Shown here piece after piece: positions 1 to 64,000 of a stretch of DNA of 64,000 nucleotides. Below the pieces are notes generated by a model. It made no database searches and had not been told where the DNA came from. It saw only the letters and a list, made by a program, of their open reading frames with translations. A program made the position numbers and the translations under genes. The stretch comes from Macrostomum lignano. Lineage: Eukaryota. Every line of letters begins with the position of its first letter. Positions within the stretch are counted from its first letter, which is position 1. The stretch is from the NCBI GenBank assembly GCA_002269645.1, contig NIVC01001402.1, positions 124,001 through 188,000 of the forward strand. Reading direction: 5' to 3'.

Positions 1-792
1 TGCAGGTACAGAGAATGTACAGTACGTCTTCAGCTTTGAGTTTCAAACTGAAAAAAAGGAAGTAGAAAATCGCAGGTGGAACAAAAAATGCATGGCCTGC
101 GTGTATTATGCAGGGAGTGCATGGGCGCATGGGAAGCAGCACCATTCGAATATAATTGGCTCGTATCAGCTTGTCTGCAGGAACTTGCAGCTGCACCGAA
201 TCCAACCTGTCGCAACGCATTTTCAATCGAGGAATCAAATCCCTTTAGGTACAGCCAAAAAAGCATTGAGAATTCCTTATTTCCTGTTTAGCATAGAAAT
301 TGTGAGAACTGCATGCGTGGCAAAATCCAACATTGAATTCGATGAATTTTGCCAACGCCCAGCTCCACGGCAGGATTCCACTGTAAATCATGAGGCCAGT
401 GCCCACAAAGAAGGGCAGGAGGTCTTAACCAGCAGGCAGCTGCTCAATTCAAAAAGTCTTTCCCGCGACCAATTCTTATAAAAAATTGATGCTTAAAAAG
501 ACTGCGTGACTTGGTGCGGTCTGCATTGCAGATGCGGCAGTTTTGTAAGAATCGCACAGAGGGACGCAACTGCGTTCCAATGCGGGACCCTCCCAACACT
601 TACAGTATATATGAGACCGAGCTGGTTGGAATCTTGGCCTAACCTGTCTCGACTCTGCCCTGAGAGAGAATGGTAAGTTTTTGGGTCACTTTGCCATGGC
701 CGAATTTTCACTCTGTCTCGGGCCAGTCTACCCAGGTTCGAGTCCGTGAAACCAATTTCGGGTTGTCAGTCGGAACGCCGACGGTCATTTAA

Positions 793-5918
<5,126 letters not shown>

Positions 5919-5944
5919 TCCTTGTGCTCTTTTACCTTGGGGTT

Positions 5945-6007
5945 GCGATAGGGGCCTCGCGGCCTATTCGCGGCGCCTGCGCCCCCCGTCAGTAGTAAGT
6001 AAGTAAG
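5945..6007 (+). other. LINE 3'UTR stem-loop and (TAAG)3 tail
   Basis: GCGATAGG(GG)CC-TCGC-GGCCTATTCGC at 5945-5971 pairs into a bulged hairpin; TAAGTAAGTAAG at 5996-6007. Confidence 0.6.
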
Positions 6008-6019
6008 TTCCCTTCTCCG
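6008..6019 (+). repeat. Right target-site duplication TTCCCTTCTCCG
   Basis: Matches 1189-1200. Confidence 0.9.
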
Positions 6020-7149
6020 TGAGGCTCAGCATGCTGGTGAGCTGCTGGTTCGACTTCCTGCTCACGGCTGGCAAGTCTGTCACGCACCACCTGGCACCGA
6101 GCGTGATGGGCCACATATTGGGAGTTGAAGACTACCGTCGGCAGACCAGCATCGAAGTCTGCATTGTGTACTATCTTTTCACCATCTGGCTGCTGCACGG
6201 CAGCCCCTTCATCCGGCTGGGACTCTGCTTTCACTCCCTGTGCGCGACTCTGGCGCCGCTGAAGAGCGGCAATCTGCTGCGCAAGAGGAACGTCATTCTG
6301 TACCAGCTGCTGCTCATCGCGCTGGGTCTTCTACCCTGCGCCAAAGTCTTCAGCGCCGCTTGGAATTTCGAAAGAAACCGTTGCTACTTTCAAAAAGATT
6401 CGATCGACCAGTTCTACAGGACGTACACATTCTTCATTGGCAGGGTGGCGGTGTTCCTTCTGCTGCTCCTCACGCTAGCGGTCATTGTGGTTCATCTCAA
6501 CCGGAATGGGAAAGATCTCGGAGCCAATCGCCCGGACCAGACAGTGACGGTGTCCAAGATATTCATAACAACCAGTCTGATCTTCTTCATTTGCGAGGCT
6601 CCGTACACTATTCTGAGCTATCTGGAAAGCAGTGACAGCGTTCTGATCATTACGGACAATGCCGAAAAGCAGGCCAAAATTCTGCTGAACGCTCTAATGT
6701 ACTTCAATCCGGCACTCAACTGGGTTCCCTATTTGATTGGGAGAAAGTTTAGAAGGTTCTACAGGAACAATTTTCTGAGCAGAAAGCTCTTCAACAAGTC
6801 GAAGCCCAGCCCGACCAGCCAGTCGATGCCGAGTACCAATCTGAAGGTTTGAGCAGTGGTGACGTGGAAACTGCAGATTAATTTGGAATCTGCAGTGCTC
6901 TACTTTACAGAACTGACATTCATTGCTGTTGGTGACAAAGTTCAAATGTTAGCTGAGCTGCAGTTTCGATTTGAAACTTGCTGGTAATCCATCCTAACCC
7001 TATAAAATCGCCTAAACATGGCGGATAGGGTGATATAAATTGCCTCTGCAGTCTAATTTTTGCTCTACAGCTGTCTATTGATTGGATTTTCGTTTCTTTC
7101 TTTGTCCACCATCCTCACAGCTGCTACAGGCAGCGAGGTGGAGGAGCGC

Positions 7150-8640
7150 TCAGAGGCGCCCCAGTCTGCGCAGAAGGGCGAGGACCTGCTCCGGATGTTT
7201 TAGGGCCTCGTCCCAGTTGGCATAGCGAACGCGGATACCGTCGCCGCGCGGGCACTCGAAAAGAATGTGATCTTCTGTGTCGAGCTTGCCGCAGTCGCGG
7301 CAGAGCGGATCGACAGTGAGGCCCAGACGGTGGCGGGCGGAATTAGCCAGCATTGAGCATCCCGCCCTGAGCTGGTTGATGGCGACTGTCTAGGTGCGGC
7401 TGAGGTGCAGGGGGGTGGTGTGCCAGCATGGCACCAGCATGCCAGCACCTCGAGGTCTAGGGCGGTTCTCGCACGGCGAAGGGCCGCCTTAGCAGCATGC
7501 AATGAGATAGGCCTGTCCTGCTGACGTTCCAGACGTGCGCGATTGGCGCGGCGGTCGGCCATCTCGTTTCCCGGGATGTCGCAGTGCGCCGGGACCCATA
7601 CAAACTCGCAGCTGTGTTGAATGGCGCGCGGCGCGCTCAAGGATCACGTGACCAAATGGCGGTAGGTTCGCCGCAGCTAGGAGTTTCGTAGTGCGGGTGA
7701 GCTGCGGGCATCCGGTGATAATGCGCGCACAGACATTCTGCTGCTGTTCAATCAACAATTTGGTACTCGGCGCGGCGCTCGCTCCCCCGATGCCGCAGCC
7801 ATAGTCGGCGACGGCTCGGATGGTAGCCAGGTAGGCAGTGCGAAGGACCTTCTGGGAGGCGCCGGTCTTCCTGCTCGCGAGGCTAGCCAGGGCTCGTCGG
7901 CGTTGGCTCATGCGCTTACGGAAATCAGCAGCGTGGGTCGTGAAATTGAGTTGCCCGTCAAGAACCAGGCCAAGGAACCTGGGATTCGGGTCGAAATTGA
8001 GAGGCTCATTGCCGAGCTTGAGCGGGACCCGGACCTTCCCGTTGACCTCCTTCGGAGCGAGGGTGAAAGTACAGTAGCAGCACCTGTGGATACTTAATTC
8101 GATCTTCCAGCGGGAGCACCAGGTGGTCACGGCATCCAGGGCTGGTTGAAGGACCTCCGCACACTTGGGCAGGGATGGTTGTGGGAACACAAGCGCCGAA
8201 TCGTCCGCGTAAAGGCTCAACCCGCAGCTGGGAAGATGCTTCAGTAGCGTCTGTGGCAAGATCGTTGACGAAAATTGTCCAGAGGGTCGGGGCCAGCACC
8301 GACCCTTGTGGCAGACCCTCGCGGAAGGTGCGTTGGCTGCTGAGGGTGCCGTTTCAGCACACCGTGGCTCTGTGGTCTTCAAGGAATGCGGCTGTCCAGC
8401 TGGTCGTGTGGGCGTCGAAGCCGAGCTGGACCATCTTGAAAGTCAGGGCCTCTTTCCAGACGATTTCATACGCGCTTTTGAAATCCTGGCAGCTGAGGAT
8501 GCTCCGGAAGGCCGGGGAGCGTTCTAGGCCGTCAAAAATGTCTTGTCAGACACGCGCCAGTTGTTCATCCGTGCTTCGTCCGCGGCGGAACCCAGCTTGG
8601 GCCGGCGAGAGCAGGCCCTTGGATTCAAGTTGGAATTTCG
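7150..8640 (-). mobile_element. 5'-truncated, decayed non-LTR retrotransposon (RT C-terminal half, partial RNase H, zinc knuckle)
   Basis: Minus-strand translations: LLSPAQAGFRRG, DFKSAY, GLPQGSVLAPTLW, LYADD, PRFLGL, VWVPAHCDIPGNEMAD, CRDCGKLDTEDHILFEC. These are spread over several frames with in-frame stops. Ends are approximate and no TSD was found. Confidence 0.9.
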
Positions 8641-10472
8641 TGCTTCTTCTGCTGCCCTTCCGGACTTTTCACTGTTTCTGGTGAATACTGCTGCTGTGTC
8701 TGGTGAATATTGGTGAAAAATCATATCGCAGGTAAATTATTTTCCACGCCGACACACCTGAGACCCAGAGAGATTTCCAGCTTTTACCTGGCCAGCTATC
8801 GCTGAAGCACATTAATGTTATCTACAGCGTATCTGTTGAGTTAAACTGATTTGCAATGAACCGTTGAATCGGTTAGCTTGGATTGAGAATTTAGCATTAC
8901 GAGCGAGCTTTTATCTGAGTACTTGCTTAGACCGACGTCCTCAGCTCTAAGCTGACTGCCGCCGCAGATGTCAGATCTGGTGCTAAACACAGGAGATTTG
9001 AAAACTCACGTTGATGAAGCTCACTCGTTCATTGTACTAACACAAGTACCTTGGAAATGGTATTAACCTTTCGTCAATTTAATTTTGCAGTTGGGAAAAG
9101 CATCAAAATGGCTGTACTTGGCGGATCTAATGTCCTTGGAGGACGCAAGGCAAGCTGCTTAACGATTCAATGAGTTCCTAGCGGCAATCAGTATCCATCA
9201 AATTCCAATTGTCTCCTACAGGAGGAAGGCTGGTACAAAGCTCTCGGTTTGGGAGCGAAATAAAGGGCACCGGTTTTCATTAACAAACCAGTCAAAAAGG
9301 AGTCCATGCATCCTTCAGTTTCTCCCAGTCAATCGGAATTGGCCTTCTCTGCATCTCTATCACATGAGGTACATGTGCACATTCTGATACCAAGGGGTGG
9401 GAGCTATTGTAAATAATTTTCTCTCTTGGGTCTGAGAAACTCACGCGCACATTGCGGGTTTGGACTGTGCATCTTTTGGAAGCAATTCTCGGCCCTGAGC
9501 AGCTTTAAGAAGTCTCAGAGAGTGTACTAGCAGAATGGACGGCGCTCGCCCCCCCCCCTCTTCGGATCGCCCTGCAGGGAGTGTACTCAAAATTTGTACT
9601 AGTGTACTCTACTAGAGATGAGCGTGAAATATATACAGACACTGCAGTTTCAAATGTTCGTCAAAATAAATGCCTTTGTGCTCTCTACACTCGATGAAAC
9701 TGAATTCGTGGGGTTTTGCTTTCTTTTGAGTCGAAATTATTTTGTCAAAGTTATGAGAAGCAACGAGACCTGGGAAGTTCTACAGAAAAATGCTCCGGCT
9801 CAGTTCAGAGCATCGTCATGTACATTGTTGATGTACTTTGGGTGAAACTAATCAGATGCATTAATTTCAGAGGCAGAGAGGCGGAGACAAAAAAGACAGA
9901 GGCAGGGGGCCGATTGGTTTTTTAAAACTTCCGGGCAGAAGCTCATTTTGTGAGCACTGGCTGGCTGATTGCCTTTGCAGATTCTAAAGTCTCCTTACAG
10001 AACTACTTGACAAAACGGGTCTAATCGGTGGATAAGACAGACTTCAGCAGTTAATTCCGCCTGAAAAACTACTCTGTGACTCCTTTCAGCGTTTTAGTAG
10101 CCGTAAGTAGTTAGCAGAAGCAGACCAAAAAACAGACCGGCAGCAGACCAAAGCCAGTCACTTTCAGGTGGAAGTGCATCCGGGTCCTCTCCGCTTCCCT
10201 AGCCAGTTCCCAGGAGTTAGCGCGGAAAAATAGGGGAGAAGGCAATCACATAGTACATAGGATCAAAGGAACACTCTCCCAGCCATATAGTGCGCAAAAA
10301 TTGTACAACGTCGTCCAACTGCATCCTCTGCTTTTGCATAAATTTTCGAACTGAAGTTTTCTCTAGGTTAACCCTGGCTCTCCGTTCAGTATTTATTCCT
10401 TGCAGACTGAAGTCACAGGGAAATCTGACTCTTCTCGTTGCTTAAATTCAGTTTCACAGCTCCGCGAACTGC

Positions 10473-13400
10473 ATGGACCAGCCACATGAAGATGCGTTGT
10501 CAGCAGCCAGCGACAAAGAAAATCCGAGGCTGCTGCACGTTGCCGCCCGAACGGGCCATGTGGAAGAGGCCAACCGGCTGATCGAGGCCGGGGCCAGGGT
10601 GAACCGGCGCAGCAGCTCCGGGATCACTCCGCTGTTTGCAGCCTGCCAGAACGGTCACCTTCGGCTGGTCAAGCTGTTGCTAAAAGTCCGGGCGGATTTG
10701 GACCTGCGACAGACAGCTATTGGGTCTTCGCCGCTGTACGTGGCCGCGCAGAATGGTCACTTTGAAGTGGTCGAGAAACTGATTTCTTCGGGCGCAGATG
10801 TTGATCTCCGAAGGAGGAGTGGCACCACTCCGCTTCTGATCGCCTGCGTGAACGGCCACTTAAAAGTTGTTCAAGCGCTGATTTCTGCAACGGCAGACAT
10901 CGCCCTGACCAGAAACGAGGACGAGACTCCACTGTTTGCTGCGGCCGACAAAGGGCGCGAGCCGGTAGTTCGAGAGCTCATCAAATCTGGCGTTGATGTA
11001 GATTTTCAACGCCGAACTGGAGAAACGGCACTTTCTATTGCCGCTGCCAACGGTCACGTGGATGTCGTGAAGACACTCGCTGCTTCTGGAGCCTCAGTAG
11101 ACCTCCAGACGATCTCCGGGGAGTCGCCGTTGTTCACTGCAGCGCTGAACGGTCATGTGAAAACAGTGGACTGTTTAATCAAGGCCGGTGCCGATGTCAA
11201 CCTTCAGAATCGGGACGGGTGGACGCCGATATTTGCTGCGACCGTGACCTCGCGACCAGCTGTAGTTGAGCTACTGATAGCCAGGGGCGCCAATGTTGAT
11301 GTGAAGACAGACTCAACAATCACTCTAATTCAAATCGCTCATCTGATTGGTTGCACTCAAACAGCTCAGCTACTGATGAGGCATGGATGTACGGAGGTCA
11401 AGGACACTTCAGCGACCAGCGGTTCCTTTGCGTTTTCTAATCATCTAGGGGAGCCGCCGGATCCAATCAGGTGAGCACATACAAAGCTGCTAAATTTATC
11501 ACCAACCCGTTAATCAACAATTTTCTTTTCAATTAAAACAGCGTGAGTGCTGAGCTGAGCGGACGGCTTAGAGAGGCTGGGTTCGTCAGCAAAATGGCTG
11601 CTGTGCAGGCCACCGTGGCGGACATCATGCAGGAAATTGAGCAGAAAAGAATGAAAAAGAGCGAAATATTTTTTGTCGGCAGCTTCTCTGAAGGTTGGGG
11701 CAACAGCCTGCGCCAGCTTGGAGGCAGAACTGACGCGGACTCCGACATTGACGTGACAGAGTTTGTCCCTGGCAGACTGTGCCACATTCAAGGCAGGTGC
11801 CAGTGCAGTGGCAAAGGACTTGAGCTGATACCCTATCGAAACGGCCATGTGATTTACTCTGGTTCAGGTAAAATCAGTTCTATTAACTGCTATTCAGTTC
11901 CCGAATCGATCATTTTTAAAGGAAAAGTTCTTGAATCCCATCCCCTCTCGTACATTGCAATTCCAGGTGACAACCCGGCCATGCAGATGAAAGGGTCATT
12001 CTTGATGCCGGCATTCGATCTTGTTAGTGCATTCCAGTGCTGCAGCTACCCGTACATTGAAGCCATTGAAGGAAGTGCAACTGCTCAGCAATCGGCAGAT
12101 GCCAATCCTGCGGATCTACATGTCGGTAGCCAGCCAAAGAGGCCTGACCAGCAGAACAGTTCTTTACCCCCAAAACTGCGGGAGTCACTCAGGCAGCAGC
12201 TGCGCAATTCCTGCTGTCACTTAGTGACCACCGCACCTCCCGGTGAGTCTGGTAGGCAGCTCAGAGTGAGCACTACTTTCTTGGAGCGGCATCTCATGCG
12301 CAGCCTGACTGACACACAAGGTCAACTATTCATTGTGCTCAAGTATCTAATCAAAAAAGTGATTGCGCAAAACGTTAAGGGATTGAAGACGTACCATGCC
12401 AAATGCCTGCTGTTTTACATGCTGGAATCTGAGCCAGAGACGGAGTGGCGACCCGAAAACTTGGTCTTGCTGATTGAAAAGTCACTGCGGCGACTGGTGC
12501 GTGAGCTGAGTGAGTCGGAAGGACCCGGCTGCATGCGGCACTTCTTCCTGCGGGATGCAGTTGTGTACCTGAAGACTGGGAGTAGCAGCAAGCCCGACAT
12601 CGCGGTGGAGGTGGAAAGGACAATTAGCGACTTGATGAAGCACTTGTGCCGCTTTGTGGATCAGCTGAGACCTCTAGATGAGCAGAGGTTCTACATGCAT
12701 CCCTTCCTTAATATTCCATACCCCTGGTACAAATTCGAACCCAAGTCTGCGCAGTATGAATACTATGAACTCTACGATGCCATCCATAACATTGTGATGC
12801 AGATTTCGGGTTCTAGCGGAAGCTGCAGCCTGAAAGCTGTGCTCAACTGCATCGGAAGAGTTCCGGACTGCGCTCTAACAGCCAGAGAAACGCTCAGAGC
12901 ACTGGCCTGTTTGCTTTTTGAAAGGCATGCGGAAGCGAAAGCAGCATTGCAGTCAATGGTGAATCATCACGTAAGCCGCGGTGTTGACCTCAGCAGGCTT
13001 CAGCCGCAAATTCGGGAAACCGCGACTCAAATCGAAGCGGAAAAATTCGCGCAGAAGGTGCTTTGGCAGCAGCTCAAAGGAACCGATTCGGCCTGGAAGT
13101 TTTTCTTCCACCACCACCAGAGACCAGTGATCTACTCAAAGAAAGGGTTCCTCAGCGCCACCTTTCCTGTCGAGATGAACAACTACAACATGTTCCATTT
13201 TGTTAATTTTGACGCTCTTAGAAAGTGTCTCACGTTGGAGCTGAACGGCTCGAGTTCGAATCCGATGCTGGCGCAGAAGTGGTTCGACGATGTGACGGCC
13301 AGCAAGGATGCTGACGTACAGGAGCTGGCAATGGTGCTAAACTACTGCTCAGATCGCAAGCAGCTGGTGAAACTGATCCAGGCACATCACCGAACCATTT

Positions 13401-13504
13401 CGGAGCACCGACTGACACGGGACAAACTGGTACAGCTGATTTCCTCATCGGTGAGTCTGCGTGTTTACGAGCCAAAATATCCAGTGCTGTCCGCTAGGGG
13501 GTGA
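10473..13504 (+). CDS. Ankyrin-repeat (x9) plus Mab-21/cGAS-like nucleotidyltransferase fusion (cGLR-like), about 986 aa; exons 10473-11470 and 11542-13504
   Basis: Exon 1 has 9 ANK repeats (TPLxxAxxNGHxxVVxxLLxxGAxVD). The 71-nt intron AG|GTGAGC...TTTTCTTTTCAATTAAAACAG|C is phase 2 at both ends and joins the two ORFs in frame. Exon 2 has FVGSFSEG...SDIDV, FDLV, STTFLERHLM, LKYLIKK, LKTYHAKCLLF, HFF. A further donor (GTGAGT, 13451) could add a 3' exon. Confidence 0.88.
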
Positions 13505-14585
13505 GCCCTGGAGATGTGAAAAGCGAGACCACCCGAAATGCAGCCCGTAACTCGTTCGGTACTTCAACAAAAAATCAATTTGGGATCACTTCAGCCACTT
13601 TTGAAACAAGATACGCTCGTGAAATCCTAACAGCCTGGGAATTTTCATCAGAGTTTCTGCACAATGGCAGGCGGGGTTGTGATATTGCAGTAATTGAGCC
13701 TAGAAGCAAGCAATTTAATCCTTATTGGGAGAATCAAGCCATTGAAGACTTGTTTTTCATTGTCTATGGCCCAAAAGTGGGTCTATGGAGCAACAAATTT
13801 AGGAATCCGGGTTCCAATAATCCTTTTCACAGTGCTCATATATCCTACACGAATAACTTCATTGAATTAACGTCTGCAAATAGATGGTATATCAAAAAAC
13901 GATAGACTAAAAAGACTAAAAACTTCGGGTAAAAGGCGCTGACTTTCTTCTGACTTGCTGGTTTTGTTAGTTTTTTATAATGGGCTCTATTTTTGGAGAC
14001 TTTGAAGATGATTTTCCCTTCACTACGTGAACTGTGTTATCTACTGCTATGATCTCTCTTCACAGCCTCACCTGCTGGAGCCCGCCCGACTTACTGAAGA
14101 CTCGGCGCCAATCAGCTGCTAAACTAAGGCTGACAAGGGGTAACAACGCCTTTAGAGTTGCAAGCCCTGGACTTGAAAGTATTCAATACTTTTCTGTTTG
14201 CTTACAGATTATCAGCTGCTAATGCTGAAAATACGACTCTAAACCAGTTTCTCGGTGAGACGAAACTGCGCCAATCGCTAAAATATTTCACACAAGAAAA
14301 CTCCCTTCGGGACAAGTTGCTCACTAAATGTATGCGATCACAAGGGCTTGGCATCTTTATCCATTTTTCTTGTTTAGACGTTTCGTTAATAGTAATTAGT
14401 ATAATGACATAAAGAATCAAATTTCACGGATATTTCCACCTGTTCAATGGTTCAGATGTTTTGAGAGCAGCGGCCACAGCGAGGCACTGAATTGCAAGGT
14501 CAGAAAACTTTTGTCAATAAAGCGTTAATTTTTCAGGTTAACTAAGTTTTGATGTTCATTTTTAAAGCTGGAGGAGAAGCTTCTC

Positions 14586-16256
14586 TCAGATGCAACAGCC
14601 GCCACTGGCCGAGCCAACCAGCTCGACCCGGACCCGGCCGCTCGCCTCCGTGTTATTTGAATCGGCGCTCACGACGTTCTTGGCCTCCGCCGAAGCGTAG
14701 CTGCCTCCGCTGCCGCCACCCAGCGCGGAATCTCCGCCGACTCCGCCGCCCGAGTAGCCGCCGCCTCCACCACCGCCTCCCGCCGGGACACCGGGGCCGC
14801 TCCCCCCGCCTCCGCCCCCGCCGCCGAAGCCGCCGAATCCACCGAAACTGCTGCCGGCGCCGCCGCCGGCGCCGCCGAGCCAGTCGCTGCCAATGGTGCC
14901 GCCTTCGCCGCCGTCGCCACCGCTAGACGTGTCGCCGCCGTGCCAGCCTTTGGAGAGGCAGCCGGCGCCGCCGCCGCCCCGACCGCCCCTGGAAATTCCG
15001 CTGGGAGGCGGCGCCGGAGCTCCTGCGCCATCGATGCCGCCATCGCCTCGGGCAGCGCCAGTTGCTTCGGCGGCGGCGGTTCCGTTGCGGGAGTCGGTCC
15101 CACCGACACCAGCTGATGGACTCCCAGAGGCACTTGCTCCGCCGCAGCCGCCGCCGCCTCCGGCAGCCAACAGCAACTGGCTGGTCTCAAGCGGGCCCTG
15201 CTCCATGACGAAGCTTCCGCCTCCGCCTCCGCCCCCGCCGAGGCCATCGGAAGCCGCGTCTGCTCCGCCGCTGCCCACGACAATGCTGATGTTGGCCCCG
15301 GCGTTGAGTTCGAAGCAGCCCGAAATAAAGGCGCCGCGGCCGCCGGGAAAGCCGAAGCCGCTGCGGCCGCCGCTGCCGCCCCAGGCGGAGATTCGGCAGC
15401 AGAGGTGGCCCAAGTCTGGGGGCGGACGGTGCAGCTTCGCAGCGCCGGTTCTGGACACCAGGGGGGCTGTGAAGGTTGCCATGGTTCTAGATTCAGCCAA
15501 TAGTTTTATTACTAGATGCGAACCTTTAGTACCGGTATAATTTAAACATCGAGCCTATTTTCATGTCTAGACGAGTAGCAATAATTATTCCAAAGGATAA
15601 TGCAGGGACAAGATTTAAGTATAGAGCATTCAAGAGCTTGGCTTGTTCATTCAGCATCAGTCTGGGTCGTACGCGAGACTTACTTGCATTCTTGACTGAA
15701 GGTCTAACCTAAATTTGCACTTCATTGAGTTCTCAAAGAATTTCTGCCCCGGGCTGAACAAAATCCCCTAAAAAGTTATCCTGCCCTAAAAGTGCAGCGC
15801 TGAGCTTCTGAACGCAGTCTCACCTCGCTCGTCAAACAAAACGGAGCCGTCAGTTGGGCGCGGCGGCTCAGGCTCTCCGGAGGACCTGCCGCAGGCGGCT
15901 TCACGCAGACGGGCTTCGCTGACGAAGGTCAGGCAGTCGGCAGCGGCTGGAGGGAACTCGCGCCACTCAACGTCCAAGTCGCAGGCGGTGCCGAGCGCGC
16001 ACTTGACTTGGCTGCTGGTGAGGTTGGCGCCGGCCTGGCGCAGCTGGAAGACAGCGCAGCGGGCCTTGGCCGCGCACTTGCGCGAGCAGGCCAGCAGGTC
16101 GGCCGTGCTGGGGGCAGCAGCGTCCGCAGCCGCCTTTGGCGGGTACCGACAGAGCCGCGGTCGCTGGGCGAACTGCCAGACAGCCGTGGGTGTCGGGCCG
16201 GCCGAGGCGGCCGCGAAGAAGAAGAGGCAGTGAAGCGGCAGTGGCAAGAGGAGCAT
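14586..16256 (-). CDS. Secreted protein: signal peptide, PAN/apple-like domain, ALK/LTK-type glycine-rich domain; exons 16256-15824 and about 15523 (or 15511)-14586
   Basis: Signal peptide MLLLPLPLHCLFFFAAASA; PAN-like cysteine spacing CSRKC..RCAVF..KCAL. The donor GTGAGA at 15823 is phase 1 and matches acceptors at 15524 or 15512. Gly-rich signature SAWGGSGG..GGRGAFISGCFEL..ISIVVG..GGGGGGSFV..LLAAGGGGG..GGGYSGG..GGSY. Confidence 0.7.
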
Positions 16257-17109
16257 CTCGAGCTGCTAGGTTCTGCACAGCGGACAGTGCAGCCTTTTAT
16301 CTCCCTGAGAGCCGTTTCCATTGGCAACACGTGGAAATGTTTGCTCAACCTGGCGTGGGAAACTGCCGACTCATGGTTCGAGGGTAGAAATCCCGGGAAG
16401 AATATGTGCTGCATTCGCCTTGAGTTTGTATTGCCAAGGTGAAAGTTTTCAAGAAACCGTCAGTCAGTCTTATTGCGTGGCCCTTCTCAGTAAAAGTGGT
16501 ACACAATGAATTTTCAAGTGCCCAATTAAACCTTCAAGAGCCCCCTAGAATGCATAGGGTGCGAGCGCTACTGAATGGTTACAAAACGAATCAATTCAGC
16601 AGCAGAAATCTGGAAAGTCTCAAACTCTCATGCTAAAAACTGTTTTTGAAAAACACCGAGCTCTGCATCCCTGCGCATTTACGAGCGTGTTGCATAATTA
16701 ACGAGGTCCCTAGGAGGCTTTACGATATTTTCGATTTGATTCAGCTTAATTTCTTAAGCAGCAACCCACTGTTTAATTATTTCTGAGCTGCTTTCTCTCA
16801 AAACCGCGACGACCGGCTGCTTTGCAGTCTCTGTAAATACGGAGTCTGGGAATCGATTCAGCATCGATTGGGCAGTCAATGCGCGGGTTTCACTGAATAC
16901 TTTTCATCGCTTAAACAGTTAAGACACTTAATAAGTAGGTAGTTAAACACTTTTAAGTAGGTAGTGACGCACAAGCAATTCTGCAGACCCGCTCCGACGC
17001 ACTCACAGCGCTGTGCACAGCTGCATATTTTTTCTACCAGCTCCTCATTGGCGTAAGTCACACAAGTCCTAAGCCAGCATCCCGAGCATGACCCGCAAGT
17101 TTATATGGG

Positions 17110-17822
17110 ATCGAATCCGACAGCTTTGATGCAAGCTTTGGATGTGTAACCGCACTCTGGAATCGAATCCAATGGTGCAAGCTTTGGATGTGAAACCGCA
17201 CTCTGGAATCGAATCCAATAGCTTTGGTGCAAGCTTTGGATGTGAAACCGCACTCTGGAATCGAATCCAATAGCTTTGGTGCAAGCTTTGGATGTGAAAC
17301 CGCACTCTGGAATCGAGTCCAATAGCTTTGGTGCAAGCTTTGGATGTGAAACCGCACTCTGGAATCGAGTCCAACAGCTTTGGTGCAAGCTTTGGATGTG
17401 TAACCGCACTCTGGAATCGAATCCAACAGCTTTGGTGCAAGCTTTGGATGTGAAACCGCACTCTGGAATCGAGTCCAACAGCTTTGGTGCAAGCTTTGGA
17501 TGTGAAACCGCACTCTGGAATCGAGTCCAACAGCTTTGGTGCAAGCTTTTGATGTGAAACCGCACTCTGGAATCGAGTCCAACAGCTTTGGTGCAAGCTT
17601 TGGATGTGTAACCGCACTCTGGAATCGAATCCAGCAGCTTTGGTGCAAGCTTTGGATGTGTAACCGCACTCTGGAATCGAATCCAACAGCTTTGGTGCAA
17701 GCTTTGGATGTGTAACCGCACTCTGGAATCGAATCCAGCAGCTTTGGTGCAAGCTTTGGACGTGTAACCGCACTCTGGAATCGAGTCCAACAGCTTTGGT
17801 GCAAGCTTTGGATGTGTAACGC
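17110..17822. repeat. 52-bp minisatellite (GCTTTGGTGCAAGCTTTGGATGTGAAACCGCACTCTGGAATCGAGTCCAACA), about 14 copies
   Basis: Period measured 17221 to 17273; ends approximate. Confidence 0.95.
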
Positions 17823-19098
17823 AGCCGCACCGCCACCCTCTTCTAATTTCGCACAAGCAAAAAGCAGAACTTAGATTGAACAATTTTTGTCTAAATATAA
17901 TGCGTTTTTCCGCGATAAATCTATTTGAGTTCAATCTCAGACTCAATGCAGCAATTTTTTGTCTACTGTTTGAGCAGCCATGATTTACCGACCTGAAGTC
18001 TCCATCCAGGACGAAACTGCAACAGATGCTGATGTTTGCAGTCTGTCAATCGGAGCAGCCGCTTCCGGGGCATTATCTGCGCCATCTGAACGTGTAATCA
18101 GTGAGCACAGACCCTGAAACTATATTGAGCCAGCGGGCTGCTTTTCATTTTCTGTCCACAAATGTTATAATGTTACTTGTAATTTAACCGCCAAAAACTT
18201 TGGCAAATTTGTGGATTAACAACTTCATTCGTGCAATTCTTGTTTGGCAAAACTTGCTATTCAAAAAGATTCATCTGAAAAAATCCAACTCTTTCAGTAA
18301 ATTCTATCCGCATTTGCATAGTCTTACTGCTGCAGTAGCAAGTGACGCGCATAAGAGACGGCTGTTTGCCAACTGAACGCTTTCTTATCTTCCTATCTAA
18401 AAAATGAACCAGCTTTGCGTCAGCTTGCGAGACGCAAATTCATCGAAAACGCACTCAAGCTCAAACATGCGAGCATGTCAGGGCCGCTCGTGTTTTTGGC
18501 AGCTGTTTAACATTGACAGACACGCGGGTCTCGCTCCATTAGCTGCGTTGAGCTGCGAAAAACTCACGATGGTCTTGGCACGCTTTTAAAAATAGAGCCA
18601 AGTCCCCAGTTCCGGTCGAGTTATTTTGGGATAAAATATTCCGATTTTTAGATGCAATTTTGTGGATCTAAACTTGAAACGTGCCGTCAGCTTAAGATCT
18701 GTCAGCTTGTTTCGGGTGCTGTCCACCCCGCCCAAAAGAGTAAATTATCAGTTTTGCGAATTCAGCAAGCGGCAAAGTCAAACAGCTGCTGTGCGAGAGC
18801 CTCTAGCTCACTAACCACTATGCGTACATTTGATGTCTTCATGTGATGTGCTGACTGCAACTATGTTCAGCAGTGGCATTCTTGAAAGTCGCGTCAGAGA
18901 CAAAGGCAAGGTTCAAATCTAGTGAAGACTTTGGAAAATAAATGTTCTGCTATATAAAGCACAAACTGTCCTCACTTGCCTCACTGTCCATGCTAAAGAG
19001 AGCGTTAGCCAAATTTGTACAGGCGCATCTCAACAGTGCTGACTTTGCACCTGCATTGTCATTGCAACCCAAATACAGCTGCCGTGCTATTGCCACAT

Positions 19099-20230
19099 AT
19101 ACCTGGCACCGAGGCCACATGATCAGCAGAGATACCTGGCACCGAGGCCACATGATCAGCAGAGATACCTGGCACCGAGGCCACATGATCAGCAGAGATA
19201 CCTGGCACCGAGGCCACATGATCAGCAGAGATACCTGGCACCGAGGCCACATGATCAGCAGAGATACCTGGCACCGAGGCCACATGATCAGCAGAGATAC
19301 CTGGCACCGAGGCCACATGATCAGCAGAGATACTTGGCACCGAGGCCACATGATCAGCAGAGATACCTGGCACCGAGGCCACATGATCAGCAGAGATACT
19401 TGGCACCGAGGCCACATGATCAGCAGAGATACCTGGCACCGAGGCCACATGATCAGCAGAGATACCTGGCACCGAGGCCACATGATCAGCAGAGATACCT
19501 GGCACCGAGGCCACATGATCAGCAGAGATACCTGGCACCGAGGCCACATGATCAGCAGAGATACCTGGCACCGAGGCCACATGATCAGCAGAGATACCTG
19601 GCACCGAGGCCACATGATCAGCAGAGATACCTGGCACCGAGGTCACATGATCAGCAGCTAGATACGAGTACTTGGCACCGAGGCCACATGATCAGCAGAG
19701 ATACTTGGCACCGAGGCCACATGATCAGCAGAGATACCTGGCACCGAGGCCACATGATCAGCAGAGATACTTGGCACCGAGGCCACATGATCAGCAGAGA
19801 TACTTGGCACCGAGGCCACATGATCAGCAGAGATACTTGGCACCGAGGCCACATGATCAGCAGAGATACCTGGCACCGAGGTCACATGATCAGCAGAGAT
19901 ACTTGGCACCGAGGTCACATGATCAGCAGAGATACCTGGCACCGAGGTCACATGATCAGCAGCTAGATACTTGGCACCGAGGCCACATGATCAGCAGAGA
20001 TACCTGGCACCGAGTCAGAGCTACCATGCTATTGCCACATGATCAGCAGAGATACCTGGCACCGAGTCAGAGCTACCATGCTATTGCCACATGATCAGCA
20101 GAGATACCTGGCACCGAGTCAGAGCTACCATGCTATTGCCACATGATCAGCAGAGATACCTGGCACCGAGTCAGAGCTACCATGCTATTGCCACATGATC
20201 AGCAGAGATACCTGGCACCGAGTCAGAGCT
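19099..20230. repeat. 33-bp minisatellite (TACCTGGCACCGAGGCCACATGATCAGCAGAGA), about 27 copies, switching to a related 52-bp unit after about 19990
   Basis: Period 19101 to 19134 = 33; period 20001 to 20053 = 52. Confidence 0.95.
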
Positions 20231-20456
20231 GCTAAGCTGCAGCTTGAACAGATCACTACGACTCACATATGTGACCAGCTTGTCTGTAGGGGGCTGCCTT
20301 ATCTTTGTTAGTTAAGCCACCTGTCACGAAATCTGTCAGCTTTCTGATGGTGATTGGCTTCCGGAGGTGCACTTGCCTGGAGGACAGCATCTTGCCGGAC
20401 AATTGCGTGAGTACCTTGGAATTAGGCTTTAAAATACTTCCAACCCTCAATTATGC

Positions 20457-21300
20457 AATCAGTGACTGTCTTGTGTGTGCACTGCACAGTAGCAGTAGGC
20501 AATCAGTGACTGTCTTGTGTGTGCACTGCACAGTATGCAATCAGTGACTGTCTTGTGTGTGCACTGCACAGTATGCAATCAGTGACTGTCTTGTGTGTGC
20601 ACTGCACAGTAGGCAATCAGTGACTCTTGTGTGTGCACTGCACAGTAGGCAATCAGTGACTGTCTTGTGTGTGCACTGCACAGTAGGCATTCAGTGACTG
20701 TCTTGTGTGTGCACTGCACAGTAGCAGTAGGCAATCAGTGACTGTCTTGTGTGTGCACTGCACAGTAGGCAATCAGTGACTGTCTTGTGTGTGCACTGCA
20801 CAGTAGGCATTCAGTGACTGTCGTGTGTGTGCACTGCACAGTAGCAGTAGGCAATCAGTGACTGTCTTGTGTGTGCACTGCACAGTAGGCAATCAGTGAC
20901 TGTCTTGTGTGTGCACTGCACAGTAGGCATTCAGTGACTGTCGTGTGTGTGCACTGCACAGTAGGCATTCAGTGACTGTCGTGTGTGTGCACTGCACAGT
21001 AGGCATTCAGTGACTGTCTTGTGTGTGCACTGCACAGTAGCAGTAGGCATTCAGTGACTGTCTTGTGTGTGCACTGCACAGTATGCAATCAGTGACTGTC
21101 TTGTGTGTGCACTGCACAGTAGCAGTATGCATTCAGTGACTGTCTTGTGTGTGCACTGCACAGTAGGCAATCAGTGAGTGTCTTGTGTGTGCACTGCACA
21201 GTAGCAGTATGCAATCAGTGACTGTCTTGTGTGTGCACTGCACAGTAGCAGTATGCAATCAGTGACTGTCTTGTGTGTGCACTGCACAGTAGCAGTAGGC
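20457..21300. repeat. 38/44-bp minisatellite (AATCAGTGACTGTCTTGTGTGTGCACTGCACAGTAGGC, with or without AGTAGC)
   Basis: Period 20511 to 20549 = 38; some units carry a 6-bp insert. Confidence 0.95.
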
Positions 21301-22122
21301 AGCCGATGGGAATTACATGTAGCCCCAGTTCCCTTTGCAGACACTGTTGGCTTTCTGTCATGCCAAATTCAGGAGAGCTGTAACAGGCACTGTTGCAGTG
21401 CTGGCTCGAGAAGGCAAGGCAAACAGACAGGTGGCTCATATTGCGCAGGTGCTAAATTAGCCATGTAAAAGCAACCCAACAGCAAAATCCTCAGCGCCAG
21501 GAACTCAGCTCGCTATTGTCTCTAGAATTTTCCTGGCCTGCCAGCTGCCATCAGCTCCTTACCTGCACCCCATGCTATTCAGGCCTAATTGGCAGTCTGA
21601 ATTCACTGTCTCTCCATCATTGACAGTCTGCCTGGAAACAGGCCTCAATAAAAATATTCTCAACTTTCATATCAGTTCCTGTGCTGATGTGTCATAAATC
21701 CCGTCAGTCATTTTCGTAGGCCAGTTGATGTCACTTCATCTCCCTGCTTACTGGCTTGGGGATTAGGCTCATAAGCTCGAAACTCTAAATCTGCGATCGA
21801 GGTTGGCTGAATGGGAATATCATCTACTAAGATAAAAGACGTTTGATGTTAATCTCCAGTCTTCAATGAGATGTAGAGACGTCCAGAGTCTGTCTACCTT
21901 TCAGGAGGGATGACTTGAAAGGACGACAAAGGCATTCGTTATCTTGCCAGACCCATTCAGAGCCTCCCAGCCAATCAGCGACATCCGCCAGGCCATTGGA
22001 TGCCCCCTAACCCACTCGTTCTCTTGTCCCTTTCATTTGGAAAATTCGGCCGCGCATCAATCGGGAGAAGCTCAGCCGAATCGTGTCTCAGGATCCCAGC
22101 CTCCCATCATCGCCACATCAGC

Positions 22123-25100
22123 ATGGCCTGCATGCCGAAGGAGCCGCCGCTGTCCCCGCAGCCTCTGCTCAACCGCTCGCTGTCGCTCTGGTCGGCCAAC
22201 GCCACAGCGGATGCGGAGTCCCTGTCCGTGTACGAGATTGTCCTCTACGCAATCCTGGCTGCCGCGGCCAGCGCCGTCACCGGCTTCGGCAACCTGCTGG
22301 TCCTCGTTTCCTTCCGCATCGACCCGCAGCTGCGCTCCGTCAGCAACTACTTCCTCATGTCGCTGGCGGTGGCGGATCTGCTCATCGGCTTTGTTTCCAT
22401 GCCAACGTACACGGTGTACCTGCTCGTCAACTACTGGCCCTTCGGTGTTGTGGCCTGCAACCTGTACCTCTGCTTTGACTACACCATGTGCAACGCCTCC
22501 GTGGCCAGCCTGCTCATCATCTCCATCGACCGCTACCGCTCCGTCACCAGCCCGCTGGTCTACCGCGCGCACCGGACGCCCCGCCGAGCGCTGATCATGA
22601 TCGCCTGCGCCTGGGCCGTGTCTATCGTGCTCTGGAGCCCTCTGATTGTGCTCTCCTCCGTCACCAAAACCGACCGACTGGCCACTGTCTGCCAGGTGGA
22701 GTTCATCAACGACAATCCTTACCTGACCTTCTTCACCTCGATCATGGCGTTCTTCCTGCCCGTCACCGTCATGACCGTGCTGTACGTGCGCATCTTCCAG
22801 GAGACAAAGCGGCGACAACGCGAGTTGAAGAACCTCCAGGCCGGCGGTAGCAGCCGCAGCGGTGCCGGCAGCATCGAGTCACCGGGCTCCTCCGTCCGTC
22901 GAGGCCGACGCCGGGGTCGCCACCGCAGACGCGACCTGCACAGCTGCCTCGGTCGCATTGTTGACAAGGACGACGAGAACGGAGTCGCCGGGGAGGACGA
23001 AGGCGAATCAGACTCGCTCGGTCGCGACGGCCACCTGCTGAAGCGGGACGGCAGCCTGACGCTGAGGGAGGATCGGCCTGTGCTGACGCGGCACTTTCCC
23101 CGCTCCAGCTCCTACTTCCGGGCCAACTACCAGGCCGGCAGGCGCGGCAGGCCCGCCGAATCATCGCTGGCTCCGTCGACTGCCACGGATGATTTGAGTG
23201 AGTTGAGATCAGATTTTTGATACCACTGCGAGTTACCACTTTTAGGTTCGACTGAAATACCCTTGCAGAACAAATTATCAGCAAAATTTCGCCAATACAC
23301 AATGTTTTCACTTTTGGAATTGTTGTGCGTGGGAGGAGATTAAAAAGGTTTGCAAACGCAGTGTCAACCGAGTGTCAACCAGTGCCATTTCACCGCGAAA
23401 AGTCCCACGGTCACGCGACTGGTCGACGAGATGCCCCAGAATAAAACTTGGGGATTGAAAAGGGAATTCTCCCTTTGAATTTACAGCTGATGCGTTTATT
23501 CCTTCCTGGTTGCGATAGTGCCTGCTTAATCCGTCCGATGCCTACTGCGTCCCTCTTGATTTTTAAGCCTCAAGCCCGCCTCCTGTGTCGGATTGCGCAT
23601 CAACAGTCGCTCAGCGCCTCATCAATTTGCGCTTCTCTCTTGAGCTGCCATCCAAATTTGGTGAAGCTCTGGCTATTTGTTTCGCAATAGGCAGCTGCGA
23701 AACTGCTGCTGCTATGGTGGAAGATTCTGCAGGCTGGACTTTTGTCAGCTAAACTTCCCCATTGGTCCAAAAGAATCCCCGCTAATCGATGCGTGTTGCC
23801 TCCTAAGACAGGCACGAGGGCGCGCGCGAAGCGGGCAGGTGTGAATTGCGACACTGAGCAACTGCAGCTCCCTTCCTGCAGCATTGACGGGGCCCCCTCC
23901 CGGGGCATTCATTCGACACTGCCTCTTCTATCCCCAACGTACCGGAGAACGTTGCTTCCATTTAAGCAACGCGCCGTCTTTAGTGAAGAGTTGTAGCCAC
24001 AGGTATCGAGTCTAACTGATGGAACTACCACATGTCAGGACACACGCCTGATGGCAAGTGGACGATGCAATTATGCAATTATTATAGAAATACGCTCATA
24101 GAAGTCATTTTTGATTAACGAGCGCAAATCAGCTTGAAAAAGCAAGAATTCACAGCCTCAAGCCAGGGTGTGCGGAGCAGGCGCAGGTGAGAAGTACTGT
24201 GTATCAGCGGAAGAAGATTGCTGCTGTAGGACGGTGCGCCCCGCCAACACAAAGAGGCAAAGTGGACAGAGCGGTGCAGACGGGGTCGCTGAGAAGAATT
24301 ATGAATTATTAACAGTGTGCAAGCAGACCGCGCTAAGCAGAGGCTCGGGCCAGGTGAATTTCATTGGGGGAGAGCTTTCATGTCTCTCGGTAGCGGCTGG
24401 TGGGAAATGATGAGAAGCCCTCGGAAAAACTCAGCCTGGATCCGCAGATCAGAGCCACCGCGGTGGGGCTTGCTCGGGGCGGTTTCACGAATTGCACGAT
24501 GTTCCAGAAAGGCGCTTCCCTCAAAATGCACCCCTGCCTCTACAAAACTTCGCAGACGCCTTGCCCGACGACCTGGTCTCCGAGCTGCCGGAGGATCAGC
24601 CCAGCTACATCGTGTGGATCCGGCTGCCGGACGCCAGCGGCCGCGGCCGCGTGCAGCTGCGCTCCAAGCGCTTCTCGGACGCAGCCGCGGAGCCGCAGTT
24701 TCTCAAGCAGCCGGCGCAGTCGCAGCTGCACCAGCCAGCCGCGGCGGCATCCGCGGGCCGATTCGACAGCGCCAAGTCAAACGCCACGGCTGACAGCGGC
24801 ATCGATAGCATCGGGGAGGGCTCGAGTCTGCGGAGAGCCGGCCAACAGCAGCCAAATCGCAACAACCAAAGACGAGTCTCTGAAGTTCAGAAGCACAGCA
24901 AGAAGGAGTCCAAGAATGAGCAGAAGGCGGCGAAGACACTGAGCGCCATTCTGCTGGTGTTCATCATCACGTGGATTCCCTACAGCGTGTTCACCCTGAT
25001 CCGGGCGGTGTACCGCGCGCACTGCCCCGACGAGCTCTACCGCCCGCTGATTCCGCACACTCTCTACAACTTCGGTGAGACTCCGGAGAGGGTGCTTGGG

Positions 25101-27234
25101 TCGACGAATTCTGAGAGGAAAGCAGAGGTCTGCTCAAAGCAAATCTCTTACGAAGAGCTGCTCAATCAGATGCCAGGAGTAGCACTCAAAATGCCCCTCG
25201 AGATGACCTTCCGCAAGATTGCCTGCCTGCTAGCTTTGTTGCTCCGAGTTGCTTGAAGTGTGGGCGGGCTGGGCCGAGGGGAGCAGCGGGAATGGCGCGA
25301 TGAACTCACGCGGGGGGTGACAGATGCGGCTCGGCAGTGCGGAGTCACAGCTGCGTCTTCGGCGGGAAGGGCAACACCTGCAGCGCCTCACACAGCGGTC
25401 CTGGGCCTCCCCAGCTCTGGCCCTCAACTCTCATCTCCCTTAGGCTTCACTTATCGTACAGCCAGAGAATGGCAAGTGCAATCAAGCCCCAGAACAGAGA
25501 AGCATCTAAACCTAACCATGGAATGCAGAGGGAAAGCCAGACAAATTGGGTTTGCCAGCGCCCGAAGTTCAGACTAGCAATAGAGGTTTTTTAGGCAACA
25601 TTGCAGTTTGATTCGCGATAATTTTTTCGGGTTTAATTAAATCCTTGCCTACGCGTCACGTTGGGGTTTGAATTCGTGCCAAATCGTCAACCCGCGTCAA
25701 TTGTCTATGGCCAAACCAAAGGAAAATGTTAAAATAAGGAAGATTATTAACAATCTAAATGGCTACTAAAGTTTTGTTCGGCTTTGGACTTTGGATTTTT
25801 CCCCGGGTCACTGCTCGGACTATATGGCCACTGGCAGGAGGTTCGGCCTCTTTAAGCTGCTTCTGCCGCTGGGACCTCCATAAATTTATCAAATTTTCCG
25901 CTACGCCAGGCCTCGGAAAAGTTTGAGGAGATCCTGCAGGCGGACCAGGCGAGATAGCGGGGGGGGGGTAGGAACGAGAGGGGCGCCCACTCACCCTGAT
26001 TAATCAGGTATTTCTTATCTCCGTCAATTATCTGCCATAATAATGCAAATTTCTGAGCCGTTCATCATGGCTGCAATTCAATGGTCTCGGGGCCGCGCGG
26101 GCAGGGGGAATTGCGAATGAATTCAAGCAGGAAACGGCGGCAATCGATAAAAATATGGAGAGAAACTCAGACTGGCCCCGGCCTGCCGATCAAGAAGTTC
26201 CTTGAGGCTGCTGCTCAGCCTGAGAACTCCGTCTCAAAATATAGAGGGCGATTTTTAAGATTAAAGCTATTCTTCGCATTCATTTCAACAGAATTTCAAT
26301 GGAACTGCATTTTTATCAACTCTTTCCTTGACCCAATAGGATGAACGAAACTTACTGGCTCTGCTACCTCAACTCTACCATGAACCCCTGTACCCGCAGG
26401 CTACTGGCTCTGTTACCTGAACTCTACCATGAACCCCTGTACCCGCAGGCTACTGGCTCTGCTACCTGAACTCTACCATGAACCCCTGTACCCGCAGGCT
26501 ACTGGCTCTGCTACCTGAACTTTACCATGAACCCCTGTACCCGCAGGCTACTGGCTCTGCTACCTGAACTCTACCATGAACCCCTGTACCCGCAGGCTAC
26601 TGGCTCTGTTACCTGAACTCTACCATGAACCCCTGTACCCGCAGGCTACTGGCTCTGCTACCTGAACTCTACCATGAACCCCTGTACCCGCAGGCTACTG
26701 GCTCTGTTACCTGAACTCTACCATGAACCCCTGTACCCGCAGGCTACTGGCTCTGCTACCTGAACTCTACCATGAACCCCTGTACCCGCAGGCTACTGGC
26801 TCTGTTACCTGAACTCTACCATGAACCCCTGTACCCGCAGGCTACTGGCTCTGCTACCTGAACTTTACCATGAACCCCTGTACCCGCAGGCTACTGGCTC
26901 TGCTACCTGAACTCTACCATGAACCCCTGTACCCGCAGGCTACTGGCTCTGCTACCTGAACTCTACCATGAACCCCTGTACCCGCAGGCTACTGGCTCTG
27001 TTACCTGAACTCTACCATGAACCCCTGTACCCGCAGGCTACTGGCTCTGTTACCTGAACTCTACCATGAACCCCTGTACCCGCAGGCTACTGGCTCTGCT
27101 ACCTGAACTCTACCATGAACCCGGTCTGCTACGCGCTGTGCAACGTAAATTTTCGACGCACTTTCTGGAAAATTCTCACCTGCCGGTTTCGAAGGCGCCG
27201 CACGCTGCGGCAGCTGGGACACGGTGAGCGATGA
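22123..27234 (+). CDS. mAChR: Muscarinic acetylcholine receptor (A-type/Gq-like); exons 22123-23197, 24508 (or 24556)-25074, 27086-27234
   Basis: TM1 GNLLVLVSF; TM2 SLAVADL; TM3 [17 protein letters not shown]; TM5 [12 protein letters not shown]; i3 loop SYIVWIRLP; TM6 [20 protein letters not shown]; TM7 [20 protein letters not shown]. Donors GTGAGT (23198) and GTGAGA (25075), both phase 1 and frame-compatible with the acceptors. Confidence 0.93.
26351..27120 (+). repeat. 49-bp minisatellite spanning the last intron/exon junction of the muscarinic receptor (15 acceptor copies)
   Basis: Unit = GCTACTGGCTCTGCTACCTGAACTCTACCATGAACCC (exon start) + CTGTACCCGCAG (intron end). AG ends at 26399 + 49n, up to 27085. 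Confidence 0.95.
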
Positions 27235-27334
27235 AGCGCTTCTGCTCTGCATTACTGTTCTCCTTTGCTCTGCGATTAAAGTCCATTCTGTCAAATCAGA
27301 GCTGCAAGGTGTCATTTCAGAGACTGGGTTAGGG

Positions 27335-27885
27335 ATTGGGGCCATAGAGAGATGCAGGTGAGGGATTGGGGCCATAGAAAGATGCATGTGAGGGATTGGG
27401 GCCATACAGAGGGGCAGGTGAGGGATTGGGCCATAGAGAGGTGCAGGTGAGGGATTGGGCCATAGAGAGGTGCAGGTGAGGGATTGGGCCCATAGATTAT
27501 GGCAGGTGAGGGATTGGGCCATAGAGAGGGGCAGGTGAGAGATTGGGCCATAGAGAGGTGCAGGTGAGGGATTGGGCCCATAGAGAGGGGCAGGTGAGGG
27601 ATTGGGCCATAGAGAGGGGCAGGTGAGGGATTGGGCCATAGAGAGGGGCAGGTGAGGGATTGGGGCCATAGAGAGGGGCAGGTGAGAGATTGGGGCCATA
27701 GGGAGGGGCAGGTGAGGGATTGGGGCCATAGAGAGGGGCAGGTGAGAGATTGGGGCCATAGAGAGATGCAGATGAGGGATCGGGGCCATAGAGAGGGGCA
27801 GGTGAGGGGTTGGGGCCATAGAGAGGGGCAGGTGAGGGATTGGGGCCATAGAGAGATGCAGATGAAGGATTGGGCCATAGAGAGA
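27335..27885. repeat. 29-30-bp minisatellite (GGCCATAGAGAGGGGCAGGTGAGGGATTGG)
   Basis: Visible tandem array; ends approximate. Confidence 0.93.
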
Positions 27886-28871
27886 AGTACAGATGCCAAT
27901 CTAGGGGCAGTAAGTGATATCTGCCTGAGCCTGAGTAATATGAGTCTCCAGATCTAGCATTGCCCCTCAGACCTGCAGACCCCCAGAGCAGCAGCAGCAG
28001 CATCTAATGCAATCAGTGTGCTGTACTGATTGCAGCTGCACCGCTGCCACGCGGCACTATTGAGCTGCCTGCTCCGAAGTGGAGGAAAATCGCAGTCAGA
28101 GCCGGCGCCCTATGGGCGGAGGGCACTCGAGCAGGCAATAAGCTGGCGCGCCGGCAGCAGAAATCAATTATCATAGAGCCGGTAGCAGCGGCAAAACTTG
28201 TCCCATGCCTCAGTCTGCGCAGGAAAGTGCAGCAGGGCAGCACAATGGACAGCATCGGGGCGGGAGTCGCAGAGGTGGCAGTGCTGGGCGATCGGTAGCG
28301 ATATGCGCCTTTCAGCCCAATTATTCTGAAAACTGGCGGCTGAATCCGCGACATCCTGGCGCACTTTCAGGGGGGGGGGCGGATTGCCGAGATAAGGCGG
28401 GGCTGCGAGGTCCCGGGGACAAGCCCCAGCTGCGCTCCGTCCCACAGCCGCCCCCGCTGGAGCTCCCAGCCGGCCCGCGCAGCCTCTGCGCTTCATCACT
28501 CTGGCGGGGAGCCACGGGAAATTGACGGGCCTGAGAGAGGGAAAGCGACCGAGGAAAACTGGGAGGCTGTGCGCCGCGCCTGGAGGCTGGGCGCACTCCG
28601 CCGCATCAGACGGAATTCTCGCATCAATTCCCGTGAATTCCGTCGGGCTCCCCGTCTTGGACCCGCGCGTCTCCCGATGCCCCCGAATGAACTGCATTGT
28701 TGAAACTGGGAATTCTCTTGGACTTGCTAATGGGGGAAAATTGCTGGGAAGGAAGAATTTTCTGGACTTTCCAGTCAGCTCTAAGCATAAGTGGCAACTC
28801 TTTAGGGTTTTTTGGTCGGACAGAAATGGAATTATTGCAACGCATGGCTGTAAAAGGTGGCACAAGTGCAG

Positions 28872-29738
28872 ATGTGGGTCACACAGAGATAAGAGGTACG
28901 GGAGTGGGTCACACAGAGATAAGAGGTACGGGAGTGGGTCACACAGAGATAAGAGGTACGGGAGTGGGTCACATATAGAGATAAGAGGTACGGGAGTGGG
29001 TCACACAGAGATAAGAGGTACGGGAGTGGGTCACACAGAGATAAGAGGTACGGGAGTGGGTCACATACAGATAAGTGGTACGGGAGTGGGTCACACAGAG
29101 ATAAGAGGTACGGGAGTGGGTCGCACAGAGATAAGAGGTACGGGAGTGGGTCACACAGAGATAAGGGGTACGGGAGTGGGTCACATACAGATAAGAGGTA
29201 CGGGAGTGGGTCACACAGAGATAAGGGGTACGGGAGTGGGTCACATACAGATAAGAGGTACGGGAGTGGGTCACACAGAGATAAGAGGTACGGGAGTGGG
29301 TCACATATAGAGATAAGAGGTACGGGAGTGGGTCACATATAGAGATAAGAGGTACGGGAGTGGGTCACACAGAGATAAGAGGTACGGGAGTGGGTCACAT
29401 ACAGATAAGAGGTACGGGAGTGGGTCACATACAGATAAGAGGTACGGGAGTGGGTCACACAGAGATAAGAGGTACGGGAGTGGGTCACACAGAGATAAGA
29501 GGTACGGGAGTGGGTCACACAGAGATAAGAGGTACGGGAGTGGGTCACACATAGAGATAAGGGGTACGGGAGTGGGTCACACAGAGATAAGAGGTACGGG
29601 AGTGGGTCACACAGAGATAAGAGGTACGGGAGTGGGTCACATATAGAGATAAGAGGTACGGGAGTGGGTCACACAGAGATAAGGGGTACGGGAGTGGGTC
29701 ACATATAGAGATAAGAGATACGGGAGTGGGTCACACAG
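28872..29738. repeat. 30-bp minisatellite (GTGGGTCACACAGAGATAAGAGGTACGGGA)
   Basis: Visible tandem array with occasional 2-bp inserts. Confidence 0.95.
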
Positions 29739-32700
29739 TTCAGAGACTGAGTGGTACAAAGAGGCAATGAAGGGAGCTAGGGGCCATCGCACAAAACATT
29801 ATCGCTAAGGATTGCTCACGGTGCCCTTTAAATCGATATCTGATCAAGAGCTTCCGCTGAGCAGCTCTCCAAAAAGCTGATGAGGAAGTAATTGACACAT
29901 TAAGGCTTCGCACCTGGCTCTAGAAGCAAATTTTCCCACTCCGTGCCCAGTTAATAGTTCCAGATCCCATCCTGACAGCTAGCGTGCCGCCTCAAAGAGA
30001 CTTAAGACGGGCAGAAAATGTCTTCTGATGTGGCCGCAAGGGTTTGCCCCGGCCGCGAGTCCCGCCTGCAGCAGGCCCGAAGAAGTGCGAATTCCCGGCA
30101 AAATTAACTCTTGTCCACTGCGCTCGGACAGAGAGAAATATAAAGGGCGCGGGGCAAAGCCGGGCCATCGATTTTGTAGCAAAAAGGAGAAAATCAATCA
30201 CTTTTTCTTATTATGGATCCTGGGGGAAATTGCTCGGGCCAGATGGTCTCCCTCTGCCTTTGGGTCCGCCGGATTCCGGGGGCCGAATGAACTATTTGAA
30301 CCAAGCGAAGTCTCAGAACTGTCCAAGCCTGTCTCAATTGCACGGTAGGGATGCCGCTTAACTCGCACTCTTATCCCAATCGCTCTGCACTTTCAGGGGC
30401 TCTGAGGAGCAGCTGATGCTGGAGAATGCCGGTCCGAGTACTGCACTGCCTGGCGGCATTACAAGAGCGTCTAAAGCCGATTTGTAAAATGACTCTTAAG
30501 CCGAACTCCCCCTGCTTGTCCGTTTCTGTCTATCCGCTAGTCTGTCTATCCGCTAGTCTATTATCTATTCGCCTATCTGTGCTCTGCAGTTCCGTCAGGC
30601 TGTCCCCAACTGCTCTTTCACTGAATGCGCCCGGAGCGACTTGCCAATGCGCGGCAGGCTCAGAGCTGTCTGAAGATCGATGCTGATCAAAAATACACAT
30701 GAATCCTTCTTTGCGCAGAGCTGCACTCAAAACTGTCGCTTTCTGTTTGAGCTCAGCGTCCTTAAGGACGGCGACGTGCCCGTCTTTGTGCTGCCGTTCT
30801 GCAAGAAGCTCTTGGACGGGAACTTTTAAGAGCCATTCGATCGCTGGGCCTCTAATTAAAGCTCGGCACAGCGGGGGAATCAAACTCGAAATCGCAGGAA
30901 GGAGGGCGTTGATGGCGGCGGTGGGGTTGGGGAAGGTGGCGGGATTCTGGGCGGAGGGTTGGTGGACGCATCAAGGGAGCGCTGAAAGCCGCTCTTGAGG
31001 TCCTTAATTAAGCCAGCGTAATTCAATTAATGTCTTTTGGAAATAGTTTTGCAAGCTCGCTGATGGAGGCGGCAACACGCAAATCGCAAGCTGCGACCGC
31101 TGCCTGCGCGCATCAGGCCAGCACTGCGGGCTCCGGGTTCAGATCTTCCCCCACCCCCCAGCTTATCAAGATAATGCCAGAGAGACAGGGGCGACGCAGC
31201 CTCAGAAGCCTGAAGCGAGCGCAGCGTCAGTTCAGCGATCGATCTGCCATCGAGTCGGGGCAGAGCTGCAGACTTTCACAAACAGCTGCACAAGAAATCG
31301 CAGATTCAATAGTTGGAAGTTGAAAAATGCCGCGGCAGAGAAATGCATCTGAAGTCACTAAACTGATGGGGATTACTTGGTTGCGTGGCATCTCCACTAA
31401 GCGCGTGCACGTTTTTCAGTAGATCCGGGTTTTGATTGGCGAACCAAGTACATTGACCTTTGAAGGATGCAGCATGCAAGATCATTTACTAAATACTGCA
31501 GCAAGCAAAGCCCATGAGAGTCCAATTAGTAAATAAAATGCACTGCATTCACAGGCCCATCGGATACCGCAACGCCTGTCTGGCTGCAGGACCTTTCGCA
31601 GCTTCCGGCGCTCTCCCGCATGCGGCCCCATCCGCCCCAGGCAGTTTCTCTTCCCGCGTCTCAAATTTCCAGGACCATCAAAGCCGGGAGAGGGCAGTTG
31701 ACCCGCAGTTTCTTGCTTTATAAAAAGTGACTCTTTGGCGGGGGCGGCTCTTAATTAGCCGAATCTGAGAGCAAGGCCAGAGGGGCGGAGGCCTGGACAG
31801 GCGGGACAGGAAAGTACACAGGGGCTCGGGGCTCCGTTAAGGCCAGGTTTCCGTACGTAGGAGGGCGAAGCAGCACTGCCGTGAGGCGAGGAGCGCCTTC
31901 ATTGGCGTTTCTCGCTACAGGTACGCCATGTGCATGATGAGAACGGTGCCATCAGTATTTTTATTATGCCACTTCGCTCACAATTCCATACTGCAGCCTC
32001 GAATGTCAAAAACAATAACAACTTTAAGCACAGCCTGTCAGCTGAGCCAGTGAAAAGTTTCTGCTCCCCAAAAGACCGTTGCGAAGTTTTCAAGGCCGGC
32101 ACGCGAGCCTTCAAGTTGAGCCTTCGCGGGCCTCCACAGCTGCTCTTCACCGTTCCGCACCAGGAGAAGCAGTTCGTTATTTTAATCCGGACGAGTTGCT
32201 TCTCAAGCAGGTCGCCGAGTTAAAAGCAGCTCAAAATCCGACCGCGAGCCGGCCCGGTTGGCAAAACTCGGCGCGTCGGCGGCAAAGGCACGCGACTTGG
32301 GGCGGCTGTCGGTTTCTAAGCCGGGCAATTAAAGGCAGATAGAAGCGGCCCGGCGCGGACGAGAGAGGAGGGATAGGGGATTTCGCTACCTGAGCCGCGC
32401 TCGGCCGGGCGCGAAATCGAATGCCAGAGTGGGGGGGGGGAGCAAAGCTGAACGAAGGTGCAAGGAGTTGAATTGAGTTCAGTCCGGATGACTGAAGGAC
32501 TATTGTGCTGCTGATCTTTGAGGCATCAGAGAGTTGCTTTGAGGCCAGCAGGTCTACAAGTGTATTTCATCACTGAATTTATCGCTGATTCAACATAAAA
32601 AAGTTCAAAGGCCAAGTTCACTTTTTTCAGGGTCCACCGCCGCTGGGTCATAAAGGTAAAGATAGGCTTTATTGCTTGTACATAAAATACGCTCACACGT

Positions 32701-33227
32701 CCAGATCACTTGGTTCAAACTGCGACAAGACCGCAGTGACAGTAATGACTCATTACTATTTCCAGCTCACCAGTTCAAGGCTTTAATCATTGCGCACTCA
32801 AGCTGACCCGAGCACGCGGGCCTCATAATTCAAATATTTGTTTTCATCGCAGTACAAGTAGCTGGTGAAATGAAAAGTTCCTAACAGCCCTCGGTTTGCG
32901 CCGCTCAGCCCGCACAATTTCACAAGCTTTTCTACTTAGCTGCCGCTCAACTCGAGCATGAGGGCCGACGGGCCCCGCAATAAATCTGCGATCGAGCACG
33001 CGGGAATATCGATTTCGGCTCTGGCCGCCGCGACCAGTCAGGCGTGAGGGGGCGGCCCGGCCAGCAGCGCGGCATTGATCAGCCAGCCTGCTGCCATCAA
33101 TTCGCTGTCAGTTCGGCCAGGGCCCGCGGCCTCATGTTACTGAGGGCTCACCGTCAGTTCGTACCGAATATCCGCTGCAGTTTTGGCGTCATCGAAACAT
33201 TCCTGATTCTCTTTTCCGGTCGCTCCC

Positions 33228-33605
33228 ACCACTCAATTCGGGGCGCTCCCGTCACTCGATTCGGGGCGCTCCCGTCACTACGAGCGTAGATTCAGGGCGC
33301 CCCCGCGCACTGGCCAATCGATTCGGGGCGCTCCCGCCACTCGATTCGGGACGCTTCCGCCACTCGATTCGGGGCGCTTCCGCCACTCGATTCGGGGCGC
33401 TTCCGCCACTCGATTTAAGGGGCGCTTCCGCCACTCGATTTAAGGGGCGCTTCCGCCACTCGATTTAAGGGGCGCTTTCGCCACTCGATTTAAGGGGCGC
33501 TTTCGCCACTCGATTTAAGGGGCGCTTCCGCCACTCGATTTAAGGGGCGCTTCCGCCACTCGATTTAAGGGGCGCTTTCGCCACTCGATTTAAGGGGCGC
33601 TTTCG
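33228..33605. repeat. 24-25-bp minisatellite (CCACTCGATTTAAGGGGCGCTTCCG)
   Basis: Period 33431 to 33456 = 25; degenerate copies at the left end. Confidence 0.9.
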
Positions 33606-33928
33606 GCTCCTGCATCTTGCATTTTATTTTTCGACTTTATGACCAAAAAGAGAGATGACCTGAAGACAGACTTGCACGAATTTTGCATTTTTTATGTCTC
33701 AATTTTCCAGGCCAGGTTGCCACAGTTACTCAAAGTTGGCCTCAAAGCAAGGCTGGCAAAGTGCAGCAATTCAATCCAGTGAAAATAAGAGTGCAAATAC
33801 AAATACTTGGCAGCCTGTCAGCGCGAATTCGCATCAAAGAAAGCTGTGCAGTCAATGAAACACAGCAAAGCAGATTTCAGCCAGTTTATTTGATTTTCAT
33901 TGCCGGATACAAGCAGCTGCTGAATGCG

Positions 33929-36900
33929 TCAGATGCCGCTGGCAAACTCGGACAGCCTGTCCACGGCAGCGCCTCCCGTCCGAACCCGACGTCCGGCCGA
34001 AACCTTCGAAGTTCTCCGCTCAGTCTTGGCGGACGCGGCCGCAGCCTCCGCCGCCTCCGGGTGCCGCCGCCGGCGGGCGTTGGCGGCGATGACGCCGGGC
34101 GGGTCGGCCAGGCAGAAGCTGGAGGCCAGATGGCCCAGGTGCGGCATGGGCAGGGCAGCGCGGAGGTCCCCTGCGAAGGTGGCGCGGGCCCGCACGGTGG
34201 ACACGAAAGCGTCCTCAGCCAGCGCCCGGAGCTGCTCGGTGTCAGCCACCAGCTGGGTGAGCTGGCCGAAGTTTTCCGGACAGCAGCGGGCCATCAGGCG
34301 GCCCGCTGGCACCGGGGCAAAGCGGAGACCACGGCCGGGGCTGTCCGGGGCTGTCAGCAGGCGCAGATAGGGCGCCACCTCGGCGGAGTCCAGCAGGAGG
34401 AGGCAGCGGCCCGGCCGGCCGAGGCGAGCGGTGCGGCCGGCGCGGTGGCAGTAGAGCTGCGGCTCGCCGGGGCCCTGGATGACCCAGGAGAGGCGGCTCA
34501 AGTCCAGGCCGCGGGCGCTGACGTCGGTGGTGACAAGGAGGCCGGAGCCGCCGCGGCTGGCGAACTCGCGGAAGGCCCTGATGCGGTCCGCGTGCGCCAG
34601 GTTGCCATGGAGACGGCACAGCGGCACGGAGTCGGAGAGCAGAGCGGACAGCAGGCCGTGGTGAAAGTCTACGGAAGCCTGGGGATATTGAGGCGTGAAT
34701 GGAAACGAAAGCTCATCTTCACGGAAGCAGCGATGGAGATAGACAGAGTGGAGAACTTATATTAGAAGCACAATAGACGGAGTAGTAAGATTACAGAAAT
34801 TTGATGACTGCGAAGAGGGAGAGTTAGGGTTAGGGTTAGGTTGACAGACTGACACGGACAGACTGACAGGTGGACAGACTGACAGGTGGACAGACTGACA
34901 GGTGGACAGACTGAGAGGTGGACAGACTGACAGGTGGACAGACTGACAGGTGGACAGACTGACAGGTGGACAGACTGACACAGACAGACTGACAGGTGGA
35001 CAGACTGACAGGTAGACAGACTGACAGGTGGACAGACTGACAGGTGGACAGACTGACACAGACAGACTGACAGGTGGACAGACTGACAGGTGGACAGACT
35101 GACAGGTGGACAGACTGACAGGTGGACAGACTGACAGGTGGACAGACTGACAGGCGGAAAGACTGACACAGACATACAGCCAGAAAGACATCAGGCAGGC
35201 AGTCAGACCTGGGTAGGCAGGAACAGGGCGGCCTTGTGTCCGGCGGCCAGGGCGGGCCGCAGGGCGGACAGCAGGGCGCGCAGCCGCATGCGGGTGGGGG
35301 CGGCCAGCACAAAGTGCTGCACGCTGGCCGGCAGGGCGGCTTCTTCGGAGACGCAGCTGGGCTGGCTGAGCGCCAGGCCGGCCAGCCTCTCAGTTCCATC
35401 AGTGAGGGTGGCCGAGCACAGCAGGGTCTGTGGGCGGCGGCCGCAGGCGCAGACGGCCTCAACGATGCGCCGGACGTCGCGCTCGAAGCCGAGCTCGGCC
35501 AGGCGGTCTGCCTCGTCGATGATGAGCATCCGGATGCCGGAGCCCAGGTGCAGCCGGCTGCTCCGCTCCAGGTGGTCCAACAGGCGGCGCGGTGTGGCCA
35601 CCAGGATGTTGAGACCGCGGCGCAGCGACGCCTTCTGCGACTTGCGCTTCACCCCGCCGACCAGCTGGCCGCTGACGATACGGACGAAGGGGCGGAGCAG
35701 CTGCTGCAGCAAGCTGTGGCTCTGCTCTGCCAGCTCGTGTGTGGGGCACAGCACCAGCGCCTGCGTGCCCGAGCTGCGGCTCAGCGGCGGCTGCACCGCC
35801 TGCAGCTGCTGCACCAGCGGGAGCAGAAGGGCGAGAGACTTGCCTGCGACGGAGAGGGGGGGCAATAAAAGCCGTGAGTGCTACGCACAATGCATCAGGA
35901 TAGTGGGGCTGTGCTGAATGCATCATGGCTGTGCTGAATGTGTCATGGCTGTGCTGAATGCACCATGGCTGTGCTGAATGTGTCATGGCTGTGCTGAATG
36001 CATCATGGCTGTGCTGAATGCACCATGGCTGTGCTGAATGCATCATGGCTGTGCTGAATGCATCATGGCTGTGCTGAATGCATCATGGCTGTGCTGAATG
36101 CATCATGGCTGTGCTGAATGCATCATGGCTGTGCTGAATGCATCATGGCTGTGCTGAATGCATCATGGCTGTGCTGAATGCATCATGGCTGTGCTGAATG
36201 CACCATGGCTGTGCTGAATGCACCATGGCTGTGCTGAATGCACCATGGCTGTGCTGAATGCATCATGGCTGTGCTGAATGCACCATGGCTGTGCTAAATG
36301 CATCATGGCTGTGCTGAATGCACCATGGCTGTGCTGAATGCATCATGGCTGTGCTGAATGCACCATGGCTGTGCTGAATGTGTCATGGCTGTGCTGAATG
36401 CACCATGGCTGTGCTGAATGTGTCATGGCTGTGCTGAATGCATCATGGCTGTGCTAAATGCATCATGGCTGTGCTGAATGCATCATGGCTGTGCTGAATG
36501 CATCATGGCTGTGCTGAATGTGTCATGGCTGTGCTGAATGCACCATGGCTGTGCTGAATGCACCATGGCTGTGCTGAATGCATCATGGCTGTGCTGAATG
36601 CACCATGGCTGTGCTGAATGCATCATGGCTGTGCTGAATGCATCATGGCTGTGCTAAATGCATCATGGCTGTGCTGAATGCACCATGGCTGTGCTGAATG
36701 TGTCATGGCTGTGCTGAATGCATCATGGCTGTGCTAAATGCATCATGGCTGTGCTGAATGCATCATGGCTGTGCTGAATGCACCATGGCTGTGCTGAATG
36801 TGTCATGGCTGTGCTGAATGCATCATGGCTGTGCTGAATGTGTCATGGCTGTGCTGAATGCATCATGGCTGTGCTAAATGCACCATGGCTGTGCTGAATG

Positions 36901-39834
36901 CATCATGGCTGTGCTGAATGCATCATGGCTGTGCTGAATGTGTCATGGCTGTGCTGAATGCACCATGGCTGTGCTGAATGCATCATGGCTGTGCTGAATG
37001 CACCATGGCTGTGCTGAATGCACCATGGCTGTGCTGAATGCACCATGGCTGTGCTGAATGCATCATGGCTGTGCTGAATGCACCATGGCTGTGCTAAATG
37101 CATCATGGCTGTGCTGAATGCACCATGGCTGTGCTGAATGCATCATGGCTGTGCTGAATGCACCATGGCTGTGCTGAATGTGTCATGGCTGTGCTGAATG
37201 CACCATGGCTGTGCTGAATGTGTCATGGCTGTGCTGAATGCATCATGGCTGTGCTAAATGCATCATGGCTGTGCTGAATGCATCATGGCTGTGCTGAATG
37301 CATCATGGCTGTGCTGAATGTGTCATGGCTGTGCTGAATGCACCATGGCTGTGCTGAATGCACCATGGCTGTGCTGAATGCATCATGGCTGTGCTGAATG
37401 CACCATGGCTGTGCTGAATGCATCATGGCTGTGCTGAATGCATCATGGCTGTGCTAAATGCATCATGGCTGTGCTGAATGCACCATGGCTGTGCTGAATG
37501 TGTCATGGCTGTGCTGAATGCATCATGGCTGTGCTAAATGCATCATGGCTGTGCTGAATGCATCATGGCTGTGCTGAATGCACCATGGCTGTGCTGAATG
37601 TGTCATGGCTGTGCTGAATGCATCATGGCTGTGCTGAATGTGTCATGGCTGTGCTGAATGCATCATGGCTGTGCTAAATGCATCATGGCTGTGCTGAATG
37701 CATCATGGCTGTGCTGAATGCACCATGGCTGTGCTGAATGTGTCATGGCTGTGCTGAATGCACCATGGCTGTGCTGAATGCACCATGGCTGTGCTGAATG
37801 TGTCATGGCTGTGCTGAATGCATCATGGCTGTGCTAAATGCATCATGGCTGTGCTGAATGCATCATGGCTGTGCTGAATGCATCATGGCTGTGCTGAATG
37901 CATCATGGCTGTGCTGAATGCATCATGGCTGTGCTGAATGCACCATGGCTGTGCTGAATGCACCATGGCTGTGCTGAATGCACCATGGCTGTGCTGAATG
38001 CACCATGGCTGTGCTGAATGCACCATGGCTGTGCTGAATGCACCATGGCTGTGCTGAATGTGTCATGGCTGTGCTGAATGCATCATGGCTGTGCTAAATG
38101 CATCATGGCTGTGCTGAATGCACCATGGCTGTGCTGAATGCACCATGGCTGTGCTGAATGTGTCATGGCTGTGCTGAATGCATCATGGCTGTGCTAAATG
38201 CATCATGGCTGTGCTGAATGCATCATGGCTGTGCTGAATGCATCATGGCTGTGCTGAATGTGTCATGGCTGTGCTGAATGCACCATGGCTGTGCTGAATG
38301 CACCATGGCTGTGCTGAATGCATCATGGCTGTGCTGAATGCACCATGGCTGTGCTGAATGCATCATAGCTGTGCTGAATGCATCATGGCTGTGCTAAATG
38401 CATCATGGCTGTGCTGAATGCACCATGGCTGTGCTGAATGCACCATGGCTGTGCTGAATGTGTCATGGCTGTGCTGAATGTGTCATGGCTGTGCTGAATG
38501 CACCATGGCTGTGCTGAATGCATCATGGCTGTGCTGAATGCATCATGGCTGTGCTGAATGCGTCATGGCTGTGCTGAATGCATCATGGCTGTGCTGAATG
38601 CATCATGGCTGTGCTGAATGTGTCATGGCTGTGCTGAATGCATCATGGCTGTGCTGAATGTGTCATGGCTGTGCTGAATGCATCATGGCTGTGCTGAATG
38701 TGTCATGGCTGTGCTGAATGCATCATGGCTGTGCTGAATGCATCATGGCTGTGCTGAATGTGTCATGGCTGTGCTGAATGCATCATGGCTGTGCTGAATG
38801 TGTCATGGCTGTGCTGAATGCATCATGGCTGTGCTGAATGTGTCATGGCTGTGCTGAATGCATCATGGCTGTGCTGAATGCATCATGGCTGTGCTGAATG
38901 CATCATGGCTGTGCTAAATGCATCATGGCTGTGCTGAATGCATCATGGCTGTGCTGAATGCATCATGGCTGTGCTGAATGTGTCATGGCTGTGCTGAATG
39001 CATCATGGCTGTGCTGAATGCATCATGGCTGTGCTAAATGCATCATGGCTGTGCTGAATGCATCATGGCTGTGCTGAATGCATCATGGCTGTGCTGAATG
39101 CATCATGGCTGTGCTGAATGCATCATGGCTGTGCTGAATGCATCATGGCTGTGCTGAATGCGTCATGGCTGTGCTGAATGCATCATGGCTGTGCTAAATG
39201 CATCATGGCTGTGCTGAATGCATCATGGCTGTGCTGAATGCATCATGGCTGTGCTGAATGCACGATGGCTGTAGGGCTGTGCTGAATTCTCAATGCGCAC
39301 TGAGCTGTTCTGAGTACATCAGTTCTACTGAGCTTATCAGCAGGACTCACCTGAGCCAGTCTGAGTCTTGATGAGCACATCTTTGCCAGCCAGCACCAGC
39401 GGCAGAGTCTCAGCCTGCACTTTGGTGAAATACTCGAGACCCAGCTTCTCGGTGAGCAGAGACACCTGGGAGTGCACCGGCATTAGCTATGGTAAATCTT
39501 ATGATAAGCGAATGGCAATGGTGATAATCCTCAATAAATGCTAATGATGCTCAGCGCTGACTTACCAGGTAGGGGTGAATATCCTTGCAATCTTTGATTG
39601 CCAGCCCGCTGAACACATTCTGCATCTCCGCGGTTCGAGTCTCCATGTCCAGCTGCTCCTGGAAGCTGAATGGGGAATCGACGGCCTCTGGCTCAATGCC
39701 AAACTACTGTGATGAATTGGGAAACATGCGCACAGGCTACTGCTGTGAGTAGACATAGCGGCTTTTAGCAGACAGCTAGAGGACAGAGAGACAGACAGAC
39801 ACTAAGACACTAAGACAGAGATAGACAGACAGGC

Positions 39835-39899
<65 letters not shown>

Positions 39900-39988
39900 G
39901 GCAGGCACTCTGGCAGGCAGACAGACAGACAGAAAGACAGACAGAAACTAAGACACTAAGACAGAGATAGACAGACAGGCAGACAGGC

Positions 39989-40037
<49 letters not shown>

Positions 40038-40128
40038 CTAAGACAGAGATAGACAGACAGACAGACACTAAGACACTAAGACAGAGATAGACAGACAGGC
40101 AGGCAGACAGACAGACAGACAGGCAGGC

Positions 40129-40168
<40 letters not shown>

Positions 40169-40218
40169 TGACAGACAGACACTAAGACACTAAGACAGAG
40201 ATAGACAGACAGGCAGGC

Positions 40219-40285
<67 letters not shown>

Positions 40286-40414
40286 AAGACAGAAAAACAT
40301 ACAGACACACAGACAGACAGACAGACAGACAGAGAGACAGACAAGCATACAGACACACAGACAGACAGACAGACAGAGAGACAGACAAGCATACAGACAG
40401 ACACACAGACACTA

Positions 40415-40459
<45 letters not shown>

Positions 40460-40484
40460 GTCAGACAGACAGGCAGGCAGATAA

Positions 40485-40537
<53 letters not shown>

Positions 40538-40580
40538 AACAGACAGACAGACAGTCAGACACACAGACAGGCAGGCAGGC

Positions 40581-40637
<57 letters not shown>

Positions 40638-40752
40638 GGCAGACAGACAGACAGACAGACACTAAGACAGACAGACCGACAGACACTAAGACAGACAGAC
40701 AGACAGACAGACAGAGAGGCAGGCAGACAGACAGACAGACCGACAGACACTA

Positions 40753-40795
<43 letters not shown>

Positions 40796-40824
40796 GAGGC
40801 AGGCAGACAGACAGACAGACACTA

Positions 40825-40857
<33 letters not shown>

Positions 40858-42837
40858 GGCAGGCAGGCAGACAGACAGACAGACATTAACATAAATACAA
40901 TCATGTCGAATTGTTTCCTGAATAATTCTCTAGCACAATTCAAGCCAGCCAGCGGCACTCACAGCTTCTCAACGTCCTTCACCTCCTGCTGAAGGCAGTC
41001 GGCCACGCTCGCCCAGTCCGGCTCCTCGGGGCCAGCAGCTGGAGTCAGCGTCTTCTGCCGATGTCGCTGCTGAGTCTGCAGCTGCTGCCGCTTCTCCCGC
41101 TGCTCCGCTGGCACCGATTTGAATTCCAAATTTCCGGCGCGAGCGGCTACGGAAGCTGGGCCCGCTGCCGCCTCATCAGTTTTGGACAGTTTCTTCCTAA
41201 TTGCGGTTCCTTTAGGAGCCTCTGGCCTGAACTTCTTTGGCGCGGGGGATTCGGTGGCCGCCGAGGCTGCAGACAGCTTGCGCTTTGCATTGTTCTGAGC
41301 AGCCTAAGGAGTTGAAAGTGCAGGCACAGGCTTCAGTCCCCTCACTGCTAAGTATTTTTGAGTGAAAGAATTCTCCACATACAAAAACAATAAAAATAAA
41401 ATTGTAATTCCATTTAACAAATGAGTTATACTTGTATTAGAAAAGGTAGGATCAACTGCATATGTCATAAAGATGATTTTACAAGTATAGTAAATGCACT
41501 TATCTCCAGTGGATTGACATTTACAAACAGATTTGAATTTTAATAAAGCCACTACAGCGTTTTGTTTACTTATGGCAAAAAGTTTTTTTACAGGCTTTAA
41601 GGTAAAGTATTGATTTTCAACTTTTTCAACACATTTTTCATTCTTTAATGTCGAGACAAGCAAAGCTTCATAGTTTTTTGCAGTTAGTAGAAACAGATGG
41701 ATAGCAAATTGTCTGTTTGTCAGACTTCCAAAATATATGACAGAGATAGGAACACACATTGTACTTTAGTTCTTTAATAAAATAAATTAATAATTGGATT
41801 TTTTCTATGAAGCAAAGAAAGCTATTGAAAGGCAATCAAACAACAGCTATATCCTTATTTTGTTTCTTTGTTTTAAGTATCCCATGTCATATGATTGCAT
41901 TTTTGGGTCATTTTTTGTATTCTATGTTGTACATCTAATGTGTTTTCAAACTTATTCCAATAAAGAATACACTGGAGATAGGAAAAAATAAAATTTTTGA
42001 ACTGATTCCATGTCAGATTCAAATATCTGACAGAACCATTTTGAATACTGAATAATACCAAATACAAATATTTCTGTCAATAATATGCCCACCTCACTAC
42101 TCATTAATCACTTGCCGGTAGTGCTTATTGATAGTTAAATGAACTCATTCTATATAAATGGCTATCAAAGCAATTATAAATATGGACTGACTTTCATTTT
42201 TCTATTTATAAGTAGAATATGGAACAAGGAAGGAACAATGAAGGAACTTAAAGGAACAATGATAAAAATCTTTATCCATAAAGACAGAAAGTTCCAACAT
42301 TTATTGCAAATTGCTTTGTTGCTGCCATTTTCTCAAAAAACTGCCATACTGCCATAATTGAAATTCTTGTCACAATGAAATTCTGACATGGAGCTTGAAA
42401 TTTATGCTTTAAAATGAATTTTTTAATATTTTTCAGATTAAAAAAATTGTGACAGAAATTTTTTCTTAGACTTTTGTGGTTTTAGTGAATCTCAAAACTT
42501 TTAGTATGCCCTTCATACTATGATGCTATATGTTTTGGTATCAGATATTTCAATAGAAAATTCAGTGTCAAATCACCTAGATACTGGGTTTTTGCTGGCA
42601 CTAAGACTAAGATGCTAGCATGCCAATAATAAAAATGTTATATGCATTAAACGTTGGTTGACCTACCTTTTCTGGTTTTTCTTTGCTTTTTGATGCCTTC
42701 TTTTCAGCTTTCCTAAGCTGTTCATCACCATTTTTAGAATTTTGATGATCCCTATTTACTTTGTCTTTGTCTTTGACTTTGGTTAGCTTTTTTGGCTTTT
42801 TTGGATCGAAGTCGACGATGTTAAGCAACAATGACAT
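33929..42837 (-). CDS. DDX31: DEAD-box RNA helicase DDX31/DBP7; exons 42837-42667, 41303-40963, (40917-40899 putative microexon), 39703-39566, 39465-39351, 35843-35209, 34678-33929
   Basis: N-terminus MSLLLNI; Q motif FTKVQ; motif I TQTGSGKS across the 39351/35843 junction; PTHELA; GG..RKSQKASLRRGLNILVATP; DEAD; SAT; LHG; TTDVSARGLD; HRAGRTAR; DBP7-type C-terminus AFVS..RARAT..HLGHLASSFCL..P. GT-AG phases checked for every junction; exon 1 and the microexon are less certain. Confidence 0.85.
34850..35170. repeat. 16-bp satellite (GACTGACAGGTGGACA) in a DDX31 intron
   Basis: Visible tandem array. Confidence 0.92.
35890..39262. repeat. 20-bp minisatellite (CATCATGGCTGTGCTGAATG and variants), about 168 copies, filling a DDX31 intron
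   Basis: Exact 20-bp period; variants CATC/CACC/TGTC and GAATG/AAATG. Confidence 0.97.
39782..40884. repeat. Degenerate (GACA)n microsatellite in a DDX31 intron
   Basis: Visible run with CTAA and GGCA interruptions. Confidence 0.95.
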
Positions 42838-44571
42838 TTCTTATTTAACAAAAATTTGCCCTGGATATTAAATAGTACATTTGAATCGCAAATAAACTGT
42901 ACACACCAGACAATAAAAAATAAAATGCTGAGCCGCTCTTTTTAGTCGGTTTTGCAGATAGATTTTCTGTTTCTTAGAACGTTTGGAGAGCGCGTGCTGG
43001 CTGCAATGTTGTTTAAAACAATTTATTATACAGAACGATCTATTTGTTGATGATTAATAGCAAAAAGCTTTTTTCTGTTTTGAAATAAGCAGTAATATGT
43101 TTTATTATTTATCTGTTTAGTAGCTTTATGAAGTAAAATATTAAAGTATTAAATATTAAATATTAAAAATATTAAATATTAAAGTAATTCCCGCGTGTTA
43201 TGTTGCATACATCCGCATACTAGACCCCCTTAATGCAGAAAAAAGAATGATTTATTCTTTATAGATATATACTCGTATTAGGTGATCGATTGGCTTAAAA
43301 ATATATGAAGGAAGCTGCGAATATGTAGCTCAAGTTTATACTTCATATTTACGAGCTATATTCTTAATAATGCATTTTTGTCAGATTAAAAGCATTTTTC
43401 CTTAGCATAAATTACACCAAAATTATTTCCTTACCTGTTTACGTGTAAGTACTATATTGCACGCATACCATATACTAGCTTACATGCAGCTAGCTGTACA
43501 TTTCTGCTAGTGGTCCTTGGTACATGAATCCATGCAGCAGACATAAATGTATAACATCTAGGCGTACGTGTAACGAGCGTAATGCGGGGGAGTGGGGGGA
43601 GGGGCAATGGCCCCCACGTTTGCTAGAAAATCCAATAAAGTGTTTAGCTGCATACATGTACATGTACTTGACAATGTAATGTACATGTACATGACTGGGA
43701 CACTGCATGCATAATGTTTGTCTTTATAGACTGATTTCGCAAGGTCTGCTGTGATCATATTTTGAAAACTGCTAGTCCGCTACACACCCAGGTAAGGCAT
43801 GTCACGAACGTAAATTGAAAATTAGCTACTGTGTACATGTAGGTAGGTCTGTGTCATGAATGTCAAAGAGTATATGATATATGGAATCAGTCATCGGGGG
43901 CAGAGAAAAAAGAAAAGATGCTGTAGTGTATGAGATATGGAGTCAGAAAAGTTCAAAACAGATTCGAAACGGCAGTGCTCTGCAATGAAGTCTCTGAAGA
44001 GATTGTGCTTCGCATTTTCAGCCCCACTTCTCTATCCGCGCTGCTCCTACTCTTCCCTTTGACTTCCGTCTCTCATTAGTTTAGGCTTCCATGCGTTACC
44101 AAAAAAGCTTCATCTCGCCTCCGTGATTTGCAGCCTTCCCTGCGCTTCACTCTCGCACTTGGGGCCACCATTTTCGACACGAATTGCCCACCGCTCCCGC
44201 CACTGTGAGGCAAGGCGGAGAGGCTTCCTGAACTTCCCCACACAGCCTCTGTCCTCTGCCTCCTCAGCGTCTCCATCTTTTCTTTCCCAGCTTCCACATC
44301 TCAAGTGCAGCTCCATCGATCGGACATAGTTAGTAAGGCGTACTTCCTCAGCCACCTCAGCCTATGCTGGCTCTCTGTCTCATATTTTCCTTTGTCCCGC
44401 TTCCCAATTCTTTCCTGTCCCTTACTTTCTACCGTCCTACTAGAACTCTACAAGGGCTCCACAACGTTTAATTTGCTCGTATGAATCAGCTATAGTTCAT
44501 CCTAGCCTAATTTTCCTGCATTTACAATGGCTCATTATTCCATTTCGATATCCCATTCTGCTAGGGGTTCC

Positions 44572-44944
44572 AGCTTTGTGAGAGATTTCCTGGATGGCTG
44601 AACATGATGAGCTCAGTGACTTTAAGCTTTGTGAGAGATTTCCTGGATGGCTGAACATGATGAGCTCAGTGACTTTAAGCTTTGTGAGAGATTTCCTGGA
44701 TGGCTGAACATGATGAGCTCAGTGACTTTAAGCTTTGTGAGAGATTTCCTGGATGGCTGAACATGATGAGCTCAGTGACTTTAAGCTTTGTGAGAGATTT
44801 CCTGGATGGCTGAACATGATGAGCTCAGTGACTTTAAGCTTTGTGAGAGATTTCCTGGATGGCTGAACATGATGAGCTCAGTGACTTTAAGCTTTGTGAG
44901 AGATTTCCTGGATGGCTGAACATGATGAGCTCAGTGACTTTAAG
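44572..44944. repeat. 53-bp minisatellite, 7 copies
   Basis: Period 44581 to 44634 = 53. Confidence 0.95.
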
Positions 44945-45409
44945 TAACAAAAATGCACCCAAAACACATGCACCAGCTTAGAAAAAAACATTGCTGAGCC
45001 CTGTCATCTGGACAGCGGATTAGGTGCATTATTTTAAAAATACGCCTTGACATCAAGAGCTGGGACTTGTCAGCTGTCGGGTCCACACAGAAGCTTAGCG
45101 CTTGCGACCGGCCCAAGAAACTCGCGCATCTCGTCCATCATCTTCCCCAAGCAGAGATTTCGGACCATCCAGGGTGCCTGTTGACAGGGACGGCTCAGAC
45201 TGAGACATCGAGCTCGCGCGCTCTCGGTCTGAGCAAACAGAGCCGCTATCGGATTGAGCAAACCCGGCTGCCGCGCATATTTGAGCTGCGCTCACCTGGA
45301 GATTGGGCCGCGTATTTCTGCACGGCTTTGCACTTTAGCTGGAGCAGGATTTGACGAGTTGGGCATCAGGCTGAGCAGCACTGCGACTTGGAGATGCGAT
45401 TTTTGCTTT

Positions 45410-45781
45410 GTGAAGCTGTGATCGGTGAAGCTGTGATCAGTGAAGCTGTGATCGGTGAAGCTGTGATCAGTGAAGCTGTGATCGGTGAAGCTGTAATCGG
45501 TGAAGCTGTGATCAGTGAAGCTGTGATCGGTGAAGCTGTGATCAGTGAAGCTGTGATCGGTGAAGCTGTGATCAGTGAAGCTGTGATCGGTGAAGCTGTG
45601 ATCGGTGAAGCTGTGATTGGTGAAGCTGTGATCAGTGAAGCTGTGATCGGTGAAGCTGTGATTGGTGAAGCTGTGATCGGTGAAGCTGTGATCGGTGAAG
45701 CTGTGATCGGTGAAGCTGTGATCGGTGAAGCTGTAATTGGTGAAGCTGTGATCAGTGAAGCTGTGATCGGTGAAGCTGTGC
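45410..45781. repeat. 15-bp minisatellite (GTGATCGGTGAAGCT), about 25 copies
   Basis: Visible tandem array. Confidence 0.95.
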
Positions 45782-46812
45782 AAAAACTTTATCGCCAATT
45801 AATTGGTTTCCACCTTGAGAAACTGAAACGAAGCCGCGTCTCACCTGTCCATTCTATTAGCCTTGTGCAGATTCAATAAAATCATTTGCAGTCAATAGAA
45901 ATCTCTAAAACTCCTCTTTTAATGCTCCAAAGTCAGATTTCATAATCCCGATTCATAATTTCAAATCAATTCAAAGCTTTAATCTTTAGTCATTGTCCCC
46001 CTTATTCTAATCCGTTAAATAAATAGTTCTAAACTCATAACCCTTATCAGTAATCCTCAATTTTGATAATCCTCTGTCCTAATTCATCACCCCCGAGAAT
46101 CCTCAATGCATAATTTTCGTGCTTGGTTCATTATTAAAATCCTGACATAAAACTTGCAGGTATTTCTTGTTTTGCGAGCGCGATTGCAGCAAGCAGTTGC
46201 CAGGCCAGGAAACTCCAGCTCCGTTTCCTGCTGCAATCAAATCGCTGAGTTTAAGGAAGCGTTCAGATGGGAGAGCCGAGGGGAACGCAGGAGATGCAAA
46301 ATTTATGAAAGCCAAGAAAACCCGTGTTGGCAGAATCTGAGCCTGGCAGTGGCTGGGGCTGCAGCGCTGCCAGGCAGATACTGGGAGAATTCGCATGGGG
46401 ATGAGCTCCCAAGCATGCACCCGAGCCATCCGTGACCTAAGATAGAGCCCCAGAATTCTTTCCGAAATTCGTTTCCAAGAAATTGAATCAGCAGCCGCCG
46501 TCTCCTCAGCTCGTGGGCTCGCATATCCGATGCAGCGCCCAGCAGCCCAGTATGCTAATTGAAGCTCGGGGCCTTCTTGAGACTCTCCGCTCTCTCCCCG
46601 CCCGCGCAGGCAGTGCCGAGAGCATCGCCTTTTTGGCTCCCGCGGCGACGGTTTGCACTTTATGGACTCCGAGGCCCTGAGAATTCCCGCGGCCTGCGAG
46701 CTCAGCCAGGATATTCCCGCGGTGGGGCTGAGGGTCCTCGCGGAAAATCAACTGCGTGTGCGGAGGCGAGAAAGGGGGCTGCGCTGCCCGCGCCATTTCC
46801 GGCAGTCCCGAA

Positions 46813-46872
46813 TGCGCCAGTCATAATAGCGCCAGTCATAATAGCGCCAGTCATAATAGCGCCAGTCATAAT
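46813..46872. repeat. 15-bp repeat (GCGCCAGTCATAATA), 4 copies
   Basis: Visible tandem array. Confidence 0.85.
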
Positions 46873-47290
46873 TGAGCCACGACTGCCTCTGTTATTCCAC
46901 AAAAACTGCTGAGCTCAGTGCCGAGCGGGGGTGGGGCAGCATGAGCACGCGAGTGGCAGAGATGGCGAATGGAGTGAGATGTTTATCAATTATCAGGTGA
47001 CAGAGAGAGCAGGGGCAGGGGATCAGGTGTGGAATTCTGAGATCGCAAATTAGTGCGGGCCTCGAATACGAGGCTTTTTCGATTCGAGAGACCTTGTTCA
47101 GGCAATTAAATAGCCTTCGGTGTAGTGCCTCTGTAGTGTAATGGGGAAGGAGATGGATGGAGAGTTGGGGAAGAGAGTGAAGGGAATGCTGGACAGGATA
47201 AATGAGAGAGTAGAGAAGAGACGTGGGAGGAGAGGGGAGAGGAGGGTGTCAGTGAAGAAGAACCTGAAAAATTAGTTGTCAAGCCTCAGC

Positions 47291-47920
47291 TCACAGCTTG
47301 GAGCTGCATCCCAGCTGTCTAGATACCACCCCAGTCTCACAGCTTGGAGCTGCATCCCAGCTGTCTAGAGACCACCCCAGTCTCACAGCTTGGAGCTGCA
47401 TCCCAGCTGTCTAGATACCACCCCAGTCTCACAGCTTGGAGCTGCATCCCAGCTGTCTAGAGACCACCCCAGTCTCACAGCTTGGAGCTGCATCCCAGCT
47501 GTCTAGAGACCAACCCAGTCTCACAGCTTGGAGTTGCATCCCAGCTGTCTAGAGACCACCCCAGTCTCACAGCTTGGAGCTGCATCCCAGCTGTCTAGAT
47601 ACCACCCCAGTCTCACAGTTTGGAGTTGCATCCCAGCTGTCTAGAGACCACCCCAGTCTCACAGCTTGGAGTTGTATCCCAGCTGTCTAGAGACCACCCC
47701 AGTCTCACAGCTTGGAGTTGTATCCCAGCTGTCTAGAGACCACCCCAGTCTCACAGCTTGGAGTTGTATCCCAGCTGTCTAGAGACCACCCCAGTCTCAC
47801 AGCTTGGAGCTGCATCCCAGCTGTCTAGAGACCACCCCAGTCTCACAGCTTGGAGTTGTATCCCAGCTGTCTAGAGACCACCCCAGTCTCACAGCTTGGA
47901 GTTGCATCCCAGCTGTCTAA
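47291..47920. repeat. 46-bp minisatellite, about 14 copies
   Basis: Period 47291 to 47337 = 46. Confidence 0.95.
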
Positions 47921-48367
47921 GCCGCTTGGAGCTGCTCAGCCGCTTGGGGATTCGGTGAGAACATCAAAGTTCATGTCAAGCAAGCTCTCAGGCAGAGCAA
48001 GCCAGCCCCCCCCCCCCCGGTCAGCAGCCAATGGCGGCAGGCTGCAAACTTTAGCTCCGTGAGGGGCAGCTGGTGTTGGCAGACGCAAGAGAGACGCGAG
48101 ATGGGAGTTGGGATCGGGGCAGAGGGAGGCAGAGTGGGAAGAAGGGGAGGCCTGCATAAAGCCCCGTGCTGGGAGCGGCGTTGGTTTTGCGACCTCTCTA
48201 GGGCTTGGTTGGCTTGTACGAAACAAGTCCACAGCTGCTGCTGGCCTTTGGCGGACTTTGGCACAACAGGAGACTCCTTCAGCAGCTGCAACTCGGCCTT
48301 CAATGTAAGTTTTCCCCGTATCTGCAATGCTTAGAGTGGAATCTCTACGACTCAAGATTTGTTGGTG

Positions 48368-48750
48368 CTAGCCTGTGGGATGCGAGTGACGCATTGGTCC
48401 CTCACTCACCCTAGCCTGTGGGAGGCGAGTGACGCATTGGTCCCTCACTCACCCTAAGCCTGTGGGAGGCGAGTGACGCATTGGTCCCTCACTCACCCTA
48501 GCCTGTGGGAGGCGAGTGACGCATTGGTCCCTCACTCACCCTAGCCTGTGGGAGGCGAGTGACGCATTGGTCCCTCACTCACCATAGCCTGTGGGAGAAG
48601 AGTGACGCATTGGCCCCTCACTCTCCATAGCCTAAGGGAAGCGAGTGACGCATTGGCCCCTCACTCTCCCTAGCCTGTGGGAGGCGAGTGACGCATTGGC
48701 CCCTCACTCTCCCTAGCCTGTGGGAGGCGAGTGACGCATTGGTCCCTCAC
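48368..48750. repeat. 43-bp minisatellite (CTAGCCTGTGGGAGGCGAGTGACGCATTGGTCCCTCACTCACC), about 9 copies
   Basis: Period 48411 to 48454 = 43. Confidence 0.93.
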
Positions 48751-49530
48751 TCTCTCAGGCCAGCAGGCTATGACTGAATCGCATTGGCCCTCACTCTCTC
48801 AGGCCAGCAGGCTATGACTGAATCGCATTGGCCCTCACTCTCTCAGGCCAGCAGGCTATGACTGAATCGCATTGGCCCTCACTCTCTCAGGCCAGCAGGC
48901 TATGACTGAATCGCATTGGCCCTCACTCTCTCAGGCCAGCAGGCTATGACTGAATCGCATTGGCCCTCACTCTCTCAGGCCAGCAGGCTATGACTGAATC
49001 GCATTGGCCCTCACTCTCTCAGGCCAGCAGGCTATGACTGAATCGCATTGGCCCTCACTCTCTCAGGCCAGCAGGCTATGACTGAATCGCATTGGCCCTC
49101 ACTCTCTCAGGCCAGCAGGCTATGACTGAATCGCATTGGCCCTCACTCTCTCAGGCCAGCAGGCTATGACTGAATCGCATTGGCCCTCACTCTCTCAGGC
49201 CAGCAGGCTATGACTGAATCGCATTGGCCCTCACTCTCTCAGGCCAGCAGGCTATGACTGAATCGCATTGGCCCTCACTCTCTCAGGCCAGCAGGCTATG
49301 ACTGAATCGCATTGGCCCTCACTCTCTCAGGCCAGCAGGCTATGACTGAATCGCATTGGCCCTCACTCTCTCAGGCCAGCAGGCTATGACTGAATCGCAT
49401 TGGCCCTCACTCTCTCAGGCCAGCAGGCTATGACTGAATCGCATTGGCCCTCACTCTCTCAGGCCAGCAGGCTATGACTGAATCGCATTGGCCCTCACTC
49501 TCTCAGGCCAGCAGGCTATGACTGAATCGC
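48745..49530. repeat. 44-bp minisatellite (TGACTGAATCGCATTGGCCCTCACTCTCTCAGGCCAGCAGGCTA), 18 nearly perfect copies
   Basis: CAG ends at 48758 + 44n, up to 49506. Confidence 0.96.
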
Positions 49531-50085
49531 CTTTGCACTCGCCCGCTGTCCCAGCTGGCGTCTCCGTCGGTCCCATCGGCAGCAAAGCTGAGATGAATAA
49601 TTCATTTTGTCCCTCAGTGCAAAATCGATTCGAGGGTTGCCCGAGCTGTCCAACAGTCAAAAGCACCGAAGCCCGCTTAAAATGCGTCCAAAGGCCGAAA
49701 AAGCTGCGCTCACAGATAAATCAAAGGCCCGCAGATAATGGAAAACGGAGGCGGGCGAGGGCAGTCGAATTGCTTTTAGGCCCATTAACTGCCTTCCCAC
49801 CAGCCTCCGAGCTTCATCTCCCCCTGTCTGCCCCAGCGCCAATCAAGCCTGAAATGCGCTTTGAGTTCCCCAGGAGCCCCGCCTCCACAGCACCATCAAG
49901 TTCGGGGGATTCTGAGTGGAGACTGCATGGAGATTCCCCACGGCTGGATGGAAATGAGATTGCGGTGATCTACTATCCGAACTTTGCCCACTCGAATTCC
50001 GTTAAGGCATTTCGCACAATACAGAACTGTGAATCGTTCACTTTCTGCAACTCCTTCCTTAGCTACTTGTCTACCTCTCCCTATC

Positions 50086-50484
50086 AGTTATCGCCTAGTC
50101 ATTGCTAGCTCCTGCAAGTGCTCCAGTGCCTCCCCAACCTCAGTTATCGCATAGTCATTGCTAACTCCTGCAAGTGCTCCAGTGCCTCCCCAACCTCAGT
50201 TATCGCATAGTCATTGCTAACTCCTGCAAGTGCTCCAGTGCCTCCTCAACCTAAGTTATCGCATAGTCATTGCTAACTCCTGCAAGTGCTCCAGTGCCTC
50301 CCCAACCTAAGTTATCGCATAGTCATTGTTAACTCCTGCAAGTGCTCCAGTGCCTCCCCAACCTCAGTTATCGCATAGTCATTGCTAACTCCTGCAAGTG
50401 CTCCAGTGCCTCCCCAACCTAAGTTATCGCATAGTCATTGCTAACTCCTGCAAGTGCTCCAGTGCCTCCTCAACCTCAGTTACC
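50086..50484. repeat. 56-bp minisatellite, about 7 copies
   Basis: Period 50101 to 50157 = 56. Confidence 0.93.
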
Positions 50485-52219
50485 GCATCGCACGCCGGCA
50501 GTTTTTTTAGCCTCCCTGCCGGCCCATGGAAACGCGGGCTCCCCGCCAGCTCCCAAGCTCTCAGGCCCACTGAAAAGGCAGCTCAGCCTTCCGCTCCCGG
50601 ATTGAAACTCCTCACACTTTCAGCTACCGGTCTGGCTGGCTGCAATAATCAATACGGACGGCAGTTCAGGATGCACTTTAGTAAAGAGAGCGTCAGAGTT
50701 TAGCAGTGGCTGGAAAAATTGCTGTCACGAGTTCTTTTGCACTCCTAATTTTAGCCAGCAACTGGAGCAGTAGTGAATCTTGACCATAGTCACCGAAACC
50801 CCGTCTTTTCTCAAGCACTGCTAATCATTTTCCTCCTTCATTGCGTCTCTCTCTCTTTTTAACCAAGTTTCCCCTGCTTATCTAGATCTATTGGATCGAT
50901 TCAGCGGCATCGATTCAGCCCCATCATTCCCACCAGCCTCCTGGTAGCGCGGAGCTGGAAGAAAAAATGTATTTAACGCGGGGGCGGCTGGGGCGCCTCT
51001 CAGTGGTGGAGGGGATCCCAGCGGCTGTCCCCGCTGCTGGGACAGGAAGGCTGAGCACAGGGAGAGGAAGGGGCAGAGGCGCGTCATGTCAGGACAATCC
51101 CGGCTACCAGGCCGACCTCAGCGATCCCAGGGGGTGGCTGCCGCTGCCCCTCCCCCCCGCCCCATCGGCCAGGCAGGAGCCGCTCGCCTTCAGGCCCGGC
51201 CGACCTTCGAGAGCTCCTGGGAAATTTCCAATTCGGAGCCGCCAGCGAAGCCGGATGGGGAAACAGGGGGAGGGGAAGTGCGGGGGAGAGGGGAGTAAGT
51301 GCCCCCCGCAGTGTTTTAATGGGAGATGGAGAGTGCGGGTGCGGCACCAGACAGCATGGGAGTCTGGGCTCCTCACCCAGCTGACAGGCCAGATGTCATG
51401 TGGCAGGAAAGTGCACTGGCTAAAAGTCGGACTGGAATGGGATGGAAACGGGAGATTGCAGCAATTTAATCTCTATCTGCTAATCCCTGCAGCCAGCCGA
51501 TAATCCTCTCGGTGGGGGAGTGAGTCCTCGATGGCAGAACTGGCGGAGCAAATCCCAATCTGGACTAATCCTGAGCACTCCAGCAATCTCCCATTCGAGT
51601 GCGGATCGGAGCGACCTTCCAGCTGCCCAGGGCAATTATCCTACCTGCCAACCGCAACTTCATCAGTTTTATTGCGAGGAACTTTGGCAACCGCTGATAA
51701 AAATTCTAACAAAAATAATTGAGCTGGAGGAATTCTGCTTGACGCTGCCAGTTTGATGCAGAGCAGTGGGAAGCTCACGGAGGCAGCTGATAGGGGATTT
51801 ACTTAGGGAGATGGCAATTGGGAATGATTTTCCGCCAACAGTACCTGAGCTGGTCAGGATAGACTTGCAGTCCAGCAGGACGGGCACCTGGGCTCATCAA
51901 TTATTTGCTATCGGACTCAGCTCTGCTTCCATCAGCTTCTCCTTCCGTTTTCTCCCCCCACCCTTCACTGGGCAGTTGGTCCGGCCTGCCGGTGCCTGAG
52001 TAGCCTGGCCGCTCACAAGCTTGCACTTTCTGCCCCACGGCTCATCCCCTGAGTAGCTCGGTGCGTGACGTAGGCCGCGGCTAGAGCGCCTGAAACAGGC
52101 GGTCGGGGGGGGGTTCCTCGGAGTTCTCGGATAAGTGCTGGAATCCCGAAAGCTTTCAGTCCTGGAGACCCGGCGTCGAGCTTTATTGCTCTTTCATTTT
52201 TGAATCGAATGACTGCGTT

Positions 52220-52522
52220 TAACTGAAGTACTTGCATAGGACTATGGGTGTAACTGAAGTACCTGCAGAGGACTATGGGATTAACTGAAGTACCTGCAGA
52301 GGACTATGGGAGTAACTGAAGTACCTGCAGAGGACTATGGGATTAACTGAAGTACCTGCAGAGGACTATGGGAGTAACTGAAGTACTTGCATAGGACTAT
52401 GGGAGTAACTGAAGTACTTGCATAGGACTATGGGAGTAACTGAAGTACTTGCATAGGACTATGGGATTAACTGAAGTACTTGCATAGGACTATGGGATTA
52501 ACTGAAGTACCTGCAGAGGACT
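52220..52522. repeat. 31-bp minisatellite (AACTGAAGTACCTGCAGAGGACTATGGGAGT), about 10 copies
   Basis: Period 52221 to 52252 = 31. Confidence 0.93.
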
Positions 52523-52757
52523 TGCAGTGCATGTGAGGGGAACTCAGGGGCCATATCAGCTGGTCTCCTCGCTGGCTGCGTGACGGGCTTGGGCGTTGAT
52601 TTGCGGCAGAGCAAACTGCAAATTGTTAACCACGAGCACGCACGCAATCCTCAATCCAATCTTCAATCCGCAATCCTAGCGGTCTCGTAACTGCAGACTA
52701 ACTACGAGCGCTGTAAACCCAACCGCCCGCAGTTCAACAACAGCGGACTTCGCCCCC

Positions 52758-53483
52758 ATGCCGGAGCAAAGCAACGACTACCGAGTGGCTGTCTTCGGCT
52801 CCGCCGGCGTCGGCAAGTCCTCGCTGGTGCAGCGCTTCATCAAGGGCACCTTCAAAGAGGCCTACACGCCCACCGTTGAGGACACGTATCGGCAGGTCAT
52901 CACCAATGACAAGCAGGTGTGCACGTTGCAGATCACGGACACAACTGGATCGCACCAATTCCCAGCAATGATGCGGCTCAGCATGAGCAAAGGCCACGCC
53001 TTCATCCTGGTGTACTCAGTGACCTCGCGGTCCAGCCTGGTCGAGCTAAACACTATTGTGAACGAGATCAAGGAGATCAAGGGCCCGGATATCGCTAAGA
53101 TCCCCATGATGCTCGTAGCCAACAAGTGCGACGAGGCGGCCAGGGAGGTCGGCAAGGAGACGGGGGCCGCCATCGCCAACAAGTGGGGCTGCGGCTTCAT
53201 CGAGACTTCCGCAAAGGAGAACGTGAATGTCACGGAGCTGTTCGCCCAGCTGCTGCAGATGGACAAGGAGCGCAACATGGCGCTGGTTGGAGACAAGAAG
53301 AAGAAGGGCAAGGCGGACAAGAAGGCGGAGAAGGCGGACAAGAAGGCGGAGAAAGCAGACAAGACAGACAAAACGGACAAGACGGACAAGGCGGGAACCT
53401 CCGGCGCGAGTGCAGGCGCATCAGGAGCGGCGGGTGCGGAAGCTGCCGAAGGTGCAGCGGGGAAGAAGTGCGGCCTGATGTAG
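52758..53483 (+). CDS. DIRAS: DIRAS-family (Di-Ras1/2) small GTPase, intronless, 241 aa, C-terminal CAAX (CGLM)
   Basis: [68 protein letters not shown] and ETSAK are the characteristic DIRAS1/2 sequence. Confidence 0.95.
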
Positions 53484-55124
53484 CGGGCCCGACTGCACCT
53501 GCGATTGCATTGCCTCGCATGCTGACTACTGTCCATATTAGCTCACATTCTGTTCTGCCCCGAATTCCGACTGGGACTGCCAAGCGCTAAGCTTCTGAGG
53601 GCAATCCGTTCATCAGTTAAATTTTCATTTGATTTCTCAGCTCTGAAGTTGGCCATGGGTGCAGCACCGTGAGCTCACAGGAGCCGGTGCGTGAAGCTCG
53701 TCCCTCCCCTCAGTGGAAAGCAACTCGAGAAAGCGGATGAAGCGGCCCTGTGCAGTGCAGTGCTATCCAATTACATCGATTCACCTCCCTGCGCTATCGA
53801 TCATAGGTAGGAAAAGTAAGTCCTCCGTGTCTAATGAGCAGCCCAAGCTGAACAGATCGGTAAGACAGGACAGCCTGACAGTAACTTAATCCCTTCTAGT
53901 TCTATTCCCATATCTATGCCATGGTCCACGCGCCACGTGCAAAATTTTACCAGCTGCCCCAGCTGTTCCGGCTGCCCCGCGAAACCCCCCCCCCTCCTTA
54001 GCTCGGCCTGAAACCTGCTGATGTACAGAACTCTCCTATCCGACTTATGGTTTAATTTTTAAATACAACGACTCAGATGTTTATTGGCTGGCGAAGATTA
54101 TTTTCAAAAATATTCTGCTTGTATTTTCGGTGGGACGAAAACTGGATAATTTGCCTGCACAGACCCCATCTACTCTCAGCTGTGGCACCGCTGGAGAAAG
54201 TCCAGGATATGAAATTCGGCAAAGCTGAGCGCTCGGCTCACGTTTTTTGTTCCAGTTTAATTTACAGCCGAACATGGTCGAGGCTTTCTGAGCCGGAGGG
54301 CGGTCAGCGATGGGCCGAGCAGGGGATTAAAAGTACAGGCTGGACCGGGGCAGGGGGGAGGCTGCCGGCCCGTTGCTCCCCGCTGCTGCTCGGGGCCTCG
54401 GGAATTCCGCAGCCTCTGGGCGGCGCCCCAAAACTGATTGAGGCGGCCGCCACTCGGCCAAGATTGATGGCCGGGGCGGAGAAGCGCTCAGGCCTGCTCT
54501 GAGAGCCGCTGCTGCCCGCCTGAGCTGGGATTGATGGCCGGAGTGGATGAGCAGCTGATCCGACTGGGTGATGCGCGGCTTGTTGGGAACCAACAGGCTG
54601 GACCGAAGGAGCGCATGGGAACAGTGCAGCCCTAGCACCTGATTGATTTTTTTTAAAGGAATTCTTTGATTGTTCTGTTGATTTCGACTTAAAATACGTT
54701 TCCTGCTACTAACGGAAAAAATGCCTACAAATTTACAAATTAAAATATAACTTTAATTTTTTAATTAAGATTGGGAGGCGTTGCGCGATAATTAATTTAC
54801 TCGATATCTGACAGAGTTAGAAATCCTATTGAGAGGAAGAGAGATCGATAGAAGCTGCTTGGCGCTGCTGCAAACAAACTAATTTGAGTCAAATGACTCG
54901 CCTGAAAGCAAGTGGCGAATTCCCACGCGAGCCACGTGGCCACTCGGACTGAGGCAGCGCAGCTCATTTGTCTGCCAATCTGCCTGTTTGGGTTGCCCTG
55001 CCTGCCAAACCCGCCACACTGCCGCCCCGTTCACGGGGAGGGGGCAGATAAGCACTCGCTGCATTTGGAGGTCTTAAGTAAGACAAGACGGGGCTCGGTG
55101 CAATAGAGAGGCCCCTGCTCAGAA

Positions 55125-57169
55125 ATGCGTGGAAAGCCTGAGGCGATGCTGAATAAATTCAGTCTCGCTCTGCTTCTGCCGCTGCTGCTGCTGCAGCTCC
55201 TGACTTCTGCGGCAGCTCAGAGCAGCCTGAAGCGCAGTGTCTTCTTGAATGAGCATCGGCTCTACCAGGACTTTGTGCCCCTCTCGGCGGCCAACCTCAG
55301 CAGCGCAGCAATGCAAGACGAGCAGGCCTGGGTTCTCTACGTGCACGACGGCTTCTTGGACCCGGAGGTCAAGCGGCTGGCGGGCGAGTGGCGCGGACTC
55401 GTGCGGTTCGGAATGCTCGACGTTGGAGACAAGGAGGCGCTCAGCATGCTGGTACCTGAGGGAGGGGTGCTCAGCATGCTGGTACCTGAGGGAGGGGTGC
55501 TCAGTTTGCTGGTACCTGAGGGGGGGGGTGCTCAGCATGCTGGTACCTGAGGGAGGGAATGTATTAGTAAAAGCAAAATATTCGTATAAATTTCCCGATA
55601 CCATCTGCAGAAATTTGACCCCAGCCGTAACTTTTTCCGGTCGCTGCCCTTCGGCTGGGAGACCCGGAAGCAACAGAAATTTCTGGACACCGATGGCTTC
55701 AGAGCGGCGCTGGAGCACGCGGCCGCCTCCGTGCCGGACGACTTTCTGACGGTTCTGAATTCCGAGAAGGACACAAAGACCCTGCTGTCAGAGGCAATCG
55801 CCTCCAAGCCATCAAGATTCACCGTGCTGTTCACCGTTAGTGAGTGCTAGCCCTTGAGCCCATGAGAGACTGGACTGGACTGACAGGAGAGGGGACGGGA
55901 CGGGAGAAGGGGTATTGGCGACGGTAGAAGGGGCATTGGGGACGGTAGAAGGGGTATTGGGGACGGTAGAAGGGATATTGGGGACGGGAGAATGGGGTAT
56001 TGGGGACGGGAGAAGAGGTATTGGCGACGGGAGAAGGGGTATTGGGGACGGGAGAAGGGGTATTGCGGACGGGAGAAGAGGTATTGGCGACGGGAGAAGG
56101 GGTATTGGGGACGGTAGAAGGAGTATTGGGGACGGGAGAATCGGTATTGGGGACGGGAGAAGGGGTATTGCGGACGGGAGAAGAGGTATTGGCGACGGGA
56201 GAAGGGGTATTGGGGACGGTAGAAGGGGTATTGGCGACGGGAGAATGGGTATTGGGGACGGGAGAAGGGGTATTGGGGACGGTAGAAGGGGTATTGGCGA
56301 CGGGAGAAGAGGTATTGGCGACGGGAGAATGGGTATTGGGGACGGTAGAAGGAGTATTGGGGACGGGAGAATGGGTATTGGGGACGGGAGAAGGGGTATT
56401 GCGGACGGGAGAAGAGGTATTGGCGACGGGAGAAGGGGTATTGGGGACGGTAGAAGGGGTATTGGCGACGGGAGAATGGGTATTGGGGACGGGAGAATGG
56501 GTATTGGGGACGGGAGAAGGGGTATTGGGGACGGTAGAAGGGGTATTGGGGACGGGAGAAGGGGTATTGCGGACGGGAGAATGGGTATTGGCGACGGGAG
56601 AAGGGGTATTGGCGACGGGAGAGGGTATTACGGACGGGGAGATCAGCATTGAGGTCATCCGGCCGTCCTTCAGCATGCCTCAAATAAGATTCCCTCCTGG
56701 CAAAAGCCGGAACTTCTCCACTTAGCTCTTCAATAGCTTCAACCTTCAACCCCTCGCAGAGGACGACAAGCCGACCCTGCTGCACAAAGTGCTGTCCCGG
56801 AAGCTCATCCGGAACTTCAACTTCGCCCTGTTGCCGCAGGCCGACCAGCCGGACGCTCTTAAGTCCGCCGGGCTGACGGGGCTGACAGCGTCGGTGCCCG
56901 GCATGTCGGTGCTGATGGTGACGAAGTCGGGCAGCGTCCGCTCCAGTCGCATGACGGACGCTGCCACCAGCCAGGGCTACGTGGAGACCCTGCGCTTCCT
57001 GGTGGAGTTTAACAGGCAGTTCCGGCCCGAGCTTCCCGGCGATGCGCGGACAGGCGACCCGAATGTGCTGTACATGAGCGACATCCTGGATGCGGAGCGC
57101 ATCATCTTCGATGTTGAGGATGCGGCCGCCCCGACTGAGGGAGGCAAGGATTTGAAGGACGAGCTCTGA
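55125..57169 (+). CDS. ER-resident thioredoxin-fold (PDI-family-like) protein with signal peptide and C-terminal KDEL, about 321 aa; exons 55125-55451, 55611-55839, 56760-57169
   Basis: Signal peptide FSLALLLPLLLLQLLTSAAA. TRX-like WVLYV..EVKRLAGEWRGLVRFGMLDV; second TRX-like segment TVLFTVK.DKPTLLHKVLSRKL..NFNFA; ends DLKDEL*. Junction phases 0 and 1 both match; total 966 nt. Confidence 0.75.
55441..55556 (+). repeat. 30-bp repeat spanning a 5' splice site (TCAGCATGCTG|GTACCTGAGGGAGGGGTGC), 4 copies
   Basis: Donor copies at 55452, 55482, 55512 and 55543. Confidence 0.88.
55910..56635. repeat. 21-bp minisatellite (GGGGTATTGGGGACGGGAGAA) in intron 2 of the KDEL gene
   Basis: Visible tandem array. 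Confidence 0.95.
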
Positions 57170-57494
57170 GTCACCTGAGAAATATGAGTTACCGAATCTG
57201 GCAAACCATTAACCACTGATATTTATTCTATGCCGATGACTTGCTTGCTAGCTTGATGAGCCTCAGTATCCAATGTATTCGATGTGCCTTCGTTGTTGGT
57301 GAAGAAAAAGCTTGCAGCTGGAAACCACTGCAGAAAACTGAAGTATTGTGACTCAAGCTTTTCAAATTGGAGCTGATCGATAACGATTCTATTTGTTGTA
57401 CAGATGCGGATAGATATAGATGATTTATAGCTGTGGATAAACTATTTTCAGCTATAAATAGATTTATATTTACAGGTGTGAATAAGTGAAATAC

Positions 57495-58287
57495 AACTGT
57501 GGATACATGATTTACAGCTGTGGATACATGATTTACAGCTGTGGATGAATGATTTACAGCTGTGGATGGATGATTTACAGCTGTGTATGGATGATTTACA
57601 GCTGTGGATGGATGATTTACAGCTGTGGATGGATGATTTACAGCTGTGGATGGATGATTTACAGCTGTGGATGGATGATTTACAGCTGTGGATGGATGAT
57701 TTACAGCTGTGGATGGATGATTTACAGCTGTGGATGGATGATTTACAGCTGTGGATGGATGATTTACAGCTGTGGATGGATGATTTACAGCTGTGGATGG
57801 ATGATTTACAGCTGTGGATGGATGATTTACAGCTGTGGATACATCATTTACAGCTGTGGATACATCATTTACAGCTGTGGATACATCATTTACAGCTGTG
57901 AATACATGATTTACAGCTGTGGATGGATGATTTACAGCTGTGAATACATGATTTACAGCTGTGGATGGATGATTTACAGCTGTGGATGGATGATTTACAG
58001 CTGTGTATGGATGATTTACAGCTGTGGATGGATGATTTACAGCTGTGGATGGATGATTTACAGCTGTGGATGGATGATTTACAGCTGTGGATGGATGATT
58101 TACAGCTGTGGATGGATGATTTACAGCTGTGGATACATCATTTACAGCTGTGGATACATCATTTACAGCTGTGAATACATGATTTACAGCTGTGGATGGA
58201 TGATTTACAGCTGTGAATACATGATTTACAGCTGTGGATGGATGATTTACAGCTGTGGATGGATGATTTACAGCTGTGGATGGATGA
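57495..58287. repeat. 21-bp minisatellite (GATGATTTACAGCTGTGGATG)
   Basis: Period 57601 to 57622 = 21. Confidence 0.95.
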
Positions 58288-58809
58288 GCGACCATAGCGA
58301 CTTTCAGCAAAAAAGAATCGCATAAGAATGAAGAGTTCTAACAAATTCATGGCTCGCAAAAGCTGAGTTTGACTTCTCTGATGTGTATTGATGTGCACTG
58401 TTGGTTGAAAAGAATTAACAGCGGGACTTTAGCAACGAGCTCATCAGCTGAAAGCTACTATACTACGACGCACTTCAAGAAGACGAAGAGAAAACAAAAT
58501 GATAAAACATGATTATTGCAGGAGAATTCTTATGCGTAGCGCATGCTTGGCTAAATACTAAAATATTAAAATATTGTTTAAAAATTGCACACCAAGGAAA
58601 TCTGTTTGAAGTCGCGCGCAAAAATTACTGATGGCTTCAAAAATGACACAAAAAGCACCGCTTAAGCTCGGATTTGAGTCGAGCTGTGAGGAGTCAAAGG
58701 TTTTTTGAGTTTTTCCTACGAGTAGTTCGCAAATAAACTCCGATTTCTAGAGCACCACATGTTTTTGGAAGGCGCGAGCGCAGCATACTACTGACCAAAC
58801 TACTGACGC

Positions 58810-60481
58810 TTAGGCTGGCGAGTTCTCCGAGCGGAATTCCGCCAGCGACCAGTTGCTAGGGGAGGCCTTGCCGGATGACAGACAGCTGCTGCGGATTTCC
58901 TGTGGGTTGGGGATTCGGTGGGTGAGCACCGTTTACTATTTCTGTTGCATTCTATAATCCAGGGATTTACCTGTGGGATTCTGATATAATACACAGGGAT
59001 TCACCTGTGGGATTCTGATATAAAACACAGGGATTCACCTGTGGGATTCTGGTATAAAACACGGATTTTCAGTGGGGATTGTAATACAGTATAAAAACCC
59101 GGGATTTGCGGTGGGAATTTTTGCATACAAGCCAGGGAGACAACTATGGGGACTGTCAGGTAAAATCGGGAGATTTATCTGAAGGTATTTTACACAAAGC
59201 ACGGGGACTCAAGCTTGAGGGTTTGCAAGCTCAGTAACAGCTGGTTCAGCCAGCCAGACTCACCCCGCACTGCGCATCTCCGGGCAGCAGCTCGCAGGGA
59301 GTTTTTGTCCGCATGCGCCTGTTGGCGAACCACTTCTTCACCTGCGGGTAGCTCAGGCCGGTGAGCTCGGCCAGCCGGTGCGTGTCCGCGGTGCTGGGGT
59401 ACGGCTTCTGCCGGTGCTCGGAGAACCAGCCCTGCAGCTGGCTGTTCTGCACGTCTGTGAAATTCTGCCTCTGTGGCTTCGCGATCGTCTTCTGCTGCTG
59501 CTGCTTTGGGTGCCTGGCCTGCTGCTGCTGCTGCGGCTTCTGGGACATCGGCGACGCCGCATCTGCCAGCCGCTTCAGGCTGAGATCCAGGATGCCGCAG
59601 GCTGACTTGGAGGAAGCCGACGATGGCGAGTTCGTCGATGACGAGGCTGGCGGGATGCTGCAATCGGCGCTGCTCTGCGGATAAAGCTGCTGGCGTTGCG
59701 ACAGCAACGCGTCCTCGGCATCAGCGGCGTCGGCCGGCGGCTTCAGGCGGAGATCCAGAATGTCGGAGGCCGAGGCAGGCGAGACGGCTGGCGGGATGCA
59801 GGGCCTGGCGCCGGGCTGGAGAGTCGAAATTGGGCGATGGTCAAGAGCTGAATGGCTGAGGCGCTGGGGCGTGCGCTGTTTGGGCGAGAGAGCTGGCGGG
59901 CCTGGAGGAACGGGAGAATTGGCGGGCCTGAAGGAACGGGAGAACTGGCGGGCCTGGAGGAACGGGAGAACTGGAGAGCCTGAAGGAACAGGGCAGCTGG
60001 CGAGCCTGAAGGAAAAGGAGAGCTGGCGGGCCGGAAGGAACGGGAGAACTGGAGGGCCTGAAGGAACAGGGCAGCTGGCGGGCCTGAAGGAAAAGGAGAG
60101 CTGGCGGGCCGGAAGGAACGGGAGAACTGGAGGGCCTGAAGGAACAGGGCAGCTGGCGGGCCTGAAGGAACAGGGCAGCTGGCGGGCCTGAAGGAACAGG
60201 GCAGCTGGCGGGCCTGAAGGAACAGGGCAGCTGGCGGGCCTGAAGGAAAAGGAGAGCTGGCGGGCCTGAAGGAACAGGGAGCTGGTGAATACTTTCCTTA
60301 ATAAGATAAGATGCCCAGGTCAGTTTCCACCAGCTCCGTGTGTTCCTTCAGAACTCTATCAGAACTTGGGAACTGGTGAGCAGCTTGCTAAGTGAGATGA
60401 GGCGCCCAGGAGGCCAAGAGCTGCTCAGCTTGCACAAAGCCGGTGCATTTCAGAACTTACCTTTGCAGCCGACGAGTCCAT
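58810..60481 (-). CDS. Divergent TALE-class homeobox protein; exons 60481-60461 (tentative), 59815-59264, 58899-58810
   Basis: Homeodomain at about 59482-59294: RQNFTDVQNSQLQGWFSEHRQKPYPSTADTHRLAELTGLSYPQVKKWFANRRMR, with the TALE PYP loop. Donor GTGAGT (59263) and acceptor CCCACAG (58900) are phase 0 and lead to TAA at 58812-58810. The first exon (MDSSAAK|GTAAGT) is tentative. Confidence 0.85.
58962..59062. repeat. 34-bp repeat, 3 copies, in the homeobox intron
   Basis: GGGATT starts at 58962, 58996 and 59030. Confidence 0.85.
59895..60285. repeat. 24-26-bp minisatellite (CTGGCGGGCCTGAAGGAACAGGGCAG and variants)
   Basis: Visible tandem array in the upstream intron of the homeobox gene. Confidence 0.9.
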
Positions 60482-61399
60482 AAGCTTCGAAATTTTCTCG
60501 CTGGCAGCAGAGGCTGGTGACCGGATTCGCTCCTGCAGGATTTGGAAGAATTTTCAAAGTTATTCGCATATTGCTACTTGCATGGAGAATCGAAGTAGTT
60601 AGAGTAGAATAAGTCTTGTTGAATGAACAACAGGAAGCGCCAGTGAGCACCGAAGCAAAACAGAGAGAGCAGTGAATCAGCAGGGGGAGCAAGTGTCAAA
60701 GCAGGCCTCAGTGAAAAGCTAATGGGAGCCTGTGGTCTCAAATTTCAATTAGCCTGGCCCCGTCTCTACTCGAGTTGCACAGTCGGCAAACTGGGGCAGC
60801 AGGCTGCCAGGGTCAGCGAGATTTGTGAGAAGCTGCATGTAATCCATAAATATTATTATTATAAACTGCAGTGCGGTGTCGGGTGAAGGACCGCGCCGTC
60901 CCTGGGAGCTCAAATGGAGGAAATTCCGGGGCTGTTGGCGGTGTCCGCAAGCTGGGTCTCAGTGAGTTTTGAGGCGTCTCTAAGAGCGGAGCCATGATTT
61001 ATGCCGTGTCTGCCTGGGGTTTCCGCTACCGGTTGCTCCCGGTGCAAGTGCCTGCTGAATACCTGTTAGTGGGTCCAGCTCAACTTACGCTTGTCAATGA
61101 CTCAGGCTGGTAAGAATTGAAGGAGAAATATTTTGACTTGAGAGATGAGAGCACTGAGAAGGGGGCATAGCGTGGAATATGGAGTGAGAATTAGCCGAAT
61201 AAGCGCGCGACATTAGCGCAGATCGATGTGTGCACAGGTACAAGCGCGCATTTTACAGATAAAACGCCTTGTTCAACGCCTTGTTTTGCAGAACATGCCG
61301 GTACTCGTATGTGCGATGCCTGTGCAACCGAAATCTGTGCATTATTATGATTGATTGAATTTAAGCGATTATTGAGAACGCCAGTCCTGTGAAAGTGCC

Positions 61400-61570
61400 A
61401 GTTATATGCGCGCTTGTGCCAGTCCTATGCGCGATTGTGCCAGTCCTATGCGCGACTGTGCCAGTCCTATGCGCGATTGTGCTAGTCCTATGCGCGATTG
61501 TGCCAGTTCTATGCGCGATTGTGCCAGTCCTATGTGCGATTGTGCCAGTCCTATGCGCGATTGTGCCAGT
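61400..61570. repeat. 21-bp minisatellite (GTGCCAGTCCTATGCGCGATT), about 8 copies
   Basis: Visible tandem array. Confidence 0.92.
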
Positions 61571-62234
61571 CCACCAAGAAAAGTCGCCCAAGGTATACAG
61601 GAAAGCACGATACAAATCTGACATCAAAAGACACAAAACTGCGCCAGAGAAATATCTAGTATTGCTGAAGCAGAGCTGTGCAAGCTCAAGAGCCGTTCCG
61701 CGATCTCTGCATGCGCCATACGGCTGCAGAAGCAAGCGAAGTTGCAACTATCTGGCATGGCGTGATCGGTGAGAGCTGAGGACAGCAGCAGCAGCAGCAG
61801 CAGCAGCAGAGGGGCAGAGCAGAGAAGGCAGGCATGGCTGCTGGCTCCAGCGGAAACTGCATGGATTATAGATCAGTGTATAAACACAGCCACGGCCCCG
61901 GCTAAGCAGCACATAATTCTCTGCAGAGTTTAGTTTAGATATGGGCGAGTTGCACACCGAGAGCTGAACAAGTTTTAGACCGAAGTTCAGCCTTGAGCCC
62001 TGCAGCAGTGCGTGACTGAAAGCAGGCCTGCAGATTTCATGCACAGATGGGGCCTCACTCGGCCTGCATGGGGTGGCTTTGCGCAGATGCGAGCAGCACC
62101 GCAGATCGCACAGATATTTGGCGGCCTGAGCTGCACACAGCTGAGGCTTGATAGATGAGGCGGAGGCCCAGCTTTCGCAAGCTGTAAGCTAAACTTGCTG
62201 GAGTGCTGCGGCACTTGGCTGCGAAATTGAGAGC

Positions 62235-62575
62235 TTTGGTTCAGCTGAGTGAGAGTAGTTGAGAGTAGATCATGGCTCAGCTGAGTCAGAGTAGAGTATG
62301 GCTCAGCTGGGTAAGAGTAGATCATGGCTCAGCTGAGTCAGAGTAGACGAGTGAGACTAGATCATGGCTCAGCTGAGTGAGAGTAGATTATGGCTCAGCT
62401 ATTTGAGAGTAGATTGTGGCTCAGCTAATTGAGAGTAGATCATGGCTCAGCTGACTGAGATTCGCTGAGTGAGAGTAGATTGTGGCTCAGCTAATTTAGA
62501 GTAGATCATGGTTCAGCTGACTGAGATTAGCTGAGTGAGAGTAGATTGTGGCTCAGATAAGTGAGAGTAGAGTAG
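62235..62575. repeat. Degenerate 26-29-bp repeat with a CTCAGCTGAG core
   Basis: Repeated GGCTCAGCTGAGTGAGAGTAGA(TCAT). Confidence 0.85.
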
Positions 62576-62749
62576 GCTTAGCTGAGGCATGCAGGTTGAG
62601 AAGAACTGTCTGAGAACTCCTGCCTGCTGACTCACCGGCACGTGACTTTTCCGCTTTCTTGAGCCGGTGGGCGCCGGGCCGCCAAAATCAACGGGTCGAC
62701 AGCTGAGCTGACAGGCCGTCAACTGGGAGGCGACCTGCGGATGGATTCG

Positions 62750-64000
62750 GGCTGTGGATTCTGCAGGGGAAGCTGTGGATTCTATATGGGAGGCTGTGGA
62801 TTCTATATGGGAGGCTGTGGATTCTATATGGGAGGCTGTGGATTCTGCAGGGGAAGCTGTGGATTCTGCAGGGGAGGCTGTGGATTCTATATGGGAGGCT
62901 GTGGATTCTGCAGGGGAAGCTGTGGATTCTGCAGGGGAAGCTGTGGATTCTGCAGGGGAAGCTGTGGATTCTGCAGGGGAAGCTGTGGATTCTGCAGGGG
63001 AAGCTGTGGATTCTATATGGGAGGCTGTGGATTCTGCAGGGGAGGCTGTGGATTCTATATGGGAGGCTGTGGATTCTGCAGGGGAGGCTGTGGATTCTGC
63101 AGGGGAGGCTGTGGATTCTGCAGGGGAGGCTGTGGATTCTGCAGGGGAGGCTGTGGATTCTATATTGGAGGCTGTGAATTCTGCAGGGGAGGCTGTGGAT
63201 TCTGCAGGGGAGGCTGTGGATTCTGCAGGGGAAGCTGTGGATTCTGCAGGGGAAGCTGTGGATTCTGCAGGGAAGGCTGTGGATTCTGCAGGGGAGGCTG
63301 ATGGATTCTATATTGGAGGCTGTGGATTCTGTAAGAAAGGCTGTGGATTCTGTAGGGAAGGCTGTGGATTCTATATGGGAGGCTGTGGATTCTGCAGGGA
63401 AGGCTGTGGATTCTGTAGGGAAGGCTGTGGATTCTGTAGGAAATTCTGTGGATTCTATATGGGAGGCTGAGGATTCTGCAGGAGAGGCTGTGAATTCTGT
63501 ATGGGAGGCTGTGGATTCTGTAGGGAGGCTGTGGATTCTGTATGGGAGGCTGAGGATTCTGCAGGGAAGGCTGTGGATTCTGTATGGGAGGTTGTGGATT
63601 CTATATGGGAGGCTGTGGATTCTATATGGGAGGCTGTGGATTCTATATGGGAGGCTGTGGATTCTATATGGGAGGCTGTGGATTCTATATGGGAGGCTGT
63701 GGATTCTGTATGGGAGGCTGAGGATTCTGCAGGGAAGGCTGTGGATTCTGTATGGGAGGTTGTGGATTCTATATGGGAGGCTGTGGATTCTGTATGGGAG
63801 GTTGTGGATTCTGTATGGGAGGCTGTGGATTCTGTATGGGAGGTTGTGGATTCTGTATGGGAGGCTGTGGATTCTGTATGGGAGGTTGTGGATTCTGTAT
63901 GGGAGGTTGTGGATTCTGTATGGGAGGCTGTGGATTCTGTATGGGAGGTTGTGGATTCTGTATGGGAGGCTGTGGATTCTGTATGGGAGGTTGTGGATTC
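62750..64000. repeat. 21-bp minisatellite (GCTGTGGATTCTGCAGGGGAG / GCTGTGGATTCTATATGGGAG), running off the window end
   Basis: Visible tandem array with interspersed variants. Confidence 0.95.

What the first reader, a model, noticed from the sequence alone, without database searches (positions are those of the whole stretch)
10473..13504. Ankyrin-repeat cGAS-like receptor (ANK9-Mab21 fusion) with intact catalytic triad: candidate protein-sensing immune second-messenger synthase
Seen: the two ORFs listed separately (10473-11474, 11543-13504) are joined by a clean 71-nt GT-AG intron (11471-11541, phase 2 at both ends) into one protein of about 986 aa. It has 9 ankyrin repeats, then an NTase core with the G-S motif (11678-11683), D-I-D (11744 and 11750) and a third acid in F-D-L-V (12017), then a Mab-21 helical lobe (KYLIKK, LKTYHAKCLL, HFF) and a long C-terminal helical extension. 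Established: cGAS, cGLRs and CD-NTases use exactly this GS + (D/E)h(D/E) + D triad (human cGAS E225/D227/D319) to make cyclic dinucleotides, and the characterised animal cGLRs are triggered by nucleic acids. Inference: an N-terminal ankyrin solenoid points to activation or autoinhibition by a protein ligand, i.e. a different input to cGAS-type signalling in a lineage where this pathway is poorly characterised. No STING-like partner is visible in this window.
Basis: partly seen in the sequence, partly recalled or inferred. Interest (0 to 1): 0.85.

Follow-up and report, generated by a model that had tools for sequence, protein, structure and literature searches.

The report
Flatworm ankyrin-repeat cGAS-like receptor gene
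This is an intact, apparently unannotated gene of the flatworm Macrostomum lignano for a cGAS-like enzyme fused to nine ankyrin repeats; it belongs to a large flatworm-specific family that has been catalogued and partly screened, but whose trigger and product are still unknown.

Summary
ORFs 10473-11474 and 11543-13504 are joined by a 71-nt GT-AG intron. A second, in-frame 99-nt intron (11868-11966) was missed, so the product is 953 aa, not 986.

The protein has three parts:
- nine ankyrin repeats;
- a cGAS/Mab21-fold nucleotidyltransferase, whose GS, D-I-D and third Asp are invariant in 15 non-redundant paralogues;
- an orphan C-terminal domain of about 300 aa.

AlphaFold2 (pLDDT 87.5) plus Foldseek put cGAS, MAB21L1 and Sp-cGLR1 on top.

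The window is Macrostomum lignano contig NIVC01001402.1. The gene belongs to a lineage-specific family (81 clusters at E<=1e-30), mostly with 2-17 N-terminal ankyrin repeats and a few fused to a caspase.

The architecture is not new. Li et al. 2023 list ANK-cGLR fusions, including M. lignano proteins. They cloned five M. lignano NTase constructs for a dsDNA/dsRNA screen, and none is among their 15 selected active enzymes.

The enzyme reading is well supported. The "protein-sensing" reading is untested inference.

Verdict: a new, apparently unannotated member of a known kind. Interest is moderate to low.

The parts
10473..11470 (+). Exon 1. It starts at ATG 10473 and encodes nine ankyrin repeats (aa 18-310, about nt 10524-11402) plus the start of the linker.
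   Evidence: ORF list. An in-frame stop at 10443 lies upstream of the first ATG. Pfam Ank, Ank_2 and Ank_4 give E=1e-48 to 1e-55. The N-terminus is colinear with paralogue PAA65593.1.
11471..11541 (+). Intron 1: 71 nt, GTGAGC...AACAG, phase 2, in the linker between the ankyrin array and the NTase.
   Evidence: Joining 11470 to 11542 keeps the frame. GC is 32%. Paralogue P0004 has a phase-2 intron in the same linker. The conserved residues ELSGRLREAGF lie upstream of the first Met of ORF 2, so ORF 2 cannot be a separate gene.
11542..11867 (+). Exon 2: the first half of the NTase N-lobe. It holds the spine helix, G379-S380 (11678-11683), a conserved extended GS loop (GWGNSLxxLxGRT), and D401-I-D403 (11744-11752).
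   Evidence: Translation. S48, G52, W53, S68, D69 and D71 are invariant in 15 paralogues. In the AF2 model, strand 43-46 is followed by GS and a short helix, and D69 and D71 lie on strand 69-75.
11868..11966 (+). Intron 2: 99 nt, GTAAAA...TTCCAG, phase 1.
   Evidence: It encodes a 33-aa insertion absent from the paralogues. GC is 37%. P0004 has an intron at the same column and phase.
11967..12574 (+). Exon 3, first part: the rest of the NTase core. It holds the third catalytic Asp D459 (12017-12019), a low-confidence acidic/polar loop, and the Mab21 C-lobe (LRVSTTFLER, KYLIKK, KTYHAK, HFF). Pfam Mab-21_C covers nt 12326-12559.
   Evidence: D127 is invariant. Pfam hit. HMMER aligns RVSTTFLER and YHAK with the cGAS motifs RLSFSHTEK and YHVK. 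Foldseek matches cGAS.
12575..13504 (+). Exon 3, second part: a family-specific C-terminal domain (aa 646-953), mostly helical with a small sheet, ending at stop TGA 13502-13504.
   Evidence: It is conserved across paralogues. AF2 gives pLDDT 78.6 for the domain alone and pTM 0.88 together with the core. There is no Pfam, PDB-sequence or Foldseek match; the best Foldseek E-value is 0.27.

Best explanation
Window 10473-13504 is a three-exon gene of Macrostomum lignano (contig NIVC01001402.1). It encodes a 953-aa cytosolic protein with three modules:
- a nine-repeat ankyrin solenoid;
- a cGAS-like receptor (cGLR/Mab21) nucleotidyltransferase with a complete active site (G379-S380, D401, D403, D459);
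- a C-terminal helical domain of about 300 aa found only in this family.

It is one paralogue of a large lineage-specific ANK-cGLR expansion.

Most likely mechanism (inferred, not shown): the enzyme rests inactive. An unidentified ligand or partner, recognised through the fast-diverging ankyrin array and/or the C-terminal domain, re-orders the conserved extended GS activation loop. The core then condenses NTPs into a nucleotide second messenger, which acts on a still unidentified receptor.

Shown here: the gene structure, the fold, family membership, conservation of the catalytic residues, and the modular pattern of divergence.

Inferred: catalytic activity, ligand dependence, the nature of the ligand, and an immune role.

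The confidence of 0.55 refers to the mechanism. That the gene is an ANK-cGLR family member is about 0.95.
For: Gene model:
- ORFs and intron 1.
- Intron 2 rests on homologue gaps, GC content and an intron conserved in position and phase.
- Single-polypeptide ANK+Mab21 models exist in many M. lignano paralogues.

Organism: window 12000-40416 is 100% identical to NIVC01001402.1.

Fold:
- AF2 gives pLDDT 87.5 and pTM 0.88.
- Foldseek's best hits are cGAS, MAB21L1 and Sp-cGLR1, all at probability 1.00 with target-normalised TM-score 0.46-0.56.
- Pfam Mab-21_C scores above its cut-off.
- hhalign against cGLRs screened by Li et al. gives 98.8% probability, E=6e-17.

Active site:
- S48, D69, D71 and D127 are invariant in 15 non-redundant paralogues, as are R209, S211, E216, Y252 and K255 of the acceptor pocket.
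- These C-lobe motifs align with the cGAS motifs RLSFSxxEK and YHVK.

Family size: 81 clusters (at 50% identity) score E<=1e-30.

Modular divergence:
- Against the closest full-length paralogue, the core is 58% identical, the ankyrin array 36% and the C-terminal domain 37.5%.
- Ankyrin copy number ranges from 2 to 17. This is the pattern of a conserved enzyme with variable recognition modules.

Link to immunity or cell death: paralogues PAA59752.1 and PAA93319.1 carry a caspase domain.
Against: - There is no transcript evidence for this paralogue. No gene is called at window 12000-13504 in the NCBI record, and neither product model is in the protein collection.
- Five ANK-less M. lignano family constructs were screened with poly I:C and dsDNA. 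None is marked among the 15 active cGLRs in Li et al. Table S3.
- The Pfam N-lobe Mab-21 model does not hit.
- hhalign does not place D-I-D on the cGLR (D/E)h(D/E) column, because of a family-specific loop insertion of about 10 aa.
- Spatial clustering of the three acids could not be measured, because no coordinates were available.
- Li et al. state that most platyhelminths lack immune cGLRs.
- No STING partner was identified.
Confidence: 0.55

Rival explanations
1. Non-enzymatic scaffold. The Mab21 domain signals through protein-protein contacts, for example by activating a kinase or a caspase, without making a nucleotide. The ankyrin repeats are simply the interaction platform.
For: Shrimp Mab21 proteins bind neither dsDNA nor dsRNA and make no cGAMP, yet they activate IKK-epsilon directly (PMC12928593). 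The M. lignano constructs are not among the active enzymes of the Li et al. screen.
Against: GS, D-I-D, the third Asp and the acceptor-pocket residues are invariant across paralogues that otherwise share only 28-58% identity. That is hard to explain without selection on catalysis. The developmental MAB21L proteins, by contrast, lack a predicted functional active site.
Confidence: 0.15
2. An active nucleotidyltransferase with different chemistry or wiring. It might make linear 2'-5' oligonucleotides as OAS does, or another nucleotide signal. The ankyrin array would bind a nucleotide rather than a protein, as the nine ankyrin repeats of RNase L bind 2-5A.
For: OAS and cGAS share this fold (own knowledge). 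In some paralogues the ankyrin repeats lie between the cGLR and a caspase domain, which fits a cis relay. Li et al. report that most flatworms lack cGLR-STING.
Against: Foldseek ranks cGAS, MAB21L1 and cGLR entries in all 50 rows listed, with no OAS entry among them. There is no evidence that these ankyrin repeats bind nucleotides. The RNase L parallel comes from memory and was not tested.
Confidence: 0.15
3. A silent or decaying paralogue: a recently duplicated family member that is not expressed.
For: No gene is called at this position in the NCBI record's gene list. The exact product is absent from the protein collection. A LINE element lies about 4.5 kb upstream.
Against: All three exons are open over 2,862 nt. 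Both introns keep canonical splice sites. The protein retains all 34 columns that are invariant in the family core. The N- and C-termini are colinear with the annotated paralogue.
Confidence: 0.1
4. Two separate genes: an ankyrin protein and a Mab21 protein.
For: There is an in-frame TGA at 11472-11474 if the intron is not removed.
Against: ORF 2 has no ATG before the conserved block ELSGRLREAGF. The splice is clean and phase-matched. The same linker intron and fused products occur in the paralogues.
Confidence: 0.03

Closest known systems
ANK-cGLR fusions of Macrostomum lignano, catalogued by Li et al. 2023 (e.g. PAA68676.1, PAA86972.1, PAA45980.1). The nearest annotated paralogue is PAA65593.1 (BOX15_Mlig024325g2, 933 aa).
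   Same: Same species and same architecture: an N-terminal ankyrin array, the NTase-Mab21 core and the family C-terminal domain. They share the motif GSxxEGWGNSL...SDIDV...PAxD...LRVSTTFLER...KTYHAK...HFF and the same two intron positions.
   Different: Identity is only 28-58%: the core is 58% identical to the nearest paralogue, the ankyrin array 36% and the C-terminal domain 37.5%. This copy seems to have no gene model in the NCBI record.
Characterised animal cGLRs and cGAS (human and mouse cGAS; Sp-cGLR1, PDB 8GJY; Cv-cGLR1; Drosophila cGLR1)
   Same: The bilobal Mab21/cGAS fold; GS, two acids and a third acid; and the C-lobe nucleotide-pocket motifs.
   Different: There is an insertion of about 10 aa in the GS loop, and no vertebrate-type N-terminal tail. 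An ankyrin array and an orphan domain of about 300 aa are appended. Ligand and product are unknown. Sequence identity in the Foldseek alignments is 10-21%.
MAB21L1/2/3 developmental proteins
   Same: The same fold. MAB21L1 (5EOM, 5EOG) is among the top Foldseek hits.
   Different: According to Li et al., the MAB21L proteins lack a predicted functional active site. This family keeps it invariant. MAB21L proteins are single-domain.
RNase L with OAS (from own knowledge; a lead, not a test)
   Same: Nine ankyrin repeats combined with signalling by a cGAS-fold NTase.
   Different: In RNase L the ankyrin repeats sit on the effector and bind the messenger. Here they sit on the synthase. No homology beyond generic ankyrin repeats was tested.

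Membership tests
cGAS-like receptors (cGLR / Mab21-domain CD-NTases) | Bilobal cGAS/Mab21 nucleotidyltransferase fold | tested here: met
   The AF2 model has pLDDT 87.5 and pTM 0.88. All 50 Foldseek PDB rows listed are cGAS, MAB21L1 or Sp-cGLR1, at probability 1.00, E=2.6e-7 to 3.5e-5 and target-normalised TM-score 0.46-0.56.
cGAS-like receptors (cGLR / Mab21-domain CD-NTases) | Sequence-profile membership (Pfam Mab-21 / Mab-21_C) | tested here: met
   Mab-21_C scores 30.8-31.9 bits against a cut-off of 24.1. hhalign against screened cGLRs gives 98.8% probability, E=6e-17. The N-lobe Pfam model Mab-21 does not hit.
cGAS-like receptors (cGLR / Mab21-domain CD-NTases) | Active-site signature hG[GS] ... 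[DE]h[DE] ... [DE] | tested here: met
   G379-S380, D401-I-D403 and D459 are present and invariant in 15 non-redundant paralogues. They lie on the expected strands of the AF2 secondary structure. hhalign matches the GS and third-Asp columns. The DxD pair is offset by a loop insertion and matches only when a gap is allowed.
cGAS-like receptors (cGLR / Mab21-domain CD-NTases) | The three acidic residues cluster in space around the metal site | not testable with these tools
   Model coordinates are not exposed, so only the secondary-structure position could be checked.
cGAS-like receptors (cGLR / Mab21-domain CD-NTases) | Ligand-dependent synthesis of a cyclic nucleotide second messenger | not testable with these tools
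   This needs biochemistry. Related ANK-less M. lignano constructs are not marked active in Li et al. Table S3.
cGAS-like receptors (cGLR / Mab21-domain CD-NTases) | A cognate receptor (STING or other) in the same genome | not tested
   No STING domain was found in the 20 largest other ORFs of the window.
ANK-cGLR fusion architecture (Li et al. 2023, Fig 1C, Table S2) | Ankyrin repeats and the cGLR core in one polypeptide | tested here: met
   A phase-matched GT-AG intron joins the ORFs. Conserved residues precede the first Met of ORF 2. Fused paralogue models share the same linker intron. RNA evidence for this copy is lacking.
MAB21L1/2/3 (non-immune developmental Mab21) | Single-domain protein without a functional active site | tested here: not met
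   The active-site residues are intact and invariant, and the protein has three modules.

The most novel reading that the evidence does not exclude
The Macrostomum ANK-cGLR family is a STING-independent signalling system. In this reading the ankyrin arrays bind the nucleotide product rather than proteins, as RNase L binds 2-5A. The cGLR-CTD-ANK-caspase paralogues would then be self-contained sensor-messenger-executioner proteins. The orphan C-terminal domain would be the true ligand sensor.
Probability: 0.08. Interest if true: 0.8.

Novelty: new member of a known kind. Interest (0 to 1): 0.35.

Why it matters
cGLRs are a major family of animal pattern-recognition receptors, but every known trigger is a double-stranded nucleic acid, and many cGLRs are orphans. 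A clade with dozens of paralogues, an invariant active site and highly variable ankyrin arrays is a natural place to look for a non-nucleic-acid input. Some members carry caspase domains, and the host is a tractable, transgenic flatworm. Flatworms are also otherwise thought to have largely lost the pathway, so this clade could reveal a new output as well. This particular gene adds a corrected gene model and one more, seemingly unannotated, member. It does not add a new principle.

Tried and rejected
- **Other copies in the window.** tblastn of the product against the window found no second copy and no extra ankyrin exons.
- **Relatives outside Macrostomum.** Word-indexed searches returned only M. 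lignano proteins plus three short environmental contigs. One of these is labelled as a Kangiellaceae MAG and is probably eukaryotic contamination.
- **Identifying the C-terminal domain.** A separate AF2 model with Foldseek PDB, Pfam at E<=10 and PDB phmmer all gave nothing significant.
- **A third intron.** I considered whether the 24-aa insertion SATAQQ...PDQQ (about 12075-12150) is an intron. I rejected it: the stretch is GC-rich with no good splice sites, and AF2 models it as a low-confidence loop.
- **An alternative 3' donor.** A GGTGAGT at about 13451 was not pursued, because the C-terminus is colinear with the paralogues.
- **Isoelectric point as a hint of nucleic-acid binding.** The core has pI 8.5, which is uninformative.
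- **Exhaustive Pfam scan for STING.** I abandoned a scan of all window ORFs as too costly. Only the 20 largest ORFs were scanned.
- **M. lignano in Li et al. Table S5.** The species was not found in the held supplementary text.
Full report
**1. Observation**

The stretch 11471-11541 is 71 nt long. It begins GTGAGC, ends AACAG, and has 32% GC against 52-56% in the flanking coding sequence. Removing it joins the frames in phase 2.

The stated codons are correct:
- GGC AGC (G-S) at 11678-11683;
- GAC ATT GAC (D-I-D) at 11744-11752;
- GAT, the D of A-F-D-L, at 12017-12019.

Pfam finds ankyrin repeats at E=3e-55 and Mab-21_C at 30.8 bits, above its curated cut-off of 24.1. By eye there are eight canonical repeats plus a ninth capping repeat. 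None of this can be chance.

**2. Correction to the gene model**

Aligned with 38 homologues, the window protein has a 33-aa insertion, KISSINCYSVPESIIFKGKVLESHPLSYIAIPG, that almost all homologues lack. The DNA encoding it, 11868-11966, starts GTAAAA and ends TTCCAG. It is 99 nt long, so it stays in frame, and by chance it has no stop codon. Its GC content is 37%.

I mapped the M. lignano paralogue BOX15_Mlig031899g1 (P0004) onto its genomic locus. It has exactly two introns:
- a phase-2 intron in the ANK/NTase linker;
- a phase-1 intron at HVKIPGY|A|SSPATP.

The second is at the same alignment column and the same phase as the proposed window intron (HVIYSGS|G|DNPAMQ). The nearest full-length paralogue, PAA65593.1, also lacks the insertion.

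The gene therefore has three exons: 10473-11470, 11542-11867 and 11967-13504. The product is 953 aa.

The one-gene reading is further supported by the conserved block ELSGRLREAGF. It is present in all paralogues and lies upstream of the first Met of ORF 2.

**3. Source**

A GPCR ORF in the window (22000-23217) is 99-100% identical to M. lignano BOX15_Mlig007592g1. Window 12000-40416 is 100% identical to GCA_002269645.1 contig NIVC01001402.1, positions 136000-164416. The window is therefore Macrostomum lignano, a free-living flatworm.

The gene list for that stretch shows no called gene over window 12000-13504. Neither the 953-aa nor the 986-aa product is present in the protein collection. This paralogue therefore appears to be unannotated, and I have no transcript evidence for it.

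**4. What the protein is**

I modelled the 621 aa that follow the ankyrin array with AlphaFold2, using the paralogue alignment. The model has mean pLDDT 87.5 and pTM 0.88.

Foldseek against the PDB lists only cGAS, MAB21L1 and Sp-cGLR1 (8GJY) in its 50 rows. All have probability 1.00, E-values from 2.6e-7 to 3.5e-5, and target-normalised TM-scores of 0.46-0.56.

A profile of 15 non-redundant family cores matches mouse and human cGAS chains in the PDB at E of about 1e-5. The match runs through the C-lobe motifs, LRVSTTFLER against RLSFSHTEK and KTYHAK against SYHVKT.

hhalign against seven cGLR-like proteins that Li et al. cloned gives 98.8% probability, E=6e-17, over 266 columns. The GS and third-Asp columns coincide. 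The D-I-D pair is displaced there, because this family has about 10 extra, well conserved residues in the GS loop (GWGNSLxxLxGRT). With affine gaps, SDID aligns with the SDMD and SDAD of scallop cGLR-like proteins.

In the model's secondary structure, GS follows strand 43-46, D69 and D71 open strand 69-75, and D127 sits on strand 125-134. This is the Pol-beta NTase topology.

Across the 15 paralogues, the following are invariant: S48, G52, W53, S68, D69, D71, D127, R209, S211, E216, Y252 and K255. Adding 332 gives full-length numbering: S380, D401, D403, D459.

I could not measure the distances between the three acids, because coordinates are not exposed.

**5. The C-terminal domain**

Residues 646-953 are conserved across the family. 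The domain folds confidently, with pLDDT 78.6 alone and pTM 0.88 together with the core. It is a helical domain with a small sheet.

It has no significant match anywhere:
- Foldseek PDB: best E=0.27, to TPR-like proteins;
- Pfam at E<=10;
- PDB sequences.

It is an orphan domain, and its role is unknown.

**6. The family**

A filter-free profile search of 1.84 billion representatives finds 81 clusters at E<=1e-30, 225 at E<=1e-10 and 1,307 at E<=1e-3. Scores fall steeply after the first roughly 80-95 proteins, to the E=1e-13 to 1e-15 range of other cGLR-like proteins.

Every close hit that carries a name is M. lignano.

At least 53 members have two or more N-terminal ankyrin repeats, and the copy number ranges from 2 to 17. 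Some members are tandem cGLR-cGLR proteins (P0057, P0017).

PAA59752.1 (with PAA80948.1 in the same 90% cluster) and PAA93319.1 have the order cGLR core, C-terminal domain, ankyrin repeats, caspase. Pfam Peptidase_C14 hits the two scanned proteins at E=3e-25 to 3e-27.

Against the closest full-length paralogue, the core is 58% identical, the ankyrin array 36% and the C-terminal domain 37.5%. The pattern is a conserved enzyme flanked by fast-diverging modules.

**7. How it most likely works**

The invariant active site in paralogues that are otherwise 28-58% identical argues for selection on catalysis. By analogy with characterised cGLRs, the enzyme is probably held inactive until a ligand re-orders the GS loop. 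It would then make a nucleotide messenger.

The ankyrin array and/or the orphan C-terminal domain are the candidate input or regulatory modules. The caspase-fused paralogues hint at a defence or cell-death context.

All of this is inference. I put about 0.55 on "ligand-regulated nucleotide-messenger synthase" and much less, about 0.2-0.25, on the ligand being a protein recognised by the ankyrin repeats.

The rivals are:
- a non-enzymatic scaffold, as reported for shrimp Mab21 proteins (PMC12928593);
- a different product or wiring, of the OAS/RNase L type;
- a silent paralogue;
- two separate genes, which is effectively excluded.

**8. Comparison with what is known**

Li et al. 2023 (bioRxiv 10.1101/2023.02.22.529553, PMC9980059) surveyed about 3,000 cGLRs. 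Their findings relevant here are:
- 87% are stand-alone enzymes, and some are fused to TPR or ankyrin repeats or occur in tandem.
- Their domain table lists M. lignano accessions with Ank_2 hits: PAA68676.1, PAA86972.1, PAA45980.1, PAA58690.1, PAA67649.1 and PAA68216.1.
- Their Table S3 shows five M. lignano constructs (entries 89-93) that begin at the NTase domain. These were cloned for the TLC screen with poly I:C and ISD45 dsDNA.
- The column that names the 15 selected active enzymes is blank for these five.

No paper in the library characterises an ANK-cGLR, and none mentions a cGLR-caspase fusion.

The architecture is therefore catalogued but functionally unexplored. The window gene is a new, apparently unannotated member of it.

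**9. Verdict**

Novelty class: new member of a known kind. Interest: about 0.35.

The family as a whole remains a worthwhile experimental target, especially the orphan C-terminal domain, the variable ankyrin arrays and the caspase fusions.

Noticed in passing
Related M. lignano proteins P0102 (PAA59752.1), P0206 (PAA80948.1) and P0106 (PAA93319.1): These paralogues of the same cGLR family have the order cGLR core, family C-terminal domain, ankyrin repeats, caspase. Pfam Peptidase_C14 hits P0102 and P0106 at E=3e-25 to 3e-27, and both retain the SHG and QxCR catalytic motifs. P0206 shares a 90% cluster with P0102 and was not scanned. I found no paper describing a cGLR-caspase fusion.
   Followed up: partly
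window 12575-13501 (aa 646-953): This conserved C-terminal domain of about 300 aa has no match in Pfam, PDB sequences or Foldseek PDB, although the AlphaFold model is confident. It is an orphan domain that appears rigidly packed on the Mab21 core (pTM 0.88 for core plus domain).
   Followed up: yes
window 11783-11950 and 12038-12043 (H414, C419, C421, H435, C466, C467 in 953-aa numbering): His and Cys positions in the N-lobe are conserved in the family. H82 is found in 14 of 15 paralogues, H103 and C135 in all 15, and C87, C89 and C134 in 8-10 of 15. They may form a structural metal site different from the cGAS zinc thumb. The geometry could not be checked.
   Followed up: no
window 823-5918 (+): An apparently intact non-LTR (LINE) retrotransposon. 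ORF1 is 823-2100. ORF2 is 2100-5918 and carries endonuclease, reverse transcriptase and RNase H domains. It lies about 4.5 kb upstream of the gene.
   Followed up: partly
window 17106-17820, 19099-20230, 20455-21000: Three satellite-like tandem arrays lie between the cGLR gene and the GPCR gene. Their periods are 52 bp (14 copies), 33 bp (27 copies, running into a 52-bp variant), and 38 or 120 bp.
   Followed up: partly
window 22000-30416 (+), 33929-40416 (-), 52680-53480 (+), 59249-60319 (-), 6019-6849 (+): Neighbouring genes, in that order: a muscarinic-type GPCR (BOX15_Mlig007592g1), a DEAD-box SPB4-like helicase, a Ras-family GTPase, a TALE (Homeobox_KN) homeobox gene, and a 7TM receptor fragment. 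None is an obvious immune partner. No STING domain was seen in the ORFs scanned.
   Followed up: partly
Proteins P0002 and P0006 (JGI metagenome contigs of about 1.7 kb) and P0043 (contig labelled as a Kangiellaceae bacterium MAG): Short environmental contigs encode C-lobe and C-terminal-domain fragments that are 46-49% identical overall to the window protein, and 65-68% identical in the core region. They probably come from related meiofaunal flatworms. The one in a bacterial MAG looks like eukaryotic contamination.
   Followed up: no
window 14589-15554 (-) and 56000-64000: There is a Gly-rich low-complexity ORF of 322 aa with no Pfam hit, just downstream of the gene. Further along is a long stretch of short peptide-like tandem repeats with strong GC skew (0.17-0.46).
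   Followed up: no
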